Source: Candidatus Poribacteria bacterium (lineage in GTDB: Bacteria; Poribacteria; WGA-4E; PCPOR2b). Taken from it: a stretch of 64,000 bases of DNA. Under the pieces are notes generated by a model. It was not told where the DNA came from and ran no database searches. It saw nothing but the letters and a program-made list of their open reading frames with translations. Positions 1-64,000 of the stretch are shown in pieces. The stretch spans positions 4,640,001 through 4,704,000 of the forward strand of contig OZ220744.1 in the NCBI GenBank assembly GCA_965116925.1. The letters run 5' to 3'. The translations under genes were made by a program, and so were the position numbers. Each line of letters starts with the position of its first letter. Positions within the stretch are counted from its first letter, which is position 1.

Positions 1-283
1 ATCTCAGAATTAATGAAACACTCCAAATCGGCGCAGTTGGATGAAAATTAAAAAAACAGTTCGGTAATTTGCTAGCGACGCCGGCGCGGTTGAAAACCGC
101 GCCTACCGTATGTTTCGAGGAAAATAGGGATTACCGATTTAAATACTTAAACTTCATAAAACCGCGCCTACCGTATGTTTCGAGGAAAACCGGGATTACC
201 GATTTAAATACTTAAACTTCATGAAACAGTGCCTACCGAACATGGGGAGCAAAAGTGTCTATTTATTTTTTGAATTCACTATA
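1..283. mobile_element. MITE-like repeat family B (TATAGTRRATTYTAGAATTAAT...AATTCACTATA), left end cut by window edge; internal ~65-bp tandem duplication
   Basis: Shares ends and internal blocks with 12549-12681, 22621-23069, 27426-27533, 29024-29290, 31743-32051. Confidence 0.65.
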
Positions 284-293
284 ATTTGTGTTG

Positions 294-1145
294 TCAACCC
301 ATCGCTGACCCACCGGCGACGTTGATAGCAAGACCCGTGAGATAATCGGACTCGGACGAAGCGAGGAAAGCTGCCGTTTTTGCGACATCTTCTCCTACGG
401 CAACCCGTCCCAAGGGAACTCTCGCATCGCGTTGCCTCATCGCCTCATCGTGCCGACCACTCGCCCGCCACTCTTCGCCAGATATATCCTCCTGCGATAG
501 GGCAGCCGCTATGTAACTCCACCTCTCTGTATCGACAACGCCGGGACAGATGGCGTTCACGTTAATTTGATGAGGTGCTAATTCTTGCGCCAAGGCTTGG
601 GTAAAGCCGATGACTCCGAATTTGGAAGCGGCATACGCTGCGAAACGCGCCGAACCGGTTCTGCCCGACACGGAGGACATGGTAATGATCTTTCCGCCCC
701 CGCCGCGGTCTATCATGTGTCGAGCAACCGCTCTACAGCAGAGAAAAGTCCCTTTGAGGTTAATCTTGTGCACGGTGTCCCACGCTTCTTCCTCCAGTTC
801 AACCACCGGCACACGGTCGGGCCCGGGCCGCGAACCGGCATTGCTTACAAAGATGTCTATATGTCCGAACCGTTCAACTCCCTCGCTCACTAACGCATCC
901 ACCTGATCGGCGTCGGATACATCTGCTAAGATAGTCACTGCCTGTCGCCCCAACGCCTCAATCTCACGGACGACGGAAGGGGCTCCCTCCCAATCGCTTG
1001 AATCGTAGGCATAAGGATTACTGACAACGTCACTGACAATGACATCGGCACCCTCCCTAGCGAGGCGTGTGGCAATCGCACGACCAATACCGTACTCACC
1101 GCCAGCACCTGTCACAAGGGCAACTTTCCCGTTAAGATTATACAT
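294..1145 (-). CDS. Short-chain dehydrogenase/reductase (SDR)
   Basis: TGAGGEYGIG Rossmann motif, YAASK catalytic motif, NAICPG; GGAGG RBS. Confidence 0.93.
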   Translation of the reverse strand: MYNLNGKVALVTGAGGEYGIGRAIATRLAREGADVIVSDVVSNPYAYDSSDWEGAPSVVREIEALGRQAVTILADVSDADQVDALVSEGVERFGHIDIFVSNAGSRPGPDRVPVVELEEEAWDTVHKINLKGTFLCCRAVARHMIDRGGGGKIITMSSVSGRTGSARFAAYAASKFGVIGFTQALAQELAPHQINVNAICPGVVDTERWSYIAAALSQEDISGEEWRASGRHDEAMRQRDARVPLGRVAVGEDVAKTAAFLASSESDYLTGLAINVAGGSAMG

Positions 1146-1211
1146 AAACTCCTCCTAAAGCGTCTTTCAATAGCTCACCTCCCTCTTTGGATTCCGAATC
1201 AATCGAGGGAC

Positions 1212-2078
1212 CTACTCTCCCTCTCGGCGAGGCCTCACTAACGTTGTGCCATCTGCCTCAATCAGCGGCCGGTGGTAAATGTACGGAGGCTCCAACACCG
1301 CTTGTTGGGCTTCTGTCAGTTCGGAGACCCACTCCGGCATATCTGCCTCGTAATAGCCACCGTGATAGTGGAGGTATTTGGGGGTATAGCGATAGAGCGC
1401 TGTGCGTCTTTCACCCTTGCCCTTCCACGGAAGGGTGCCGTGTGTGGTTGCCTCATTAAAGATCACCAGATCGCCAGCCGAGAGGGGGATATGGTACACA
1501 ATTTCCCGGTTGGCTTCCCACAACTTTATGTCTTCAGGACAGGGATAGTTTGCTTTGTGGCTGCCCGGTATGACGCATAGGCCGCCATCGCCGGGATTCA
1601 CATCTGTCATGTAAAACTGGCAATTGATTAGACCGCAGCGCATTCTGCCGTTTTGGTAAGCGTAGAAACGAGATCCGTTGAAAGTGACGTTGCCATCGCC
1701 GTGAAGGACCAGTCCTTCGGTACCGGCTGTGGCAGTCAGTATATCGGGCTCATGATCCAACTTCCAACCGCGACCCAACAGGGTATTGAGGTAAGGGATG
1801 AGTTTGGGATGGGCTAACAGATCGCGAAAGGGGTGACACCAAGGGTGTTCCCAAGTTAGCATACCGCTAATGCGACTGCGGAGGTACTTTCCTTCCAACT
1901 GTGGACCAACTGCGCGGAGATCGTGTTCGCTGTGTTTGTCTATGTTTGCATCAACAGCCTCGTTCAGACGTTTCACCTCGTCGGTTGAGAGAAGACCTTT
2001 AACGACAATAAAGCCCTGCAGATCAAATAGATATTTTTCTCGATCGCTCATCGTGGGGAACTGTTCTGCTTCGTACAT
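1212..2078 (-). CDS. Phytanoyl-CoA dioxygenase (PhyH)-family Fe(II)/2OG dioxygenase
   Basis: LHGD, GGLCVIPGSHK, distal HG motif. Confidence 0.9.
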   Translation of the reverse strand: MYEAEQFPTMSDREKYLFDLQGFIVVKGLLSTDEVKRLNEAVDANIDKHSEHDLRAVGPQLEGKYLRSRISGMLTWEHPWCHPFRDLLAHPKLIPYLNTLLGRGWKLDHEPDILTATAGTEGLVLHGDGNVTFNGSRFYAYQNGRMRCGLINCQFYMTDVNPGDGGLCVIPGSHKANYPCPEDIKLWEANREIVYHIPLSAGDLVIFNEATTHGTLPWKGKGERRTALYRYTPKYLHYHGGYYEADMPEWVSELTEAQQAVLEPPYIYHRPLIEADGTTLVRPRREGE

Positions 2079-2136
2079 AATTGCCGCCTCCCGTTTGGCG
2101 TGTGGGTTTTGATGTCCCTGCTACTATAGAACGATT

Positions 2137-2223
2137 ACTATATCACCCCTAATTAATCGGGTCAAGCGAAAACCGAGGCTGCTGAAGTTTTCTGTTGACG
2201 CTACAGGACAGCCGTGATATAAG
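2137..2223. promoter_or_regulatory. Divergent sigma70-type promoters
   Basis: + strand TTGACG-17-TATAAG (2195-2223); - strand TTGACC-17-TATAGT (2165-2137); both have TGn extended -10. Confidence 0.65.
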
Positions 2224-2328
2224 AATAGGGACGATAACTGTCTTACAGCTTAAAAGGCTCATGGACTATCCTACCGACGCCAAAATCAACCTAGCCAAGA
2301 TTGTGCCTAAACGCAAGGAGGCTTTCCT

Positions 2329-3396
2329 ATGAAACTCGGTTTCTTCACAATGCCACTGCATCCGCCGGGTGCGGATTTCACGAAGACCTTAGATCACGAC
2401 ATGGATCAAGTGGTGACACTGGACAAGTTGGGCTACACGGAGGCGTGGATCGGTGAACACTTCACTTTTGAATGGGAGAATATCCCATCTCCTGAACTCT
2501 TCATTGCAAACGCTTTGGGGTTGACCAAAAACATCGTCTTCGGTACAGGTGTCACATGTATGCCCATCCACAACCCGGCTGCGGTCGCCCATCGCATCGC
2601 CCAACTCGACCATCTCGCGCACGGGCGTTTCTATTGGGGGGTTGGTTCCAGTGCGATACCGGGAGACTGTGAGATGTTTGGATTCGCCGCGGACGGCGAC
2701 CGGCGAAAGGCAACACGAGAGGGTATCGAGGCGGTGCTCCAAATTTGGGAGGATCCTAAACCGGGGCTATATGAAACCGAGTACTGGCGTTATAAGATTC
2801 CTGAACCGGTGGACGATATCGGCTTAAAGGTGCACATCAAGCCGTATCAGAAGCCTCACCCACCTATCGCGATGGGCGGTGTCTCACCCAGATCGGACAC
2901 GCTGGTATTGGCAGGCGAGCGGGGTTGGATCCCGATGAGTCTCAATCTGATACCTGTAGAGGTCATCCAGACACATTGGGAAGCGGTGGAAGAAGGGGCG
3001 CAGAAGACGGGGCGCACCCCGGATCGGTCAATGTGGCGTATCGCACGGGAGATTTATATCGCAGACACAACTGAGCAGGCGCGCAAGGAGGCGTTAGAAG
3101 GAGTCCTCGCACGCGACTTCAATGAGTATTGGTTCAAACTCCTGCCTAAAGAACGATTCAAGAGAGATCCCAACATGTCCAACGATGAAGTGACAGTTGA
3201 GTGGCTACTCGACAATCTCTGGATTGTCGGAAGCCCTGACGATGTCGCCGATCAATTGCGTCAACTGTACGATGACGTGGGCGGCTTTGGCGTACTCTTG
3301 GCGATGGGACACGAATGGGAACCGAAGGAGAAGTGGCTCAATTCCATGACGATGCTTATGGATGAGGTGATGCCCAAATTAGCAGACCTGACCTAG
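2329..3396 (+). CDS. Luciferase-like (LLM class) flavin-dependent monooxygenase
   Basis: MKLGFFTMPLHPP, AWIGEHF, PYQKPHPPI, IVGSPDDV. Confidence 0.9.
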   Translation: MKLGFFTMPLHPPGADFTKTLDHDMDQVVTLDKLGYTEAWIGEHFTFEWENIPSPELFIANALGLTKNIVFGTGVTCMPIHNPAAVAHRIAQLDHLAHGRFYWGVGSSAIPGDCEMFGFAADGDRRKATREGIEAVLQIWEDPKPGLYETEYWRYKIPEPVDDIGLKVHIKPYQKPHPPIAMGGVSPRSDTLVLAGERGWIPMSLNLIPVEVIQTHWEAVEEGAQKTGRTPDRSMWRIAREIYIADTTEQARKEALEGVLARDFNEYWFKLLPKERFKRDPNMSNDEVTVEWLLDNLWIVGSPDDVADQLRQLYDDVGGFGVLLAMGHEWEPKEKWLNSMTMLMDEVMPKLADLT

Positions 3397-3425
3397 GTAC
3401 GCTCTGGGTGTTCGGGAGGTGAAGT

Positions 3426-4196
3426 ATGCGTTTGAAGGACAAAGTCGCACTGGTTACGGGAGGCGGTTCCGGTATTGGACACGCGACAGCGGTGCTATTC
3501 GCTGCACAGGGAGCGAAGGTGGTCGTCTCCGATTTGAACGAGGCTAACGCCCTTGAAACCGTTGCTGAGATAGAAACCAACGGAGGTAATGCCACCTCTC
3601 TCACCGGAGATGTATCGAAGAACTCTGATGCTGAAGCAATGGTGAAGGACACGGTGGAGACCTATGGTCGTTTGGATGTTGTAGTCAACTGCGCTGGCGT
3701 TATCGCTGGGAAAGCACTCCCGGAAGGTGCCTCCCCTGAAGAGGTGTGGGACCGGGTGATGGAGGTCAACCTGAAGGGGACCTACTTGGTAACGTGGCAT
3801 GCGGTGCGGACGATGGAACAGTCCGGCGGTGGTTCGATAATCAATATCGCCTCCATCAATGGAATAGTGGGCTATCCGATTGGTCTCGGCGGCGGTTTTG
3901 ATGCGTACGTTCCCTCAAAAGGAGGCGTGGTTCAGTTCACCAAAAACTTGGCTATTGACTACGGTAAGAAGAACATCCGCGTGAATTGCATCTGTCCCGG
4001 CCACATAGACACCAATCTGATCCGGGAGTTTCTCGACAACCCAGAACGGCGGGAGTGGTTGGAGGCACGTTACCCGATGGGGCGGGTTGGTCGTCCGGAA
4101 GAGATTGCTTATGCGGCACTTTTTCTGGCATCGGATGAATCCTCTTTTGTGACGGGGGCTCCGCTTATTGTCGATGGTGGATATACCGCACAATAG
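3426..4196 (+). CDS. SDR family oxidoreductase
   Basis: TGGGSGIG, YVPSK, DGGYTAQ. Confidence 0.93.
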   Translation: MRLKDKVALVTGGGSGIGHATAVLFAAQGAKVVVSDLNEANALETVAEIETNGGNATSLTGDVSKNSDAEAMVKDTVETYGRLDVVVNCAGVIAGKALPEGASPEEVWDRVMEVNLKGTYLVTWHAVRTMEQSGGGSIINIASINGIVGYPIGLGGGFDAYVPSKGGVVQFTKNLAIDYGKKNIRVNCICPGHIDTNLIREFLDNPERREWLEARYPMGRVGRPEEIAYAALFLASDESSFVTGAPLIVDGGYTAQ

Positions 4197-4238
4197 ATCG
4201 GATTTGTAAATCACAATCCATTCGATCAAGAACTGTCG

Positions 4239-4580
4239 CTAGTATTTTCCCCCGAACTGAAGTCTGTTGCCTTCAGGGTCTGAAATATCGAAGCACGCTA
4301 ATCCGTCCTCATTTTTTAACGGTCTTAGTCTTAAACCTTTCTTCTTGAGGGCATCGTGAACGGCTTTTACACTTTCGACGGGAAATCCGATCTTTTGTCT
4401 TCCACCGTTTGGCTTGCTTGCACTGTGCAGGCAGAGTTTACACTGCCCGGTGTTAAAGCGAAAGAAACGGTGCGCCGGAAACGGTTGTTCTTCGTCGGGC
4501 TGCAATCCGACAACATCCCTGTAAAATGCGGTAACACCTTTCATGTCTTTGACAAAGAGTATAATGTTTCCTATCTCCAT
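4239..4580 (-). CDS. VOC/glyoxalase family protein
   Basis: V(K)DM...AFYRDVVGL and DPEGNRL motifs; GGAG upstream. Confidence 0.85.
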   Translation of the reverse strand: MEIGNIILFVKDMKGVTAFYRDVVGLQPDEEQPFPAHRFFRFNTGQCKLCLHSASKPNGGRQKIGFPVESVKAVHDALKKKGLRLRPLKNEDGLACFDISDPEGNRLQFGGKY

Positions 4581-4741
4581 GAGATTGCTCCTGAATCATG
4601 TGATTTGACTCTGATTGGAGTGTAGGCGCACAATTGAGGTGCGCGCCATGCTATATCCAAAAGCAGATTAACATTAGCAAGACATATTTTAACATATCGG
4701 AATAATATTTGTCAAATAAAAAGAAAGTGCAGAGCATGAGG

Positions 4742-4775
4742 AGAAACCGAGTTTTTTCTTGAAAACTCGGTTTCT
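4742..4775. repeat. Palindromic repeat AGAAACCGAGTTTT-N6-AAAACTCGGTTTCT (copy 1 of 5)
   Basis: Other copies at 13587-13620, 29841-29874, 37133-37164, 43031-43062. Confidence 0.85.
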
Positions 4776-4826
4776 GCTGCACCATTTCTTAACATGAGCC
4801 TCGTTAAAAAGGAGGGAGCCGCTAAT

Positions 4827-5603
4827 ATGAAAGATCAGGTTGTTATTGTCACCGGCAGTGGTCAGGGCATCGGCGAGGCAACCGCCCTGCGTTTCTCAAG
4901 CGAAGGAGCATCTGTGGTTGTGGTGGACATCCAAGAAGCGAGCGGCAACGAGACGGTCCAAGAGATTCAGCGTCAAGGCGGCACAGCGTGTTTTGTCAAG
5001 GCTGATGTGTCAAACCCCAGTGATGTACGTAACATGGCGGAACAAGCCGCGGCAGCGTTTGGAAAGATAGATGTCCTTGTCAATGTCGCCGGCGTTCAGG
5101 GGATGGTCGCCGATATCGTTGAATTGCCCGAAGATGAATGGTATCATGTTCTCAACGTAAATCTCACGAGCGTCTACCTCTGCTCAAAATATTGCATTCC
5201 CTATATGCTCGAACAGGGCGGCGGTTGCATCGTCAATATTGCGTCAATGCAGAGTTTTTTCAACATGCCCGGATCATCGGCGTATGCCGCCGCAAAGGGG
5301 GGCATCGTCTCACTAACACGAAGCATGGCTCTGGATTTTGCTCCCCAAAACATCCGCATCAACGCCGTCGCCCCCGGCTATATTGATACACCCCTGCTAC
5401 GTGGATTTGCAGAGGCGACTGGCGATATGGAGGGCGCTATCCAGCAATGGTGCAGTCGGATACCGATTCGACGGTTACAGCAACCCGCGGAGGTCGCCGA
5501 AGTGATTCTGTTCCTCGCCAGTTCAAGAGCCTCAGCGGTGACCGGCGTCACCTACCCAGTTGATGGCGGCATCCTAACGGCTCAACCGTTCATGGGAGAT
5601 TAG
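4827..5603 (+). CDS. SDR family oxidoreductase
   Basis: TGSGQGIG, YAAAK; start moved to ATG 4827 after GGAGG. Confidence 0.92.
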   Translation: MKDQVVIVTGSGQGIGEATALRFSSEGASVVVVDIQEASGNETVQEIQRQGGTACFVKADVSNPSDVRNMAEQAAAAFGKIDVLVNVAGVQGMVADIVELPEDEWYHVLNVNLTSVYLCSKYCIPYMLEQGGGCIVNIASMQSFFNMPGSSAYAAAKGGIVSLTRSMALDFAPQNIRINAVAPGYIDTPLLRGFAEATGDMEGAIQQWCSRIPIRRLQQPAEVAEVILFLASSRASAVTGVTYPVDGGILTAQPFMGD

Positions 5604-5658
5604 GTTCCAATTCTATAATTCCCTTTTCTCAAACTCATTAATACGGAGGTATAAATCC

Positions 5659-7380
5659 ATGAACTCAAGAAATATGGATCTATTGACATTCTTACAAGGT
5701 CTTAAACAATTTCAGGTGCCAATTTTTCAACGCCGGTACTCTTGGACGAAAGAGGAATGCAAAGAATTATGGGACGACGTGCTGCGTGTGGGGGAAAATA
5801 AAAATATCCCTTCTCACTTCCTCGGTGCAATCTACTCCATGAAGCCTGATAACCGCTCTTCTTCAATGGTGTCTCAATGGCTCGTTATTGACGGTCAACA
5901 ACGGCTTACGACCATCTCTTTGTTGCTTTCCGCACTCGGCAGAATTATTGAAGCAAAAGACATTGAAATAGGTATAGATCGAAGGAGAATAGAAGACTAT
6001 TATCTGTTCAACGCCTATGAAACTGGTAAGTTGCGCTACAAACAGTTACTCACCCAACACGACAAGGATACCTTGATTCAACTGTTGGAGAAGGGAGAGG
6101 CCTCTGATAACACCTCACTGCTAGTGACAAGCTACAATTTTTTTGACCTTCAGCTCAAACGCGCCGACCTTGCCGACCTTAAAGCGGTGTATGAGGGGAT
6201 TCGGAAACTAACGATTGTAGACATCGTGCTCGAGCCTCCTTCCGATAATCCACAACTGATTTTTGAGAGTCTTAATTCCAAAGGAACTGAGCTTTCGCAA
6301 ACCGACCTCATACGCAACTACGTGCTGATGGGACAAGATCCCGATTTCCAAAAAGAGCTTTGTAAGAGTTACTGGTATCCGATGGAGGAGCGTTTTAAGG
6401 AAGAGTATGACGAGCGATTTGACCTCTTCATAAGGGACTATCTCACGTTAAAAATGCCGCAAATTCCAACTCAAAAAAAGGTTTACGAGAGCTTCAAAAG
6501 GTATGTAGCTGATAAAAAGCAGCCGGAAGCATTAGAAGAGACTATTGCGGAAATAAATCGTTATTCAGAACACTATGTTCGCATCGCCCTGCGTCAAGAG
6601 GAAGATCCGGAAATTCGTGCTTGTCTTGAGGATATTCATGCCCTTAACGTTAAAACTGTTTTTTCGCTCTTACTTGGTGTCTATGAAGATTATACACAGG
6701 GACAAATCAAGAAAGCAGAGATAATCGAAATTCTTCGCTTGATAGAGAGTTACATCTTCCGTCGTGATATTTACGAACTTCCATCGAACAGCTTGTACAA
6801 AACCTTTGCAGCACTATCACGGCAAATTAACAAAGACAATTATATCCAAAGTCTGAAAATCGCCTTCTCGAAGCGATCGTATAGTCAACGTTTTCCTAGC
6901 AATGAGGAGTTCAAGCAAAAGCTTCTTAGTACAGAACTTTATCCCCAATACTACCCAGGATTTAGCACTCGTGATTATCTGCTACGTAAACTGGAGGATT
7001 ACGAACGCAAAGAGAAATGCAAAAAGCCAATCAGTGTTGAAGGCTACACGATTGAGCATGTCATGCCGCAGGATGAAGACCTTTCTGAAGAGTGGCAAGA
7101 GGAGTTAGGCAAAAACTGGAAAGATGTGCAAAAAAAATATCTTCACAAGCTGGGCAACCTCACTCTTATCAGTACCAGGGACAATTCAAAGTTAGGCAAT
7201 AAGTCCTTCACAGAGAAAAAGCTCCTAGTTTTTCTCAATAGTCCGTTGTGCTTGGATCGGAGCATAGCTGAGGCAGAGCGATGGGACGAAGATGCCATTG
7301 TAAAACGTGCAGACGAGCTTTTTCAAACGGCACTCAAAATCTGGATTGGAATTGATGACCCTGATACGTCAGTTGTTTGA
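5659..7380 (+). CDS. DUF262 + DUF1524 protein (GmrSD-like type IV modification-dependent restriction)
   Basis: VPIFQRRYSW, IDGQQRLTT, FESLNSKG (DUF262); TIEHVMPQ, LGNLTL (HNH-like DUF1524). Confidence 0.88.
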   Translation: MNSRNMDLLTFLQGLKQFQVPIFQRRYSWTKEECKELWDDVLRVGENKNIPSHFLGAIYSMKPDNRSSSMVSQWLVIDGQQRLTTISLLLSALGRIIEAKDIEIGIDRRRIEDYYLFNAYETGKLRYKQLLTQHDKDTLIQLLEKGEASDNTSLLVTSYNFFDLQLKRADLADLKAVYEGIRKLTIVDIVLEPPSDNPQLIFESLNSKGTELSQTDLIRNYVLMGQDPDFQKELCKSYWYPMEERFKEEYDERFDLFIRDYLTLKMPQIPTQKKVYESFKRYVADKKQPEALEETIAEINRYSEHYVRIALRQEEDPEIRACLEDIHALNVKTVFSLLLGVYEDYTQGQIKKAEIIEILRLIESYIFRRDIYELPSNSLYKTFAALSRQINKDNYIQSLKIAFSKRSYSQRFPSNEEFKQKLLSTELYPQYYPGFSTRDYLLRKLEDYERKEKCKKPISVEGYTIEHVMPQDEDLSEEWQEELGKNWKDVQKKYLHKLGNLTLISTRDNSKLGNKSFTEKKLLVFLNSPLCLDRSIAEAERWDEDAIVKRADELFQTALKIWIGIDDPDTSVV

Positions 7381-7466
7381 AAGATAGAAAATTGCTTTGT
7401 TGTGTCTTAATCGTACTATTGATTGATTGTTGCCAACTCAAATCGTAAAATCAAGCGAGATTTTGC

Positions 7467-10400
7467 ATGAAAACACCATTTTTCCGTTTCGTTTTGTGTC
7501 TTATAGTAGTGTGCTTTACCTGTGTAGCCAACAATCGAGCAGCTGTAGCTCCTATGCCCTCGGTAGAGGATTTTTGTGGAGTTACTGATTCCAAACACAT
7601 CGACAATCGTAACTATGCCAGAAGTATAACAGCAAATCTGAATGTCGGTGAACCCCGGATGGTGCGGATGATCTATTTCTTGCCGAACGATCGCCCGTAT
7701 CGTGAAGATGTGGTACAAAGGATGAAAGATGAGATTCTTAGCATTCAAGCCTTTTATGCTGAAACAATGCAAGCACATGGTTATAATATGACCTTTCAAA
7801 TAGAAACCGATGTCCATGGCAAGCCAGTGGTGCATCGAGTAGATGGACAACACCCCGACGCTTATTATATTTATGATACAATAAATTCCATAGAAATGGA
7901 ACTAGGACAAATATTCAATCTTAATGTGAATATCTATTTCATTGTTGTTGATAATAGTATAAATATGATTGGTAGGGGAGAAAATAAAGTAAGAGCACAG
8001 GGTGTTGGAGGTCGAAGAGGTAAAAATGGTGGTATTAGTCTAATACCTGCTACGTTGAAACCTGCTGGTGCATTAGTGCCTGGTGAGTTTCAATATAGAA
8101 CAGCAGCTCATGAATTGGGACATGCTTTTGGACTGCAACATGATTACCGCCATGACACTTATATAATGTCAACAAAGAATCAATCGAGCCATGAGAAAAC
8201 TCGACTATCTCAGTGTAACGCCGATTTTTTGGCAGTTCATCCTTATTTCAATCCTGATACACCAATTGAAAGTGGGCCTCCACCAACTATTGAACTCACA
8301 TCACCAAATACATACGCCGAGAGCGCAAGAAACATTAAGATTCAATTAGAAGTAAAGGATTCAGAAGGAATTCACCAAGTCATTCTTTTTGTCATATTGG
8401 AGGATTCAGTTTTTGTATCAACAAATTATCTTCAAGTGAAAGCATGTTATAAGCTGACAAGCAAGAAGGAATCTGTTGTTGAATTTAATTATGATGGTGA
8501 TATCCCATCTCTTAATCTTACCGCGCTTGCTCAATTCACTACCCAGACAATTCATATCGCTGCTGTTGATATAAATGGGGATGTGCAGTACAAATCTTTT
8601 GTTCTTACACAAATTCCATCACAACATCCAAAACATAAAAAGATGATAAACATATTGGGTTACAATAATCCAAGTGGGGACCATCAAAAATGGGGACTAC
8701 CTATTGACGTAAGGATTCGTTTAGGAAAAGGAGGTGTTGGCCAAGATTCAAATGCAGTTGCGTTTTCACCTGACGGACAACTCCTTGCTGTATCAAGTGA
8801 TATTGGGATATGGCTTTACGATGCAATAACCTATAAAGAGCTTGCGCTGTTGTCCAACCCATGGAAGGTTTCAACGATAGCATTTTCACCAGATGGCAAA
8901 ACTATTCTATCGGCAAGAAGTGATAGCATAGGGAGGGATGGGTGGGATATCAACTTATGGGATGTTGGAACACGAGAGAAGATTGCCATGTTTGGTGAAA
9001 GTCGTGGACCTATATCATTTTCACCAGATGGGAATATAGTTGCTTCTGTGCTGCGAAAAGAACCTATCATCTGGAATGTTAAGACAGGTCAAAAACTTGT
9101 AACTCTGCCACATAAAACAGATGCATTTATCAAAACACCCATTGTATTCTCACCAGATGGCACTCTACTCGCCTCTGGAGGGAAGGATAATACGGTAAAA
9201 TTGTGGGATGTTGAAACTTGGCAAAATATCAATACTTTTACTCATAAACATACTGATAGAACTACTATCTATTCTATAGCATTTTCTCCTGATGGGAAGA
9301 TGATTGCCTCTGGATCTGGAGACTTTACAATTAAGCTGTGGGATGTAATAAAGGGCACAGAAATTACTGAAATTCATGGCAGAACTAGAGGTCTAACATT
9401 TTCACCTGATGGAAAAACGCTTGCTTGGTCACTTGGCAAACAGATTAAATTATGGGACATAGCAACACGATCTGATATTATTACATTTGAAGATCCTGTT
9501 TTTAGTATAGGGCCTTTAGTATTTTCACCTGATGGAAAGACTCTTGTTTATGCATCATCATTTTGGGGTGTTGTTAGGGTCTTGGATATTGAGAGGGGCA
9601 TCGCTGTTGATTTAGGGCATACAAGACTCACCACAGGGGCATTTTCACCTGATAACACAATTTATGCATCAGGTGATAAGTATGGTACCATTAAACTATG
9701 GGATATTACAACAGGTCAGAACATTGGCAACCTTCCTGGTCAACCTAGACAATCTATTACAGTTATTGAATTTTCCCCTGATAGAAAAATACTTGCCTCT
9801 CAGTCTACGGGTGAATCAATGATTCGATTATGGGATATAGGAACACAAACGCCAATGGCTACGATTGAAGGGTATAAATGGGCAACTGATTTCACGTTCT
9901 CACCTGATGGACAAACATTTGTGTTCAGCACTATTGATCGCAGTATTAAACTGTGGGACATAGAAACGCAAACATTGATTGCAACACTTGAAGGGCATAT
10001 AAATAAAATCAGTTCTGTGTCATATTCCCTCGATGGAAAGGTTATTGCATCAATGGCAACTGGTGGAACAATTAAACTGTGGGATGTTACCACGATGCAA
10101 AATATCATGACATTTAACAGATCTGCATACGATCAGGTAGCAAGGGAGGACTTTTTAGTTAATGGGAAAACTTTTGCTTCACTTGGGCTTGATAGAGCTT
10201 TAAGGTTATGGGATGCGACAATACAATCACTGTTTGAGGCTTCTTATGTGTATTCTGATGAAGATTTTAGGATATTTTCACTTGATGGTAAAATGGCTTT
10301 AGTGGATTTTCATGACACAGAGAGTTTATGGGATATGACAACACAAACGCTCATTGCTGCTATTCGGGGATTTTCACCTGATGTGAAAACCTTTATGCAG

Positions 10401-11390
10401 TTTAATCATGATACGATCTTGTTAGGAGATGTGGAAATCCTAAAGGAAAAATTGAAGGCATCTAGGGTAGACTTTGTATTATCGGTGGAGGCAGGGCATG
10501 ATCTTATCCATATACCATTAAAGGTAATATCAGTTAATGGAATTGCAAGAGCCATAAACTCTATAGGCGACCTCTATGACGTACTACGTGATATGGGAGG
10601 ACGAGTTTATAGCGTTAGTACTTGGGACCCTATCACCTCTCAATGGGTTGGTTACTATGGAGACTCAGATAGAGGGACAGTTGCAGATAAGGTCTTAAAT
10701 GATGACACGGGAATTATGACAGATATGACAAATGCTGTTACAATTGGTCTGCAAGGTGACGCATTAGGCACAAACGGACGCAGCACTATAACATTACATC
10801 CAGGCCATAATTTAGTGGGTATACCCTTAAAAGACTCAAGGATAGGAAGGGTAAGTGACCTATTTTCTCTCAATGGAATTCGGAATAACGTTTATTCTAT
10901 AGACACTATAAGTGGCAATTGGAATCTTGAAACGATTAGCTTGCCTGGAAAGCTTAGTGATACTTTTGTTACAGGTGGGCAAGCCTTCATTTTGTCCGCT
11001 CACGAAGGGGCAACTATTACTATCTCTGGTGAGAAATGGAGTAATATATCAGGAACGAAAGCAGCTCCACCAATAGCAAGTATAGCCATGAGCCAAATAG
11101 AAACAGCATTGTTACCTAACTATCCGAACCCATTCAATCCAGAGACGTGGATTCCTTTCCGATTGGCAGAGGACGCAGATGTTACGTTGACTATCTATGA
11201 TGTGGGTGGACGCATGGTCCAAACACTTGATGCTGGACACAGCAAGGCAGGCATCTACGAAAGTAAAGACAAAGCAATCTATTGGGATGGAAAAAATGAC
11301 TTAGGCGAGAGCGTGGCAAGCGGTGTGTATTTCTACCATTTAATGGCAGGAGGGTATTCGGCAACTCGGCGGATGGTGATTCTGAAGTAG
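7467..11390 (+). CDS. Secreted zinc-metallopeptidase-domain + WD40-repeat protein with C-terminal FlgD/T9SS-like domain
   Basis: Signal peptide; HELGHAFGLQH; many FSPDG...KLWD repeats; LLPNYPNPFNPETWIP...WDGKN...ASGVYFY tail. Confidence 0.88.
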   Translation: MKTPFFRFVLCLIVVCFTCVANNRAAVAPMPSVEDFCGVTDSKHIDNRNYARSITANLNVGEPRMVRMIYFLPNDRPYREDVVQRMKDEILSIQAFYAETMQAHGYNMTFQIETDVHGKPVVHRVDGQHPDAYYIYDTINSIEMELGQIFNLNVNIYFIVVDNSINMIGRGENKVRAQGVGGRRGKNGGISLIPATLKPAGALVPGEFQYRTAAHELGHAFGLQHDYRHDTYIMSTKNQSSHEKTRLSQCNADFLAVHPYFNPDTPIESGPPPTIELTSPNTYAESARNIKIQLEVKDSEGIHQVILFVILEDSVFVSTNYLQVKACYKLTSKKESVVEFNYDGDIPSLNLTALAQFTTQTIHIAAVDINGDVQYKSFVLTQIPSQHPKHKKMINILGYNNPSGDHQKWGLPIDVRIRLGKGGVGQDSNAVAFSPDGQLLAVSSDIGIWLYDAITYKELALLSNPWKVSTIAFSPDGKTILSARSDSIGRDGWDINLWDVGTREKIAMFGESRGPISFSPDGNIVASVLRKEPIIWNVKTGQKLVTLPHKTDAFIKTPIVFSPDGTLLASGGKDNTVKLWDVETWQNINTFTHKHTDRTTIYSIAFSPDGKMIASGSGDFTIKLWDVIKGTEITEIHGRTRGLTFSPDGKTLAWSLGKQIKLWDIATRSDIITFEDPVFSIGPLVFSPDGKTLVYASSFWGVVRVLDIERGIAVDLGHTRLTTGAFSPDNTIYASGDKYGTIKLWDITTGQNIGNLPGQPRQSITVIEFSPDRKILASQSTGESMIRLWDIGTQTPMATIEGYKWATDFTFSPDGQTFVFSTIDRSIKLWDIETQTLIATLEGHINKISSVSYSLDGKVIASMATGGTIKLWDVTTMQNIMTFNRSAYDQVAREDFLVNGKTFASLGLDRALRLWDATIQSLFEASYVYSDEDFRIFSLDGKMALVDFHDTESLWDMTTQTLIAAIRGFSPDVKTFMQFNHDTILLGDVEILKEKLKASRVDFVLSVEAGHDLIHIPLKVISVNGIARAINSIGDLYDVLRDMGGRVYSVSTWDPITSQWVGYYGDSDRGTVADKVLNDDTGIMTDMTNAVTIGLQGDALGTNGRSTITLHPGHNLVGIPLKDSRIGRVSDLFSLNGIRNNVYSIDTISGNWNLETISLPGKLSDTFVTGGQAFILSAHEGATITISGEKWSNISGTKAAPPIASIAMSQIETALLPNYPNPFNPETWIPFRLAEDADVTLTIYDVGGRMVQTLDAGHSKAGIYESKDKAIYWDGKNDLGESVASGVYFYHLMAGGYSATRRMVILK

Positions 11391-11391
11391 G

Positions 11392-11580
11392 TTACTCCTC
11401 TTTGTTTGGTTTTCCTTGCATCAATATGTGATAGATGTTTCTTATGTCTTTTCTTAATTCCCTTATATCCTGTTTTAAGTCTTTCATATCATCTTTAGTT
11501 GGAAACCTGAATAAAAATATCATGATTGTAATGGCGAATCCGCCAATGATGATTAAGATTTCCAGTGTGTCTTTGTCCAT
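11392..11580 (-). CDS. Small single-TM coiled-coil protein (62 aa)
   Basis: Hydrophobic N-terminus, then MKDLKQDIRELRKDI heptads; GGAG RBS before ATG 11580. Confidence 0.55.
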   Translation of the reverse strand: MDKDTLEILIIIGGFAITIMIFLFRFPTKDDMKDLKQDIRELRKDIRNIYHILMQGKPNKEE

Positions 11581-11720
11581 GACGCTCCCCTTTGATTTTC
11601 TAAATGTTTCGGTAAAATACCACACATTTATAGGAAAGTCAAGCAAAAATCATCGAAGGGTGATTCTACCATTGAACTGTGCCGCCCATTAACAAATTAC
11701 AGACCGATAAGGAGGGGCCA

Positions 11721-12542
11721 ATGACCGCACAACCTGATTACGACCTTGATTTGAAACTTGCCGAGTTGAAGATTAACGGTTACGTTACCTTTGAAGACCT
11801 GATACCCGTTGAGACGATAGATCGGATACGTGCGGCGTTCCTGCCCCTTCTGGAAGAGGTGAAAACTCACAGTAATACGCAAGGCGAGGATGTCGAGGTA
11901 CGTGGGCACACCGATGATCGGCTTGTCGTAGAGGGGCGTCTACAGATTGTCAACCGTTACACGATGTACGTCCCTTGGGAGCAGCCCTTCGCTGATCCGC
12001 AGATTTTCGAGAATCCGGTGATGCTCGACTTTCTCGACCGGTACTGGGGCACCAGCGACTATCACATTACCTGCTACCATTCAAACAACCCGTACCCCGG
12101 CAGCGAGTACCAACGGTGGCATCGTGATGCGGGGATCTCCAAGCTCGTTCCCCATGTCGGCTTAGAGGTGTGTCCCCATTTTGGTATCAAGTTTCCACTG
12201 GTAGATACCTATGACGAAAATGGGAGTTTTGAAATCTTGCCTGCCACTCAGTACCTCGCTGACCCGGAGTTGGAGAACCGCTACGACGAAGTGCTGACAA
12301 CAGGCGATTTTCCTACAGCGCGCCGTCTCAACCTGAAGAAGGGAACGCTGTGGGTTCAGGATCCACGCACGCTCCACCGTGGCACGCCCAACCGTGCCGA
12401 CCACCCCAGACCAGAGTTGGTGATCTGCTATTCCCTCCCTTGGTTTGCGATGCGTAAACCGATTGAGATGACCCAGACGGAATATGATAAACTCTCTGAA
12501 CGGGGCAGGGAGATGCTCTCTCGGTGCGAGATAATTGGATAG
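11721..12542 (+). CDS. PhyH-family dioxygenase
   Basis: QRWHRD, NGSFEILPAT, HRGTPN; AGGAGG before ATG 11721. Confidence 0.88.
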   Translation: MTAQPDYDLDLKLAELKINGYVTFEDLIPVETIDRIRAAFLPLLEEVKTHSNTQGEDVEVRGHTDDRLVVEGRLQIVNRYTMYVPWEQPFADPQIFENPVMLDFLDRYWGTSDYHITCYHSNNPYPGSEYQRWHRDAGISKLVPHVGLEVCPHFGIKFPLVDTYDENGSFEILPATQYLADPELENRYDEVLTTGDFPTARRLNLKKGTLWVQDPRTLHRGTPNRADHPRPELVICYSLPWFAMRKPIEMTQTEYDKLSERGREMLSRCEIIG

Positions 12543-12548
12543 TGTTAC

Positions 12549-12681
12549 CATAGTAAATTTTAGAATTAACTAGACACTGTAGCGCAAACTGTTAGTTTGC
12601 GGTTTCGGATCACAATCTAACAGATCGTGGTACAAAAGACTATTTACCTTTAATGTCTCTTTATTTTTAGAATTTACTATA
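12549..12681. mobile_element. MITE-like repeat family B
   Basis: Inverted ends CATAGTAAATTTTAGAA / TTTAGAATTTACTATA. Confidence 0.6.
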
Positions 12682-12730
12682 AATCATGGAGGTTCACGTA
12701 ACCCCAATAACTTTTGAGGAGAAAACAAAA

Positions 12731-13570
12731 ATGAAAACGTTTTACAGTTTAACCCGATTAACTGTATCAATTATCGGTCTTGCCCTGATTGGTGGTTTGA
12801 TGATGGGTGATATTTATGCACATATAGGCGGCCATGCAAACATCGCGAAAGAACAACTGGAAAAATCACCGCGACACGGAGAATGGGTGAAAATCAACAC
12901 GGAAAGTGGGCGCGAGGTCAGTGCTTTTATCGTTTTCCCGGAGGTCAAGGAGAAGACGGCTTCGGTGATTGTTATTCATGAAATCTTTGGTCTAACGGAT
13001 TGGATAAGACAGGTCGGTGATGAACTTGCGAAGGCGGGTTTTGTCGCAATCTGTCCCGATTTCCTTTCTGGTATGGGACCAAACGGAGGTGGCACCGATA
13101 GTTTTGAGGGTAACAGTGTCCGACGGGCGATTCGGGACCTAGATCCGGACCAAATCACAACCGATCTCGAAGCGGTGACGAAATACGTCCGCGACCTGCC
13201 TTCGACGACAGATGTAGTCGCTGTGAGTGGATTTTGTTGGGGCGGTAGGCAATCGTTCCGCTTTGCCACCAACGACGATTCACTGAAAGCGGCTTTCGTT
13301 TTCTATGGCAGCCCCCCGGATGCAGCGGCATTGGGAAAGATTACGTGTCCTGTCTATGGCTTTTACGGTGAGAGTGACAACCGAATCAACTCGACCATTG
13401 AATCGACAAAAGCAGCTGCAGCGTCCGCCGGCATCACCTATGAGCCTGTAATCTATTCCGGTGTGGGGCACGGGTTCTTAAGACGAGGCATGGCCGCGGA
13501 GGCGAGTGAGGTTCAGAAAACTGTGACCCGTGAGGCGTGGGAGCGATGGGTGAATTTACTGAATAAATAG
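12731..13570 (+). CDS. Dienelactone hydrolase family protein, probably exported
   Basis: IHEIFGL, GFCWGG, GHGF; hydrophobic N-terminus; GAGGAG before ATG 12731. Confidence 0.9.
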   Translation: MKTFYSLTRLTVSIIGLALIGGLMMGDIYAHIGGHANIAKEQLEKSPRHGEWVKINTESGREVSAFIVFPEVKEKTASVIVIHEIFGLTDWIRQVGDELAKAGFVAICPDFLSGMGPNGGGTDSFEGNSVRRAIRDLDPDQITTDLEAVTKYVRDLPSTTDVVAVSGFCWGGRQSFRFATNDDSLKAAFVFYGSPPDAAALGKITCPVYGFYGESDNRINSTIESTKAAAASAGITYEPVIYSGVGHGFLRRGMAAEASEVQKTVTREAWERWVNLLNK

Positions 13571-13586
13571 TAGAACAGATGCGAAG

Positions 13587-13620
13587 AGAAACCGAGTTTT
13601 TTCTTGAAAACTCGGTTTCT
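13587..13620. repeat. Palindromic repeat copy 2
   Basis: Identical to 4742-4775; also followed by TGCACCATTYCTTAACATGAGCC. Confidence 0.85.
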
Positions 13621-13672
13621 TTGCACCATTCCTTAACATGAGCCACAAACTTAACATAGGAGAGATTTTCAA

Positions 13673-15013
13673 ATGAAAAGGACAATAACCATCTTTATCT
13701 GTTTTTGCGTAATTTCGGCTTTTTTGTGGGGGACAAACGCGCTCCCAGACTTTGAGAAATATTGGCACCAATGGCGGGGGCCGTACGCTTCCGGCGTTGC
13801 GCCGCACGGCGATCCACCCATCGAATGGAACGAAAACAAAAACATCCGATGGAAAACTGAGATTCCGGGGCAAGGACACGCCACCCCAATCGTGTGGGAC
13901 GATACCGTTTTTGTCACAAGTGCTGTCAAGACGGACAAACAGATAGAACTAGCACCACTAGAGGAGCCGCAACGGCGCAGGGGCCGTCGAGGCCGCTCCG
14001 CAGCTCCATCGTCTGTCCACCAGTTTGTTATTTTCGCTATCAACCGTTCTGACGGGAGCATCCGTTGGCAGCGGACCGCCCGTGAAGAAGTACCGCATGA
14101 AGGAACACATCAGACCGGCAGCTGGGCGGCAAATTCCTCTGTCACGGATGGGGAGCATGTTTACGCCTACTTTGGCTCTCGCGGTCTTTACTGTTACGAC
14201 ATGGAGGGAAACCTCCAGTGGGAGAAAGACTTGGGAGATATGAGCACCAGACGCAGTTTCGGTGAAGGCAGCTCACCTGCACTCTATGGCGATGCCATCA
14301 TTATCAACTGGGATCACGAAGGGGACTCGTTTATTGTCGCATTGGATAAACGGACAGGTGAAGAACTGTGGAAAGTTGACCGCGATGAGATGACGTCGTG
14401 GGCAACACCCATCGTCGTTGAACACAACGGCAATCATCAAGTCATTATCAATGCAACGCAACGCACTCGTAGCTACGATCTAGCGACAGGGGAAGTGCTT
14501 TGGGAATGCGGCGGTATGACAGCCAATACAATTCCATCGCCCGTGACAGCGAACGGTATTGTCTACGTCACTAGCGGCTTTCGCGGCAATGCCCTACAAG
14601 CGATTCGCCTCGACGATGCAAAGGGAGACATCACCCGTGGGGAGGCGATTGTCTGGGATTATGGTAGGGATACCCCTTATGTACCCTCCCCGCTGCTCTA
14701 TGACGATACACTCTATTTCCTGAAACATAACAGAGGAATGCTCTCCGCCTTTAATGCTAGCACAGGGGAGGCGTACTACGGACCAGAGCGTCTGGAAGGC
14801 ATCTCGGATGTCTATGCGTCGCCGGTGGGAGCGAGCGGTCGTATCTATATCGCGGATAGAGATGGTGTCACGCTGGTAATCAAACACGGTTCCACGCTTG
14901 AAGTCCTCGCTGAAAATGTCCTCAATGATGGTTTCAATGCCTCACCTGTAATCGTAGGCAAGGAGATATTCCTACGTGGGAACAGATCTCTTTACTGCAT
15001 TGCGTCGGATTAA
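13673..15013 (+). CDS. PQQ-like beta-propeller (BamB-like) exported protein
   Basis: Signal peptide, WHQWRGP, ALDKRTGEELWK, YVPSPL repeats. Confidence 0.88.
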   Translation: MKRTITIFICFCVISAFLWGTNALPDFEKYWHQWRGPYASGVAPHGDPPIEWNENKNIRWKTEIPGQGHATPIVWDDTVFVTSAVKTDKQIELAPLEEPQRRRGRRGRSAAPSSVHQFVIFAINRSDGSIRWQRTAREEVPHEGTHQTGSWAANSSVTDGEHVYAYFGSRGLYCYDMEGNLQWEKDLGDMSTRRSFGEGSSPALYGDAIIINWDHEGDSFIVALDKRTGEELWKVDRDEMTSWATPIVVEHNGNHQVIINATQRTRSYDLATGEVLWECGGMTANTIPSPVTANGIVYVTSGFRGNALQAIRLDDAKGDITRGEAIVWDYGRDTPYVPSPLLYDDTLYFLKHNRGMLSAFNASTGEAYYGPERLEGISDVYASPVGASGRIYIADRDGVTLVIKHGSTLEVLAENVLNDGFNASPVIVGKEIFLRGNRSLYCIASD

Positions 15014-15021
15014 TTTAGGGG

Positions 15022-15993
15022 GTGTTGATGCAGATGAGTAAGATTGTGGAGCGAATTGAACGTGAAGCCGGCGTGCCCGGCCTCGTATCGATTCTTGCCG
15101 AGCACCTTGACCCAACGGACAGGCAATCCCTCCTTCTTGAGGTCTATCGTCGAAGTAGCAGTCGACGGCGACCATCTACAGTGCTGTCGGATTACGAGAC
15201 TAACCGCTTCGTCCGGCCTTCAGCCCTATCTCCAATACGTCTACACGAATGGGAGCAAGTCGCTTTCTCGGTACTGCCTCCTGAGTTCCAAGCCATTGAA
15301 TTATCACCGGTCTGTCCGCTTGGCACGAATTCTGTGGTAGCCTCGGTTGACCAGAACTGGGCGGTTTCCACCGCTCGCAACACCGAGGTGGTCTCGGATT
15401 CGACAAACGTGCTCGCGCTCGAATGCGCACTCCAACGCCGACAGCTGCTGCGTACCAACCCGAAATCCACAGATTCAGTTCATCTTGCAGCCAGTCACCG
15501 GCTCCTCCGGGCACAGCAATATGAAAACCCTAATCTAGTCTCTCACTTCAGCGCATTCGCCTTGTGCAGTGCAGGACGAGACCGAGGAAACCTACAGTTT
15601 GAGTTAGCTGCACTGGGGCTTCACCTTCGCTTCTGTTTACGGTCGTTACGAGCCTTTCTTCGTCCAGCTATTCCACTACGTCTGTCCGTAACAGATCTCA
15701 GCTCGAATGCCCGTCAATCGGTCCTCGATACTCAACTCCTTTCACCGATTCGAGCGGAGTTTAAAGGCGTAGATTGCGTTTTTGACAGCGAGCGAATTCG
15801 CGGCCGGGACTACTATCGTGACTTGTGCTTTCACATTTACGCCACTACCCCTTCCGGACAGCAACTCCAGCTCGTTGATGGAGGCTCCGTAAACTGGACA
15901 CAACAACTTCTTTCAAACGCCAAGGAGCGTCTCGTAATCAGCGGAATCGGAAGCGAGAGACTGTGCACTAAGTTTGGAAACAACACTGAGTAA
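15022..15993 (+). CDS. Hypothetical protein with class II aaRS catalytic-domain-like motifs
   Basis: HRLLRAQ...HF (motif-2-like) and C-terminal DGG...SGIGSERL (motif-3-like). Confidence 0.55.
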   Translation: MLMQMSKIVERIEREAGVPGLVSILAEHLDPTDRQSLLLEVYRRSSSRRRPSTVLSDYETNRFVRPSALSPIRLHEWEQVAFSVLPPEFQAIELSPVCPLGTNSVVASVDQNWAVSTARNTEVVSDSTNVLALECALQRRQLLRTNPKSTDSVHLAASHRLLRAQQYENPNLVSHFSAFALCSAGRDRGNLQFELAALGLHLRFCLRSLRAFLRPAIPLRLSVTDLSSNARQSVLDTQLLSPIRAEFKGVDCVFDSERIRGRDYYRDLCFHIYATTPSGQQLQLVDGGSVNWTQQLLSNAKERLVISGIGSERLCTKFGNNTE

Positions 15994-16016
15994 ATCACGT
16001 TTTGAGGGAGTCATTT

Positions 16017-16820
16017 ATGGATTTCGCCAAAGAGTATGGGGAGTATAAGTTCATCGCAGATCTTTACGACTATGTTGTGCCTTACCGTAATCGACCGGAT
16101 GTGGCTTTCTTCGTGGAAACCGCTAAAGAGTCAGGAGGGCCGGTGTTGGAGGTGGGTTGTGGAACAGGTCGTGTCTTAATCCCTACAGCACGGGCAGGAA
16201 TCGAAATAGTCGGCCTCGACTTATCGTCACACATGCTGAACGTGTGTCGGAATCTCCTGATGAAAGAGCCAAGAGATGTTCAATCCAAAATTCAATTGGT
16301 AGAGGCAGACATGCGCCATTTTTCGCTGGGACAATCCTTTATGTTGATAACAATGCCTTTTCGACCGTTTCAGCATTTGACAACGGTTGATGACCAGCTA
16401 TCATGCCTACAATGCATTTACCGTCACTTGGCGAAACAGGGTCGGTTAATCCTTGATATCTTCAACCCTTCTCTCGAATCATTGACCAGGGAAAATGTTG
16501 GGCAAGAATGGGGCGACGAACCGGAATTCACGACTTCTGATGGTCGACGGGTTGTCCGTCGCCACAAGATTGTATCTCAAGATCGCTTTAATCAAATTGA
16601 ATATGTTGAAATGGTCTATTATGTTACTCATCCCGATGGTCAACAAGAGAGACTTGTCCATTCATTTCCGATGCGATACCTCTTCAGATTTGAGGCAGAG
16701 CATCTGCTGACGCGATGTGGGTTTGAGATTGAGCAAGTATATGCAGACTTTGATAAGGGTCCATATGGGTCAAAGTATCCGGGGGAGTTGATATTCGTGG
16801 CGAGGAAGATAGATATCTAG
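16017..16820 (+). CDS. Class I SAM-dependent methyltransferase
   Basis: VLEVGCGTGR, GLDLS, ADMR. Confidence 0.9.
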   Translation: MDFAKEYGEYKFIADLYDYVVPYRNRPDVAFFVETAKESGGPVLEVGCGTGRVLIPTARAGIEIVGLDLSSHMLNVCRNLLMKEPRDVQSKIQLVEADMRHFSLGQSFMLITMPFRPFQHLTTVDDQLSCLQCIYRHLAKQGRLILDIFNPSLESLTRENVGQEWGDEPEFTTSDGRRVVRRHKIVSQDRFNQIEYVEMVYYVTHPDGQQERLVHSFPMRYLFRFEAEHLLTRCGFEIEQVYADFDKGPYGSKYPGELIFVARKIDI

Positions 16821-17361
16821 TAACAGGAACTAGATGATTCTTGCCTACTTTCCCCGACAATTTACTGGCGAGCAGCCGCCTAGAGGAGATAACTACCAGT
16901 TAGTACCACTTGTGGTTAGAAACACGACTATTCCAGTCGCATCTGGAACTCCAAATGGTATCAGCTCAGGAGAACTTATTGACATACTCCGCAAACCTAA
17001 AGGATTGGGATTCTTACGAATCCCCCCCGATAGGAGAGCTAATTGTGGTATCAACACAGAAAGCGAGGCGAACCCCGTCTTATTTCTGCTACTCCAATGG
17101 ACAATGCCCTGCCCACTGCCCCGAAGGGCAACTTTGGCGAGGCTATTGGGTATCCCGATACCCGTCGGCATCATGCAAACTATGGTGGATTTGACCCCAA
17201 CTCATAGAATATGGAATACCCAACCTCTAAAGAAAGGTATACCATATTTCACTTGCAAAGTAAACCGAAAAAGACTGCTAAAGCATGTGTGTATAGGCTT
17301 CGCCCCAACCGCTCCAAGCATAAATGCTTGGGTTTTACACCTAAAGGAGTTTTTGATAAAA

Positions 17362-18972
17362 ATGTTTGATGATTATCATCCCAATAGATTTGGGCCAGGG
17401 CGATCCGCTGTTATGTGCAAACACGGTGCGGTCGCCACAAGTCAACCCCTTGCTGCACAAGCCGGATTACAGATCTTGCGCGATGGTGGGAATGCGATTG
17501 ATGCCGCCGTTGCCACGGCTGCCATGCTCAACGTTGTTGAACCGATGTCTACAGGGATTGGTGGAGATGTCTTTGCGTTGGTGTATCAGCCGCAAGATGG
17601 TGTTATCCGTGGATTGAACGGAAGTGGACGTGCACCGTACGCCGCAGAACTCGAATTCTTTACGAAGCAGGAGTTGACTAGCATCCCCAGCACAGGAAGC
17701 CTGTATCCGGTGACTCTTCCCGGCACGGTTGATGGATGGGCGACAATTCTTGAAGCGTGTGGCACAATGACGTTAGGCGATGTCCTCCAGCCTGCTATCG
17801 AACATGCAGAGAACGGGTTTCCGGTTAGTCCACAGATTAGTCTAGCGTGGCAAGAAGCCGTTGGACTGCTTTCGAGCACACCTGATGCCGCTAAAACCTA
17901 TCTGACTAACGGGCGTGCCCCTCAGCCGGGGGAGGTGTTCTACCAACCCAATTTCGCAAATACCCTGCGTCTGATTGCTGAAGGGGGGCGAGAGGCGTTT
18001 TATCACGGTGAGATCGCGAAAAAAATCGTACAATTCTCCGACGAGAACGGCGGCTTATTCACGATGCAGGATTTCGCTGACCACACCTCGAATTGGGTGG
18101 AACCGATTTCGACCAACTATCGTGGCTACGATGTTTACGAAATTCCGCCCAATGGACAGGGGATTGCTGCGCTGATCGCCTTGAACATCGCGGAAGGTTT
18201 TGACCTCCAGTCGATGGGGCATAACAGCGAAGCCTCCTTGCACTGCTTAATTGAGGCGATGAAGCTGGGGTTTGCCGATCTGGACCGATACATCACAGAT
18301 CCGGAGGTTGAGGACGTTCCCGTCGCAGGTTTGCTCTCCGATGAATACACCGACAGCCAGAGGGCGCGGATTAATCTCGATCGTGCTAACACAGATCCGA
18401 TCGCGGGCGCACCGCCGATGGGCAGTGATACTGTCTATCTCTGCACCGTTGACAAGGATCGCAATGTTGTCTCATTTATCAATAGCCTCTTTGCGGGTTT
18501 CGGTTCGGGCATAGTAGCGGGGGATACAGGGATTATGTTGCAGAATCGAGGGGCAGGGTTCTCGCTCAACCCGAACCATGTCAACCGGATTGCGCCGCAT
18601 AAACGGACGATGCACACAATTATCCCCGGTATGATTGCCCAAAACGGCGTTCCCCTTGTAACCTTCGGCGTGATGGGTGGACAGATGCAGCCGCAGGGAC
18701 ATCTACAATTGGTGTCCAACCTCGTTGATTTCAATATGGATGTGCAATCCGCGCTCGATGCCCCGCGCTTCCGCGTTTTGGACGGATCAACTGTCACTAT
18801 CGAAGAGGGTGTACCGATGAACGTTCTATCGGGATTGGCGCGAAAGGGACATCAGTTGCTACCACCATATACCTTCTTCGGCGGTGGACAAGCGATCTTT
18901 ATTCATCCGGAGTACAATACACTGATCGCAGGTTCCGAGCCACGCCGCGATGGTTGTGCCGTGGGGTACTAG
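17362..18972 (+). CDS. ggt: Gamma-glutamyltransferase
   Basis: GGNAIDAAVA, SDTVY (Thr nucleophile), LQNRG, GVMGGQMQPQGH, PRRDG; start reset to ATG 17362 after AAGGAG. Confidence 0.92.
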   Translation: MFDDYHPNRFGPGRSAVMCKHGAVATSQPLAAQAGLQILRDGGNAIDAAVATAAMLNVVEPMSTGIGGDVFALVYQPQDGVIRGLNGSGRAPYAAELEFFTKQELTSIPSTGSLYPVTLPGTVDGWATILEACGTMTLGDVLQPAIEHAENGFPVSPQISLAWQEAVGLLSSTPDAAKTYLTNGRAPQPGEVFYQPNFANTLRLIAEGGREAFYHGEIAKKIVQFSDENGGLFTMQDFADHTSNWVEPISTNYRGYDVYEIPPNGQGIAALIALNIAEGFDLQSMGHNSEASLHCLIEAMKLGFADLDRYITDPEVEDVPVAGLLSDEYTDSQRARINLDRANTDPIAGAPPMGSDTVYLCTVDKDRNVVSFINSLFAGFGSGIVAGDTGIMLQNRGAGFSLNPNHVNRIAPHKRTMHTIIPGMIAQNGVPLVTFGVMGGQMQPQGHLQLVSNLVDFNMDVQSALDAPRFRVLDGSTVTIEEGVPMNVLSGLARKGHQLLPPYTFFGGGQAIFIHPEYNTLIAGSEPRRDGCAVGY

Positions 18973-18975
18973 GTA

Positions 18976-20268
18976 TCAAGCGGCGGCATGGATGTTTGCC
19001 CGTGTTCCCTCAACATCGAAACAACCGTACTGATTATCCCGCATGATCCGTGTTGCGATCTGCATCGCCTGTGCTTCCGTCATGTAACCGTCCGCTATCT
19101 CTCCTTCAAGGGCACGACGGATCTCATTACGCGCCTGCATCGCATACGCCATCGCGCTTGTGGGCCAATGGGTGTCTCCGCCAAACGCAAACAGCTTGTT
19201 TGATGGGACAGCGTGCAGGCACCGACGTAAAAAGTCGCGGGAGCTGTATGGATCGATGCTCCACGCCCAACAGAGATCCACCCAGATGTTACGATAGTGT
19301 TTTGCGAGTGCGACCAGCTCATCAGTGTAGGGATAGGAGATGTGCATCAGGACAAACTTGGCGTCGAGGTAACGCGCAAAGAGATCGCACATGTTTCCGG
19401 CAGGAATTCGACTGATAGGCATTCGATCGTTTCCCGCGTAGTAGCCGGTGTGAATCTTGAACGGCAGGTTGTGTTCAATTGACTGCTCAACACCGCGCGC
19501 CCAGCACCAATCTCCCAGACAGAGCCGCGTTTCGACACTGATTTCCTCTTCAGGTTGAGTTAGCACCTTTCGGAGGGCGGCGGACGCTTCAACGTCGTTC
19601 CGTTCGATCCAGTTGAGGGTTCGACTGTAGGCGTGTTGTGCCTTCACCGCAATGGCGGTGGGAGCGTGTTTTGCAAAGATTGCCTCTATCCCCTGTCTCA
19701 GTGTTCTGAGATCCACCACCTCAATCCCTGTTTCGGCGTGGATCTGTTCTCGCTCGATTTCGCCATTGCAGAAGCTACGCCACGATAGGTCATAGAGGAA
19801 GAAGTCGAGTCCAGAACTATCCGGGGCACACAGCCATATCTTATCATCCGTCTGGGTGTGATCGAGGTTAGCGACATCGTGCAGCAATCGGAAACGTTCA
19901 CCGGGGCGTCGCAGCATCTTAATCTTCTCTTGCGCCGATGCTATATTTGCTCCAGTGAGTTCATCAATCCCGTAGGCGTGTTCGGCGATGAGTCTTACCG
20001 CTTCGCCATATCCTGTGAACTGTGTCGCCTCCCACGCCTCTCGGATGCCCTCAAAGCGTCCAGCGATATCCGGGTCCGAACCATCCATCAGGCGTTTCAT
20101 CGCGTCGGGCGATGCACCCGCTGTGTTGAGGTCTGCGGGGACGTAATTTCCAAACAGGTCTTGTAAGATGTCTGGACCGTCCTCTAACCACACATGTTCT
20201 CGATCCAAATGTTCATGTGTGTCAACTAAAGGTGTAGCCTGAATATGATGTGCCAAATCGGTTGACAT
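18976..20268 (-). CDS. Amidohydrolase-superfamily protein
   Basis: DTHEH, KIHTG, LMH, FGGD metal ligands. Confidence 0.85.
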   Translation of the reverse strand: MSTDLAHHIQATPLVDTHEHLDREHVWLEDGPDILQDLFGNYVPADLNTAGASPDAMKRLMDGSDPDIAGRFEGIREAWEATQFTGYGEAVRLIAEHAYGIDELTGANIASAQEKIKMLRRPGERFRLLHDVANLDHTQTDDKIWLCAPDSSGLDFFLYDLSWRSFCNGEIEREQIHAETGIEVVDLRTLRQGIEAIFAKHAPTAIAVKAQHAYSRTLNWIERNDVEASAALRKVLTQPEEEISVETRLCLGDWCWARGVEQSIEHNLPFKIHTGYYAGNDRMPISRIPAGNMCDLFARYLDAKFVLMHISYPYTDELVALAKHYRNIWVDLCWAWSIDPYSSRDFLRRCLHAVPSNKLFAFGGDTHWPTSAMAYAMQARNEIRRALEGEIADGYMTEAQAMQIATRIMRDNQYGCFDVEGTRANIHAAA

Positions 20269-20363
20269 ATTTTCCTTCCTTGTGTAGGCTATGCTACAAT
20301 ACGTTATACCATCTGTAATTCTGTCAGAAATATAGACAGCGGAACTTCCTTTCGGAGGCGTCC

Positions 20364-21008
20364 ATGCGCTCGTGTGCTATTTTTGATCTGGATGGGACGA
20401 TCATCGACAACTCTTCTGAGCGGGTATTCCTCAAATATCTGCTTGAGGGCGGTGAGCTGCCGTTTCGTAACCTGTCCCAATGGCTCCTTGATTTTATACG
20501 GCTTCGAGATCTGCGTCAAGCCAAAGCAAACAAGGTGTATCTGAAAGGCTCAGATTATCAGCATATCCACAGCTTAGCACAGATCTGTTTTACGGAACGC
20601 TTGGTGGAACGAATCTCACCCAGAGTTTTTGACCTCATCGAATTTCATCGCACCGAAGGACGAGCTATTGTTATTTTATCGGGATCTCTGGAACTTTTGG
20701 TACGGTTTTTCCATGAACACCTGAAGACGGATCTTATGATCGGCTACGCTCTAGAGGTCATTGAAGAAGAAATCACAGGGCACTGTGTGGGTTTAAATCC
20801 TTACGGCGAGAATAAAGCCAAATTGGTTCAGCGACTTGCCGAAACACACAATTTTGACCTGAGCGAATCTTATGCCTACGGGAATCACCATTCGGACGCA
20901 CACAAACTCAAGCAGGTTGGACACCCGGTCGCTGTCAATCCCGATAGGAAACTACGCGAAATCGCCATCGCCAACGATTGGCAGGTTGAACAGTTTCATA
21001 CAGATTAA
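20364..21008 (+). CDS. HAD-IB family phosphatase (SerB-like)
   Basis: FDLDGT, LSGS, K, PVAVNPD; motif IV reads YGNHHSD. Confidence 0.88.
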   Translation: MRSCAIFDLDGTIIDNSSERVFLKYLLEGGELPFRNLSQWLLDFIRLRDLRQAKANKVYLKGSDYQHIHSLAQICFTERLVERISPRVFDLIEFHRTEGRAIVILSGSLELLVRFFHEHLKTDLMIGYALEVIEEEITGHCVGLNPYGENKAKLVQRLAETHNFDLSESYAYGNHHSDAHKLKQVGHPVAVNPDRKLREIAIANDWQVEQFHTD

Positions 21009-21038
21009 ATGGAACGTTACCTCCCCCACTGCGAGAAG

Positions 21039-22517
21039 TCAATAGAGAACATGGATTTCCACCCCTTGCACGATGACCTTGCCAGCAACGACTGAGACCC
21101 CGACGTGATTCCTGCCCTGTATAAGCAGATCGGGGTTTATCTCCTGACGCGAGGCGTGGACTTGCCCTTGTTGCAAAGCACTATCCGTATTATCGGGTGG
21201 GAGCCAAGGATCGGTCGGTTCAAGCTCTGACAACGGCTGCCGGTTGAGCGTAACCTCGATTTGACTTGTTTCTGTGAGATCGGTGTAAGTGAGGGAGAAC
21301 CATATCGCCCGAGGAGTAGGGGATTCGGTGAGATCTTCTTTCACCAGAACGGGGACATCCACCTGTTCTGCGCGCTCTAGGGTTTGTGGGAGCGTTGCGT
21401 GCAGCCAGTTATGTGGCAACATCGGTTTCTCTCCCAGGAGGCGGTCAGCGGCATAGAGTTTATTCTTACCCCGCATCGCTTGGGGCGCATCTATCTCTCG
21501 AAGCAGCTGTATCTGAGGGCCGAATTGTGAGTTTTTGTCGGGACGGTGCACGTAGGAGTGGGCGTTCCAGTTGAAGGTGTAGATGCCATCGGCACACTGA
21601 CCCCAGTAGTTAGATGCCAAAGCACGGAACATCGGTTCGGAATCCTCAAAGCCGAAAATGATGTTGTAGCCACTGGGCCAAGCGTACACGCAGGGATACA
21701 CCAATATTCCTGTATCGTCAGTCAGGCTCTTAAACGCCTCCACGTCACAGTCTATGTTGCCGCTGCCGAGGATGAGACAGTCCACCAACCTCTCCTCGAC
21801 CCAACTTGGAATATCGAATCCATCCAGCCGACACGCCTCCAAAGTGGGATTCACACGCACCGCTAATGGAATAGATCTACCCCTCTCTTCGCCCCGCTGA
21901 TTCAGATGCTCCCGCACTCGACTGAGAAACTGTGTGAGTAGATGGGCGTTTTTAGGAGCTTCGCTCGGAATGAAATAGGGAGGGCTGCGGAGGAAATCGA
22001 TCTCTAATCCATCAAAATCGTACTTTCGGAAAATTTCCTCAATGACGGCGAACTTCAGATCGCGCACTTCGGGCACCGCAAAATTGAGATTGCGGTGGAC
22101 AGAAGGGTGCACCTCCGGATGTCCCGCTCCGATCGCCCACTCCGGATGTTCCACTTTGAAAGTAGGGCGTAATCGCTCATGACCAAAGGAGTCGTGACAG
22201 TCATTGACACGAAGGGAGTAGAAAATATCTACACCCCGCTTCTTTGCTGCTGGGACGACAATCTTCGGCGGGTCGTTGCCCTCTTCAATAAGACGCAGCA
22301 GCGACGGATCTACTTCTCCAATCCGCTCCCCGGTCAACTCCAACACATCACTGTCGTAGTTGGCGGTGTTGCCGCCCGCTCCGTCGTGCCAGAAGAGACA
22401 GTCGATATGGCTGTCTTCAAGAAAACCGACGATACCCTTGAGGTAATCGTTGACATCCGTCGCAGCGGGCAGTACGCCGCTTGAGTCCATCTGATAGATA
22501 AGACGATAGGGCTTCAT
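21039..22517 (-). CDS. Glycoside hydrolase-like TIM-barrel protein (GHL10/DUF187-like)
   Basis: SLRVNDCH, LNFAVPEVR, YDFDGLEIDFLR, DGIYTFN. Confidence 0.7.
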   Translation of the reverse strand: MKPYRLIYQMDSSGVLPAATDVNDYLKGIVGFLEDSHIDCLFWHDGAGGNTANYDSDVLELTGERIGEVDPSLLRLIEEGNDPPKIVVPAAKKRGVDIFYSLRVNDCHDSFGHERLRPTFKVEHPEWAIGAGHPEVHPSVHRNLNFAVPEVRDLKFAVIEEIFRKYDFDGLEIDFLRSPPYFIPSEAPKNAHLLTQFLSRVREHLNQRGEERGRSIPLAVRVNPTLEACRLDGFDIPSWVEERLVDCLILGSGNIDCDVEAFKSLTDDTGILVYPCVYAWPSGYNIIFGFEDSEPMFRALASNYWGQCADGIYTFNWNAHSYVHRPDKNSQFGPQIQLLREIDAPQAMRGKNKLYAADRLLGEKPMLPHNWLHATLPQTLERAEQVDVPVLVKEDLTESPTPRAIWFSLTYTDLTETSQIEVTLNRQPLSELEPTDPWLPPDNTDSALQQGQVHASRQEINPDLLIQGRNHVGVSVVAGKVIVQGVEIHVLY

Positions 22518-22620
22518 GCCTCGTATTATAGCCCAATTCCTGAAAAATTGATAGAAAATTGTCGGGATATGGATCTCTGCCTACCGGTTCTGTTGATTCC
22601 TGATTGCCAGTAATAAAAAT

Positions 22621-23069
22621 TATAGTAGGTTTTAGATAGGACTTGCACACTTCAGTTTTAAGAGTAGAGACGGACGCAGATCTCGCAGATGAAGGTCGCA
22701 TGAGCGAGGTTAAAAAGGTTACGTTTCGCCTGCGAAAATCAAATTTTCCCATTTTTCCCGCGCAAATGGGAAAATTGTCCCTATTTCAGGGTGAAACGTT
22801 TTGTCATAGACCTTCAGCCGTATTATAAACAGTTACAAACAATTACATATTATGGTCGGGATCCTTGATGGTGCCCCTGTTGTAGTTGCCCGTTTCTTAA
22901 CGGGCGTTGGAAGTTGTGTCCAACGGTGATGAATCGCCGAACTACAGGACTTTGAGCGTTCAACTGCATAAGTCCTATTAGAATTAATGGGACACGCCAA
23001 GCTGGTGCGGTTACAAACCGCACCTACCGGGGGGGCGCAAGTGTTTCTTTATTTTTAGAATTCACTATA
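22621..23069. mobile_element. MITE family B copy interrupted by a family A element
   Basis: Left end TATAGTAGGTTTTAGA resumes as TTAGAATTAATGGGACAC after 22977. Confidence 0.65.
22637..22977. mobile_element. MITE family A (YAGGACTTACGCA...TGCGTAAGTCCTR)
   Basis: Terminal inverted repeats; flanking TTAGA duplication. Confidence 0.75.
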
Positions 23070-23119
23070 GTTCGGGGAGATAGCTGAGGATGGAACGCCG
23101 CGCGGTATGTATGCGCGTT

Positions 23120-24181
23120 TTAGGAGAAGCGAAAGTGTGGGATCTGAGTTGTATTGTGCTGCCTGCGATAGGGATAATGGCTCTCGCCAAGATTCCTTCC
23201 TTCGATGATCTGACTGCCTTTGGGTTCAAAGCGGAAGCCCAACCGTGAGAGTCCCAAATCAGAGAGGGTCCCTGTTACCGCCCCCTGTTTCTCTGTGGGG
23301 ACATAAAACAGAAAGTATCCCCCGCCACCCGCTCCCAGAATCTTGCCACCCAGTGCACCCGCAGCGATAGCACTCTCATAGATAGTATCCAGCACTGAGT
23401 TTGAAATACTATCACAGAGAGAGCGTTTCAACGCCCAAGTGCGATGTAACAAATATCCAACCTCATCAAGGCAACCCCCATGGTGGTCTCCCTTTACGAG
23501 GACATCGTAAAACGTGGACACGAGCTCTTTCATATGCAGAAGCGTCTGGGGACTCGCAGCACGTTTCTGTTCGTGCAAGATGGCTTCAGCGCGTCGCTGA
23601 ATTCCCGTATAGAATAGGGTGAAATTCTCTTCCAAATGCGCTACCGTTTCGGGAGTTACTGGAATTTCTTGTGTGTGGACACTCTCATCTCTGTTAAACC
23701 GAATCCGCCGCAACCCACCGTAGGCGGCGATATACTGATCCTGTTTTCCGATAGGCTGGTTCAAGCATTCTATCTCAATCTCACACGCTTGATGCGCGAG
23801 AATCTCCACTGGCACTTCGATCCCTTGATAAGCGTAGAGGGCGTTGAGCAGTCCGACGGTTAATGCACTTGAGGACCCCAACCCACAGCCACGAGAGGGA
23901 ATATCGGAGGTAACTGTGATCGACACACCGCCGGCCATACCTGCTTTCCGCATCGCCTCTCGAATCAGATGGTGTTGAATATGATCCGGGGCCGAAACTG
24001 TTTCATGGTGGTCTGGGGTATCGATAGCAATCTGATAATTCTGTTCCCTTGTTATATGGACAGAGATATATTTATCAATAGCGGTGCTGATGACCTCACC
24101 CCCATGTTCTCGATAAAAGTTGGAGATGTCGGTTCCGCCCCCAACAAAACTGATTCTTATCGGTGTGCGTGAAATAATCAT
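23120..24181 (-). CDS. GHMP sugar kinase, HddA (heptose-7-phosphate kinase)-like
   Basis: RTPIRISFVGGGTD, GLGSSS, IGKQDQY, GAGGGG. Confidence 0.85.
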   Translation of the reverse strand: MIISRTPIRISFVGGGTDISNFYREHGGEVISTAIDKYISVHITREQNYQIAIDTPDHHETVSAPDHIQHHLIREAMRKAGMAGGVSITVTSDIPSRGCGLGSSSALTVGLLNALYAYQGIEVPVEILAHQACEIEIECLNQPIGKQDQYIAAYGGLRRIRFNRDESVHTQEIPVTPETVAHLEENFTLFYTGIQRRAEAILHEQKRAASPQTLLHMKELVSTFYDVLVKGDHHGGCLDEVGYLLHRTWALKRSLCDSISNSVLDTIYESAIAAGALGGKILGAGGGGYFLFYVPTEKQGAVTGTLSDLGLSRLGFRFEPKGSQIIEGRNLGESHYPYRRQHNTTQIPHFRFS

Positions 24182-24371
24182 GAGTTCCTCCCATATTAAT
24201 TTTGGAAAGGCCGAGATGACTTGTCAGCGGGAAAATTGGCTAGGAGCTAGCAATCATTAGCCTCTACTTTATTAAATTTATAGTAACACCCACGAACAAT
24301 AGCTCGGAGTGAATTTTGATAGGGACCGTAGATGTTGGCGCAACGTAAGACAGTGTAGATGCGTAAGATCC

Positions 24372-25418
24372 TTAGCTCGCGTCCAATTCAATAATACACC
24401 GTCCAGTCTGTTCCCCGTTCCGCATCTTTTCTACCACTGTATTGATGTCGTCGAGTGAGGCGGAATCGGTTATCAATTCTTTAAGCTTGAGCTTTCCGGC
24501 GTTTGCCAGTTTGATGTAGCGCGGGATTTGGTCGTGAGGACGACTCTCGGTAATCACCTGAAACCCCATCACGGTTCGCCCGAAGTGCAATGGCTCCGGA
24601 TTCAATGATACATTGTAGCCCGCTTTCGGACCGGAAATAAGCATTGTCACACCGTCGGTGCGTGTAAGTTTATATGCCATTTCAAGCATCTCAACATTCC
24701 CCGTGCTGTCGATGACGATATCGGCTAAGGCGTCTCCAACGATACGAGGAATCTCACGACTTAGGTCACACCGCTTGGCATTGATGCAGTGGGTGGCACC
24801 CAATTGACGGGCAAAGTGAAGTTTTTGATCGGACAGATCGACCGCAACAATGGGTTGGGCAGAAACCAGCGCAGCACCCTGAATCAGATTCAGTCCAACT
24901 CCCCCGGCACCGAGGATTACCACCGAATTTCCCGGCTCAATTCCGGCTTTGCTGATAGCACCGAGTCCGGTGAGCGTTGCACATCCAAACAGCGGTGCGA
25001 GACTCAGATCGAAGTCCGCGGGGATAGAGGTCAGCCGATTCTCTGAGACAACCGCGTATTGGTTAAAGGTGGTCACCCAGCCGGCGTTAAGGGATTTCCC
25101 CTGCCACCGATAGTTAGGCGTTTCCGATTCAATTCCCTTCCCGATCCCACAATGCAACACCACATAATCGCCTTCTGTCACCGTTCTCACACCGGATCCC
25201 ACTGCCTCAACCGTTCCTGATCCCTCATGTCCGAGTAGATGTGGTAGGTATGGGTCTTTTCCCCGTTTCCCATCGATCATAGCAATCTGTGAGCCACAGA
25301 CACTAGTGTAGTGGACTTTGACAAGGACTTGGCCCGGTAAGAGATCTCTCGGCAGTTGAACCGAGTCTATGACCAATGGCTCTCCTTGTGCCGCGAGAAT
25401 TGCAGCTTTCATCTCCAT
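24372..25418 (-). CDS. Zinc-binding medium-chain alcohol dehydrogenase
   Basis: VCGS, GHEGSG, GAGGVG; lacks the structural-Zn Cys loop. Confidence 0.87.
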   Translation of the reverse strand: MEMKAAILAAQGEPLVIDSVQLPRDLLPGQVLVKVHYTSVCGSQIAMIDGKRGKDPYLPHLLGHEGSGTVEAVGSGVRTVTEGDYVVLHCGIGKGIESETPNYRWQGKSLNAGWVTTFNQYAVVSENRLTSIPADFDLSLAPLFGCATLTGLGAISKAGIEPGNSVVILGAGGVGLNLIQGAALVSAQPIVAVDLSDQKLHFARQLGATHCINAKRCDLSREIPRIVGDALADIVIDSTGNVEMLEMAYKLTRTDGVTMLISGPKAGYNVSLNPEPLHFGRTVMGFQVITESRPHDQIPRYIKLANAGKLKLKELITDSASLDDINTVVEKMRNGEQTGRCIIELDAS

Positions 25419-25452
25419 ATCGTTAAACCTCCTGATTGATTGGGGTGGATAT

Positions 25453-26313
25453 TTATTTTATTCCTATCCTCCAGACACTTTGACTTTGAATCGCTAACCT
25501 ATAGGGTTGCGGTTTCACAATCTCACGAATTTGCGAACAATCAAGCGTATTGCCCTTTTGCGGTCGGTGGGTGTAATACCACCAGAATCGGACATAGAGT
25601 AGCATCCAAAAAATGCGGAAAACTCGAAAAGGGTTTCGATACTTTGTTTCGCCGTGAATTCGAGGATGGTGAGTGACGACTATTTCTCCGACTTTGTAAC
25701 CCCGCAAATAGAGCATCGAAGTGAGGCAACCGTGCATCTTTGACCGTAACGGTAACAATGATTTGATCGCCGCTGATCGGAATATCTTGAGTGAGCAACT
25801 CGTGTCGTGGACCGGGTCCCCGAAGATCAGATAGCGGATGAGGTTGAACGCTCTCGAAACGAACCGTTTGGTCGCAGAGTCTTGGCGGTATTTGCGCCAG
25901 CCACAGATAGCATCATATTTCCCGTCGATTGCTTCGAGCAATGTCGGAATATCTCGGGGATCGTTTTGTAAGTCACCGTCCATGCTGATGATATAGTCCC
26001 CTGTGGCGTAGGAGAACCCGGCAGAAAAAGCGGGTGTTTGACCTAGGTTTCTTTTTAATCGGATAATCGTTAAGTTGCAGATCTTTGTCTGAGCACATCG
26101 TAGGATTTTGTACGTGTCGTCAATGCTTCCGTCATCAACAAAGATGATTTCGTAATCGTAGGCTTGGGCATCAAGTACCGTATGCAGCCCTTTGACAAGT
26201 GGCATGATGTTGTCTTGTTCGTTACATACAGGTATTACAACCGAAATCTTTTTCTTGCATTTCGCTGAAATGGGGTTGAAATTGATAGCTGCCAATAGCT
26301 TACTCCTTATCAA
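25453..26313 (-). CDS. GT2 polyprenol-phosphate glycosyltransferase (ArnC/GtrB-like)
   Basis: VVIPVCNE, VDDGSID, DGDLQNDP, HHPRIHGETKY. Confidence 0.88.
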   Translation of the reverse strand: MIRSKLLAAINFNPISAKCKKKISVVIPVCNEQDNIMPLVKGLHTVLDAQAYDYEIIFVDDGSIDDTYKILRCAQTKICNLTIIRLKRNLGQTPAFSAGFSYATGDYIISMDGDLQNDPRDIPTLLEAIDGKYDAICGWRKYRQDSATKRFVSRAFNLIRYLIFGDPVHDTSCSLKIFRSAAIKSLLPLRSKMHGCLTSMLYLRGYKVGEIVVTHHPRIHGETKYRNPFRVFRIFWMLLYVRFWWYYTHRPQKGNTLDCSQIREIVKPQPYRLAIQSQSVWRIGIK

Positions 26314-26327
26314 GTGAATGACAATGC

Positions 26328-27392
26328 CTAGGAGGCGGGCACCCGTTTCTGGGTCTGGTTACAAGCGGACCTCAGACGCACGCTGACTTGGGGTGTCAAT
26401 AGCACGAAACCCAATAATCCCAACAGAGCGGTCATAAGCACCTGACAACAATGTATGAACAGGCCAACTGAGAGTGCCGCCCCTATCTCCATATCGGTAA
26501 ACATGACCAAGCTACCCGCCCAACTCCCCTCTATGACCCCAAAACCGCTCAATGAAAACGGAAACCATGCAGCAATCATAACAATTGAAATAACAATCAA
26601 CAACACATTTAGCCTTTGATTGACATTTAGCGTTGATAAAAGAAAAAGATGACAACTCACGTTAATCCCATAAGTACAGAGAGAAAATGTGAGGGCTTTC
26701 AACAACAAACGCAGACGGCGAAACCGGTCAAGTTGAAGCGAGACTACTCCCAATTTATGACCGATGGAGTCTAGTAAAGCGGTGTGACGCCACGGATATA
26801 TTCGGACAATGCAGGTCCATATTGGTTCTATACCTCTGGGGAGCACACTGAAAAGAACGCGATTCACTATAATCAAGACCCCAGCGAGGCCTAAAATAGT
26901 CAACACATAACCTCTAGATTCGTGTCCCAACGTCAATAGACCAAAGGTGCCACCCAAGATAACAAATTGCAGGTCAAATAAACGTGCCTCAAACAGACTG
27001 CGAACTCCTTCGCTCACGGGGATTTTCAAGTGTCGGCGCAGCAGGGCAATATAGGAGAGCTCACCGACCATCAGTGGAAGCGTGCGCACAAAAAAGTTGT
27101 GACACAAAGTTATTGGGAAAAGGACCCCCAATGGCAGATCCTCCCGGTCCAAAAGCATACGGAAACGCAAAGCGCGGCAGATATTTAACAGAAAGAATAA
27201 GGCAAACAGTATAAAGAAAAATCGAAGGGGTACGTTTCTGGCAAGGCGGATGAAATGGGGGTAGTCAACCTGTCGCACCAGATAGATGACCAAGATCAGT
27301 GAAACCCCAAGCCCCAACAATGGTGAAAGGAGATGATTTAACCGATGTTTTTGAAACAGTGATTGAAACTGCATTGTGTGCATAGTCCTCAA
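26328..27392 (-). CDS. Flippase-like integral membrane protein (lysylphosphatidylglycerol synthase TM / UPF0104)
   Basis: Multi-TM; RALRFRMLL, LP..GE, RLFD, SGFGVIE. Confidence 0.8.
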   Translation of the reverse strand: MRTMHTMQFQSLFQKHRLNHLLSPLLGLGVSLILVIYLVRQVDYPHFIRLARNVPLRFFFILFALFFLLNICRALRFRMLLDREDLPLGVLFPITLCHNFFVRTLPLMVGELSYIALLRRHLKIPVSEGVRSLFEARLFDLQFVILGGTFGLLTLGHESRGYVLTILGLAGVLIIVNRVLFSVLPRGIEPIWTCIVRIYPWRHTALLDSIGHKLGVVSLQLDRFRRLRLLLKALTFSLCTYGINVSCHLFLLSTLNVNQRLNVLLIVISIVMIAAWFPFSLSGFGVIEGSWAGSLVMFTDMEIGAALSVGLFIHCCQVLMTALLGLLGFVLLTPQVSVRLRSACNQTQKRVPAS

Positions 27393-27425
27393 TATCGTAT
27401 GAAACTGTTCCGAATCGTTGTCAAT

Positions 27426-27533
27426 TATAGTAGATTTTAGAATTAATGAGACACTCCAAATCGGCGCAGTTGGAAACAGCGCATACCAAACATGGAGAGC
27501 GAAAGTGTCTGTTTATTTTTTAAACTCACTATA
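27426..27533. mobile_element. MITE family B, short copy
   Basis: TATAGTAGATTTTAGAATTAATGAGACAC...CTCACTATA. Confidence 0.7.
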
Positions 27534-27593
27534 ACAATCATTTTGTAGATTCATGTTTAGCCAATACCGTATTGAGATCTTGAATCTCTGCAC

Positions 27594-28967
27594 CTATGAA
27601 ATTCCCAACTTTTCCATCTTGAAACGGAGGGTGGAATAGGGGATACCGAGTTTTTTTGCGGTCTGACGGCGATTCCATCGGTTTTCTTCAAGTACCTGCA
27701 AGATCCACTCGGACTCGTTCTTGCCCGCTAATTGGTCAGATTGTGATAGCAGCTTTGCCGATACACCTTTTTGTATGTTGACATGTTCCGCCCCAATCAG
27801 CGAAACCTCCGGCGGACAAAGAGTAGCAGAGCACTCAACAATATTCCGCAACTCACGTACATTCCCAGGGTATTGATAATCCAGAAGGGACGATTGTGCT
27901 GCCTCTGAAAACCCTTCAAAGATACGTCCATTTCTAGCGGTGTACGTCCCCAGAAAATGGTCAGCCAACGGTAGAATATCTTCGGGACGTTCCCGAAGCG
28001 GTTGCAGGTGAATAGAAAAAACGTTGAGGCGATAGTATAGATCGTCGCGGAATTGTCCAGATTCGACAATGTGTGCGGGATCCTTGTTGACCGCACTAAT
28101 AACACGTTCTTGGACGGAAATCTCCTGAGTGCCACCAACAGGTATCAGTGTCCGGGTATCAAGAATCCGTAGTAGCTTCGCTTGTGTGTGGAGTGGGAGG
28201 TCCGCAATTTCATCCAGAAAAAGTGTGCCACTGTTTGCCATCTCAAAGTAACCGGGTCTATTCCTCGTAGCATTAGTGAACGCTCCTTTGACGTGACCAA
28301 AGAGTTCACTTTCGATCAGTGTCTCTGGCAACGCTGAACAATTAACAGCAATAAACGGACACTCTTCCAAAGAGGATTGACGATGAATTTCCCGTGCCAC
28401 CACCTCTTTTCCTGTGCCAGTTTCGCCCGTGAGGAAAATCGTATCAACATTTGCTTCAACCGCTTGCCGGATGCGTTCTCGCACCTGTTGTGTGGCTGAA
28501 CTATTTCCCACAAAGCATTGATTTTTTATTTGAAAGTTCTTACGTGCCTGTACTCCCTTGGGAGTCTCGCGTGGGTTGCAGTGGCTCCGATGTGATCTGC
28601 CCAATCGTCTCCCATTCTCATGTCCCGCATTGATATTGGGAAACTGAATTGATTGGGGTAAAACGTCCCTCGCCTCCAGCCGGAAGGCTTCAATTACCTT
28701 CCTCACGGTATCATTTCCAGAGATGAGCACAACCGGCGTTTCTTGCCCGTTGTGCTGAACTTTTGCCAAGAATTCAGTGTCGTTGATGCCGGGCATACAG
28801 AGATCAACGAGAACCAAGTCATAATGCTGCGCGTTAACCTTCTTTAGGGCAGTATGCCCATCGCGAACAACTTCAACTTGATGCCCTAAATTGCACAAAT
28901 AGTCTTTCAAGGTCCCACAGATGATTCTTTCATCGCCAGTCAACAGAATGTACAATGAATTTTCCAT
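27594..28967 (-). CDS. NtrC-type sigma54-dependent activator (REC-AAA+-Fis HTH), atypical
   Basis: GETGTGKE, ESELFGH, GAFTNA, LFLDEI, FRDDLYYRL, PGNVREL, C-terminal HTH. Confidence 0.92.
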   Translation of the reverse strand: MENSLYILLTGDERIICGTLKDYLCNLGHQVEVVRDGHTALKKVNAQHYDLVLVDLCMPGINDTEFLAKVQHNGQETPVVLISGNDTVRKVIEAFRLEARDVLPQSIQFPNINAGHENGRRLGRSHRSHCNPRETPKGVQARKNFQIKNQCFVGNSSATQQVRERIRQAVEANVDTIFLTGETGTGKEVVAREIHRQSSLEECPFIAVNCSALPETLIESELFGHVKGAFTNATRNRPGYFEMANSGTLFLDEIADLPLHTQAKLLRILDTRTLIPVGGTQEISVQERVISAVNKDPAHIVESGQFRDDLYYRLNVFSIHLQPLRERPEDILPLADHFLGTYTARNGRIFEGFSEAAQSSLLDYQYPGNVRELRNIVECSATLCPPEVSLIGAEHVNIQKGVSAKLLSQSDQLAGKNESEWILQVLEENRWNRRQTAKKLGIPYSTLRFKMEKLGIS

Positions 28968-29023
28968 CTTTATCCCTTCCTTTTATGTACGGTCCCTTAT
29001 CGCTACGTTTATCTTTGAAAAGT

Positions 29024-29290
29024 TATAGTGGATCATAAAAACAGATAGACACTTTCGCTCCCCGTGTTTGGGAGGCGCTGTTTCTAGCTGTGCCGATCAG
29101 TGCGGTTAATGAAGATTAAAAAAATAATTCGGTAATTTGTTATGGACACCGGCGCGGTTGAAAACCGCGCCTACCGTGTGTTTCGAGGAAAATCGGGATT
29201 ACCGATTTAAATACTTAAATCTCATCAAACCGCACCTACCGTTCTCCTGTTTGGTAGGCACTGTTTCCAACTGCGCCTACCGGGGTCATA
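29024..29290. repeat. Family B / REP-like composite repeat
   Basis: Near-identical block to positions 48-170; GGTGCGGTT..AACCGCACCTAC-type hairpins; right boundary approximate. Confidence 0.6.
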
Positions 29291-29366
29291 GCCTAGATTG
29301 TCACGCTCCATTTCCTAGCGAGTCCGAAATCAACGGTTGAATGGACTCACTTGGAAATTTCTGGAG

Positions 29367-29660
29367 TTACCTTTTTTTCTTGGATGAGCCACTTTTCGGG
29401 GGACGCAGCCTGACTTCCTTATCCTCGAAGAACTGTTCCAATGCACGGTTAATCACCTCCGAGATCTGCTGCTGTTCCCAGTAGGCGTATCCCCGCAGTT
29501 TGGCGATTAAGTCCACATGAATGCGATATGTCTGGCGCTTGGTTCCGATGGTCCCCGTGTAGTCGCTTGAGAATAGCTCACTTCTCCCGTTCAAAGGCGG
29601 TGAGTTGTTCTTTGCCTTGCTGGAACGCGCTTTCTGATTCATATTCATTGTCTTTGTCAT
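29367..29660 (-). CDS. Small ribbon-helix-helix (CopG-like) DNA-binding protein
   Basis: KRQTYRI strand plus two helices (LIAKLRGYAYW, ISEVINRALEQFF); GGAGG RBS. Confidence 0.65.
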   Translation of the reverse strand: MTKTMNMNQKARSSKAKNNSPPLNGRSELFSSDYTGTIGTKRQTYRIHVDLIAKLRGYAYWEQQQISEVINRALEQFFEDKEVRLRPPKSGSSKKKR

Positions 29661-29724
29661 AATAAACCTCCAAATGGAGATGGAATTGGTTCAAAAACCT
29701 GATCACTCCTAAGTTGCAACAGTA

Positions 29725-29794
29725 AGGATAACAACCTATAAAACAAAAAGTCCAGTCGTCTTTAGGGCATCTGGACGTAACATGTCCAGACGCC
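29725..29794. promoter_or_regulatory. Conserved promoter/operator module copy A
   Basis: Minus-strand TGnTATCCT; CCAG 21 nt away; palindrome TCTGGAC-N7-GTCCAGA. Confidence 0.7.
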
Positions 29795-29840
29795 TTCAAA
29801 AACGGGTTGTTCATATAGAATAAAAGAGTAAGGCACTAAG

Positions 29841-29874
29841 AGAAACCGAGTTTTCAAGAAAAAACTCGGTTTCT
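29841..29874. repeat. Palindromic repeat copy 3
   Basis: Reverse orientation of 4742-4775. Confidence 0.85.
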
Positions 29875-29910
29875 GCTACACAAGACCTACTACTGCCGAT
29901 TGCCATGAGA

Positions 29911-29980
29911 AGAATACCAACTTACAACACAAAAACTCCAGCCATTTTTAGGGAGTGTAGACATAATATGTCTACACTCC
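29911..29980. promoter_or_regulatory. Promoter/operator module copy B with perfect 29-bp palindrome
   Basis: GGAGTGTAGACATA-A-TATGTCTACACTCC (29952-29980); minus-strand TGnTATTCT at the same spacing as copy A. Confidence 0.75.
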
Positions 29981-30150
29981 TTCAAAAACAGTTGCACATT
30001 GAACCCACGGGCGTTTACACTATAAATTGCGTCAGATAAGCTTATTGTGTTCGTTACTATTCCATTTTAGATGTTCCATTTGCAAGCTTAGGATGCTGGA
30101 GACCTGTTTTACAATTTCCCATAACATAGCTTGCGACAAGGAGGAAAACA

Positions 30151-30324
30151 ATGATACTCCAAACGATTGATACCGCAGAACCCAACTTTCCCATCAATAT
30201 CTTTACAGCCGAAGAGGATACCCCAGAAACCGGCGAGTCCGATTGGCTTCCCCTCATGTGTTGTAGTTACTCGAGTGCTCCTTTTTGGATCGACTCCATC
30301 TGGGAAACCGACGTTGATGAGTAA
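30151..30324 (+). CDS. Putative RiPP precursor peptide, 57 aa (not in ORF track)
   Basis: AAGGAGG RBS; MILQTIDTAEPNFPINIFTAEEDTPETGESDWLPLMCCSYSSAPFWIDSIWETDVDE; 70 nt upstream of co-oriented rSAM/SPASM. Confidence 0.75.
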   Translation: MILQTIDTAEPNFPINIFTAEEDTPETGESDWLPLMCCSYSSAPFWIDSIWETDVDE

Positions 30325-30394
30325 GCAGTAACGAGTGATGCGCTGCATATGAAAACCGTGGTGCATCACTCATTATTCAATTGGAGGCTTTCAA

Positions 30395-31744
30395 ATGAAA
30401 TTATCCCAGTTTACCGTTGTCCTTAATGATTATCCGGAAACAGACCATCACCTGTTGTATCACACGCTGTCTCGCGCACTCATTGAAGTTGACAAGGCGG
30501 GAGGGGATGTGTTACAAAATCTATCAACAGATCCCCCCACCGATGCACGGGCTTTGACTTTCCTCAAGGAACTTCAGACGCAAGGGTTTATCGTTGAAAA
30601 ATCGATTAACGAGGGGGAACGTTATCTCGAATACCTGAATCAGAGCACTTCTCAGCCGGGGGGTGAGTTGAGCGTGACTTTGCTGACGAACTTGCAGCGT
30701 TGTCCGCTCGCTTGCAGTTATTGCTATCAGAAAGGGACACATACCGGGGAACGTTTGGCGGGCGATCTGTCCGAAGAGTGCCTTGATTTTATCAAGAGGC
30801 ACTGCTTAAAACTAGGTGTCGAGCGGTTATTTATCAGCTACTACGGGAGTGAGCCACTTTCTAACTTGAAGGCGATTGTTTCAACTGCGACTGAACTTCA
30901 GAGGTTTTGCCGAAAGCAGGGCATCCACTTCCGGTTCGGGATGGTGACAAATGGCGTACTCTTGACACGGAAGGTTGTTGAACAATTGCTTCCGCTCGGA
31001 TTTGCTCAAGCACAGATTACTATCGACGGAAATCAAGAGACGCATGATGCCTCGCGCCCGTTTCAGAGTGGCAAAGGCACCTATTCCACGATTATGAAAA
31101 ATCTGTCTCAATACGCGGGCCTCATCCATACCACCGTCCTCTGCGTCCTTGATGAATCCCGGATTGATGCGGCATACGAGTTGGTTGACACTTTAGCCTT
31201 GAAGGGTTACTCCCAAAAGCGGGTCCAGATGACTTTCTCACCGGTTATGCCGACATACGACAATGAAACTGTCGAGGCGGCACAGCTGTCCCTAGATAAG
31301 GCACAAATGTTGATAACAGAGAAAAAAATGGCAGTTGAAGTTGCGAAACTCTCGATTTATGCCGCAAAGAAGGGGTTACACGACGATCTTCGTCCTCAGC
31401 ACACATGGTGTGCCATGCAGCACCACGATGGACGGAATATCACCTTGGATCCCTCTGGAAAGATCTATACCTGTCCGACGTTTATCGGCCGGGATAAAAA
31501 ATATGAGGCGGGGCATATCTCTGGGGAGATTGGTGGGATTGATTTGGTTCTCAAGGAGCAGTACGTCCGTTCAGAGCAGTGTCTCTCTTGCCAGTATCTC
31601 CCCATCTGCGCCGATTGTCGCGCCGATGCTCTCTACCAGACGGGAGAGATTACCGAGGCAAATTCAAAGGAAGAGGTCTACGATAGTATTGTGCCTCTGT
31701 TGGTCAAGGCGCACTATGAATCCTCTAAGAATAGGGCTATGTGA
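30395..31744 (+). CDS. Radical SAM/SPASM peptide maturase-like enzyme
   Basis: CPLACSYC, YYGSEP, TNG, TIDG..H...R; SPASM WC...G.IYTC...CLSCQYLPICADC; ~90-aa N-terminal RRE-like extension. Confidence 0.9.
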   Translation: MKLSQFTVVLNDYPETDHHLLYHTLSRALIEVDKAGGDVLQNLSTDPPTDARALTFLKELQTQGFIVEKSINEGERYLEYLNQSTSQPGGELSVTLLTNLQRCPLACSYCYQKGTHTGERLAGDLSEECLDFIKRHCLKLGVERLFISYYGSEPLSNLKAIVSTATELQRFCRKQGIHFRFGMVTNGVLLTRKVVEQLLPLGFAQAQITIDGNQETHDASRPFQSGKGTYSTIMKNLSQYAGLIHTTVLCVLDESRIDAAYELVDTLALKGYSQKRVQMTFSPVMPTYDNETVEAAQLSLDKAQMLITEKKMAVEVAKLSIYAAKKGLHDDLRPQHTWCAMQHHDGRNITLDPSGKIYTCPTFIGRDKKYEAGHISGEIGGIDLVLKEQYVRSEQCLSCQYLPICADCRADALYQTGEITEANSKEEVYDSIVPLLVKAHYESSKNRAM

Positions 31745-32051
31745 TAGTGGATCCTAGAATTAATGAGACACTCCAAACCGCCCCGGTTTGCACCCAGGCC
31801 CAGTAGGTTCGGTTTCCTAACCAAACCGGCCTTCTACGCAACCTACTAGACCTAGCATGGCTTCTATAACTAGTTTTCCGTCCCCACAAGAGTCAAGCAA
31901 GTTTTGTTGGATTCAAGGTTTTTGCCTAAGATTCGGTGCGGTTGGAAACCGCACCTACCGGGGTCATAGCCCGATTTTCCCATCCCCGGTAGGCGAGGTT
32001 TCCTAACCTCGCCGATTTGCAGTGTCCAATTAATTCTAAAATCTACCATAG
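31743..32051. mobile_element. MITE family B copy containing GTAG-type REP hairpins
   Basis: Inverted ends ATAGTGGATCCTAGAATTAAT / ATTAATTCTAAAATCTACCAT. Confidence 0.65.
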
Positions 32052-32078
32052 TACGAAAGACCCGATTAGCTTATACAA

Positions 32079-33683
32079 ATGTCCAAAATCGATACCCTCC
32101 TCAAATTTATTGCCTATCAAAAGCAACACCCCCAAGCCAACGACAAAGAAATTGCCCAAGGGATTGGAATGTCAGCGCGACATGTCAGCCGGTGCAGAAA
32201 AGAGGTGAACCTTCTCAAACACCAGTTGGCTGAACCAACCTTGCAACCGGGACAGATCCAATTTATATTGTCACTGCTGAACCGACGGGAACCGGATCAG
32301 CAGGAGATTGCCCAACAGCTTCAAAAGCAGATGGGGGTCTCCTACACCGGAAGCCTTCGTGCCACGCGCCCCAATGAGGAGGCACCTGTTAGCTGGCTCG
32401 AAATCGGCGAGTTGATTCCAGTTGAAATGGGGGCTTTAGACCGCTTGCACCCAGTACTAAGTTTCTGGCTGCAAAACCTGTGCTATGATCCCCTCCTGAT
32501 GTCTCACCGAAATGGCGAAATCGAAGGACGGCTCGCAACAGGTTGCGAGGCGGTGCAAGGAAATTCGGAGTGGCATCTGACCTTGAGAAAAGACCTGCGT
32601 TGGAACGATGGAAAACCGATTACCCTTGAAGAGGTGATCGCGGCGTTTGCTGCGAGCCGCATCGCGCCGATTATCGCAGAGATGAAACCGGATGGCAAGG
32701 ACCAACTTCGAGTTCAACTTACTCAAGAGGACCCGTTCTTTCCACTTCGTCTGCGCAATATCTCCCCACTACCTTCCCACGCGTCCCAACCCTACCGTGT
32801 GATCTCAGGTCCCTATCGACTGAAGTATTTCCGTCCGGATGCCATGACCTTTCGCTTTGAGCCGAATCCAGATTACTATCGTGAGGGAAATCCCCACATT
32901 GATTGGTTGACCGTAAGGCGCTTCACACTACCCGCCAATGCGGTTAAGGCAGTTGAAAATGGGACACTGGATCTGCTTTTTGTCCCTTTTTATGCGATGC
33001 AGTCCCTCTACCAATTCCCAACGACGGTGCCTTGTCAACAGTGGCCCTTTTTTGAAGATAACTACTACGCCCTATTCCTCAACCGCTATCATGGACCTCT
33101 TTCGGACAAAAAGAACTGTAGGCTGCTTAAAGGAGCCATCGATTATCAGACAATCAACCTCTACCTGCGCATGGGACAGGTTGTTGAGGAAGAAAATCTC
33201 CCATCACTTCCTCACTCCCCTTTTGACATTCGGATTGCCTGCTCACGCGGCAGCTTTCGCTATTTGGCTCATCTCATCGGAAAGTCAGCGGGTTCTTCTG
33301 TGGTGAATCCTATCTCTGTCAAAGGGGAGATGCGGGAGGAGGCGGATGCCTTTTTAACGCAGTTCTTTTTCGGTTTTGGATACAGCAATCTTTCGCAATT
33401 CTTCCACTCCGACGGAGAACACAACTTTTTCGGCTACTCCAGTCCCCAAGTTGATGAGATGCTCTCTCAGCTCAACGGAATGTCGAACCCAAGCGCAAGA
33501 AGTAGGATTGGGCGGCAGGTATTGTCCCTCATACAGGAAGATTTCGCGGCGATCCTGTTGGCACCCTGCTTCCAATATACACTCTCGCCGTTAGAAATCC
33601 AGTTCGACGATAGCCTCACCGATACGATCGATCTGATTCAAAACATGAGCCAACTCACCGTGGAACGTCACCGGACCGGTTAG
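32079..33683 (+). CDS. HTH + family-5 solute-binding-domain protein (SgrR-like architecture)
   Basis: DKEIAQGIGMSARHVSRCR HTH; LRKDLRWNDGKPITLEEV, SGPYRL, FEPNPDYY SBP5 motifs; no signal peptide or lipobox. Confidence 0.8.
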   Translation: MSKIDTLLKFIAYQKQHPQANDKEIAQGIGMSARHVSRCRKEVNLLKHQLAEPTLQPGQIQFILSLLNRREPDQQEIAQQLQKQMGVSYTGSLRATRPNEEAPVSWLEIGELIPVEMGALDRLHPVLSFWLQNLCYDPLLMSHRNGEIEGRLATGCEAVQGNSEWHLTLRKDLRWNDGKPITLEEVIAAFAASRIAPIIAEMKPDGKDQLRVQLTQEDPFFPLRLRNISPLPSHASQPYRVISGPYRLKYFRPDAMTFRFEPNPDYYREGNPHIDWLTVRRFTLPANAVKAVENGTLDLLFVPFYAMQSLYQFPTTVPCQQWPFFEDNYYALFLNRYHGPLSDKKNCRLLKGAIDYQTINLYLRMGQVVEEENLPSLPHSPFDIRIACSRGSFRYLAHLIGKSAGSSVVNPISVKGEMREEADAFLTQFFFGFGYSNLSQFFHSDGEHNFFGYSSPQVDEMLSQLNGMSNPSARSRIGRQVLSLIQEDFAAILLAPCFQYTLSPLEIQFDDSLTDTIDLIQNMSQLTVERHRTG

Positions 33684-33754
33684 TAATAGTTGCTAGCAAC
33701 ATTTACTAATAATCGGGCGAATCGCTTCAATGACTTTTTTAACATTTGCCGTTG

Positions 33755-33797
33755 AAAGCCTGATGCTGACTGACTTTGGAGCATCAGCGTTTTCTTT
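33755..33797 (+). terminator. Probable intrinsic terminator
   Basis: CTGATGCT...AGCATCAG stem followed by CGTTTTCTTT. Confidence 0.55.
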
Positions 33798-33811
33798 GGC
33801 ACGGTAATTGC
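33797..33811 (+). promoter_or_regulatory. Sigma54 (-24/-12) promoter
   Basis: TGGCAC-GGTAA-TTGC, matching TGGCAC-N5-TTGC with GG-N10-GC spacing. Confidence 0.75.
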
Positions 33812-33912
33812 CCCTACTTGAGATTGTCCCGAATCAAAGATTCGGAAGAGTTCTATCTCTAACAGCAGAAGTAGATTGCTTGCTTCTGCAAATCCGAAAG
33901 GAGTTACTCATA

Positions 33913-34110
33913 ATGTTACGGAAAGCATTGATACTCGGAATGGTTTTCATTTTCGCACTGAGCCTATTGGCCGTGTCAATGATTACATGTTTTACCCATG
34001 AAGCAGAGGCACACGACTGGCAGCACCCGGGCGTTCACTGGAATTGCGGGGACGACGGGGTTTTCCACTTTGATCCAGGCTTCGCTGGCTGCACTTGGGA
34101 AACACATTAA
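33913..34110 (+). CDS. Secreted His/Cys-rich small peptide, paralog 1 (65 aa)
   Basis: AAAGGAG RBS; signal peptide ending AEA; mature HDWQHPGVHWNCGDDGVFHFDPGFAGCTWETH; paralog at 39468. Confidence 0.85.
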   Translation: MLRKALILGMVFIFALSLLAVSMITCFTHEAEAHDWQHPGVHWNCGDDGVFHFDPGFAGCTWETH

Positions 34111-34122
34111 AATTGGGCCTCT

Positions 34123-34164
34123 TCGTTATGCTAAAAGCCTATGGCGAGGCTTTTAGCATAACGA
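34123..34164. terminator. Perfect 18-bp hairpin after peptide 1
   Basis: TCGTTATGCTAAAAGCCT-N6-AGGCTTTTAGCATAACGA; conserved at 39710-39751; no U-tract. Confidence 0.7.
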
Positions 34165-34211
34165 CCTACCTGCTTTACCATCTGTTTGGTCCTAATTTGC
34201 TTGGTCCTAAG

Positions 34212-34532
34212 TACCTTGATTTCATCCAATGAATGCGGGGTTCTATACATTTCTCAAGCGTCCACAAATGTAGGCCGGCATTGAGCAGAAGCCGAGTCAA
34301 AAGGGCACCAACAGACTCCAGAAACCTTTTGACCGCAAAAGAGGCGAAATTCGCTCATTTTGCCCCTTTTTGCCTCATTGCTGAAAAGTTGGATCCCTGT
34401 CGTAGCAAGGGTGGAAAAGGTTCGCTGTGGAAATCTTGACCCTTTGAGATTGCTTGATAATGCACCGGCACTGGGTTGATTAGCCTTTGACAGATCAATA
34501 ACACCCTTACTTGCTTGGACAAAAATTAGGTA
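34212..34532. mobile_element. Possible IS remnant with imperfect terminal IRs
   Basis: TACCTTGATTTCATCCAA / TTGGACAAAAATTAGGTA; absent from the homologous position after peptide 2. Confidence 0.45.
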
Positions 34533-34622
34533 TTTACAAATGACTCTAGATGAACACTCCTCCCCGTAATGAAGCGATTACGTTGCCTTCCTACTCCGAA
34601 GGAGGGCAACATTTGAAAAGAG

Positions 34623-34780
34623 TAGGACTTACACGTTTTAGTAGGGAACAACAATTGTCGTTCCCTACAGACATCTTATAGGGCCTCTGCTGTAGTTGCT
34701 CGTTTCTTAATCCCGATGTATCGGGGCGGCGATAAATCCCCGAACTACAAAACCTTGAGCGTTCAACTGCGTCAGTCCTA
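34623..34780. mobile_element. MITE family A
   Basis: TAGGACTTACAC...TGCGTCAGTCCTA with AAGAG duplication. Confidence 0.75.
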
Positions 34781-34986
34781 AAGAGAATAGAATGAACAAA
34801 AGGTTAGCGAAAAACATCCTCCAAACGATTGGTGGTGTTCTCGCGCTAATAGCTTTTCAGAAAATATTTGCTAATTACGGATTATGAAGAAGGCATGAAG
34901 CGGATATTGGCAAAGCAGATACAGCAAATCCTTGAACGAGAAAAACAACCTAATCTAACCTCTACTGTTGCACAATCCACCTCCCA

Positions 34987-36690
34987 ATGAAACCGTTCTC
35001 CCAGAAAACTTCCTCAATTTTTTTTGCCGTGTGTTTATTCGTTGTTGCAAGTGCATCTCGATTGTTCTCTCTGGGGGCACACTGGACCTCTGATGAGGTT
35101 GGGTGGCTAGACCATAGTACGGTGTTTATGGCCGCAGTCGAGATGGGTGCCTTTTCAGAAACTCTGGTCACTTTTCATCCCGGTGTCATAACGATATGGC
35201 TTGCTGCCCTCCGCACCTTTTTTACCGAACCGCATATAAGTGTTCAAGGTTTAGCGTTAGCCCGGTGGTTCATCGGTGTCGCCCTGTTAAGCGGAATTGG
35301 TGTAGCAGCGATGCTGCTGTATCGATTGCTTGGACGTTGGGTTGCGGTCATCGGTGCGACGTTTCTGTCCTTCTCTCCACTCTTTTTAGCCCAATCCCGT
35401 CGCGTCCACACCGATGCCTTGGCGTCGATGTTTGTCCTGTTGACAGTCCTATCCCTCCTACTCTATTGTGGGGCACCCCAAAAACGCCGTTACCTTATCG
35501 GTTCTGGAATTGCATTCGGTCTAGCCTGCCTTGCCAAAAGCAACTCCCTTATTCTGCTCTTGTGGCTGCCTATCTGCTTCGTCCTGTTTCGGAATCGGGA
35601 GGAGACGTGGCGGCAGTTCTTTCTCCGGGGGCTTGGAGGGTGCCTCTGTTTCCTGAGTTGCACGCTACTCACCGTTTTCGCGCTGTGGCCCCTCTTTTGG
35701 AATCCCGTCTTTCTGATGTTTGGGGTGTGTCTGTTAGGTGTCACGCTGCTTGCGGATCGGGAGTTACAGAAAGGGGCACATGGACGACTCACCCTATATT
35801 TGGTATCGGTGGTGGTGGTAGGTGTGGTATCCGGCTATATGGTCCGAACCGTATGGCGGGTGTTCGATGGCGTTGCGTGGGCGATTACCACACCGCATAA
35901 CGTCGAACACTTCTTCCTCGGACAGGTGTTATATGACCCCGGCTGGCTCTTCTACCCGTTGGTGCTCTGTACAGAGACCACGCCGTTAACCCTTCCCTTA
36001 GTATTCGCTGGGTGTCTCTTTCTGTGGAGGAAACGCCATCAGGAAGGGTATGCGCGACAGTTTCGGATAGCACTCGCGTTGGTGGCGGTTGTCCTACTGT
36101 TCACCCTCTGTCTCTCGCTGACAAGCAAAAAGTTTAGTCGATATCTGCTACCCGCTTTCCCAATTCTGGAGATACTTGCCGCCATCGGCTTTTTTGAGTT
36201 TCTTAAATGGGGTTACTCCTATATCGACTCCCGTTTTGGGACCGAGACAAACTCCCAAAAACTCACCTTTTCTATCGTGACCCTCCTCTGTCTCTTCCTG
36301 ATCCAAATCCTGCCGGTCCTACGGCTTCACCCCTACTACGGCACCTACTACAACCTCTGCTTCAAACTCACTGATATCAGAAAAATTATCACAGTTGGCG
36401 CAGGTGCGGGGTATGATCTTGCGGCAAAATACCTAAATAGGAAGCCAAATGCACAAGCGCTACGGGTTCACACCTTTCCACCAAGTGCCCAATTCTTTTA
36501 TCAATACTTTATTGGACAGTCCTCCTGGTCCGAATCAGGTGAAGTGGCCGTCCCAGATTATGAGGTGGTCCATCTCCGCGAATCCCAAGCGGGATGGGTG
36601 CCGCAAACGGGAACGCTCAACGGACAGCTAGAACACGTGATAACCCTCAACGGCATTGACTATGTTTGGATTTATAGGATACCACGATAG
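34987..36690 (+). CDS. GT-C membrane glycosyltransferase (ArnT/PMT-like)
   Basis: WTSDE, HPG, SRRVHTD, RYLLP; many TM segments. Confidence 0.85.
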   Translation: MKPFSQKTSSIFFAVCLFVVASASRLFSLGAHWTSDEVGWLDHSTVFMAAVEMGAFSETLVTFHPGVITIWLAALRTFFTEPHISVQGLALARWFIGVALLSGIGVAAMLLYRLLGRWVAVIGATFLSFSPLFLAQSRRVHTDALASMFVLLTVLSLLLYCGAPQKRRYLIGSGIAFGLACLAKSNSLILLLWLPICFVLFRNREETWRQFFLRGLGGCLCFLSCTLLTVFALWPLFWNPVFLMFGVCLLGVTLLADRELQKGAHGRLTLYLVSVVVVGVVSGYMVRTVWRVFDGVAWAITTPHNVEHFFLGQVLYDPGWLFYPLVLCTETTPLTLPLVFAGCLFLWRKRHQEGYARQFRIALALVAVVLLFTLCLSLTSKKFSRYLLPAFPILEILAAIGFFEFLKWGYSYIDSRFGTETNSQKLTFSIVTLLCLFLIQILPVLRLHPYYGTYYNLCFKLTDIRKIITVGAGAGYDLAAKYLNRKPNAQALRVHTFPPSAQFFYQYFIGQSSWSESGEVAVPDYEVVHLRESQAGWVPQTGTLNGQLEHVITLNGIDYVWIYRIPR

Positions 36691-37132
36691 GCTGAATGGG
36701 GAGGTAAAATAGCCTATATAAGTTGATTTCTAACGAGCACAAAATTATTGTCTGAATCGCGGATTAACCAGATGACGCGGATTGCGCGGATTCATGTATG
36801 AATCAAGATTTAAGGATTTACAGGATACTCCTCAGCCCCTGAACTAATGTTAGGAGCGTTGAGGATTCGCTAGGTAAATGTAGGGAACGCAGATCTGCGT
36901 TCCCTACGATGCCCCAAAAGGGTAGGCGTATCAGGAGAAGGATTTCCGCAGCCCAAACCCACAGTGGGAGAGGCTGCCTCGCCTCAATGTATACGCTATC
37001 GGTCTCATTAGCGATTCAGACACGTGCCACATGTCGCCCCGCTGGGGCTAAATGAACCAACGACCCTGTTCCCATTTTCACCCATTGGCTCATGTTAAGA
37101 AATCGTGCAACAGGGATCTGGGATGGAAGAAA

Positions 37133-37164
37133 GAAACCGAGTTTTCAAGAAAAAACTCGGTTTC
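37133..37164. repeat. Palindromic repeat copy 4
   Basis: GAAACCGAGTTTTCAAGAAAAAACTCGGTTTC. Confidence 0.85.
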
Positions 37165-37190
37165 AAACCTCAAATACCTAAAAACCTACG

Positions 37191-37973
37191 ATGAATCTGA
37201 TTAAACTCCTATCTACCGATTTTTTCACCGGTCAAATCTTGTTCTCAGGGAAGGGGTTGCTCGATATCCTGTGGTTTCTCATCCGCAACCCCCAAGTAAA
37301 GTCTCTAAGACTCGCTGTGCTCATCCTGCAGCTGATCCCCAAATATACAAAGGTGTCGGTGAAGCGACTGATAAATCTCTACCGCTTGACACAAAAGGTA
37401 AACAAACTGAGATTACCCGGAGATATAGTCGAGTGTGGGGTGTGGAATGGCGGATCTGCCGCCATGATGGGGGTAGCGGACCGAGACGATGAAACCTCCG
37501 GCAAAGTCAGGAAGTTATGGCTATTTGATTCGTTTCGTGGGCTGCCACCGCCAAGCAACAGAGACGGAAAACAGGCAAGGGAAACCTATTTTCAAGGGTG
37601 GTGTCACGGTGAGACGGAGAAGGTTAAACAAATTTTCCGGCGATTTCGGCTCTCGTTACAGCATATCAACATTGTTCCCGGGTGGTTTGATGAAACATTG
37701 CAGACAGCAGATCTTCAAACCATCGCTCTCCTGCATATTGACGCCGATTGGTATGCGTCGGTCAAGATAGTTTTAGAAACCTTATATGATAAAGTGGTTG
37801 AAGGCGGGTTTGTTGTCTTGGATGATTATTGGAGATGGCCCGGATGCCGTGAGGCGGTAACAGATTATCTCAAAGAACATCAGATTCAAGGGGTAGTATT
37901 AAAAAAAGCGGACCTACACGGCGTTTATTTTCAAAAACCGCACCGATGCAGAGGAGAAACAGTCGATAATTGA
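37191..37973 (+). CDS. TylF/MycF-family sugar O-methyltransferase
   Basis: GDIVECGVWNGGS, LFDSFRGLP, GWFDETL, LHIDADWY, LDDY. Confidence 0.9.
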   Translation: MNLIKLLSTDFFTGQILFSGKGLLDILWFLIRNPQVKSLRLAVLILQLIPKYTKVSVKRLINLYRLTQKVNKLRLPGDIVECGVWNGGSAAMMGVADRDDETSGKVRKLWLFDSFRGLPPPSNRDGKQARETYFQGWCHGETEKVKQIFRRFRLSLQHINIVPGWFDETLQTADLQTIALLHIDADWYASVKIVLETLYDKVVEGGFVVLDDYWRWPGCREAVTDYLKEHQIQGVVLKKADLHGVYFQKPHRCRGETVDN

Positions 37974-37975
37974 TG

Positions 37976-38992
37976 TTATCGGTCGATCTGTTTGAGCCGT
38001 CCCCACATTGTAAACTTTTTGCCAGAGGAAGAGACCGAAAAAGGAGAGTTAAACCATGCAGGATTAATGTCATCATGATGGGGATTATTGGTGAGGTTTT
38101 GAAGATTCTTACCATTGACGTTCATCACGTAGATTTCTGCGCCCCCCTTCCTGTAGGACGCGAAGGCAATCCGTTTACCATCAGGGGACCATGAGGGATC
38201 TCTGTCATTCTGGCGATTTTTTGTGAGTCTTCGTTCATTCTGTCCATCGGCATCCATCACGTAGATTTCAAAGTTTTGAAGTTCCCCCTTTCCATCAGAC
38301 GCGAAGACAATCCGTTTACCGTCCGGTGACCATGAGGGATACCAGTCATTCTTTCGATTTTCAGTAAGTCTTTGTTCATTCCCCCCATCGGCGTCCATTA
38401 CGTAGATTTCATAAGTGATTCCAAATTTGTTTTCAAAGTGCCCATCTCTACGGGCACTGAAGACAATGCGTTCACCGTCGGGGGACCATGAGGGATGCCT
38501 GTCATCATCACCATCGGGATTTTTAGTGAGTCTTTGTTCATTTTGCCTATCGGCATCCATCACGTAGATTTCATAGTTAAAACGCCCATCCCTATCAGAC
38601 GTGAAAGCAATCCGTTTACCGTCGGGGGACCATGAGGGATCCCACTCATGCCCGGGATTTTCAGTAAGTCTCTGCTGATTATCCCCATCGGCGTCCATCA
38701 CGTAGACTTCATAAGTGATTATAAGACCGTGTCTAAAGCCATCTCTATTAGAAAGAAAAACAATGCGCTTGCCGTCGGGAGACCATGAGGGGTCCCTATC
38801 ATCGGAAGGATTGTTAGAGAGGTTTTGCTGATTCTCCCCATCAACATCCATCACGTAAATTTCCCAGTTCCCATCCCTCTTAGACGAGAAGGCAATTTGT
38901 GCCTGTGAGTCAACGCATACCATCAGCGGCGTTAGACCCAACACTACAACGATAGCTAAAACCAAATGTCCGAGATTGTCCCTTCGGTGCAT
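37976..38992 (-). CDS. Secreted PD40/TolB-like beta-propeller, paralog 1
   Basis: Repeated EIYVMDADG...RLT...PSWSPDG; signal peptide; GKKFTMWGRLK tail. Confidence 0.9.
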   Translation of the reverse strand: MHRRDNLGHLVLAIVVVLGLTPLMVCVDSQAQIAFSSKRDGNWEIYVMDVDGENQQNLSNNPSDDRDPSWSPDGKRIVFLSNRDGFRHGLIITYEVYVMDADGDNQQRLTENPGHEWDPSWSPDGKRIAFTSDRDGRFNYEIYVMDADRQNEQRLTKNPDGDDDRHPSWSPDGERIVFSARRDGHFENKFGITYEIYVMDADGGNEQRLTENRKNDWYPSWSPDGKRIVFASDGKGELQNFEIYVMDADGQNERRLTKNRQNDRDPSWSPDGKRIAFASYRKGGAEIYVMNVNGKNLQNLTNNPHHDDINPAWFNSPFSVSSSGKKFTMWGRLKQIDR

Positions 38993-39221
38993 CTGTTATT
39001 CCTCCTCTGTTTTCAAATCGTATTTTTTATCCTTTGGGGTTGATAGAGATAAGCTCGTGTTGGCAATTCTTTCCAATTAAAGGGTGGCGTGTGCATAAAT
39101 ATATCTTTTATTACAAACTATTTGAGTAATTTATGCAAAACTGTACCAAAATAAGGCATCAAACAAACAAAATCACTAACATATTCCACCGCGAAACATT
39201 ATGCACGCCCCTCAATTATGA

Positions 39222-39290
39222 AGTATATCAACCAATAACCTTAAAATGCCAGCTAAATTTAAGGGGACTGGACATATTATGTCATAACTC
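39222..39290. promoter_or_regulatory. Promoter/operator module copy C
   Basis: Minus-strand TGnTATACT, CCAG, GACAT-N3-ATGTC at the same spacing as A and B. Confidence 0.7.
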
Positions 39291-39467
39291 TCCCAAAAGT
39301 GACTTGAATTGTTATCGGTTGGCTGGTATTTTATAATTGTAACGGGGCAGATAAATTCGTGAACTGTAAAAGTTGTTCATGCCTGTCCCGAAATTGGAAG
39401 ATTTAGAAGTTCTATCTCTAGCAGCAGAAACCGATTACTTCTGCAAATCTGAAAGGAGTTAACCATA

Positions 39468-39683
39468 ATGTTAAGAAAAGCATTGACCCTCGGAACGGTT
39501 TTCATTTTAGCACTAAGCCTGTTGGCTGTGTCAATGATTACATGTTTTACCTATGACTCAGAGGCAGACCCTGGGCACGCAGGCGATCACTGGGATTGCG
39601 GGGACGCCGGGATTTTCCACCATGATCCAGGCCCGCCCTTGGACTGCACATTTATCCCCGGTGGCCATGTTACTGGAGAATAG
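39468..39683 (+). CDS. Secreted His/Cys-rich small peptide, paralog 2 (71 aa)
   Basis: Near-identical signal peptide, leader and hairpin to 33913; mature DPGHAGDHWDCGDAGIFHHDPGPPLDCTFIPGGHVTGE. Confidence 0.85.
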   Translation: MLRKALTLGTVFILALSLLAVSMITCFTYDSEADPGHAGDHWDCGDAGIFHHDPGPPLDCTFIPGGHVTGE

Positions 39684-39709
39684 ACTTCAGTGGTGCAAAT
39701 CAGGCACCT

Positions 39710-39751
39710 TCGTTATGCTAAAAGTCTTGTCATAGGCTTTTAGCATAACGA
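39710..39751. terminator. Hairpin after peptide 2
   Basis: Same stem as 34123-34164 with a different loop. Confidence 0.7.
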
Positions 39752-40168
39752 CCTACCTGCTTCGCTGGCTGTTTGGTTCTAAGTGGAGTATACGCCAGCC
39801 TATTTACAAATGACCTTAGGTGAGTGTTCCTCCTCTGTTCTCAAATCGGTTTTCTATTCTTTAGGGTTGATACAGGTCAACTTGTTTAGGCAACCCCTTT
39901 CCAATTAAGTCCCGCCTCTGTTGTCTCGTTTAAGAACGGACGGAATAGTTGATTCCTCCGATTTATGCCGATTTATCAAGCAGCCTTGACAAGTCCCGAT
40001 TCTCGGGATGCTCGGAACGGACCTGGAACGGCTTGGTAATGTCTCGATTAGATCGGAACAAATCAAGTCGGAAGTGGCAATTCAGATCATTATCACATGG
40101 AGTCTTCCGACCCTTCTTTGACGTTTATGACCCAACCTCAACAAACATTGTTTTCTCAATAATGGCAA

Positions 40169-41194
40169 TTATTGGTCGACCTGTTTGAGCTGTCCCCATA
40201 TTGTAAACTGTTTGTCGACAGAAGAAACCGACAACGGAGAGTTAAACCATGCAGCATTAATGTCATCATGGCGATTATTGGTGAGGTTCTGCTGATTTCC
40301 ACCATCAGCGTCCATCACGTAGATTTCACGGTTTCCATCTCTATCAGACGAGAAGGCAATCCGTTCACCGTCAGGGGACCAGGAGGGAAACCTGTCATGA
40401 ACGCGATTTTCAGTGAGTTTTTGTTGATTCCCCCCATCAGCGTCCATCACGTAGATTTCAATGTTTACAAGGTCCCCCTTCCTATCAGACGCGAAGGTAA
40501 TTCGCTTACCATCGGGGGACCATGAGGGACCCCAGTCATTCTTTCGATTTTCAGTGAGTCTTTGTTGATTTCCACCATCGGCGTTCATCACGTAGATTTC
40601 ATAAGTGACTGCAAACTTGGTTTCAAAGTGCCCCTCCCTACGGGCACCGAAGACAATGCGTTGACCATCAGGGGACCATGAGGGATGCCTATCATCAAAA
40701 AAGGGACTGTCAGTGAGTCTTTGTTGATTCTCCCCATCGGCGTCCATCACGTAGATTTCAAGAGATTGAGGGATCTTCCCATTAAACGCGACTCTACTAG
40801 ACGCGAAGGCAATCCGTTTACCGTCAGGGGACCATGAGGGATATCTGTCATCATTGCGATCCTTAGTGAGGTTTTGAGGGTTGCCCCCATCGGCGTCCAT
40901 CACGTAGATTTCAGAAGTGAGTCTACCATCTATAGCGTGCCCATCCCTATTAGAGAAAAAGGCAATGCGCTTGCCATCCGGAGACCAAGAGGGGTCCCTA
41001 TCATTAGAGGGATTGTTAGTGAGGTTTTGTTGATTCCCCCCATCGGCATCCATCACGTAAATTTCCCAGTTCCCATCCCTATCAGACGAGAAGGCAATCC
41101 GTGCTTGTGCGTCAACGCATACCATTAGCAGCGTCAGGCCCAAAACTATAACACCAGCTAAAATGAGGTGTGCAAGATTCTTCCTTCGGTGCAT
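40169..41194 (-). CDS. Secreted PD40/TolB-like beta-propeller, paralog 2
   Basis: PSWSPDG repeats; DKQFTIWGQLK tail. Confidence 0.9.
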   Translation of the reverse strand: MHRRKNLAHLILAGVIVLGLTLLMVCVDAQARIAFSSDRDGNWEIYVMDADGGNQQNLTNNPSNDRDPSWSPDGKRIAFFSNRDGHAIDGRLTSEIYVMDADGGNPQNLTKDRNDDRYPSWSPDGKRIAFASSRVAFNGKIPQSLEIYVMDADGENQQRLTDSPFFDDRHPSWSPDGQRIVFGARREGHFETKFAVTYEIYVMNADGGNQQRLTENRKNDWGPSWSPDGKRITFASDRKGDLVNIEIYVMDADGGNQQKLTENRVHDRFPSWSPDGERIAFSSDRDGNREIYVMDADGGNQQNLTNNRHDDINAAWFNSPLSVSSVDKQFTIWGQLKQVDQ

Positions 41195-41235
41195 CTGTTA
41201 TTCCTCCTCTGTTTTCAAATCGCTTTATTATTCTT

Positions 41236-41368
41236 TAGACTTACGCAGTTGAACAGTCAAAGCCCTGTAGCTCGGCGATTCATCGCCGTTGGACACCGTT
41301 ACCAACCCTGGTCTCGGAACGGACGCCCGATGAATCGGGCAACTACAATCTGGAGTGCGTAAGTCCTG
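41236..41368. mobile_element. MITE family A inserted in the leader of TolB-like paralog 2
   Basis: TAGACTTACGCA...TGCGTAAGTCCTG flanked by ATTCTT duplication; leader homology resumes after it. Confidence 0.8.
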
Positions 41369-41533
41369 ATTCTTTGGAATTGATAGAGGTCAGATTGGGT
41401 TGGCAACCCCTTTACGATTAAAAGGGCAATTCGTATTATTATCGTCCGAACTTATCGCCCCTTCGTTGGCGTTTATGAGCTACTCCCGTATGTTTCCGCG
41501 TCTCAGCAAACGCTGTTTTCTCAACAATAGCAG

Positions 41534-42496
41534 TTATCGGTCAATCTGTTTGAGCCATCCCCACATTGTAAATTTTTTGCCAGCGGGAGAGATCGAGAAA
41601 GAAGAGTTAAACCATGCAGGCTCTTCTTCATCCTCGGGATGATTGGTGAGGTTCCGAGGATTACTCCCATCGGCAGCCATGACGTAGACGTCCGGATTCA
41701 AATCCCTCGTCCTATTCGACACGAAGGCAATTCGCTTACCGTCGGGTGACCATGAGGGAGACCGATCAGCATCGGGATGATTGGTGAGGTTTTGCTTATT
41801 ATCCCCATTGGTGTCCATCACATAGATTTCCCAGTTTCTCAGCCTCCCGGAAGTAAAAGCAATGCGCTTACCGTTAGGAGACCATGAGGGGCTAGAGTCA
41901 GAATCTTCATGATGGGTGAGTCTACGCTGATTCCCCCCATTGGCGTCCATCACGTAGATGTCAATGTTCCCACCGCTACTGGAAACAAAGACAATGCGTT
42001 TACCGTCGGGTGACCATGAGGGATCCTCGTCAAAACGGTTATTATTGGTGAGATTTTTAGGGTTGCCCCCATCGGTGTCCATCACGTAGATTTCACTGCG
42101 CCCCTTCCTATCAGACACGAAGACAATCTGTTTACCGTCAGGCGACCATGAGGGGTTCCATTCATCAAAGTCATTATTAGAAAGGTTTCGCTGATTGCCC
42201 CCATCGGCATCCATCACATAGATTTGCCGGTTCCAATCCCTATCATTCCTATCAGCAGTAAAGGCAATCCGTTTACCGTCAGGCGACCATGAGGGATGTT
42301 TATCATCACCAGGATTGTTAGTGAGATTTCGCGGATTATTCCCATCGGCGTCCATCACGTAGATTTCCCAGTGCCAATCCCTATCAGACATGAAGGCAAT
42401 CCGTGCCTGTGCACCAACGGCTACCATCAGCAGCGTTAGAACCAAGACGACAACGCTAGCTGAAACCAAATATGCGAGAGTGTCCCTTCGGTGCAT
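41534..42496 (-). CDS. Secreted PD40/TolB-like beta-propeller, paralog 3
   Basis: PSWSPDG repeats; PAGKKFTMWGWLK tail. Confidence 0.9.
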   Translation of the reverse strand: MHRRDTLAYLVSASVVVLVLTLLMVAVGAQARIAFMSDRDWHWEIYVMDADGNNPRNLTNNPGDDKHPSWSPDGKRIAFTADRNDRDWNRQIYVMDADGGNQRNLSNNDFDEWNPSWSPDGKQIVFVSDRKGRSEIYVMDTDGGNPKNLTNNNRFDEDPSWSPDGKRIVFVSSSGGNIDIYVMDANGGNQRRLTHHEDSDSSPSWSPNGKRIAFTSGRLRNWEIYVMDTNGDNKQNLTNHPDADRSPSWSPDGKRIAFVSNRTRDLNPDVYVMAADGSNPRNLTNHPEDEEEPAWFNSSFSISPAGKKFTMWGWLKQIDR

Positions 42497-42551
42497 CTGT
42501 TATCCCTCCTCTGTTCTCAAATCGGTTTATTATTTTTTGGGGTTGATATAA

Positions 42552-42620
42552 AGTATATCAACCAATAATCTCAAAATACCAGCCAACTTTAAGGAGTCTG
42601 GACAGAATACGTCTACACTC
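42552..42620. promoter_or_regulatory. Promoter/operator module copy D
   Basis: Minus-strand TGnTATACT, CCAG, GAC-N7-GTC at identical spacing. Confidence 0.7.
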
Positions 42621-42672
42621 TCTGGAAAATGGTTGAGATTACATGCAAGAATAATTTATATTGTTATATTGT

Positions 42673-42857
42673 TAGGAGTTACGCACTTCAGTTTGTAGTA
42701 GCGCAATTCATTGCACGTTACCACGGGCGATAAATCGCCCGACTACGAACCTTTATCCCTATTGTAGTTGCCCGATTCATCGGGCGTTGGAAACGGTATC
42801 CTACGGCGATTCATCGCCGAGCTACAGGGCTTTGATTGTTCAACTGTGTAAGTCCTA
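42673..42857. mobile_element. MITE family A
   Basis: TAGGAGTTACGCA...TGTGTAAGTCCTA with TATTGT duplication. Confidence 0.8.
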
Positions 42858-42875
42858 TATTGTATAAAATAATCT

Positions 42876-43091
42876 AAGTTGCTAGTTGTTGTTCCGGTGT
42901 TTGTCTGAACCGTGAAACGAAGCGTAATAGGTAATGCGAGGATCGCAGATTAGGCAATCTGCGCCACGATTAGTAACATTTGCCCGACGACTGGGATTCT
43001 ATAACATAAACCAAGTCGTTAGAATCAGACAGAAAGCGAGTTTTGAAGAAAAAACTCGGTTTATAGTGCTTGGTCTATCAACTAGCAACTT
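42876..43091. mobile_element. Possible third MITE with 13-bp IR, carrying palindrome copy 5 (43031-43062)
   Basis: AAGTTGCTAGTTG...CAACTAGCAACTT. Confidence 0.5.
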
Positions 43092-43151
43092 GCGTTAAAA
43101 TAACGTGATTCTCAACTTTTATAGAAAAATGAATTACATAGGAGGACAACC

Positions 43152-43961
43152 ATGTCAAATATGTCAAAACACGTGACAACCTGTATTCTTGTTGCAACTT
43201 TTTTTACTGCCGTGATTACACCGGTTTTTGGACATGAGCAGCAGTGGATATTGCCCAACTTTTTCTATACGGACCATGAATCTCCTTGGTTGGGTATGGA
43301 GCACACAGCGGGAGATCAACGGTTTGTCTCTGGACATGGGTTAGGAAGCCCTTTATGGATTATCCATCCGGAAGGATGGCGTATGGGACGACCATCATCT
43401 ATTTTTGTTGGTCAGACGAGGACTGTCGGGGAGATAGAACTGCGAGAGCCGGGCACCTATCGAATCGAAACAAACCATCCGGTCCAATATGTGACAGAAT
43501 TTGAGGTAGATGGCAAAAAGAGGTGGGCTGGCAAATCGAAAGACCAACTACCCGGCAAAAAGATTCTCCAGTCGGCACATCGATGGTCTCAGACCACCAC
43601 TTTTGTGACGGTGAAGAAATATACGAAACGTGTTTTGGAACCTGCCGGTGCATTTTTAGAAATCGTGCCAGTAACCCATCCAAACAAGATTTTTGTGGGA
43701 AAGCCATTTGCAGTTCGCGTTCTATCAAGAGGTCAACTGGTTCCGGGCCAAGAGGTTCAAGCTTACTCGGAGATGGACAGCGGACATGACACACCCCTAG
43801 TAACAGTTACCAACGCCGATGGTGAATGTGAATTAACCTTTCCATCTTCCGGTATGTATCTACTAACCGCCCGACTCCGTCAGGATGCCAAAGATTCTTC
43901 CCGCGCCAATATTGATGTATTTAATGTATCAATGCTGGTAGAGGTTAGGAAGAAAAGGTAA
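43152..43961 (+). CDS. DUF4198 (NikM-like/metal uptake-associated) exported protein
   Basis: Signal peptide followed by His; LEIVPVTHP, TNADG, GMYLL. Confidence 0.8.
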   Translation: MSNMSKHVTTCILVATFFTAVITPVFGHEQQWILPNFFYTDHESPWLGMEHTAGDQRFVSGHGLGSPLWIIHPEGWRMGRPSSIFVGQTRTVGEIELREPGTYRIETNHPVQYVTEFEVDGKKRWAGKSKDQLPGKKILQSAHRWSQTTTFVTVKKYTKRVLEPAGAFLEIVPVTHPNKIFVGKPFAVRVLSRGQLVPGQEVQAYSEMDSGHDTPLVTVTNADGECELTFPSSGMYLLTARLRQDAKDSSRANIDVFNVSMLVEVRKKR

Positions 43962-44193
43962 CAGTATTGATGTGTCTGCTGTCGGTCTGGTAAGTTGACA
44001 ATTCCTTGCTTTGGATTTTTGAGCTTCGTTGCTGTGGTTATTTTGGCTACGATTAAATATCGACAGAACCCGTCTACGGGCGGGGAGACCCCGCCCCTAC
44101 GATTTCACTTCGCATTTTGCACTTTTTTTTTACATGAGCCCACACTTTAACTGCGTACTCCCCGGTTTATGTGAGGGACGAGGGTGAAATTGC

Positions 44194-44222
44194 TTGACTT
44201 TGAAATCCGATTCCACTACAAT
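44194..44222 (+). promoter_or_regulatory. Sigma70-type promoter
   Basis: TTGACT-17-TACAAT upstream of 44277. Confidence 0.6.
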
Positions 44223-44276
44223 CAGCGGAATTGAACTTGTTCGCACAACGTATGACCACTTCAAAAGGAGCAGTTT

Positions 44277-45362
44277 ATGACCACGCCATCTTTCACCCGA
44301 TCTACCCCACAAGACCTTGTCCGCGTTGGTGTGATAGCCGGTCCCGGCGGGCACATGCACGGTATCTGGGGCAATACGATGAACCCGCCCGCGGGTCAGA
44401 TCCGCACGACAGGTATGCTGCTGACACACGCTTGGACCATTAGACCTGATATGGGCGAGCGACTGAATTCACTATTCCAAGGCGTTGAAATTGTCGGACA
44501 CCCCGCTGATATGATCGGCAAGGTTGATGGCGTGTACATCGACGATGTCACTGCGATTTCGTTGTATCCGCTGTTCGCAAAGCCTTTCCTTGAAGCAGGC
44601 GTCCCGACCTTTGTCAATCGCCCCTTTGCTACCTCTCTAGCGAAGGGTCAGGCGATGGTAGATTTGGCGGAGAAACACGGCACCCCACTCTTGACCGCAT
44701 CAACGTGGGAGTATACCGAGAGCGTGGGCGACCTGCGTGCGAAAGCCGCTGACCTGAACGACATCAAAGGCTATGTCGCACACAATTCGATGAGCGATTA
44801 CTATTCGCACGGGCTACACGGCGTATGGTACATCCACGCTGTCCTGCGGGACGAGATTAAGAAAGGTCGGGGAAGAATGACGGGGGCGGCGTATCACACC
44901 CCGAATTGGCGAAAGCCGAATGGCCTTGTGGTGTATGAGCATGACCATCCGACGCATCCGTACTACGGTTCATTGGAATTGGTGAGTGGGGCGGATGCAC
45001 AGGGGTATATGCGTATTTTCGGGGACCATCAAGGCGATGCGGAGGGCAAGATACCGGGGCGTCCGGGGCATTTTCGCTACAACACGTGGAACGCCTTGCA
45101 GCTGGTTATTCAGGAGATGTTTGAAACAGGCGAATCACCGGAGACCGGCGACGACTTAATGGAAAAATTGACGATGTTTCTCCTACCGTTCTATTCGACT
45201 CTGGAACGTAGCGGAAACTTTGTCCGTCGTGAGGAATTGGGAGATTGGGAGGTTCCGAACCCGTCGCCTGTGTTGATGGAGGATGGAGAGCCGACGGATA
45301 GCGCATTCCAACAACCGTACACCGAGGCGGAGTTAGATAATGTTGAGGATATGTTGTCATAA
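44277..45362 (+). CDS. Gfo/Idh/MocA-like oxidoreductase (divergent)
   Basis: VRVGVI, MIGKVDGV, LEAGVPTFVNRPFA, HGLH. Confidence 0.7.
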   Translation: MTTPSFTRSTPQDLVRVGVIAGPGGHMHGIWGNTMNPPAGQIRTTGMLLTHAWTIRPDMGERLNSLFQGVEIVGHPADMIGKVDGVYIDDVTAISLYPLFAKPFLEAGVPTFVNRPFATSLAKGQAMVDLAEKHGTPLLTASTWEYTESVGDLRAKAADLNDIKGYVAHNSMSDYYSHGLHGVWYIHAVLRDEIKKGRGRMTGAAYHTPNWRKPNGLVVYEHDHPTHPYYGSLELVSGADAQGYMRIFGDHQGDAEGKIPGRPGHFRYNTWNALQLVIQEMFETGESPETGDDLMEKLTMFLLPFYSTLERSGNFVRREELGDWEVPNPSPVLMEDGEPTDSAFQQPYTEAELDNVEDMLS

Positions 45363-45509
45363 TAACTGGTGCTAGTTTGCAAATGTTGATACGCTTACCG
45401 ATCAAAAAACCGCGAGTGAAACGTGATGCGTGAAACGTGAAAACCATTTGTTCGTGGGTTCATGAATGAACTAGTGAACTAATGAACTTTTGAACTAGGA
45501 GGGTAAGTT

Positions 45510-46319
45510 ATGAGAGTCGGTATACACGCAGGTTCCAGCAGTGCAGACGAAATTGCGGCGAGTTGTCGTGATGCAGGGGTGAATGAGATTTTTCTCGGCG
45601 CGGGTGCGGTTCCGGGTGCTTCAGATCGAGGGTATATGACGTCGGACGACTTCAAGCCTTTTAGGGATACGCTTCAAGAGTGCGGGGTTCAGGTATCTGG
45701 GATGATTGCACCGCCGCCCTCCAAAGAGGCGGTGCTCGGTGAAAATGAGTCAGAACTAGATGCCCTGTGCCGGACGCTGCGCGGGATAGGGGAATCCGGT
45801 GTTGATGTCGTGCTTTTCTATCCGCTGGATCGGTTAATCTATTTTAACGAATATCACCCCGGCAGACCGCTGATGGTGATGCCGGGTGAGGACGGGTGGG
45901 ATACGGTTATTCAATTTTTTAGGCGGGTGGTGGGTGTAGCTGACGAGGTAAATCTGAAGTTGGCAAATCATCTATGGGCGATCGATGTGCTGCACGAGGT
46001 TTGGGAGACGGTGCCAAGCCCCAATAACGGCGTGACCTACTGCCAAGGGATGTCTCTCTTTGGTGAAGACCCGCATTCACCCGTTGAGACATGGGGTATG
46101 GATCGGATCTTTTTCTCTCATGCGCGTAACCAAGTTAGACACAGTCAAGTCATGATGGATCACGACGAGGTGCCGCTGGACAGCGGTGATGTCGACATCC
46201 CCCGATGTGTAAGGGCGCTGATGAAAGCGGAATACGATGGACTCATTATTCCCGAACATCTCGGTCCTCAGAGCATTCCCGATGCCGTCGCCTATCTGAA
46301 AGGGCTGATTGATAGCTAA
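45510..46319 (+). CDS. Xylose-isomerase-like TIM barrel (UxuA/sugar epimerase-like)
   Basis: VPSPNNGVTYC, HARN, GDVD, YDGLIIPEH. Confidence 0.75.
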   Translation: MRVGIHAGSSSADEIAASCRDAGVNEIFLGAGAVPGASDRGYMTSDDFKPFRDTLQECGVQVSGMIAPPPSKEAVLGENESELDALCRTLRGIGESGVDVVLFYPLDRLIYFNEYHPGRPLMVMPGEDGWDTVIQFFRRVVGVADEVNLKLANHLWAIDVLHEVWETVPSPNNGVTYCQGMSLFGEDPHSPVETWGMDRIFFSHARNQVRHSQVMMDHDEVPLDSGDVDIPRCVRALMKAEYDGLIIPEHLGPQSIPDAVAYLKGLIDS

Positions 46320-46368
46320 TCGCGCTTAAGTTCTGTTAATATTTGAAAATTGAGCCAATATTGATGCA

Positions 46369-46624
46369 TCTGAAGCAGTATTTTGGGCAACCACAAGGGT
46401 TGCCCCTACATTGGGTCAATTCCTGTAGGGGTTGGGTTTCCCAACCCTTTGGGCGAGGAAACCTCGCCCCTACGACAGGGAACTTATAGGCGAATTTCTG
46501 AAGCAGTATTTTGGGCAACCACAAGGGTTGCCCCTACATTGGGTCAATTCCTGTAGGGGTTGGGTTTCCCAACCCTTTGGGCGAGGAAACCTCGCCCCTA
46601 CGACAGGGAACTTATAGGCGAATT
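46369..46624. repeat. Exact 2 x 128-bp tandem duplication of REP-like hairpins
   Basis: Unit starts 46369 and 46497; GTAGGGG/CCCCTAC palindromes. Confidence 0.9.
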
Positions 46625-46688
46625 ATTGATGAACGAAAAAGCACCCGTGCAAAAACTCGAAACCTTCGCACGGGTGCCAGATTCTACT

Positions 46689-47951
46689 TTAGCGGGACCA
46701 GACCGACTGATAAAGTCCCTCTGTCCCTTCCTCTGCTGGATAAGCGATCGCCGCAGATGGGTATACCGCTACCTTCGGTTTCTGGTCTCGATATATCTGC
46801 TTCAACATATCCAAAATCTCATCCCACGAGTCCATTAATTTGGCTCTGGGTTGCGCTTCCAAGACCTCCATCGGACCCACAGCGTCGGAGAAGAGGATAT
46901 AATCCCAGTCCTCAGATCTGACCAACGGCTTCCGTTCTTCGCGTTCTTGGCCTTCAGCCTCACGGCGAAGTCTCGACCCAATGATGCCCGCTCGGTGATA
47001 ACACACACCCTCATCCCCGGAGGAGACCAAGATGCGCGTCGCTTCCGGCGATGCATGCCGCATGGGCCACCCACCGATCTGTCCATAGCTGAGATCATGA
47101 TCACGGGGATAGCCGGTAGTGACTACGATGTCGGCATCCTTCATCGGCGTAATCGCATAGGCGACCCTTGAGGTCTCGACAGCAGCGCGATGAGCGTCAA
47201 CCAAATCCCCGACGAAAAGGGCGGTAATCTCCCGTCTGTCGTTAAGGGTAGTTATCACCGTTGTATTCACCCCCAGCATTCGGGCAGCTTCCTCGGAGTT
47301 GAGCCGAAATTCATTCTCGACGTTCCCCGCATTTCCACCGCTTTCCATCGTTCCGTGGGCGGTGCTGATGGTTTTATGGTTCGACACGCCGGGGATGACA
47401 ATCTTCCCACCGCCGCTAAACGCCGCGGTCCCATGGGGCCAAGCACCCCCGACGCCGATCTTTACATCGCAGTCTACCACCCATTGGTTGCAGTGGAGCG
47501 GGACCCCACGCGAGGTCTCGCCTATGTAGATGTAGGCGTCGTCCAACTCGTTCTGCTTGACACGAAAACGGCGTACCGTGTCCTCGCCCAACTTCTTCAC
47601 CAAGTCAGCATGCTTCATGCTTCTGTGACAACCGAAGCCCATGAAGAAAATGATATTTTCTTCAGAAATACCGCCCTCCTGAAGCTCCTCTAGAATAAAG
47701 GGGATCACCTCTGAAGAGGGGGTTGGACGGGTTAAATCGTCGCAAATGATGACAGCACTGTTTTGGCCCTGGGCTATCTCCGCAATGCGTGGTGACCCAA
47801 TCGGTTCATGGAACGCCTGTCGGAGTTGGTCTTGGGTCAGTACCGGATGCTTTTCATACGCAATGACGTTGATGTCCCAATCGTCGGGAAACGTCAAGTC
47901 GACTTCTCTATCACCATACCAAGCACCTGTTAAAACTTGAACAGATTGCAT
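46689..47951 (-). CDS. LarA (lactate racemase superfamily, DUF2088) homolog 1
   Basis: DDLTRPTP, GCHR, PHGTAAFSGGGK. Confidence 0.85.
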   Translation of the reverse strand: MQSVQVLTGAWYGDREVDLTFPDDWDINVIAYEKHPVLTQDQLRQAFHEPIGSPRIAEIAQGQNSAVIICDDLTRPTPSSEVIPFILEELQEGGISEENIIFFMGFGCHRSMKHADLVKKLGEDTVRRFRVKQNELDDAYIYIGETSRGVPLHCNQWVVDCDVKIGVGGAWPHGTAAFSGGGKIVIPGVSNHKTISTAHGTMESGGNAGNVENEFRLNSEEAARMLGVNTTVITTLNDRREITALFVGDLVDAHRAAVETSRVAYAITPMKDADIVVTTGYPRDHDLSYGQIGGWPMRHASPEATRILVSSGDEGVCYHRAGIIGSRLRREAEGQEREERKPLVRSEDWDYILFSDAVGPMEVLEAQPRAKLMDSWDEILDMLKQIYRDQKPKVAVYPSAAIAYPAEEGTEGLYQSVWSR

Positions 47952-47980
47952 ATTTTTCTCCTTCTATCTAGAGCCGTACT

Positions 47981-49204
47981 CTAATCCCGTGGATAAGCGA
48001 TCGCTGACGAGCGATATATCGCTACCTTCGGCTTCTGGTCACGATATTTCTGCTTCAGAAAGTCGAGAATTTCATCCCACGATTCCATCAATTTGGCTTT
48101 GGGGTGAACTTCCAATACCTCCATCGGACCCACGGCATCAGAGAAGAGGATATAATCCCAGTCCTCCGATCTAACCAGCGGCTTCCGTTCTTCGCGTTCA
48201 CGGTTCTCCGCTTCACGAAGTTGTCTGCCTCGGAGGAAGCCTGCCCGATGATAGCCAACCCCCTCGGTGCCGGTGTTAATCAGAATACGCGTTGCCTCCG
48301 GTTGAGAATGTCTCATGGGCCAACCGCCCTGACCGCCGTATGGAAGGTCATGGTCACGGGGATAGCCGGTGGTAATTACAATATCGGCGTCGGACATTAC
48401 TTGGACCGCGTAAGCCTCTCTCGCCTCCTTAACGGCGGTGCGGTGTGCTTCGACCAAATCGCCCACAAAAAGCCCAGTAATCTCGCGTTTATAGTCCAAG
48501 ATGGTGAGCACCGTTGTATTCAATCCAGCCATTCGAGCGGCTTCTTCGGAGTTAAGGCGAAATTCATTTTCAACATTTCCAGCCCTGCCCCCGCCCTTCA
48601 ACGTGCCGTGTGCGGTGCTGATAGTTTTGTAACTTGCTATACCGGGGATAGCGAGTTTTCCACCGCCGCTGAAACCTGCCGTACCGTGTGGCCACGTTCC
48701 ACCGATACCAATTTTGAGCTCGCAGTCCATCACCCACTGGTTGATATGCAGCGGAACTCCCCGCGACGTGTCCCCTAAATAGACGAATGGATCATCCAAC
48801 TCATTCTGTTTGACTCGGATACGATTTACAGTATCCTCACCGAGTTTCTTTGTGATGTCATCGTGCCGCATCTGTCTGTGGCAGCCATGCCCTATGAAAA
48901 TTAAGATATCCTCTTCAGCGATGCCCCCTTCACCCAATTCATCTAAGATGAAGGGCATGACCTCTGAGGTCGGAGTGGGCCGCGTGAGATCATCGGCAAT
49001 GAGGACAGCACTTTTCTTTCCCTGCGCGAGTTCTGCGATTCTCGGTGACCCAATCGGTTGATGGAACGCCTGCCGCAGCTGATCTTGTGTCAGCACCGGG
49101 CGTTCTTCAAAAGCGATAAGGTTAAGGTCCCAACCGTCAGGAAACGTTAAGTCCACCTCTCGGTCGCCATACCAAGCGGCTGTCAAAACCTGAACTGATT
49201 GCAT
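47981..49204 (-). CDS. LarA superfamily homolog 2 (tandem paralog)
   Basis: DDLTRPTP, GCHR, PHGTAGFSGGGK; colinear with homolog 1. Confidence 0.85.
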   Translation of the reverse strand: MQSVQVLTAAWYGDREVDLTFPDGWDLNLIAFEERPVLTQDQLRQAFHQPIGSPRIAELAQGKKSAVLIADDLTRPTPTSEVMPFILDELGEGGIAEEDILIFIGHGCHRQMRHDDITKKLGEDTVNRIRVKQNELDDPFVYLGDTSRGVPLHINQWVMDCELKIGIGGTWPHGTAGFSGGGKLAIPGIASYKTISTAHGTLKGGGRAGNVENEFRLNSEEAARMAGLNTTVLTILDYKREITGLFVGDLVEAHRTAVKEAREAYAVQVMSDADIVITTGYPRDHDLPYGGQGGWPMRHSQPEATRILINTGTEGVGYHRAGFLRGRQLREAENREREERKPLVRSEDWDYILFSDAVGPMEVLEVHPKAKLMESWDEILDFLKQKYRDQKPKVAIYRSSAIAYPRD

Positions 49205-49295
49205 TATCAATCCCCCTTGCGGAATTAGTGAATCTATAGATGAGGCAACCGCGAGAGTTACCTCGTTGTTAAGACGTTAAGTCGAGAAGATGGTA

Positions 49296-50060
49296 TTAAA
49301 CATAATTCGGAAATTCTTGACCGCAGATCAACGGATAATCAGGCTTAGGTGCATCTCCCAAATATTTCGTCTTTGAACCCATATAGTGCGTAGCATATCC
49401 CCGGCGCTGCTTCGATGACCGATTGGCATGGCTGCCGTGCAGAAGCAGACTGTGGTGGAAACTACAATCGCCGGACGCTAGTTCAACGGGGGCTTCATTC
49501 TCCCACTCGCCTTCAAGTGCGCTGCTCTCGATTTCCTGCTCCCGTTCTCTGCTGATCAGTCCCCACTTGTGACTCCCCGGGATCACCCACAGGCACCCAT
49601 TTTCAAGCGTCGCATCGTCCATCGCCGCCCAACAACTCACGAGGTTATATGGGACGAGGTGCTTCCATGAATTTGAGTCTTGGTGATATTCCTTACGCGA
49701 ACCGTGCTTCGGTGGCTTCATGAACAACTGATCGCCGTACAGTTTAATATCGGGACCCAGCAAATCGACGATGACCTCCACAATTTTCGGGTTGGCAGCG
49801 TGCGCTCGCATCACTTCGTCGTGAGGCACAAGGTTCCACAACTTACGCACGGATTCGATCTTTGAATCCGCCTGAATCTCGCCCCTTTTGATAGCAGGTT
49901 CTACCTGAATCCATTCTTCTGGCACATGCGCTGCCTCACCGGAGGCGATGAGGTTCGCTCGTTCTTTGAGGGCTTTCACTTCATCTTGGGTGAGGAGGTT
50001 CCGGACGACGAAGTAGCCGTTTTCCCAAAAACGCTGTTTCTGTTCATCTGTCAACGCCAT
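49296..50060 (-). CDS. PhyH-family dioxygenase
   Basis: FMKPP, YHQD, NGCLWVIPGSHK, HGSHAN. Confidence 0.92.
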   Translation of the reverse strand: MALTDEQKQRFWENGYFVVRNLLTQDEVKALKERANLIASGEAAHVPEEWIQVEPAIKRGEIQADSKIESVRKLWNLVPHDEVMRAHAANPKIVEVIVDLLGPDIKLYGDQLFMKPPKHGSRKEYHQDSNSWKHLVPYNLVSCWAAMDDATLENGCLWVIPGSHKWGLISREREQEIESSALEGEWENEAPVELASGDCSFHHSLLLHGSHANRSSKQRRGYATHYMGSKTKYLGDAPKPDYPLICGQEFPNYV

Positions 50061-50221
50061 ATTGGTCTGCTCCTTTTTCCAGCGAGTCGTAAAAAACTCT
50101 CCCGGTCAATATTACCGAAAAGCGAGAAAAACACCCGAATCCTTCTTTTGTCCTGACTGTTAATTATAGTATAACAGCCGAGACTCAGTCAAGCCTATAC
50201 TTTATTGAAGTGCCTCCAAGG

Positions 50222-52597
50222 TCAGGGGTTGGGGGTGAGCGTCAATGTGTGGGCAGTTGGTCCTTGTAGGAAAGGTAGAGGTTCTCCTTTCAACCAGTAG
50301 CTGAACTGGTCCTTGTAGTTTTCTGATAAAGGATGCCCCGATTGACCGCCAGGTATGTGTAGAATTCCATCTGCTTCGCGCCCCGGGGAGATAACCATGC
50401 GTTCAGATGCGTACGGGGAACGAACGCAAAGACCGTCTCCCGGCAGCGGATCTTGAGGCATATTCAATATCTTGCCTAGCACAGGAATAAACCCAAGCGG
50501 ATGTGAGATTTGAGTTGTATGAATGCTGCCCCAGGTCAATTGGTCTAACGAATCAAAATTGTGTTCACTAAGCAGCTGTTCAATAGATTTTTCTAATTTC
50601 GCGAGGATGAACTTCTCCCAGTCTGGATAATTCACTGGATCTGGAAGCGTTTCTGCGATCTTTTCTCTCAGCAGGGTACGAAGAGGAGGTTCCGTATTCC
50701 TCCAAGCGTATGAAAATTCCTCATCAGCCTCATGACAGAGGACTAAAAAGGGTTCAAGTACATCTTCAGCCAGAATGTCCCGAAACCGAACCAGAATTCC
50801 GAAAGCTACACTGTCCACCCCCGCTTTACCATCCCAAACTGCTATCTGTTTTTGTGCCTCTAGTAAGAGTGGCTCATTTGCAATCGCATCCTCCGTTAAG
50901 ACGGATAACGCTAGCTGTTGGTAAAACTCATAGAAGTGGATCACCGTATCCAGCTGGAGTTGAAACATATCCTGTTCTGTGACCTGATCCATTTCCTGCA
51001 ACCGCTTATTGATGCGATAAGCCCGATGGCTATTGGCGAAGTTGTAGCCGATGATATACGGATAGTCTTTACCAAGCGTCCGATCATTTGCAGTCGCTAT
51101 AAAACCCTCTGGTGGAGAAATCACACGTGGCAATTCAGATGGTGGAATATAACCCTCCCAACCAATGTCACCATTCGCCCAAGACTTGGCAGAAGATCCG
51201 TCAAATCCTTTTCGGATAGGGATTTTTCCACAGTATGTCCAAGCAATTTGTCCGGCGTCATCAGCCATAACCACATTCAGCGGCACACCGCGGAAGCGAT
51301 TCATGATGAATAGTGCATCTTCAACCGTCATTGCCTCATCCATATCAAGCAGCTCCATGCCAACTGCTTCGGGCTGTAGTGCTGTCCAATGGATGGCAAC
51401 TGGTTGACCCATCAACGGGGTTTGGCTGACAGGCCCCCATATTGTGAGCTTGACGGGTTGGATGATATACTTCCCTCCCTTAATTTCGATCCGTTCGTCG
51501 ATAACCTCAAACTGTTTCCAGCCATTTGGTGTCTTGTATTCATCTGGGTTTTCGGGATTAATTTCCAACCAGACAAGGTCGAGAAAATCCCCGCAGATAT
51601 AGGTGAATCCCCATGCTACATGACCGTTAGATCCGACAACCACAGCAGGGGTGCCCGGCAGAATAATACCCGAAATCTCAACGTTTTCGTAGCGGAGGGA
51701 TGCCCGATACCATGTATTGGGTATAGACAAACCGAGGTGCATATCGTTCGCTACAATCGCCCGACCATCTGCGGTCTTCGACTGGCCCACCACCCACCCG
51801 TTTGACCCGACGACGTGGTGCGTTGTGCGAATTAGCCGTTTTCCGCTTTGCTTGGGTGCACGGCGAATTGCAGCGAGTGCTTCGACAGGAATCGGCTGTA
51901 TTGGTCGATGGGAGTCTGTTCCGCCCAAGAGAGGTTGAGTATAGCTATCTGTATCAGGGGTGAAAAAAGTGACAACTTCCGGCGGGAGCGACTTTTCCAT
52001 GATAGTCATCATCCGCTCGTCATTTTCCCTGAAAGCTAACGATTGAAAAATATTCATGACGACGAGGAGGCTGTCTTCCACCGTCCAAGGTTCTGGCTGA
52101 TAACCCAGGAGGAGAAATTCAAAAGGTGCGGTATCCATTTGGCTGATAAAGGCATTCACCCCATCGGCGTATGCAACGAGGAGTTCCCGCTGTTCATTGG
52201 ATAGGTTGGCAACAATCGCTTGGGTCACACGGTAGAACCCAATAACTCTCTGTCGTTTATCGGTTTTTACCGCAATATCGCCGACGATTTCGGAGAGCCG
52301 TCCGGAGGCACGACGGCGTAGTAAATCCATTTGAAAGAGCCGATCTTGGGCGGTCACATATCCCAACGCCAGTGCGGCGTCCCTTCGCGTTGATGCAGTA
52401 ATTGTTGGAACCCCAAAGCGATCTGTAGTCACTGTGACCGGCAGGTATAGTTCTTTAATTTGCAATTCACCGTCGCGGATTGGCAGAGATGCCCGTAGTT
52501 TGATAATGCTGAAGATTCCTACACCTACTAGCACTAACAAAAGGATTAATAACAGGTAGAGAGTGGCTTTTAGAATTCGTTTTCTCTTACGAGCCAT
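50222..52597 (-). CDS. Penicillin amidase-family Ntn hydrolase (acylase)
   Basis: AQDRLFQMD, GSNGWVV (Ser nucleophile), ANDMHL, PGGQSG; N-terminal membrane anchor. Confidence 0.92.
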   Translation of the reverse strand: MARKRKRILKATLYLLLILLLVLVGVGIFSIIKLRASLPIRDGELQIKELYLPVTVTTDRFGVPTITASTRRDAALALGYVTAQDRLFQMDLLRRRASGRLSEIVGDIAVKTDKRQRVIGFYRVTQAIVANLSNEQRELLVAYADGVNAFISQMDTAPFEFLLLGYQPEPWTVEDSLLVVMNIFQSLAFRENDERMMTIMEKSLPPEVVTFFTPDTDSYTQPLLGGTDSHRPIQPIPVEALAAIRRAPKQSGKRLIRTTHHVVGSNGWVVGQSKTADGRAIVANDMHLGLSIPNTWYRASLRYENVEISGIILPGTPAVVVGSNGHVAWGFTYICGDFLDLVWLEINPENPDEYKTPNGWKQFEVIDERIEIKGGKYIIQPVKLTIWGPVSQTPLMGQPVAIHWTALQPEAVGMELLDMDEAMTVEDALFIMNRFRGVPLNVVMADDAGQIAWTYCGKIPIRKGFDGSSAKSWANGDIGWEGYIPPSELPRVISPPEGFIATANDRTLGKDYPYIIGYNFANSHRAYRINKRLQEMDQVTEQDMFQLQLDTVIHFYEFYQQLALSVLTEDAIANEPLLLEAQKQIAVWDGKAGVDSVAFGILVRFRDILAEDVLEPFLVLCHEADEEFSYAWRNTEPPLRTLLREKIAETLPDPVNYPDWEKFILAKLEKSIEQLLSEHNFDSLDQLTWGSIHTTQISHPLGFIPVLGKILNMPQDPLPGDGLCVRSPYASERMVISPGREADGILHIPGGQSGHPLSENYKDQFSYWLKGEPLPFLQGPTAHTLTLTPNP

Positions 52598-52656
52598 AGT
52601 GATAATCTCTCTATAATAGTAGGCATTATAGCCCTTATGATTGGTTAATCCTTTGC

Positions 52657-53160
52657 CTATATTCCCAGTCGTAACGCAACTGCAGCAAGCAGAATAAGCA
52701 GGGAAAACACACCGATAAGACTCGACACCACCGCCATCTGACCACGCATCTTGTCGACGTGTTCGGGCAGTTCCTCGGTACCCGGTTCCAGTTCCTCAAC
52801 AGCCCGCGCTAACCGCGGTGCCATGATGAAACCGTGAATTCCGGTCAGGATAATTAAAATAAGGACAAGGAGGAGTTTGATACCAAGCATCCGCATGAAA
52901 GGACCAATCAAATCTGGACTCGCCAACACACCAGCGGTAAAGATGTTAACCAGACCGGAGAAGATGAGAACGACCACACACGCCCACCCAATCGGTTCAA
53001 AACTTCTGCCGATCTGGGTCATGATTTTGATTCGTTCCACAGGAGGCATCGAGCGTTTGAAGTAAGGCACAATCACCATCGCTATCATAAAGTTACCACC
53101 AACCCAAATTGTGGCAGCAGTAACGTGTAACCATAAAACCAACATACCCAGTAATTCCAT
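52657..53160 (-). CDS. CopD/DUF4149-like membrane protein
   Basis: WLHVTAATIWVGG; four TM segments. Confidence 0.75.
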   Translation of the reverse strand: MELLGMLVLWLHVTAATIWVGGNFMIAMVIVPYFKRSMPPVERIKIMTQIGRSFEPIGWACVVVLIFSGLVNIFTAGVLASPDLIGPFMRMLGIKLLLVLILIILTGIHGFIMAPRLARAVEELEPGTEELPEHVDKMRGQMAVVSSLIGVFSLLILLAAVALRLGI

Positions 53161-53193
53161 GAAATCTCCTTTCTTTTTGGAACTGTAGCGTTC

Positions 53194-54000
53194 CTAAATC
53201 TTTTCGATTGCATCCGCAGTTAGCCACCCTGAATTTTCATCGGGGAGATAGATTTTTACCCAATCGTTACGTTCCTCCTGAAGCTGAACCTTGGTGCCCT
53301 CATGTAGCGGTAGGGCAATTGTTTCGGACCCCACATCGGGTTCACTCCGCACAGTAACTTCGTTTGCAACGACGATAGCATACGGCAGGTTAATCTCTCG
53401 AATCTTCAAACCTAAAACCGATAAAGAGACAAGCCATGTAATACCCCCAATCAGGAGGACGTAACGCAACGCTCGTTGAAAAGGACGGTTCTGAGCGAAT
53501 TGGATCGCGATGAGACTAATGCTTGCGATCCAATACGGAATGAGCCCCGCCCAAACAATCTCATTTGGGTGTAGTGCACCATATAAAAGCGAAAAACCGG
53601 AGGGTGGCTTCACGAGGTCAAAGGAATCAACATTCCGTGCTTTGGCGACTTTGAGGTTGAAATTTGTATCTTTATCCCTTGGCATCAATCGCTTCGCACG
53701 CTCGTAGTTTAGAATAGCTTTTCCCCTATTCCCAAGACGAAAGTATGCGTTACCGAGATTATAATAAACGGCACCATTTTGGATTGAACCTGCAATCTGT
53801 TCATACTTTTCAGCCGCTTGTTGATACTGTCCTGCCTGATATAAAGCATCAGCACTCCGATAACTCGCCTCCAAAGTTGATTGCGATTGGGAATAGACGT
53901 GCTTCCATCCAGAAGAGAGACAGAGAAAGCAGATAAGAAACGTCAAACGTGAAACAAATTTTTTCTTATCTTCAATCCTTCCATTCTTCCATTCTTCCAT
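53194..54000 (-). CDS. batE: BatE-like TPR + SH3 protein
   Basis: YYNLGNAYFR, LHEGTKV, GW; operon context. Confidence 0.8.
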   Translation of the reverse strand: MEEWKNGRIEDKKKFVSRLTFLICFLCLSSGWKHVYSQSQSTLEASYRSADALYQAGQYQQAAEKYEQIAGSIQNGAVYYNLGNAYFRLGNRGKAILNYERAKRLMPRDKDTNFNLKVAKARNVDSFDLVKPPSGFSLLYGALHPNEIVWAGLIPYWIASISLIAIQFAQNRPFQRALRYVLLIGGITWLVSLSVLGLKIREINLPYAIVVANEVTVRSEPDVGSETIALPLHEGTKVQLQEERNDWVKIYLPDENSGWLTADAIEKI

Positions 54001-54037
54001 TCTTCCAATCTCCTTACTTCATTATACACAATACCGA

Positions 54038-55906
54038 TTATATCTTCAACTGACGTTCTTTCTCTATCTCGTTAATTGATGTTCTAGCACGATTGAGCGC
54101 ATCTTCCATATCTGTTGGATTTGTATCAACTGGGGCGAACCGCATATAGTCATACTGCACCAACGTATCAACAATTTGTGCTGTCGCAGATTCAGGGAAG
54201 CCCGCCTCCTCACATCGCTGACGTACCAGCTCAGGATTGAGTCCGCCGGGTGAAATATCGAAGATGTCTCCAATGTATTGATATAACCCATTGGCGAGCG
54301 TACCATAGAACGCTGCCGGTTCATCCGTGGTGTGCTTTTTAGCGTCCTCAATGATTTGCAGAGCGTTCTTGGCGGCATACTGCTCTCGAAGCTGTTTGGG
54401 ATCGCGCTTGGCTTGTCGCCGGCGATAGAACCATACAAACAGAACAACGGCGATAGGTAAGGTCTGGACACCCCAAAATGATATGCGCTTATAGGGCTGA
54501 AGGTGCTGATTCGATAATTTGAGCGAATCCGGCTTGATATATCGAATGTCCTGCTTGAGGAGGTGTATGTCGGATTGTGCCGTGTAGGAAGGTGTTGTTC
54601 CAATTGCCCCATTCGGATTAGGAACGACGTTAATAGTAATGGGCACAGTGCGTGCAACTTGGTAGCTCTCCGTTTGTGGCTCGAAATAAGGGTAGTCAAT
54701 CGCAGGAATTGTCCAATCCCCCTCTTTTGATGGAATAATAACATATTCATACGTCCGACTTCCCCGAACTTTTGAATCCACTACCCCAATGGCATCTGTA
54801 ATCTGGGGGTCATATATCGCCATATTGAGGAGTGTCGGAACGGTTGGGGCAGGCACAGTCTTAATATTCCCCGTCCCAGAAACCTGCACTCGCAGGGTGA
54901 ATCCATCTCCCGCTTCAATTGTCCCCCGGTCGGTTTGTGCATGAATACGATATTGACCAACGGTGCCTGCAAAGTTTGTCGGTTTTCCCTCCTGGGGGAG
55001 TGGACGAACATCGACTTCGACCGGGTTTGTGATAAGCGTGTTGGACGATTGGGGGCGCCCCCGTCTCGTAGAGAGCGGAAGTGACAACTTCGCCGGTTCA
55101 ATTGTGACCCCGCCAGCAGTAATTGGAAACAACCCAACCTGAATTTCCTCAATCCAGTAGAGGATTCCATCAATCATTTGTCGCTGAGCTCGTTTTCTTT
55201 CTAGCTCTGTTGTCCAAAACTGCCTCAAGGAAGGTGGTGTATATTTGGGACTATTGAAACTTGGGATGCGGGCAGTATAGAGATATCGAAAGGTATATAC
55301 GATCTGCTCATTCACATAAGGGCGTGAATTATCGACAGAGGCTTCAACCTTATGCGTGCTGCTCGAAAATGCGTCCATAAAAGTATCCTGCGTTGATTCG
55401 CTTTGGGAAGGTTTCTCAGATTTCGGTAACACCTTGACGGCGATCGGATCCGCTGTGTAGGTTTTGTTGCCGTGGGAGATCTGAATTTCGGACACCGTAA
55501 ATTGTCCCACCTGCTTAGGTCGCAACACGTAAGTCCAAGTTACTGACACAGAGATCTGATTACTGCTGAGATTATATTGGCTGGATGAACCGCCGTAAGA
55601 AACATTGAACTCCGGCAACGCCTTGAACTTTGGCGGTGCAATATTTCCCAGTTGCTGATCCGCAGAAATCGTTAGACGCAAAGTCGCTGTTTCGTTGAGG
55701 CTAATAATTTTTGGGGTGACATCGGCCGATACGGTGATGTCTTGGCTATAAGCAGCGTTGCTAAAAAGAACGGAAACCAAGAATCCAAAAAGCGCGAAAC
55801 GTAAGGTGTGAAACGTGAAACGTGAAACGTAAAATACAGAGGGATACCTAAACATCCGAGTCCCCGAACGTTTGAATGCTTTGTCCTGTACCTTCCCTAT
55901 TCCCAT
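54038..55906 (-). CDS. batD: BatD-like protein
   Basis: PYVNEQI, VRPLP...F.GTVGQY, SGTGN, DIRYIK. Confidence 0.82.
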   Translation of the reverse strand: MGIGKVQDKAFKRSGTRMFRYPSVFYVSRFTFHTLRFALFGFLVSVLFSNAAYSQDITVSADVTPKIISLNETATLRLTISADQQLGNIAPPKFKALPEFNVSYGGSSSQYNLSSNQISVSVTWTYVLRPKQVGQFTVSEIQISHGNKTYTADPIAVKVLPKSEKPSQSESTQDTFMDAFSSSTHKVEASVDNSRPYVNEQIVYTFRYLYTARIPSFNSPKYTPPSLRQFWTTELERKRAQRQMIDGILYWIEEIQVGLFPITAGGVTIEPAKLSLPLSTRRGRPQSSNTLITNPVEVDVRPLPQEGKPTNFAGTVGQYRIHAQTDRGTIEAGDGFTLRVQVSGTGNIKTVPAPTVPTLLNMAIYDPQITDAIGVVDSKVRGSRTYEYVIIPSKEGDWTIPAIDYPYFEPQTESYQVARTVPITINVVPNPNGAIGTTPSYTAQSDIHLLKQDIRYIKPDSLKLSNQHLQPYKRISFWGVQTLPIAVVLFVWFYRRRQAKRDPKQLREQYAAKNALQIIEDAKKHTTDEPAAFYGTLANGLYQYIGDIFDISPGGLNPELVRQRCEEAGFPESATAQIVDTLVQYDYMRFAPVDTNPTDMEDALNRARTSINEIEKERQLKI

Positions 55907-55921
55907 GTTCCGCTTTACCCC

Positions 55922-56731
55922 CTACCAATCCTTCTCAGATCGCTGGCGTCTTGAGAATCGCTTTTGTAATATCTTCTTCTGGATCTCTTTTTCATTATCC
56001 TTGACAGCCTCCAGTAGTCGAATGGCATCTTCCTCAGACATTTCAACCGGCTGCTGTGTTGATTCTTGTTCTGATTGCGGCGGTGATTCTTCGGAGGCGG
56101 CTTCTTGTTCAGATGATTCTTGATTCTGTTGCTGCTGTTCTGATTCTGACGAATTCTCCTGATCTTGCTGATCCGGTTCCTGTTCGTCTCTATCCTGTTG
56201 ATTTTGATTCTGCTGTTGCTGGTCCTGTTCTTGCTGGTCTTTGCCCTCATCCCCAGACTCAGATCGGTTCTGCTGTGATTTCTGTTCCAATTTCTCAAGT
56301 GCAAGTTCTAGGTTATGCTTCGCATCTAAATCTGCTGGATTCAGGCGCAACGCACTTTTATAGGATCGGATTGCTCCCTCTATATCATTGAGTTGGACTT
56401 GAGTGTTTCCCAAATTGTAGTATCCTTGCGCTTGATGGACTGGATCTGCGGCATCAAGTGACCGCCTGAATTCATCGGAGGCTTTCTCAAATTGCTTTTT
56501 TTGATACAAGGCTGTTCCTAGATTGTAACGGGAAATTGCATCTTCCGGTCGATCTTCTGCTGCTGATTGGTATGCCTCAAGCGCGGCATCATACGCCTCT
56601 GCTTTGTAGTGTGCATTTCCGCGCTTAATCGCCTGAGACCAACCCCCTATCCACCCAATCAGAAAGAAAGGTAAAACAAGGAGTAGGTAGTACACAGGAC
56701 GACTAGGAGATTGGGATGATTTTACACTCAT
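55922..56731 (-). CDS. batC: BatC-like TPR protein with Gln/Glu-rich linker
   Basis: TPRs, AKHNLE, Q-rich linker, MSEEDAIRLL...EKDW end. Confidence 0.82.
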   Translation of the reverse strand: MSVKSSQSPSRPVYYLLLVLPFFLIGWIGGWSQAIKRGNAHYKAEAYDAALEAYQSAAEDRPEDAISRYNLGTALYQKKQFEKASDEFRRSLDAADPVHQAQGYYNLGNTQVQLNDIEGAIRSYKSALRLNPADLDAKHNLELALEKLEQKSQQNRSESGDEGKDQQEQDQQQQNQNQQDRDEQEPDQQDQENSSESEQQQQNQESSEQEAASEESPPQSEQESTQQPVEMSEEDAIRLLEAVKDNEKEIQKKILQKRFSRRQRSEKDW

Positions 56732-56895
56732 TTTTTCTTTTCTCCATAACTATATTGCTTACTATATGAGACTTAGCAGACCAATGAACTAGCGATCCCA
56801 TAATGAATCTCTTACGCATCACGCATTACGTTTCACGTTCCGCATTCAGCCGAACAACCCAATAAATGGCAACTTGCCTCAAATTAGAGAGAATT

Positions 56896-58176
56896 TCACA
56901 GACTGTCTATAGTGTAGGCATCTAGCAATTTTTCATCAATCTCAACACCAAATCCGGGGCTGTCATCCAACGTGAAGAAGCCATCGCGGGGCGCAGGACG
57001 CAAGCAGCGATAGAGTTCATTCTCTGTAGATTTGCGTGAGGGACCAAAGGTTTCCGCCCGACACGGCATTGGCAAACAAGCAATCAGGTGCAACCCCCAA
57101 GGGGTTCCACCCTGATGGGGCCAAGTCGGAACCCCATGTGCTGCTGCCTCGTTGGCGATTTTGAGACACTCGCCGAATCCACCTGCCCAACTGATATCGG
57201 GTTGAATCATGTGGGCAGCTTTCCAGCGCAGCAGCTCACGAAATCCGTATCGGGTGAATTCGTGTTCGCCGGAGACAATCCAAGTGGAGTCGATCTCTCG
57301 AACCAATCGCGCCATACCCGCATAGTCGTCCAAGGGGATGGCTTCCTCAATCCATTTGAGATTGATATCGGCGGCAGCCTCCGCAAAACGAAGTGTGTAA
57401 TCCACGTCCCACCGCAGATAAATATCCGCCATCAGTTCAATATCGGGTCCAATCACCTGACGGGCTTCACGGATGATCTCAAGGTTCTTTGCAAAACCTT
57501 CCTCTCCCTCCGCGAGTCCGTTTCGGAGTCCCGGCTTGCAAGCGGTAAAACCTCGCGCCACGTAATAGCCGACATCCACGCCGGTGGCATATGCCGGTAT
57601 CTTGAGTTGTGGCTCATCTGTGATTAAGCTATAGACCGGTGCGTCCAGAATTTTGCCGCAGAGATCCCAAAGGGCAAGCTCAATACCACTGAGGGCATAA
57701 ATAACAACCCCCCGTCGTCCATAAATCGACGTGATGTGATAGAGGTTGTCCCAGATCTCCTCCACGTCAAGCGGATCACGCTCCAGCGTGAAATACTTCA
57801 TATGTCGGTCAATGATGAGTGCTCCGGCAAGGCCACCACCACCGAGCCCATAACCCTTCAGCCCTTTGTCGGTCGTAATTTCCACCATCAGTGCCCCCGC
57901 CTGTGTAGCAAAGGGGCCGCGCCAGTCTACATGGGCGTTTTTCGGTTCTGGTGGCATCTGGATTTGCCTACCAGCCTTGGAATACGCCATTGATGACATT
58001 GCAGTAGGATTCAGGTTAAGGTGCCAAGTCCGAATACCAACAATTTTGTGACGGGTTTTCGCTCGATCCTTCCATTCTGCGGCACGAGCCTGTGCTTCGG
58101 CGACGTAATCCGGTGGTTCGATTCTAATGCTTGCTTCATTCCCAGTATCTACAGAAGATTGCCGTTTGTTAGCCAT
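56896..58176 (-). CDS. Enolase-superfamily sugar-acid dehydratase (L-rhamnonate dehydratase-like)
   Basis: ALWDLCGK, LMAD, WIEE, SGEHEFTRYGF, QPD, PGFG. Confidence 0.85.
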   Translation of the reverse strand: MANKRQSSVDTGNEASIRIEPPDYVAEAQARAAEWKDRAKTRHKIVGIRTWHLNLNPTAMSSMAYSKAGRQIQMPPEPKNAHVDWRGPFATQAGALMVEITTDKGLKGYGLGGGGLAGALIIDRHMKYFTLERDPLDVEEIWDNLYHITSIYGRRGVVIYALSGIELALWDLCGKILDAPVYSLITDEPQLKIPAYATGVDVGYYVARGFTACKPGLRNGLAEGEEGFAKNLEIIREARQVIGPDIELMADIYLRWDVDYTLRFAEAAADINLKWIEEAIPLDDYAGMARLVREIDSTWIVSGEHEFTRYGFRELLRWKAAHMIQPDISWAGGFGECLKIANEAAAHGVPTWPHQGGTPWGLHLIACLPMPCRAETFGPSRKSTENELYRCLRPAPRDGFFTLDDSPGFGVEIDEKLLDAYTIDSL

Positions 58177-58200
58177 AATCGTTACCCCTCTATTTATTAA

Positions 58201-58302
58201 TAGGACTTACACAGCGCGTTCATAAGTCCCCCTGGTAAGGGGGATTTAGGGGGTTAAAAATCAAAAATCTCCGCCCCGTGTGCTAAATTTGTGTAAGTCC
58301 TG
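58201..58302. mobile_element. MITE family A
   Basis: TAGGACTTACACA...TGTGTAAGTCCTG with TATTAA duplication. Confidence 0.8.
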
Positions 58303-58366
58303 TATTAATGCACATTATAACCATCACCAGATCCAACCTTTTCGACGAACTCTGAAACGCCCTTCA

Positions 58367-59269
58367 TCAAAATGATTCCCGCACCGCACGCTGCCGAAAG
58401 AAATGGATTAATGGTTCAACGTAAGACTGCTCCGTCCGAATTTCGATGTTGTCAATTTTGTTTGATTGGAAGAACTTTCGACGCGCTTCAACGACATCGA
58501 GATTGAGTCGTTGATACATCTCTCGTGCCTTGGGGTCCTGTGTATCTAAGACAACCACCTCACCGGTTTCTACGTCCTCAAGTTCAATCAGCCCCACATT
58601 TGGCAACGTTTCTTCCCGCATATCTTGGAGCGTAATCGCGATGAGGTCATGCCGTTTGCTCGTCACTTGTAACCGCTTCTCGTATCCACGATCCATGAAG
58701 TCGGAGATCAGGAACACAACACTCTTTCTCCGAATGACGCGGTCAACGTACTCTAACGCAGCACTGATGTTCGTCCCACGCTGCTGTGGCTCAAAGTATA
58801 AGATCTCCCGGATGACACGCAGGACATGCTTTATTCCCTTACGCGGTGGAACAAATAGCTCCACATCGTCCGTGAAGCAGATCAGCCCGACCTTATCACT
58901 GTTTTTGATAGCGGAAAAGGCGAGCAGCGCGGAGATCTCCGCAGCAATCTCGGCTTTTGTTCGCTGATATGTCCCAAAATCCGCAGAACCACTGGTATCA
59001 ACGAGCAGCATCATCACCAACTCGCGTTCCTCTACATATTTTTTGATATACGGTTGTCCCATCCGGGCGGTCACGTTCCAATCAATCGTGCGGATATCGT
59101 CGCCGGGCTGGTATTCACGCACTTCCTCAAATTCCATACCCCGCCCCTTGAATACGCTTTCGTATTCTCCGGCGAAGATGTTGTTGACAAGCCGGTTGGT
59201 GGAAATTTCGATTCGGCGGATCTTTTTCAGAATTTCTTTCGTGTTCATCAGGAACTTCCCATGCTCCAT
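58367..59269 (-). CDS. DUF58 (MoxR-associated, VWA-like) protein
   Basis: KGRGMEFEEVREYQPGDDIRTIDWNVTAR, ISDF. Confidence 0.92.
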   Translation of the reverse strand: MEHGKFLMNTKEILKKIRRIEISTNRLVNNIFAGEYESVFKGRGMEFEEVREYQPGDDIRTIDWNVTARMGQPYIKKYVEERELVMMLLVDTSGSADFGTYQRTKAEIAAEISALLAFSAIKNSDKVGLICFTDDVELFVPPRKGIKHVLRVIREILYFEPQQRGTNISAALEYVDRVIRRKSVVFLISDFMDRGYEKRLQVTSKRHDLIAITLQDMREETLPNVGLIELEDVETGEVVVLDTQDPKAREMYQRLNLDVVEARRKFFQSNKIDNIEIRTEQSYVEPLIHFFRQRAVRESF

Positions 59270-59464
59270 ACGTTGTGCTACTGCTCATTTTATCAAGATG
59301 GCACTATAGAATCAAACAAAAAAGTGAACCAAAAAGTGTTGAATTTTTGTCCTTTTGTTGATATTCTTATTGCCAAAAGCATTTTGCGCCGGTGTGAAAC
59401 TTTGGGTAATCTGGGTCTACCAAACGAACTCCGCATAGCGGAGCCTAATTGAAAGGAGCGGGAC

Positions 59465-60310
59465 ATGGACAAAGAGTGGCTAAAATACTGTGCTACTGAT
59501 GAACAACTTCAAACGTTTGACGATGAGGGCTACCTAATCGTTGAAAATGCCCTATCGTCAGAGATGGTTGACAAAATGACCATTGCTATTAATCGAATTG
59601 ATGCGGAGGAACGAAAGAGGCAAGGACTCGGACCACACGATCTGATGAAAAAGTTTCGTACCATTGCCGCGGATGATCTGTTTCTCGAATTACTTGATAA
59701 CCCGAAGGTATTTCCGTTGTTGTGGGATATCCTCGGCTGGAACATCCAACTCTACATTTCTCACTTAATCGTTTACCCACCGGAAGGACCCGATGTACCG
59801 CGAACCCAAAAAGGGGCGGGATGGCATCAGGATGGAGGCAGACCTGTGCAGGAGATGGAACGGCCACATCCACGGTTGTCTCTCAAGGTGAGTTATTGGT
59901 TCAGTGATGTGAGGGGACCGGATCGAGGCGCGATGCGAATTGTCCCCGGCAGCCACAAACTCGATGAACGCCCACCCCAAAGCGATCCGGAGGGCGATCC
60001 GGACGGTGCAATTGAGTTGCAGATTGAACCGGGGACAGCGGTGTTGTTTGATCGCCGGTTATGGCATTCCCGCGGTTGGAATTTTTCGGACGTAACACGG
60101 AAGGTCTTGTTCATCGGCTACAGTTATCGCTGGCTGCGCGGACTTGACTACAATGTGATGCCACCCGAACTCCTTGCTAAATGCGATCCGATTCGTCGGC
60201 AGCTACTTGGGGACGGGGTAGATATCAAAGGCTGGTGGCAGCCAACCGATGAAGATGTACCGTTGAAACAGTGGTTAATGGAGCATCGTGGAGAGGAGTA
60301 TGTGCGTTAG
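59465..60310 (+). CDS. PhyH-family dioxygenase
   Basis: WHQD, VPGSH, FDRRLWH. Confidence 0.92.
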   Translation: MDKEWLKYCATDEQLQTFDDEGYLIVENALSSEMVDKMTIAINRIDAEERKRQGLGPHDLMKKFRTIAADDLFLELLDNPKVFPLLWDILGWNIQLYISHLIVYPPEGPDVPRTQKGAGWHQDGGRPVQEMERPHPRLSLKVSYWFSDVRGPDRGAMRIVPGSHKLDERPPQSDPEGDPDGAIELQIEPGTAVLFDRRLWHSRGWNFSDVTRKVLFIGYSYRWLRGLDYNVMPPELLAKCDPIRRQLLGDGVDIKGWWQPTDEDVPLKQWLMEHRGEEYVR

Positions 60311-60335
60311 GAACTGCGGACAGAAAATTCAAAAA

Positions 60336-60367
60336 GGGGAGGCGGAGGTTTCGCTTCTCCTTTTTTG
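60336..60367 (+). terminator. Intrinsic terminator
   Basis: GGAGGCGGA...TTCGCTTCTCC followed by T7. Confidence 0.6.
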
Positions 60368-60484
60368 TTGGCAACCTCCTGATGATGTGCTATTCTATTC
60401 GACTAATAGATGTGCACAGCATTCAAACACTAGTCCGTTATCGAAACAGGTATAATTACGAAATAGAACTTGAAACGACAAAAA

Positions 60485-60586
60485 CAGGACTTACGCAAAT
60501 TTAGTGAGCGGCGCGATATTTTTTTATTTTTAACCCCCTAAATCCCCCTTATCAGGGGGACTTATGAACCAACTACGTAAGTCCTA
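60485..60586. mobile_element. MITE family A
   Basis: CAGGACTTACGCA...TACGTAAGTCCTA; internal CCCCCTAAATCCCCC block is inverted relative to the 58201 copy. Confidence 0.75.
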
Positions 60587-60611
60587 AAAAAGAAAAAACC
60601 GAGGAATATCA

Positions 60612-61637
60612 ATGAAACTGGTTACTTTTGAACTCACAACACAACTTGGGAAACAGCAGCGACTGGGAGCGATGGTTGACGGCGATCAAATCGTCGATCT
60701 CAATTCTGCCTACGCGCTTCATCTTTCAGAGACACAGGGGCAACCCGCTGCCTATCAGAGTGCGGATGCCATCCTGCCGTCGGACATGATCCAATACTTT
60801 GAACGGGGAGAAAGATCGAGAAAAGCGGCGCAAGCGAGCCTTGAACAGCTTGATGGCACCAATGCCACGGGCGTCCGAGGCGAACAGATTGTTTATTCGG
60901 CAGATCAGGTAAACCTACTTGCACCATTCCCACGTCCTGCTAGCCTACGGGATTTCGGCGTGTTCAAGACGCACATGGATGCCGCTGCATTGATCACCGG
61001 CAAGGAAATCTCCCCGGAATGGTTTAAGCTGCCGAACTATTATCGTGGTAGCACGAGTCCCGCTTCCATCGCTGGACACGAGGCACCCGTGACGTGGCCC
61101 AACTATACCGACAAACTTGACTTTGAGTTGGAATGGGGCGTTTATATCGGTAAGGAAGGGAAGAACATCTCGGTTGAAGACGCACCAAACTATATCGGCG
61201 GCTATACAATCTATAATGACATCAGCGCGCGTGACATCCAGTTTCGCCACATGACGTTGGCACTTGGACCCGCCAAAGGGAAGGACTTCGATAACAGCAA
61301 TATCATGGGCCCCTGCCTCGTCACACCTGACGAAATTGACGATCCGTATAACTTGCGGATGATTGCACGGGTCAACGGCGAAGTCTGGGCGGACGGAAAT
61401 ACGTCGGATATGTACTACACTTTTGCAGAGATGATCTCCTTTGTTTCGCAGTCTGAAACTCTTTGTGTGGGGGATTTTCTTGGATCTGGCACAGTTGGCA
61501 AAGGCTGCGGTTGGGAGTTAGATCGGTGGATTCAGCCCGGCGATGTCATTGAGCTAGAGGTTGAGAGGATTGGGCTGCTCCGCAATCAGATTGAGGAGAA
61601 ATCGGAGAATCCAGCGGCATGGCAGGAAAAGCAATAG
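60612..61637 (+). CDS. Fumarylacetoacetate hydrolase family protein
   Basis: LDFELE, YNDISARDIQ, KGKDF, GSGT. Confidence 0.92.
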   Translation: MKLVTFELTTQLGKQQRLGAMVDGDQIVDLNSAYALHLSETQGQPAAYQSADAILPSDMIQYFERGERSRKAAQASLEQLDGTNATGVRGEQIVYSADQVNLLAPFPRPASLRDFGVFKTHMDAAALITGKEISPEWFKLPNYYRGSTSPASIAGHEAPVTWPNYTDKLDFELEWGVYIGKEGKNISVEDAPNYIGGYTIYNDISARDIQFRHMTLALGPAKGKDFDNSNIMGPCLVTPDEIDDPYNLRMIARVNGEVWADGNTSDMYYTFAEMISFVSQSETLCVGDFLGSGTVGKGCGWELDRWIQPGDVIELEVERIGLLRNQIEEKSENPAAWQEKQ

Positions 61638-61654
61638 AGGGAGAAAAGCGTGCT

Positions 61655-62404
61655 ATGAGACTTGAAGGAAAAGTTGCAATCATCACTGGTGCCGCCTCCG
61701 GCATCGGACAGGCAACGGCGCTCCTATTTGCCAAGGAAGGAGCAACGGTTGTCGTAGCGGATCTGGATGAAGCCGGGGGAAACGAAGTGGTCAAGCAGAT
61801 CAAAGCTGATGGCGGCAAAGCGATGCTCATCCGCACCGATGTAACAGAGGCGACAGATGTACAGGCGATGGTCAAATCGACGATCGACACTTACGGCAAG
61901 TTGGATGTGCTGTTCAACAACGCAGGCATTGCGATGCGTTTGCCCGTCGTGGAGTTGCCGGAGGAAGATTGGGACCGCTGCGTAGACATCAACCTGAAAG
62001 GGGTTTTTCTCGGCTCAAAGTACGCTATCCCCGAAATGATTAAGAATGGCGGCGGTTCGATTATCAATATGGCATCGATCTACGGTCTCGTCGGTGCGCC
62101 GACCCGCGCGGCTTACGTCGCTACAAAAGGTGGGGTCGCCAATCTGACCCGTGGTATGGCACTCGACTATGCCACCGACAACGTCCGTGTCAACTGCCTC
62201 TGTCCCGGTTTTACCGAAACCCCGCTCCTAGCAGGCGTTCTGAAAACCGAGGCGGAATATCAGGCACTCGCCGAGCAACACCCGATGAAACGCCTCGCTA
62301 CGCCACAGGAGATTGCCTACGGTGCACTGTTCTTAGCGTCGGATGAATCTGTTTTCGTGACAGGAATCGCGCTACCAATCGACGGTGGGTTTACAGCGGG
62401 TTAG
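61655..62404 (+). CDS. SDR family oxidoreductase
   Basis: TGAASGIG, NNAG, YVATK. Confidence 0.93.
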   Translation: MRLEGKVAIITGAASGIGQATALLFAKEGATVVVADLDEAGGNEVVKQIKADGGKAMLIRTDVTEATDVQAMVKSTIDTYGKLDVLFNNAGIAMRLPVVELPEEDWDRCVDINLKGVFLGSKYAIPEMIKNGGGSIINMASIYGLVGAPTRAAYVATKGGVANLTRGMALDYATDNVRVNCLCPGFTETPLLAGVLKTEAEYQALAEQHPMKRLATPQEIAYGALFLASDESVFVTGIALPIDGGFTAG

Positions 62405-62470
62405 GCAAAGCAGAGATTAGGGGCAGGTCTTGTGCCTGCCCAAAGGGATAAGGACAGGGAGACGGAAAAA

Positions 62471-63718
62471 ATGACCATGCAGGTCCATCCCAACTATGCA
62501 CGACTTGTTGACTTGGCGCGTGAGAGTCACGAGAAAGGGCGCACGCCAGCGGAGATTACGTCCGAAGATGTTGCACTAGCACGCTTGTATAGCTACGCAT
62601 TTCGCGGTCATACAATTGGTGCCTTTCACGCCACACGATTGGCAATTGATGAAATTGAGATGTGCGATCCACTCACCGAGGCGCATCGCAAGCGGGCAGT
62701 AGAACTCTTGATAGACCTAGCGAATCAAACGATGGATGCCGTGGAAGCTGACTTTCGTGCCTTGATCTCTACGTTCTACCGCTACGCCACCAACATCCCA
62801 AGAGTCATCGAATCACTAAGCGAGGGGATCGAGACGTGCAAATTGGAGTCAATGCGGAAGGTTCGAGATCGGTTCACCGAACTGATGGAAGAGATCACTA
62901 ACGGCAACGGTATTCATACGACGTTGGACACGCACGCCCCGGAGCAAGCCAGTTTCATCGTGCCAAATCTCGGTATCACAATTGTACCGCTCGTTTATGG
63001 GGATTATCACTCATGGAATCTGGCGTACCTTGATGGTCCTCGGTCGGATGTGCCATTTCATCTCCATCAGGATGGTGTTGAGATCCATCTGGGCTACGGA
63101 CCGTTGCACGGCAATACGGTTCTCGGTGAATTCCATGCGGAAGTGGACGAAGGCTATGCCATGCCTATTCCCCCAAAGGTGAGACACGGATATGTTAACG
63201 ACAGTACCATGCAGCATCACGTTCCGTTCATCTTTGGATCGTTGACCCGCGGCGGGTGGGGCGTGTTTCTGGACGTGGAGGCGCAACCGATTGACCTAGA
63301 CAAACTTGATAAGACGCCCGTCTACAGCCGTCAAATGAATCAGACGATCTATCTCGAACGCGAAATCGAGAAAGCTGCAGGGAGGTTCTCCCCTGTGCGT
63401 TACCCAATCATCCCGGCTTCCGCTACCGACGGAGATGGGATTGGGGGGCTAGAGTTGTCTGTAGCGCGTGTCAATGGATATGGGTTGAACTTGCGAACTG
63501 ATCGCTTCTGCATCGTCTCCGTTGTCCGTGGACAAGGGGTTGTGCAGATGGCTGGTGTTAAGAAGAAGGTAGGACCTCACGAACATTTCTGTGTGCCGGC
63601 GGGTATCCCTGCATTCCTGCAACAAGAAGGAAACGAACCGATGGTGACGTTGGATGCGGTGATTAAGGAAGCGCGAAGCCCAATATCTAACCCAAAATGG
63701 CGACGGAATCGCCCTTGA
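62471..63718 (+). CDS. Hypothetical protein with cupin-like metal-binding motif
   Basis: HLHQDGVEIH...IPPKVRHG. Confidence 0.65.
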   Translation: MTMQVHPNYARLVDLARESHEKGRTPAEITSEDVALARLYSYAFRGHTIGAFHATRLAIDEIEMCDPLTEAHRKRAVELLIDLANQTMDAVEADFRALISTFYRYATNIPRVIESLSEGIETCKLESMRKVRDRFTELMEEITNGNGIHTTLDTHAPEQASFIVPNLGITIVPLVYGDYHSWNLAYLDGPRSDVPFHLHQDGVEIHLGYGPLHGNTVLGEFHAEVDEGYAMPIPPKVRHGYVNDSTMQHHVPFIFGSLTRGGWGVFLDVEAQPIDLDKLDKTPVYSRQMNQTIYLEREIEKAAGRFSPVRYPIIPASATDGDGIGGLELSVARVNGYGLNLRTDRFCIVSVVRGQGVVQMAGVKKKVGPHEHFCVPAGIPAFLQQEGNEPMVTLDAVIKEARSPISNPKWRRNRP

Positions 63719-64000
63719 CGAACACAGAACAAGTCAAGGCTTCCCCATTGTAAAGCGGAAGTTACTTCTGAGAAAATAGGATAGCAGCTTATTGCCTAAC
63801 AGGATTCTCCCCGGCGAGCGCAGTGTATTAAAGGAGGTCCATCTAACCCTTGGATTAACGAACCCGACCTGACTTAACAGATCCACCCAAACTTCCGGTG
63901 CCTGATGCTTATGCCACTCTATCGTGGGAGCGAAAGGATTCTTAATTCTGAGTAAGGCGAAGAAATTATATCTTGAGCAGTCACAAACGATTAGCTTTGC

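Follow-up and report, generated by a model that had tools for sequence, protein, structure and literature searches.

A Predicted Two-way Operator Cassette Associated with HTH-SBP5 Regulator Paralogs in a Genus of Poribacteria

Introduction

Regulators of the SgrR/DsvR type (PF12793 plus PF00496) combine an N-terminal HTH with a cytoplasmic family-5 solute-binding fold, as described in the sections of PMC13060122 available to us, and their targets are often divergent from the regulator gene (PMC2760817, in excerpt). Both traits recur at the locus described here. A further point of reference is CRP, whose class I sites are centred at -61.5 (excerpt of PMC2859248) and which can control two divergent promoters from a single site, the excerpted text of PMC3105977 giving 11 such cases in E. 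coli. A search of the open-access literature found no paper on Poribacteria operators or on their SgrR-like regulators.

Poribacteria are uncultured, and the regulator, predicted operator, promoter geometry and target set presented below were obtained from sequence alone. The stretch of DNA analyzed (the window) comprises 64,000 nucleotides of one Candidatus Poribacteria genome. It carries long dyads that are likely to be operators of the neighbouring HTH-SBP5 regulator, a predicted dimer that would activate both flanking promoters from about -61/-62.

Results

Module Copies and Neighbouring Genes

The four copies that a preliminary description had placed at 29725, 29911, 39222 and 42552 were all found there with the fixed spacing it reported. 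Their CCAG elements start at 29752 (A), 29938 (B), 39249 (C) and 42579 (D), GAC lies exactly 22 nt past the CCAG start in each copy, and the distance from GTC to the plus-strand TTG is 20, 19, 20 and 19 nt for A, B, C and D, respectively. The minus-strand extended -10 reads TGTTATCCT in A, TGGTATTCT in B and TGATATACT in both C and D. The GAC-N7-GTC palindrome described earlier is present, but the true dyad is longer: GT-nnn-GAC-N7-GTC-nnn-AC flanked by T/A tracts at +/-18-19, which brings it to about 39 bp. In copy B the symmetry holds through positions 1-14 counted from the centre, as expected of the perfect 14-bp-arm palindrome it was said to be; the arms of C and D are asymmetric. The predicted dyads and putative promoters are as follows.

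29761..29799, operator dyad A (predicted), centre 29780, arm triplets CTG/CTG
29725..29733, minus strand, leftward extended -10 of A (putative promoter), first base 50 nt from the centre, facing the RHH-like gene
29947..29985, operator dyad B (predicted), centre 29966, arm triplets GTA/GTA
29911..29919, minus strand, leftward extended -10 of B (putative promoter)
29992..30021, plus strand, putative rightward promoter of B, TTGCAC, 18 nt, TACACT, -10 at +50
39258..39296, operator dyad C (predicted), centre 39277, arm triplets CTG/TAT
39222..39230, minus strand, leftward extended -10 of C (putative promoter), facing the propeller gene at 37976-38992
39304..39332, plus strand, putative rightward promoter of C, TTGAAT, 17 nt, TGn-TATTTT, -10 at +50, facing secreted peptide 2
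42588..42626, operator dyad D (predicted), centre 42607, arm triplets CTG/GTA
42552..42560, minus strand, leftward extended -10 of D (putative promoter), facing the propeller genes at 41534-42496 and 40169-41194
42633..42662, plus strand, putative rightward promoter of D, TTGAGA, 18 nt, TATATT, -10 at +50, facing the DUF4198 gene

As read from the sequence, copy A appears to have a degenerate rightward promoter, in which TTGTTC is not followed by a convincing -10 at +49/50; that of B faces the precursor, radical SAM, regulator and peptide genes. The genes concerned are listed here.

29367..29660, minus strand, RHH-like gene, 97 aa (RHH label from the preliminary description), likely target
30151..30324, plus strand, putative RiPP precursor, 57 aa, acidic, with a conserved CC(S/T/G)Y core
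30395..31744, plus strand, radical SAM/SPASM peptide maturase-like gene (best match TIGR04280, 231.6 bits, below the 400 cut-off)
32079..33683, plus strand, HTH + SBP_bac_5 one-component regulator, 534 aa, likely operator binder (predicted)
33913..34110, plus strand, secreted-type peptide 1, constant leader and hypervariable Cys/His core
37976..38992, minus strand, PD40/TolB-like beta-propeller gene 1
39468..39683, plus strand, secreted-type peptide 2, start codon 191 nt from the centre of C
40169..41194, minus strand, PD40/TolB-like beta-propeller gene 2
41534..42496, minus strand, PD40/TolB-like beta-propeller gene 3
43152..43961, plus strand, DUF4198 gene

The RHH-like protein gave no Pfam or NCBIfam match, and no module of its own was found upstream of secreted-type peptide 1. 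The idea that all TolB-like arrays belong to the regulon was rejected, with a module within 1.2 kb of just 6 of the 41 automatically grouped arrays in this genome (G000).

Distribution in the Genome and the Genus

The module had been taken for the mark of an island regulon under one regulator. Neither part was supported: there are 13 copies genome-wide, 9 of them outside the window, and a family of paralogs, six in this genome, would serve a genus-wide cassette. Searching the 6.47-Mb genome with the dyad-only pattern returned 10 sites as compared with none in five block shuffles, so the dyad is not a product of chance. Five of the six HTH-SBP5 paralogs have copies within 10 kb, together accounting for 10 of the 13, and those intervals make up about 1.7% of the genome. 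Module and regulator are both present in the same 17 of 41 genomes, and neither occurs in the other 24; all 17 belong to one Poribacteria genus, within which the paralogs number up to seven per genome and are 66-88% identical. Loci fetched around paralogs with the RHV helix carry the module in 45 of 47 cases, compared with 0 of 9 around paralogs with the PQYL helix. One genome (G001) is an exception, having modules and, as its sole regulator, a broken member of the PQYL clade.

Copies were retained by an 8-of-10 filter, with locus L035 kept as an explicit exception; the filter removed decayed copies at two loci with canonical regulators, L018 (near 7860) and L024 (at 8654), both with a non-GAC right half. 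Occurrence of the motif irrespective of gene starts would have counted against the earlier proposal, and a check of this in the fetched loci did not refute it: the nearest left gene is directed away from the module in 100 of 109 copies, and the dyad centre falls within an ORF of at least 150 aa in three of 109. Divergent targets also stand beside the regulator itself, as at L003 and L006 in this genome. In 44 of the 109 copies the nearest recognized gene on at least one side is missing or not directed away, and the bidirectional layout is thus not always realized.

The Regulator and Its Recognition Helix

The protein encoded at 32079 matches PF00496 with 78.2 bits (cut-off 32.4), and its sequence profile matches the NikA, OppA and AppA structures. 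In place of an export signal it has a predicted N-terminal HTH, with helices at residues 2-16, 22-29 and 33-50 and a block pLDDT of 59-82 over residues 1-40. The predicted recognition helix starts near Ala-33 and carries Arg-34, His-35, Ser-37 and Arg-38. A weak HTH_PafC match was obtained for 21 of 22 family members. SgrR_N (PF12793) fell below its curated cut-off (16.1 versus 24 bits, E 0.014), with weak matches in 10 of 22 members (best E 0.0017), and the nearest ESM Atlas clusters were SgrR-type, at 0.96. The full-length AlphaFold2 model, built from five sequences, had a mean pLDDT of 41, and the N-terminal helices alone were used; the Foldseek matches of this low-confidence model to SBP5 proteins (TM about 0.15) carry little weight. 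A homodimer prediction for residues 1-95 (score 0.15, mark 0.42) weighs neither way.

Altered residues at Arg-34, His-35 or Arg-38 go with an altered GAC core in 5 of 5 regulators, as against 0 of 41 canonical ones (0 of 122 half-sites), and the altered cases represent four independent events. G occupies +/-7 in all 52 half-sites of Arg-37 regulators and in none of 56 where residue 37 is Ile, Leu or Lys. These patterns suggest that Arg-34, His-35 and Arg-38 would read GAC at +/-4-6 and that residue 37 would read the base at +/-7. Column 37 ranks first of 428 variable columns by mutual information and tenth after entropy normalization, and non-HTH columns outrank HTH ones at positions +/-8, 9, 12 and 13; common descent thus accounts for much of the signal. 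The independent pairs, six in all, agree in direction (4/4 and 2/2), neither sign test alone being able to reach 0.05. A scan of JGI metagenomes gave two distant loci, neither with the class-1 module, and so supplied nothing against which the residue-base code could be tested independently.

Arm similarity goes with the locus and not with the flank type, the distance over 34 pairs being 0.27 as compared with 0.45 after permutation, and the variable arm bases track the recognition helix of the local regulator. Mixed arms occur inside some loci (L028, L033 and L036, together with window copies C and D). Copies A-D are most likely served by the local Ser-37 paralog, which belongs to the class with the most relaxed arms.

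The PQYL clade of paralogs lacks the class-1 dyad and has one of its own, AAACWA-N-TWGTTT. In a prospective test, 9 of the 10 PQYL loci examined had it in the syntenic position. All nine have their left -10 at 50, and eight of the nine have the right -10 at 49. L058 has the regulator and no syntenic dyad. The arms of this class-2 dyad also vary symmetrically between copies, with no evident helix correlate. In two genomes (G008 and G018) the class-2 dyad is present and no PQYL regulator was found. The HTH-SBP5 protein had been proposed as a probable binder, and co-location, co-occurrence, helix-base covariation and a second operator class in a divergent clade together argue for that assignment.

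Promoter Geometry

Measured from the dyad centre, the -10 begins 49-50 bp away on both sides. Among the 109 copies examined, the left -10 is at 49/50 in 88 of the 90 in which one was found and the right -10 in 42 of 48; both are so placed simultaneously in 38 of 109. If the -10 starts at -12, the dyad would be centred at about -61/-62 for both promoters, the geometry of a class I activator. The earlier proposal of an operator between bidirectional promoters is supported by this layout, and the promoters appear to be sigma70-type. Their left-hand -35 boxes are of the TG(G/A) type and the right-hand ones are TTGAGA/TTGCAA; the tRNA promoters of this genome are near-consensus, TTG...TAnnnT occurring in 21 of 48 as compared with 2.6 expected. 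Conserved A-tracts at +/-17-20 are no more than suggestive of alpha-CTD contact. Two metatranscriptome runs contained 5-6% of the words, as contigs, and were uninformative on starts, strand and level.

All of the cis-trans evidence is neutral between activation and repression, and the same regulator on the same dyad might repress until relieved by its ligand, or activate one side and repress the other in the manner of SgrR. SgrR activates sgrS and represses its own gene, negative autoregulation being stated in the part of PMC13060122 we consulted, and the regulator is the first recognized right-side gene in 20 of 109 copies. We regard this as unlikely, given that the dyad overlaps no -35 or -10, that the module -35 boxes are weak compared with those of the tRNA promoters, and that the two sides and the two operator classes alike maintain the 49/50 spacing, as would be expected of a phase-dependent activator.

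Symmetry of the Dyad

The variable arm bases mirror each other within single copies. Symmetric covariation at +/-7, 8, 9 and 12 is 0.72-0.81 as compared with an expected 0.35-0.42 (81 copies), and the symmetry reaches +/-13, which is longer than a single HTH helix usually reads. This reach, seen in class-2 copies too, and the many non-HTH columns that correlate with the arms would suit a palindrome that serves as DNA structure (cruciform or hairpin), or whose symmetry is maintained through short gene conversion or template switching; its match to the regulator class would then reflect shared ancestry alone. We think this improbable. The core and helix changes coincide in all four independent events, and the symmetry of the class-2 dyad runs into a 1-nt centre unable to form a loop (+/-1 symmetric in 10 of 10 sites). 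Contrary to expectation for an RNA hairpin, the mismatches show no G-U strand bias (of 100, 24 and 26 are of wobble type on the two strands), and an Rfam scan of the window gave no match, including to any SgrS-like family.

Other identities were considered separately. A terminator was rejected by eye, with the T and A tracts flanking the dyad in the wrong order on both strands, and resemblances to dif, attC, and sigma54 and ECF promoters were likewise dismissed by eye.

A small mobile repeat (MITE- or REP-like) with outward promoters is very improbable: three orphan copies in this genome lie 126-206 kb from any paralog and conserved flank types recur at unrelated loci, but 13 copies contrast with 133-155 for two REP-like motifs of the same genome, the module is confined to regulator-bearing genomes, and similarity does not stop at the module but runs on into propeller and peptide gene leaders, the pattern expected from joint duplication of a promoter and its first gene. 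Least probable of all is the 97-aa RHH-like protein (29367-29660), named earlier as an alternative binder: its gene adjoins copies A and B and homologous copies at nine other loci, but homologs occur at 10 PQYL-clade loci that lack a class-1 module, a search of the remaining module-bearing loci, which are the majority, recovered none, and this genome has two homologs for 13 modules.

Discussion

With the HTH-SBP5 protein as the likely activator, the arrangement would work as follows. The two putative sigma70-type promoters have weak -35 boxes and would therefore depend on an activator. A single dimer on the operator would recruit RNA polymerase to either promoter through class I contact with the alpha-CTD, making use of the A-tracts that separate the operator from the -35. 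The regulator would be switched by a cytoplasmic ligand held in the SBP5 fold, which might be a metal complex or else a peptide or RiPP product taken back into the cell. Paralogs would duplicate with their cassette, retuning helix and operator together, with partly insulated local regulons as the outcome. The members of such a regulon would be the secreted propellers, hypervariable secreted peptides, RiPP locus, DUF4198 gene and regulator itself.

A more speculative reading, which we would put forward tentatively, is that these are genus-restricted peptide-sensing activators on a portable two-way class I cassette, each sensing its own hypervariable peptide or RiPP product and switching on propeller arrays, a quorum-sensing-like system based on SBP5. 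Single helix residues and operator bases would then co-diversify and insulate the paralogous circuits.

If the operator assignment is correct, one sensing family is linked to part of an expanded secreted beta-propeller repertoire, to hypervariable peptides and to a radical SAM RiPP locus. The paralog series would be a natural experiment in which duplicated regulators gain separate operators via single helix changes, and helix changes in step with the palindrome would give a natural protein-DNA recognition code. Such near-orthogonal two-way activator-operator pairs form a compact set that could serve as synthetic-biology parts.

Compared with SgrR, the N terminus of the 32079 protein scores under the SgrR_N cut-off, there is no SgrS-like Rfam match in the window, and the predicted targets are secreted propellers, peptides, a RiPP locus and DUF4198 rather than sugar-stress genes. 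Unlike SgrR/DsvR, the family reaches seven paralogs in one genome, with diverging operators, and the dyad is long, whereas an 11-bp box was proposed for DsvR in the text of PMC13060122 available to us. The site would share with class I CRP sites a centre at about -61/-62 from the putative starts, weak -35s and A-tracts between; the regulator is not of the CRP family, class I activation being a prediction here, and unlike the CRP cases the symmetric 49/50-bp layout forms a fixed cassette, with 109 copies in the loci fetched and two operator classes. In the MerR heavy-metal subfamilies, as in our data, mutual information between columns of the DNA-binding domain and of the site points to contacting pairs (PMC5045206, in part); the paralogs here differ by single helix residues, and the code would be more fine-grained, with few independent events. 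Rgg/SHP-type systems, as presented in the portion of PMC13361665 consulted, also place a cytoplasmic regulator near a small secreted peptide and a radical SAM RiPP locus. Unlike in Rgg, the sensor fold here is SBP5, with a peptide as candidate ligand.

The module and its distribution in the genome

The preliminary description had proposed that four copies of one promoter/operator module define a regulon of a single island under one dimeric regulator. All four modules (A–D) are present as described, with GAC beginning 22 nt past the CCAG start and with minus-strand extended -10 elements and a plus-strand TTG at the distances claimed; the symmetry of copy B was borne out over positions 1-14. The features concerned are as follows.

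Modules and principal genes of the window
Module A: CCAG start 29752, dyad centre 29780
Module B: CCAG start 29938, dyad centre 29966
Module C: CCAG start 39249, dyad centre 39277
Module D: CCAG start 42579, dyad centre 42607
29367-29660 (-): RHH-like gene
30151-31744: acidic precursor whose conserved core is CC(S/T/G)Y, and rSAM/SPASM enzyme
32079-33683 (+): regulator, HTH + SBP_bac_5 (HTH-SBP5)
33913-34110: secreted-type peptide 1
39468-39683: secreted-type peptide 2

The window belongs to a single-contig genome of 6.47 Mb (G000), in which a pattern for the dyad alone matched 10 sites versus none in five shuffles, and an HMM grown from the copies gave 13 full modules plus two weak partial matches. 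The regulator gene has six full-length paralogs in G000. Ten of the 13 modules lie <10 kb from five of these six, four of them within 360 bp, and the other three are orphans, 126-206 kb from regulator paralogs. The sixth paralog, with the predicted recognition helix PQYL and not xRHV, is without a GAC-core (class-1) module. With modules spread genome-wide, the regulon is not confined to a single island; the proposed operator is upheld, as part of a genus-wide system partitioned among paralogs. We conclude that the module is a real, well-supported regulatory cassette.

Other elements were seen nearby. At 42541-42563, overlapping the left -10 of copy D, is a second perfect inverted repeat with 10-bp arms and a 3-nt spacer; repeats like it occur in loci L011, L016, L062, L105 and L114 and are absent from most copies. 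REP-like intergenic repeats are abundant (29843-29874, 34623-34780 and 42674-42860; two motifs with 133 and 155 genome occurrences), and some lie between module D and the DUF4198 gene, giving a longer leader; the leader is ~123 nt in L028, L062 and L114. A sigma54-dependent response regulator (27594-28967), for which no link to the module emerged, lies downstream of the RHH-like gene.

Geometry of the predicted promoters and facing genes

The dyad of the 109 copies reads GT-nnn-GAC-N7-GTC-nnn-AC and is flanked by T/A tracts at +/-18-19. A strict pattern found a left -10 in 90 copies and a right -10 in 48; the -10 begins 49 or 50 bp from the centre in 88 and 42 of these, respectively. A looser pattern gave 96 copies for the left side, 48 for the right and 38 for both, out of 109. 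Taking the -10 to start at -12 would put the dyad centre at -61/-62 for both predicted promoters, which is the class I position of CRP (PMC2859248). Control of two divergent promoters from a single CRP site is known (PMC3105977). The -35s of the modules are weaker than those of the G000 tRNA promoters, where TTG-16/18-TAnnnT, mostly with TTGACA, occurs in 21 of 48 versus 2.6 expected.

By an ORF heuristic that scores a side without an ORF in the fetched stretch as 'toward', the left-hand nearest gene is oriented outward in 100 of the 109 copies, the right-hand one in 72, and both are in 65. The first recognised gene is a propeller (43 left, 10 right), a secreted peptide (18 left, 4 right), an RHH-like gene (12 left), the regulator (20 right), a RiPP precursor or rSAM gene (20 right) or DUF4198 (11 right). 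Of the 41 propeller arrays that G000 contains, only six bear a module.

Helix and dyad bases vary together

Cis-trans evidence points to the HTH-SBP5 protein as the probable binder. The variable arm bases at +/-7, 8, 9 and 12 are symmetric within a copy at 0.72-0.81 versus 0.35-0.42 expected (81 copies), and same-locus copies with different flanks have an arm distance of 0.27 versus 0.45 permuted (34 pairs, kin and not independent). We compared helix and bases in 46 regulators and 140 half-sites; an 8-of-10 filter removed four rows, two of them partial matches and two of them decayed copies next to canonical regulators, with L035 retained as an exception. G at +/-7 occurs in 52/52 half-sites with R37, 0/56 with I/L/K37 and 15/32 with S/M37, and by mutual information column 37 comes top among 428 columns, falling to tenth place once normalised. 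The 41 regulators that have R34/H35/R38 account for 122 half-sites, every one with an intact GAC core; all five regulators changed at these residues have an altered core (H35Q with GCC; R34G with GGC/AGC; R38L with GAT or GGC). With the HTH excluded from tree building, independent core-helix pairs were concordant in 4/4 cases and R37 pairs in 2/2, sign counts neither of which alone can reach 0.05. Regulators are duplicated, in tandem or nearly so, at L014, L016, L018 and L039; the second copy at L039 carries R38L and has its own GAT-core operator, a snapshot of specificity divergence.

We also weighed binding by the RHH-like protein, which the preliminary description had named as a candidate. 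Its homologs accompany class-1 modules at 10 loci, occur at a further 10 loci of the PQYL clade where such modules are missing, and did not turn up at the other loci searched. The RHH-like gene faces the left promoter and is best read as a target.

Distribution in relatives

Regulator and module occur in the same 17 of 41 genomes, all of one genus, and neither was found in the other 24; an N-terminal profile run family-wide on 29 genomes gave the same picture. We fetched 58 regions around regulator matches and 20 picked from the best module matches. Of 47 RHV-clade loci, 45 carry class-1 modules; the two without are L066, a fragment at a contig end, and L050, which is broken. None of nine PQYL-clade loci carries one. 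Against the pairing, genome G001 has modules, yet the only regulator found in it is a broken PQYL-clade gene. Its orphan class-1 modules (L103:6445, L104:6502) have intact ATG arms, and the genome is 98% complete.

Since 57 matches to the N-terminal profile among all cluster representatives include a few full-length relatives of lower similarity, the family is small but extends beyond this genus. At two metagenome loci (45% identity) the rSAM-regulator pair is present, the helix differs and a class-1 module is absent. Proteins P0127, P0130, P0140, P0142, P0147 and P0148 are full-length but distant HTH-SBP5 relatives whose helices differ; so are those at L101:1736-4993 and L102:3346-6042, where the rSAM gene still adjoins the regulator.

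A probable second operator class

Were the dyad read by the helix, a different dyad in the same geometry would be expected for the PQYL clade. In this prospective test, an AAACWA-N-TWGTTT (class-2) dyad lay, as expected, between the RHH-like and precursor genes at nine of ten PQYL-clade loci examined; it was lost at L058. T/A tracts lie at +/-17-20 and TTG at 26; the left -10 is at 50 in 9/9 and the right at 49 in 8/9, and at 48 in the remaining locus, where the regulator is broken. About eight class-2 modules in G000 share the two-way geometry and are linked to the PQYL-helix paralog, some copies being orphans.

Class-2 sites on G000:C1 (approximate positions)
3591548 (L010:7549)
4235703 (L008:5704)
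2831049
2831390
2831560
682580
5966610
3500170

With a strict pattern the class-2 dyad was present in 11 of 41 genomes versus none for the reversed control; in two of the 11 (G008, G018) the searches made found no PQYL regulator.

Peptides and proposed mechanism

The precursor and rSAM/SPASM pair is conserved beside both RHV- and PQYL-clade regulators. The enzyme scores under all NCBIfam cut-offs (best TIGR04280), and the pair is probably an undescribed RiPP type. The secreted-type peptides, with 33 further matches in fetched loci (35 in all, one truncated), have no Pfam or NCBIfam match. A near-constant 33-aa leader precedes a hypervariable Cys/His- and Trp-rich core, different in nearly all, with 2-4 or more cysteines, and the distance from the start codon to a dyad centre is often 190-197 nt. 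The peptides may serve as signals, bind metal or be defensin-like.

What the sequences show is the layout and spacing of the modules, gene orientation, co-location with the regulator, co-occurrence across genomes and helix-base covariation. Beyond this we propose a model in which a local regulator paralog would bind the dyad as a dimer and activate promoters both ways in class I fashion, with a ligand acting through the SBP5 fold. A regulator downstream of the right promoter would give positive feedback; module B would drive the precursor and rSAM genes together with the regulator and, probably, peptide 1. As the solved structures nearest to the regulator bind peptides or nickel complexes and the adjacent peptides are hypervariable, a peptide signal is a plausible candidate ligand. 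Repression, a role of the palindrome as a DNA structure, a mobile repeat and RHH binding were weighed as less likely explanations.

Comparison with known systems

Our search of open-access literature on Poribacteria regulators, operators and SgrR found no publication on this system. The architecture of the regulator is like that of SgrR/DsvR; however, its N-terminus fails the SgrR_N cut-off and no SgrS-like RNA was found in the window, so we do not count it as an SgrR member. In its promoter layout the module is similar to CRP class I promoters and to divergent control from a single site. The cassette is a variation on known kinds.

Follow-up and report, generated by a model that had tools for sequence, protein, structure and literature searches.

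What does a protein that joins a helix-turn-helix (HTH) to a family-5 SBP fold sense, and which genes does it control? This question is raised by a putative one-component regulator of a sponge-associated Candidatus Poribacteria bacterium (32079-33683, + strand, 534 aa), encoded in a 64,000-nucleotide stretch of contig OZ220744.1 (hereafter the window, with positions counted from its first letter). So far, few ligands of SgrR-type HTH-SBP regulators are known. At this locus a receptor occurs together with a candidate ligand, the enzymes of its pathway and a defined putative operator; thus, both the ligand question and the role of geopeptide-like rSAM peptides become testable in E. coli. In the main texts of a mostly open literature we found no paper on the regulator and its operator or on the two-component cassettes described below, none on the function of such geopeptide-like radical SAM (rSAM) peptides, and none on Poribacteria regulators. 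The locus is real and conserved, and comparative analysis indicates that its gene probably switches other genes in response to an enzyme-modified peptide.

Domain Architecture and Fold

The open frame around the gene comprises 537 codons only and therefore leaves no upstream extension. The domain limits of the 534-aa protein are 2-51 for the HTH, 57-85 for a helical linker and about 90-530 for the SBP part, which matches Pfam SBP_bac_5 with an E-value of 8.8e-22. A first structure model, for which 21 close sequences had served as input, was of low quality (pLDDT 50) and was replaced by an AlphaFold model from a 116-row alignment (pLDDT 89, pTM 0.84). Within residues 103-529 of the latter, about 395 align to solved family-5 SBPs with Z 22-25 (best match 5u4o, Z 24.7, rmsd 3.3, 395 aligned), and both lobes are therefore present. 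Pfam support for the HTH is weak (HTH_PafC, E 0.005-0.095). The N-terminal helices are confidently modelled (2-16, 22-29 and 33-51), residues 1-53 match the N-terminal region of a ROK-family protein at a middling Z of 7.8, and the profile of the regulator family aligns over its full length, the HTH part covered as well, with an HTH_11-SBP protein of 636 aa (probability 99.7). The models confirm the fusion put forward in the original prediction, namely a tri-helical HTH joined to a complete, two-lobed family-5 SBP fold.

The lack of a signal peptide also held: hydropathy in the first 60 residues peaks at 0.77 over 11 residues, whereas of the 23 non-HTH SBPs from related loci, 22 reach at least 2.0. 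So did the lack of a transporter: a scan of 17 proteins between 21039 and 43961 turned up neither an ABC permease nor an ATPase. The protein thus shares the family-5 SBP fold with ABC binding proteins such as OppA and NikA, which in contrast carry a signal peptide or lipobox and have a cognate permease/ATPase. Its closer parallels in architecture are SgrR of E. coli and DsvR (Vca0578) of V. cholerae, which combine SgrR_N (PF12793) with SBP_bac_5 and likewise consist of an N-terminal HTH and a cytoplasmic family-5 SBP. However, the protein fails their models, scoring 17.4 bits against SgrR_N (cut-off 24, E 0.005, residues 33-88) and 14.1 bits against NCBIfam PRK13626 (cut-off 476). SgrR acts in sugar-phosphate stress and is accompanied by the divergent SgrS small RNA, whereas the present family is linked to a peptide-GT2-rSAM operon, and the interval 27400-43200 contains no Rfam match, SgrS included, at E up to 0.1. 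Furthermore, in contrast to SgrR and DsvR, the family has up to seven matches per genome and long palindromic putative sites. The SgrR-like architecture that had been proposed stands as a resemblance of domain order, to which the SgrR models do not extend; remote kinship is possible.

Gene Neighborhood and Linkage within the Genus

The RiPP neighborhood that had been proposed for the gene is real. A 57-aa precursor peptide (30151-30324, + strand) with a CC-x-Y core and an acidic tail is followed by a radical SAM/SPASM peptide maturase (30395-31744, + strand) of geopeptide-maturase-like type (TIGR04280, 231.6 bits, cut-off 400). Residues C37, C38 and Y40 of the peptide are invariant and its core is hypervariable between strains at this locus; an Atlas search retrieved no match to it, and NCBIfam gave none at E up to 0.1. 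Divergent to the peptide lies the gene of a 97-aa ribbon-helix-helix-like (RHH) protein (29367-29660, - strand), an assignment with no Pfam match that Atlas scores of 0.88-0.92 leave as a lead only.

Several further features of the window deserve mention. The intergenic segment 31745-32078 consists of genome-wide repeats with hundreds of BLAST matches; its hairpins were on that ground rejected as operators, as was the hairpin at 29841-29875. Interspersed hairpin repeats with hundreds of matches in the genome occupy 27424-27500, 29022-29282, 29841-29875 and 31744-32050. An NtrC-type sigma-54 response regulator (27594-28967, - strand) is found about 400 bp beyond the RHH gene, and a regulator of this sort occurs in two-component cassettes elsewhere. 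Downstream, a 65-aa ORF (33913-34110, + strand) has a signal-like N-terminus and no Pfam match; many regulator copies are followed by relatives of it, which often come after the palindrome element described below. In the alignment of the maturase, the rSAMs of the genus read YYGSEP and more distant relatives YGGEP.

The expected co-occurrence of regulator homologs with rSAM and peptide genes is borne out across Poribacteria. The host genome has six full regulator copies and a match is found in 16 of the 19 other genomes of the genus, these copy numbers being lower bounds from 8-9 candidates scored per genome, and the genome counts taking in kin genomes that are not independent. All 18 rSAM loci of the genus, distributed over 13 of 20 genomes, have a regulator copy downstream at a distance of no more than about 2 kb, one of these loci being broken. 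Similarly, 25 of 26 peptide matches fall in regulator loci, and the remaining one is about 11.5 kb from a regulator. Among the 56 full-length-match regulator copies that were fetched, the upstream region contains a whole rSAM in 17, an rSAM fragment in 7, the peptide only in 10 and neither in 22, so that 32 copies have no rSAM trace. The copies with a peptide and no rSAM, together with those that retain an rSAM fragment, suggest that solo regulators arose from the operon. A separate peptide copy (L101, G015:C1:3987282-3987452) sits behind a palindrome element and a DUF4198 gene; the 14 kb retrieved for this locus contain no regulator.

The tree of 52 intact copies separates a divergent clade F from one large group. 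Clade F loci, known from ten genomes, have the gene order RHH, peptide, GT2, rSAM, regulator, with a GNAT gene behind the regulator in eight of the ten. The locus in the window corresponds to a clade F-type operon minus GT2, which is kept in three sister loci. In genome G085 peptide and regulator are retained and the rSAM is truncated, and the solo regulator clades B and E have been maintained in the absence of a peptide. Four regulator clades share their recognition helix, while that of clade F is different, and the helix-sharing paralog clades differ from one another by clade-specific residues in three SBP segments. One helix combined with clade-specific SBP segments suggests several inputs to a single regulon.

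Nevertheless, the SBP part could be read in another way, as a degenerate lobe that has no small ligand and serves for dimerisation or as a scaffold on which the rSAM enzyme or the acidic precursor at full length would dock. The family evolves fast in the tree and, compared with the HTH_11-SBPs, lacks about 40 residues between 369 and 370 plus shorter segments; moreover, no protease gene was seen that could release a short core. We hold such degeneration to be quite unlikely, given that both lobes are confidently modelled and fit solved SBP structures, several of which contain a ligand, and that clade-specific residues in three SBP segments above a common recognition helix are what different ligands would lead one to expect.

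A Palindromic Element Shared by Regulator Loci

Two operator-like elements separate the RHH and peptide genes, with palindromes centred at 29780 and 29966 as originally noticed. In the first (29724-29830), a conserved -10-like site is directed towards the RHH gene, and in the second (29910-30024, palindrome 29947-29985) -35- and -10-like sites point to the peptide gene. Further copies are found at 39221-39322, upstream of the gene for a secreted PD40 beta-propeller (37976-38992), and at 42551-42665, between a second PD40 gene (41534-42496) and a DUF4198 gene (43152-43961). A profile seeded from the copies in the window recovers 13 elements of about 115 bp in the host genome, ten of which are at most 9 kb, and four at most 300 bp, from a regulator paralog. 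The palindrome of about 38 bp is composed of GT-nnn-GAC, a 7-nt centre and GTC-nnn-AC, and across 92 distinct copies the GT at -11/-10, the GAC at -6 to -4 and their mirror images are near-invariant.

The geometry is equally regular: on one side the palindrome centre is 54-55 nt from the -10-like site, and on the other it is 25-27 nt from the -35-like and 49-50 nt from the -10-like site. With the geometry of CRP as the basis for recognising class-I activators, this spacing would put a bound protein in the class-I activator position at both promoters. A strict sigma-70 scan did not call these proposed promoters. Genes flanking the elements (144 calls, from loci picked largely around the regulator) include 39 PD40 propellers, 26 regulators, 14 peptides, 14 RHH genes, 10 members of a small secreted-looking family and 8 DUF4198 genes. 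Solo regulator copies have the palindrome directly upstream of their own gene; autoregulation from a binding box near its own gene is described for DsvR in a preprint (10.64898/2026.04.01.715812).

With a covariance model the element is detected in 17 of 29 genomes of the family, the same 17 that have a regulator match (an exact pattern, found in 7 of 29, was too strict). All ten clade F loci lack the first palindrome type, and nine of them have another palindrome with the same promoter spacing, in agreement with the different recognition helix of clade F. The palindromes behave like operators of the regulator family. Feedback on palindromic operators, a further element of the original prediction, is favoured to this extent, and the correspondence has exceptions in palindrome-bearing genomes where the regulator is broken or was not found: G143 has the first palindrome type and a broken F-type regulator only, and the F-type palindrome occurs in seven genomes without an F-type regulator match, including the closed G090 and G085.

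Such exceptions are compatible with a different binder, be it the RHH protein encoded divergently or a global regulator at another locus, or with palindromes that hitchhiked with duplicated promoters; in each case the HTH-SBP protein would act elsewhere. In clade A and clade F loci the RHH gene points away from the element, co-duplication can produce co-location, and the symmetric changes at variable palindrome positions (paired in 0.67-0.84, compared with 0.18-0.41 expected) imply homogenised arms whatever the binder. However, a matching RHH is found in 10 of the 17 element-bearing genomes and missing from seven, three of which lack any RHH match, and the element stands directly upstream of solo regulators that have no RHH. 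The fixed-phase invariant bases of the 92 copies tell against neutral hitchhiking. We therefore judge this explanation improbable, and consider it likely that the regulator itself binds the palindrome. An RNA reading of the palindrome was ruled out by its position upstream of both promoter-like sites and by the palindrome core, where G-T is not preferred over A-C (37 vs 30); the negative Rfam search given above also speaks against it.

Other palindromes were noted in the course of the analysis. A second family with the core TTGAAACTA-N-TAGTTTCAA and the same promoter spacing has eight copies in the host genome (G000:C1:3591390-3591679, at L005, and near 2830968, 2831289, 2831510, 4235602, 3500080, 5966560 and 682531), several of them upstream of receiver-less sigma-54 activators or of a WYL regulator beside cas6. 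In the RHH-peptide interval of L005 and L076-L084, two more short conserved palindromes, one just 5' of the RHH start and one near the likely transcription start of the peptide, are candidate RHH sites.

Related Loci in Distant Poribacteria and Other Phyla

The association extends beyond the genus. In another Poribacteria family the rSAM overlaps the regulator (L093), and a second regulator copy of that family has no rSAM (L092). In another class the order is GT2-rSAM-HTH_11-SBP (L095, likewise metagenome locus L208), and a peptide looked for upstream of GT2 in L095 was not seen. In another genus, GT2-rSAM-peptide faces an XRE-SBP fusion (L100, likewise L209). Metagenome loci L201, L208 and L209 repeat all three fusion types. 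At L099, peptide and rSAM lie near a contig end and no regulator was found there; for protein P0133, no genome locus was found. L209 also encodes an 819-aa GT2-rSAM fusion (4870-7326) followed by a 49-aa peptide and the convergent XRE-SBP. In L094 (7809-8342) an N-terminal regulator piece lies directly upstream of a 1305-aa ECF sigma factor that carries carboxypeptidase-regulatory repeats.

We surveyed the best 80 of at least 564 genome and the best 80 of at least 528 metagenome relatives of the rSAM, which gave 157 loci after three Poribacteria duplicates were dropped. Among these best-scoring loci, 34 have a family-5 SBP at most 1.3 kb from the rSAM, and adjacency declines with falling rSAM score (17/25, 15/30, 2/34 and 0/68, in bins of our own choosing). 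Gene-by-gene listing of 23 rSAM loci, 22 with an SBP (52 neighbours scanned), revealed three HTH fusions among the latter, most of the others having a short Cys peptide together with a dCache/HAMP kinase, and frequently a sigma-54 regulator as well. The non-fused SBPs mostly have signal-like N-termini, as in periplasmic types. The common cassette order is sigma-54 regulator, SBP, 25-47-aa Cys peptide, rSAM and dCache-HAMP kinase, sometimes with a TonB receptor before the SBP or an ABC exporter after the rSAM, and the record titles include Spirochaetes, Acidobacteria, Nitrospirota and Omnitrophota. Such Cys peptides, found beside geopeptide-like rSAMs and orphan SBPs at L123, L124, L134, L196, L207, L211, L214, L221 and L222, have no NCBIfam match.

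As in the geopeptide system, short Cys peptides adjoin these rSAMs, and TIGR04280 is the best NCBIfam match of all eight related rSAMs scanned; however, all eight remain under the 400-bit cut-off (190-319) and the peptides match no NCBIfam model. The Poribacteria peptide differs further in its acidic tail and in being accompanied by GT2, GNAT and a cytoplasmic HTH-SBP protein. On comparative grounds the 534-aa protein looks like a one-component version of the SBP/kinase cassette. LuxP-LuxQ is a periplasmic SBP-kinase receptor, and the two-component cassettes similarly pair an orphan SBP with a dCache kinase. In contrast, the Poribacteria locus has no kinase, response regulator, TonB receptor or exporter, and its SBP is fused to the HTH.

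The descent of the SBP part was addressed with two trees, in both of which the HTH_11-SBPs nest among periplasmic rSAM-linked SBPs and the family of the 534-aa protein forms a long branch outside that clade (in the second tree, support labels may have shifted on re-rooting). In a profile test with a control biased towards it, the family scored lower against periplasmic rSAM-linked SBPs than against generic SBPs. A clade uniting it with the HTH_11-SBPs was neither rejected nor demonstrated by the AU test (p 0.24).

Candidate Ligand and Proposed Mode of Action

Taken together, we put forward that the 534-aa protein acts as a cytoplasmic one-component transcription factor. Its HTH dimer would bind the palindrome of about 38 bp, from which two divergent promoters start about 60 bp downstream on either side. 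Bound there, the regulator would govern three kinds of target: the peptide-rSAM operon, the solo copies of its own gene, and a group of proteins most of which are secreted. We infer that the SBP lobe binds the product of the neighboring pathway, the Cys-Cys peptide after crosslinking by the rSAM, possibly also glycosylated where GT2 is present, and that ligand binding would close a feedback loop inside the cell. Most likely, the regulator would be a dimeric activator at the palindromes with the ligand in the SBP lobe as its switch, and a one-component counterpart of the cassettes of periplasmic SBP, dCache kinase and response regulator found elsewhere. To the whole of this explanation, regulator on the palindrome and ligand from the peptide pathway jointly, we assign a probability of about 0.45, as the DNA-binding and ligand claims are correlated; for the peptide-pathway ligand taken separately the odds are roughly even.

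A peptide product is favoured because family-5 SBPs recur beside this rSAM subfamily in two-component and in three fused forms, and because the fused forms occur where kinase and transport genes are missing. Thus, the sensing of the mature RiPP, as first suggested, draws indirect support from the cassettes of other phyla with the same rSAM subfamily, while a matched variation of core and receptor was not seen: in clade A, where peptide diversity amounts to 0.62 in the core, 0.27 in the leader and 0.13 in the tail, the variable SBP segments show no variation that matches the hypervariable core. In an alternative scenario, the regulator binds the palindrome and senses a small metabolite or metal complex, with the peptide pathway as an output. 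Small ligands have been proposed likewise for SgrR-type proteins; family-5 SBPs bind metals, sugars, opines and peptides, and the structural matches of the 534-aa model are mixed. Persistence of clades B and E without a peptide and DUF4198 genes among the putative targets would also be accommodated. The DsvR preprint considers its inducer probably sugar-like and cites glutamate binding by SgrR (10.64898/2026.04.01.715812). However, a small metabolite leaves unexplained both the recurrence of family-5 SBPs beside one rSAM subfamily in several phyla, three HTH-fused forms included, and the retention of peptide and regulator in one clade after loss of the rSAM. As to nickel, first entertained as part of a ligand, the nickel-SBP models score far under their cut-offs (37.6 of 600 bits). 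We regard a small ligand as possible but doubtful.

The loop had been described as quorum-sensing-like, a label that the gene content does not sustain: no exporter, protease or importer was seen among the locus genes of the annotated Poribacteria loci, those of the window and of the F locus included. An intracellular loop reporting maturase activity fits this absence of export and uptake genes better, and quorum sensing by the protein and peptide appears unlikely. The peptide-binding part of RRNPP receptors consists of TPR-like repeats, and Rgg/SHP controls streptococcal rSAM RiPP operons. With Rgg/RRNPP systems the 534-aa protein has in common an HTH and a candidate peptide-binding domain near a small peptide gene, an arrangement outlined for those receptors in PMC8102284. 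In contrast, residues 95-531 have the SBP fold and not a TPR-like one, the candidate ligand is the rSAM product itself, and export and import genes were not seen. The scaffold is in this sense unrelated to Rgg/RRNPP, as had been stated, and the HTH-SBP architecture as such was already known from SgrR and DsvR.

If the peptide is the ligand, the family would add a cytoplasmic peptide-receptor scaffold besides RRNPP, and outside Gram-positives. If the proposal is true, secreted repeat proteins of an uncultured sponge symbiont would also be recognised as a regulon. A broader and more tentative scenario is that of a widespread class of rSAM peptide signals read by family-5 SBPs, in which Poribacteria might have swapped the entire periplasmic chain of SBP, kinase and regulator for a cytoplasmic HTH-SBP protein at least twice (HTH_11- and XRE-type fusions), with direct binding of the crosslinked, glycosylated peptide. 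Sponge Poribacteria would then have multiplied receptor paralogs on one operator controlling secreted beta-propeller proteins.

Regarding the chemistry of the peptide, PapB-like neighbours in the list of NCBIfam matches of the rSAM prompt the guess of thioether formation. When the SBP part was co-folded with the unmodified precursor, the score was 0.01 and the mark 0.32; as the controls were not folded, this result weighs neither for nor against peptide binding. In C. beijerinckii, sporulation and agr expression were altered by disruption of a ranthipeptide precursor and its rSAM, according to PMC8102284. Finally, in two metatranscriptome runs, contigs of relatives were present as small shares only.

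Follow-up and report, generated by a model that had tools for sequence, protein, structure and literature searches.

Hypervariable peptides with a fixed, signal-like leader are encoded beside a GT-C glycosyltransferase in sponge-associated Poribacteria

INTRODUCTION

Fixed leaders joined to unalignable cores are known from the cyanobactins, prochlorosins and conotoxins (the last being animal products), in which many precursors per genome are paired with one apparently promiscuous enzyme. Among peptides that carry sugars, the glycocins sublancin, pallidocin and glycocin F are described as carrying five cysteines in the core behind a double-glycine leader and as relying on a SunT-like peptidase/ABC exporter and a SunS-like glycosyltransferase (PMC6405829). 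The actinobacterial Pmt system (Ppm1 and Pmt) is outlined as a GT2 enzyme that makes a polyprenol-phosphate sugar and a GT-C enzyme that moves it to Ser/Thr, with a DE motif as the catalytic hallmark of GT-C (PMC8698208). For three-component glycosylation of the GtrABC/ArnCT type, the acceptors named as known are O-antigen, lipid A and wall polymers (PMC11127046). The srp proteusin-type RiPPs are presented with nitrile-hydratase-like leaders, a conserved C-terminal core and YcaO/halogenase enzymes (bioRxiv 10.1101/2023.06.09.544420).

Here we describe a peptide family found through two small genes in a 64,000-nucleotide stretch of Poribacteria DNA (the window). Like the glycocins as described (PMC6405829), the family would combine a ribosomal precursor, a leader, a disulfide-bonded core, a co-located glycosyltransferase and a proposed sugar on Ser/Thr/Cys. 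It differs from them in an A-x-A leader, 2-4 cysteines, predicted strands, a hypervariable acidic core and a membrane GT-C with a predicted lipid-linked donor; neither a double-glycine leader with a C39 peptidase/ABC exporter nor five cysteines in two disulfides was found, and the C39 family is absent from the recurrent annotated neighbours. Small precursor genes in sponge-symbiont genomes are shared with the srp RiPPs as presented (bioRxiv 10.1101/2023.06.09.544420), but in the Poribacteria family variation lies in the core, and YcaO/halogenase enzymes are absent. The fixed leader and hypervariable core recall cyanobactins, prochlorosins and conotoxins, whereas the cyclase, lanthionine synthetase and PatA-type protease of the bacterial examples are not among the recurrent neighbours. 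Judged from sequence, the conserved leader, variable core and co-located candidate modifying enzymes fit a RiPP in the general sense. The reading that we prefer, at a probability of about one half, is that these are exported disulfide-hairpin peptides, O-glycosylated after export by the co-encoded GT-C.

RESULTS AND DISCUSSION

Two precursor genes belong to a larger family

The two genes and their flanking elements are as follows.

33913-34110, + strand: precursor peptide 1 (P0001), 65 aa; leader 33913-34011, core 34012-34107
39468-39683, + strand: precursor peptide 2 (P0002), 71 aa; leader 39468-39566, core 39567-39680
33797-33811, + strand: sigma-54 (-24/-12) promoter-like box of copy 1, GG-N10-GC consensus
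33825-33912, + strand: 5' untranslated block of copy 1; hairpin 33865-33889, RBS 33897-33903
39309-39379, + strand: sigma-70-like promoter (39309-39337, 10 of 12 matches) and palindrome (39360-39379) of copy 2
39384-39467, + strand: 5' untranslated block of copy 2; hairpin 39424-39444, RBS 39452
34123-34164, + strand: 3' stem-loop of copy 1, an inverted repeat with no U-tract
39710-39751, + strand: 3' stem-loop of copy 2, an inverted repeat

A sequence-only reading had picked out these two reading frames as paralogs, and we recovered both. Their leaders are near-identical, as it had said (27 of 33 residues the same), both copies carry the shared upstream block with its 16-nt spacer, hairpin and RBS, and both are followed by the 18-bp inverted repeats (100% in copy 1, 94% in copy 2). 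The N-terminal His is indeed confined to copy 1, where A-E-A precedes H, because copy 2 has S-E-A before D. This pairwise observation holds but is too narrow, both genes being members of a larger Poribacteria family. The pair of cassettes is real, but the copy number is not two: at another place the 6.47-Mb source genome carries a third full cassette, which makes three copies. That third cassette, an upstream-block profile reaching E<1 only at these three places in the genome, and the 41 peptide matches in 14 of 61 related genomes that a search for more copies returned mean that the cassette pair is not due to chance. Metagenomes contain 265 clusters of the family. Coding constraint, whose absence would have counted against the genes, is present: 40 of 42 recovered reading frames are intact, and the leader pN/pS is 0.275. 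Both cores are also covered by contigs from three runs whose type is not recorded.

The family is apparently a large, undescribed one of sponge-symbiont Poribacteria. Pfam and NCBIfam assigned no family to P0001 or P0002 and gave weak, scattered matches only across 39 family members. Searching 50%-clusters with the peptide profile returned 28 matches, 24 of them members or fragments, and no unrelated family; four long repetitive proteins among the 28 were dismissed as spurious. The best ESM Atlas scores (0.87 for the peptide, 0.77 for the partner protein F8) fall on unnamed entries and are leads only. In the literature, covered mainly as open-access texts, we found no paper that describes the peptide family, nor one on an exported RiPP that a GT-C glycosylates. 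Our genome-wide small-ORF detector is crude, recovering P0002 and missing the other two family members. Besides family size, the sequence-only reading had overlooked the C-terminal Thr/Ser, the GT-C and TylF genes between the copies, and the sigma-54 promoter of copy 1.

A fixed leader resembles an export signal

The leader is 33 residues long in all members and under purifying selection, with a pN/pS of 0.28, the same as that of the neighbouring enzyme. Its basic N-region, long hydrophobic stretch and A-x-A end, together with a helix predicted over residues 2-34 of the precursor, agree in pattern and in the structure model with the signal peptide proposed earlier, and we predict that the leader is an export signal. 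A fold search with the peptide model matched the leader helix only (best Z 3.7) and is uninformative. The length and hydrophobicity of this helix, and a Cys26 found in 97 of 97 leaders, would also suit a leader that stays uncut at A-x-A, with Cys26 lipidated or the helix acting as a membrane anchor and the core displayed at the surface as an antigen or decoy. This we hold to be very unlikely, given that Ala33 is likewise kept in 97 of 97 leaders and that two relatives (G023 and G126) and P0256, P0257 and P0260 are without Cys26 yet keep A-x-A. M-I-T-C is, moreover, not a canonical lipobox, which argues against a lipidated Cys26.

Gene neighbourhood and regulation

Around the two cassettes the window contains the following genes.

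23120-24181, - strand: GHMP sugar kinase (a relative's best NCBIfam match is HddA, below cut-off)
25453-26313 and 26328-27392, - strand: GT2 and LPG_synthase_TM flippase-like proteins, candidate lipid-sugar donor supply
27594-28967, - strand: sigma-54 response regulator (domain annotation), candidate activator of copy 1
32079-33683, + strand: HTH and SBP_bac_5 protein with no export signal (domain annotation), SgrR-like regulator candidate
34792-34950, + strand: frameshifted remnant, the start of partner F8 joined to the end of partner F13 (tblastn, translation)
34987-36690, + strand: GT-C glycosyltransferase (PMT_2) with invariant D36-E37 (Pfam PF13231, alignment, model and fold search)
37191-37973, + strand: TylF-family sugar O-methyltransferase, single copy in the genome (PF05711, E 7e-50)
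37976-38992, - strand: exported PD40/TolB-like beta-propeller (domain annotation); two more at 40169-41194 and 41534-42496
43152-43961, + strand: exported DUF4198 protein (domain annotation)

Fourteen of the 42 cassettes have the sigma-54 box, at -107 to -122, and 6 of 32 loci have the sigma-54 response regulator, whose link to copy 1 is putative. A short palindrome marks 21 of 42 cassettes, all of them without the sigma-54 box. The sigma-70-like promoter of copy 2 is weak alone, because three such sites were found against 2.0 expected. In 16 of 42 cassettes the first gene upstream encodes the HTH and SBP_bac_5 protein, of which only two of the six genomic copies lie beside a peptide of the family. 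PD40/TolB-like genes occur in all 32 of 32 peptide loci; a complex prediction for core 1 and the PD40 propeller is uninformative, with a score of 0.03 (mark 0.32). We do not take the radical SAM enzyme at 30395 for the maturase, since it is present in 6 of 32 loci and has its own precursor.

The 8-bp 5' hairpin is kept across 39 sequences, with changes that are almost all one-sided and none compensatory; the 3' stem-loop has 15 pairs, 5 of them with compensatory changes (38 sequences). Intrinsic terminator prediction did not call the 3' stem-loop, which is likely mRNA-stabilising or a partial stop. On inspection, an integron attC was rejected for this hairpin, as the arm order is reversed, and Rfam gave one chance-level match over 28900-43200, none on the cassettes. 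Cores rich in His and Trp with a hairpin next to them might instead belong to attenuator-type leader ORFs that are not exported, or the frames might be spurious in duplicated DNA. Either would leave the signal-like leader under purifying selection and the 40 intact frames to be explained; most cores have no tandem run of His/Trp codons, and the downstream genes are unrelated to amino-acid synthesis. With the hairpin not called as a terminator either, we give this explanation almost no weight.

Hypervariable cores

Core length ranges from 30 to 48 residues, with a median identity of 30%. At the DNA level identity is 0.50 in the core as against 0.89 in the leader and 0.90 in the GT-C gene, core distances correlate with GT-C distances at 0.02 (26 cassettes), and the 11 closest core pairs have a pN/pS of 0.82 where their leaders have 0.28. 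The conserved leader and diversifying core of the earlier reading are upheld by these comparisons. As far as sequence comparison goes, the cores are reshuffled between cassettes and decoupled from the rest of the cassette. A DGR as the source of this variation was rejected, since core lengths vary.

What the cores conserve is an aromatic-x-Cys...Trp-x-Cys pattern and a Thr/Ser 2-4 residues from the C-terminus. The longer motif reported for the pair, H-x-G-x-H-W-x-C-G-D-x-G-x-F-H-x-D-P-G-x3/4-C-T, is present in both copies (x3 in copy 1, x4 in copy 2) but fails as a family feature, at 2 of 138 cores. The two framing cysteines sit on strands predicted to pair, in line with the disulfide-closed peptide suggested earlier. 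Each core has 2-4 cysteines and 56 of 138 have an odd number, so a single clean disulfide is an incomplete account. The WxxW/C sequon for Trp C-mannosylation occurs in just 28 of 138 cores and is not a family feature, and the core profile against PDB by sequence gave repeat-summed matches with no significant stretch. A cationic core is a feature of Sec-exported class II bacteriocins; these cores are acidic, with a median net charge of -3 and a 95th percentile of +1.

His makes up 11% of core residues, a 4.7-fold enrichment (mean 4.5 per core, range 1-9), and 141 of 146 cores have His1 or a His three before the first Cys. This composition would fit His-rich peptides that scavenge Ni, Co, Zn or Cu and are diversified against piracy, with glycosylation absent or secondary, as might the DUF4198 gene in 13 of 32 loci and the NikA-type best NCBIfam matches of the SBP_bac_5 regulator, which are far below cut-off. 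A fixed metal site, the other half of the earlier proposal, is however not supported, because the long motif is so rare, His1 occurs in 81 of 146 cores, and among 138 cores ATCUN (His3) is found once and the Ni-hook (H-C-x-x-P-C) never. Among recurrent annotated neighbour families there is no TonB receptor or Ni/Co transporter, an ABC transporter occurs in 6 of 32 loci only, and the regulator has four further copies without these peptides. Metal scavenging therefore seems rather improbable to us as the main explanation. It had been the central idea of the sequence-only reading and is compatible with export and O-glycosylation.

A C-terminal Thr/Ser and a linked GT-C

A Thr/Ser stands at positions -4 to -2 in 142 of 146 cores in all (40 of 41 in the first set, 94 of 97 further cores), against background frequencies of 32% for long ORFs (n=4268) and 38% for small exported-looking ORFs (n=113); it is absent in 4 of 146 cores and in the G126 peptide. 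The residue preceding the terminal His/Gln is T in 82, S in 18 and Q in 1 (n=101), and the position before it takes 10 values. Constancy of the tail Thr may be partly a DNA-level effect, because its codon is ACA or ACT in 33 of 40.

The GT-C fold with the DE motif after TM1 was found by alignment, model and fold search, and all 23 aligned sequences, including those as little as 32% identical, keep D36-E37. PMT_2 scores above cut-off; PF02366 is below it for the window enzyme and above it for a relative 90% identical. By sequence the enzyme is about equally close to ArnT (E 1.4e-4) and Pmt1 (E 4e-4), and a PDB search by sequence with the GT-C alone returned nothing. The fold does not discriminate among acceptors, because its matches to STT3, ArnT (lipid A) and AglB are tied.

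Of the 42 peptide copies, a same-strand GT-C gene follows 28 within 1.5 kb and 33 within 6 kb; copy 2 and eight others have none within 6 kb downstream. In the genus, the 7 genomes without a peptide match are also without a GT-C match, and 11 of 12 with the peptide have the GT-C; all co-occurrence counts given here are inflated by physical linkage and common descent. The GT-C family is found in 68 of 176 Poribacteria genomes. Small exported-looking ORFs precede distant GT-C relatives in 23 of 38 loci (one of which, L077, is itself without a GT-C call) compared with 8 of 60 random windows, and 25 of 32 small ORFs beside such relatives have a tail Ser/Thr. The most distant peptide relative, G126, precedes an unrelated PMT_2 enzyme. 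In a second peptide family, at least two Ser/Thr in the last four residues were found in 6 of 6 members beside a GT-C and 6 of 20 without, a post hoc contrast in which five of the six GT-C-linked members are seeds and which on the preset measure becomes 6 of 6 against 9 of 20.

The gene set of a polyprenol-phosphate sugar synthase, a putative flippase (LPG_synthase_TM) and a GT-C is present. GT2 is found in 9 and LPG_synthase_TM in 11 of 32 loci, and both genes also lie directly downstream of a distant GT-C paralog in the source genome. The GT2 of a related locus has an ArnC-type best NCBIfam match, and no SunS-named family is among its 22 NCBIfam matches, all of them below cut-off. GT2 plus a GT-C with the DE motif in loop 1, acting on exported proteins, is what the Pmt system is described to have; Pmt, however, is presented as a general system (PMC8698208), and the Poribacteria GT-C is multi-copy and shares its cassettes with small peptide genes and with a TylF methyltransferase. 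The set of GT2, flippase-like protein and GT-C is likewise that of GtrABC/ArnCT, which, as described, are not linked to hypervariable exported peptides (PMC11127046).

The same likeness raises the alternative that the peptides are strain-specific toxins or signals, unmodified except for the disulfide, and that GT2, flippase, GT-C and TylF modify a surface glycan or lipid of the producer, in a Gtr- or ArnT-like way, either to protect itself or to mark itself as self. The GT-C has ArnT as one of its top fold matches and as its best sequence match, the related GT2 finds its best NCBIfam match, below cut-off, in an ArnC-type family, and three-component glycan systems have the same gene set (PMC11127046). 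The six other small exported-looking peptides of the source genome, each followed by a membrane-anchored partner, have no PMT_2 nearby. The membrane-anchored F8 and F13, which belong to no known family, come after the peptide gene in 8 (F8) and 5 (F13) of 32 loci, an immunity-like arrangement; they are intact in a minority of related loci and reduced to a remnant in most copies, the window included. This alternative leaves the near-invariant tail Thr/Ser unexplained, as well as the Ser/Thr tails on unrelated cargo beside GT-C genes, and the acidic cores are unlike the cationic peptides repelled by ArnT-type masking. We therefore regard it as unlikely.

In the preferred reading, O-glycosylation after export, the fixed leader would direct Sec export and be cut after A-x-A, and the two framing cysteines would close a disulfide hairpin. 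GT2, the flippase-like protein and the sugar kinase would supply a lipid-linked sugar that the GT-C, outside the cytoplasm, would move onto the C-terminal-proximal Thr/Ser, and TylF would methylate the sugar. With the inter-cysteine loop exchanged and mutated much faster than the remaining cassette, the outcome would be a library of strain-specific acidic His/Trp-rich glycopeptides, which would most likely serve in recognition or competition, be it among symbionts or towards the host. More tentatively, this may be a new class of ribosomal natural products that mature once exported: Sec-secreted disulfide hairpins to which a dedicated GT-C, recognising nothing but the C-terminal Thr/Ser, would attach an O-linked, methylated sugar, a portable glycosylation module for many unrelated small exported Poribacteria peptides and a conotoxin-like library invisible to enzyme-based genome mining.

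Significance

Poribacteria are abundant uncultured sponge symbionts, and they encode hundreds of distinct, predicted exported peptides that neither Pfam nor NCBIfam places in a family. Should these peptides be modified by the GT-C, RiPP chemistry would reach the periplasm, a large orphan PMT_2 family would gain a peptide acceptor, and a sequence-tolerant enzyme for tail glycosylation would become available. Even if unmodified, the cores supply exact masses to look up in sponge peptidomes, and they are short enough to synthesise as candidate mediators of recognition among symbionts or between symbiont and host.

A large, unannotated family of peptide cassettes

Two paralogous peptide ORFs with a common upstream block and flanking hairpins had been proposed in the sequence-only reading, and all are present where it had placed them. 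Each cassette consists of a 5' block with a hairpin, a peptide ORF (33-residue leader and variable core) and a 3' hairpin, in the following setting:

30151-31744 (+): 57-aa acidic precursor with a CC pair, then a radical SAM/SPASM enzyme
32079-33683: HTH-SBP5 regulator
33797-33811: sigma-54 box of copy 1
33913-34110 (+): precursor peptide 1 (P0001)
34987-36690: GT-C, a PMT_2-type membrane glycosyltransferase
~36740-37165: intergenic palindromic elements
37191-37973: TylF, a sugar O-methyltransferase
37976-42496 (-): PD40 propellers with a T-x-W-G-x-x-K tail
39468-39683 (+): precursor peptide 2 (P0002)

The genome contains one more complete cassette, the third, at ~1.896 Mb. Of the 61 genomes searched with P0001, 14 have matches, 41 in all: the window's own, 12 of the 19 remaining genomes of its genus and one from a different genus. 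A 39-sequence profile run over the phylum, Candidatus Poribacteria, matched 15 of 176 genomes, gaining one weak, distant member, G126. From fetched loci we recovered 42 peptide ORFs (40 intact, one without a start, one truncated), and a profile search of a protein collection found 265 peptide-family clusters at 90% identity. The 146 distinct cores analyzed here comprise the recovered loci and the 120 of these clusters among the matches listed; counts over 138 cores omit eight sequences skipped by the search pattern. No Pfam or NCBIfam family covers the peptides, and the family was not found in the literature searched. Very probably, this is a real, large and unannotated family whose members are hypervariable and likely exported.

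Divergent evolution of leader and core

The leader looks frozen, yet the purifying selection on it is ordinary: across 39 sequences its pS is 0.268 and its pN 0.074 (ratio 0.275), and the neighbouring GT-C has 0.279 and 0.083 (ratio 0.296). Median pairwise identity of cores is 30%. The 11 closest core pairs have a pN/pS of 0.82, biased downward by their selection for similarity, and a pS twice that of the same pairs' leaders. P0002 and a copy from the related genome G014 have identical leaders with cores at pS 0.49, and P0001 and a copy from G019 show the opposite pattern. Over 26 cassettes, mean DNA identity is 0.89-0.90 in the leader and in GT-C but 0.50 in the core. The distance between two cores is unrelated to that between their GT-Cs (rho 0.02), and cores within a genome resemble each other no more than cores from different genomes. 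This pattern suggests that cores have been swapped and have diversified separately from the rest of the cassette.

Changes in the conserved 5' hairpin are one-sided and never compensatory; in the 3' hairpin, 5 of 15 pairs show compensatory changes. The shared 5' block of copy 1 begins about where a transcript from its sigma-54 box would start; this box occurs in 14 of 42 copies and an alternative, palindrome-marked promoter region, as in copy 2, in 21, with both together in none.

Conserved features of the core

The detailed mature-part motif drawn from the two copies by the sequence-only reading does not extend to the family, occurring in 2 of 138 cores. An aromatic-x-Cys is found at the first Cys in 124/138 and at the last in 101/138, the two usually spaced by 17-23 residues, and the Cys number is odd in 56/138. 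The AlphaFold peptide model (mean pLDDT 81, pTM 0.42) has a helix at 2-34 and short strands at 42-44 and 61-63 beside the two Cys, which is consistent with, though no proof of, a disulfide-closed hairpin. Cores average 4.5 His and 2.7 Trp with a median charge of -3 (138 cores), and 81 of 146 have an N-terminal His; metal scavenging by the peptides, compatible with the other readings, strikes us as improbable.

The strongest constant is a Thr/Ser 2-4 residues from the C-terminal end, in 142 of 146 cores overall (40/41 first cores, 94/97 further cores), against 16-20% of windows inside cores and 32-38% of tails among the genome's other proteins. The residue preceding a terminal His/Gln is Thr in 82 cases, Ser in 18 and Gln in one, and never Ala or Ile, though these are one transition from the commonest codon, a pattern that suggests selection to keep a hydroxyl.

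Genomic neighbourhood

Neighbours in the 32 peptide loci are PD40 propellers (all 32), GT-C (29), TylF (19), HTH-SBP5 (18), DUF4198 (13), flippase-like (11), GT2 (9), radical SAM (6), sigma-54 regulator (6) and sugar kinase (5). A same-strand GT-C follows the peptide within 1.5 kb in 28 of 42 copies and within 6 kb in 33, copy 2 being among those without. Peptide 1 is separated from GT-C by the remnant, left by deletion, of two partner genes for membrane-anchored proteins; a minority of loci retain these genes intact.

The genome has 52 strong PD40 copies, with only ~5% of it within 8 kb of one, and six HTH-SBP5 copies (others at 2592575, 2857495, 3586842 and 4030454), two of them divergent from PD40 arrays that lack a peptide of this family and one following a second radical SAM gene. 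In three runs, contig depth is very high over the palindromic elements between GT-C and TylF, indicating high-copy repeats. Several of the GT-C copies in loci L045, L038, L033 and L053 are broken by a split, a stop or an insertion, and these loci often contain transposase-like genes, so the cassettes both decay and move. The precursor and radical SAM/SPASM enzyme at 30151-31744, whose top NCBIfam match is geopeptide maturase (below cut-off), are predicted to form a RiPP system of their own; L033 has a homologous precursor ahead of such an enzyme.

GT-C loci with other cargo

Of the 176 phylum genomes, 68 have a member of the GT-C family. A crude detector of small exported-looking ORFs gave an upstream hit at 23 of 38 further GT-C loci, compared with 8 of 60 random windows, and a tail Ser/Thr was present on 25 of 32 such ORFs versus 3 of 9. 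The cargo is varied, including hydrophobic bacteriocin-like and Cys-rich peptides; several loci, among them a third GT-C locus of this genome, have Cys-rich proteins with a double-glycine motif adjoining a C39 peptidase/DUF1573 protein. A second cargo family is present in 42 of the 176 phylum genomes, and 20 of its loci were retrieved with wide flanking sequence. At least two Ser/Thr at the end were found in 6/6 of its members beside GT-C versus 6/20 without, or 6/6 versus 9/20 by a measure fixed beforehand, a post hoc, analyst-seeded contrast whose counts ignore kinship. The G126 locus has a PMT_2 enzyme unrelated to GT-C, and its peptide lacks a Thr/Ser in the tail. This genome also encodes six other small peptides that look exported and have membrane-anchored partners but lie near no PMT_2 gene, which argues against a strict link. 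These six (2220476, 2773126, 2776024, 2832020, 4235085 and 4237383) mostly contain Cys, each precedes a partner that has an N-terminal anchor and is assigned to no family, and one of their families is found in 42 of the 176 phylum genomes.

Directly upstream of GT-C, L064 (10200-11950) and L119 have tandem exported peptides that are hydrophobic and rich in Gly/Ala/Val; several end in a run of Ser, and by eye the peptides look like bacteriocin precursors. In the same partner-GT-C arrangement, L073 (10424-10651, -) has a 75-aa exported-looking peptide with no core Cys, an alternating hydrophobic pattern and a His-Thr-Ser end. L100:4970-19821 (own genome, ~3.565-3.580 Mb, - strand) is a cluster with a sigma-54 box encoding a glutaredoxin-domain membrane protein, FGE-sulfatase, a Cys-rich exported protein with a double-glycine motif, a LolA-like/C39 peptidase/DUF1573 protein, GT-C, flippase-like, GT2, sugar kinase and nucleotidyltransferase; similar clusters occur in L065, L066, L067, L072 and L076.

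A candidate tail glycosyltransferase

D36-E37 after the first helix of GT-C is invariant (23/23 sequences), and the structure model (pLDDT 82, pTM 0.87) matches the folds of STT3, ArnT, AglB, ALG9/12, DPY19, Pmt4 and PglB, so the enzyme is likely an active GT-C. PMC8698208 and PMC11127046 cover, respectively, the DE motif with the Ppm1-Pmt route and three-component glycan systems. ArnT and Pmt1 are nearly tied in profile comparison, and fold and profile would fit a protein acceptor as well as a lipid or glycan; surface modification as self-protection is possible, if rather unlikely. The most economical account, to which we assign a probability of about 0.5, is that the linked GT-C would glycosylate the tail Thr/Ser of the peptide, since this explains both the invariant hydroxyl and the GT-C linkage. 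Compared with the glycocin features in PMC6405829 and PMC7616364, the peptide system does not qualify as a glycocin, its leader ending in A-x-A rather than a double glycine and its cores having 2-4 Cys rather than five, yet it would work in a glycocin-like manner, with maturation by a Pmt-type route.
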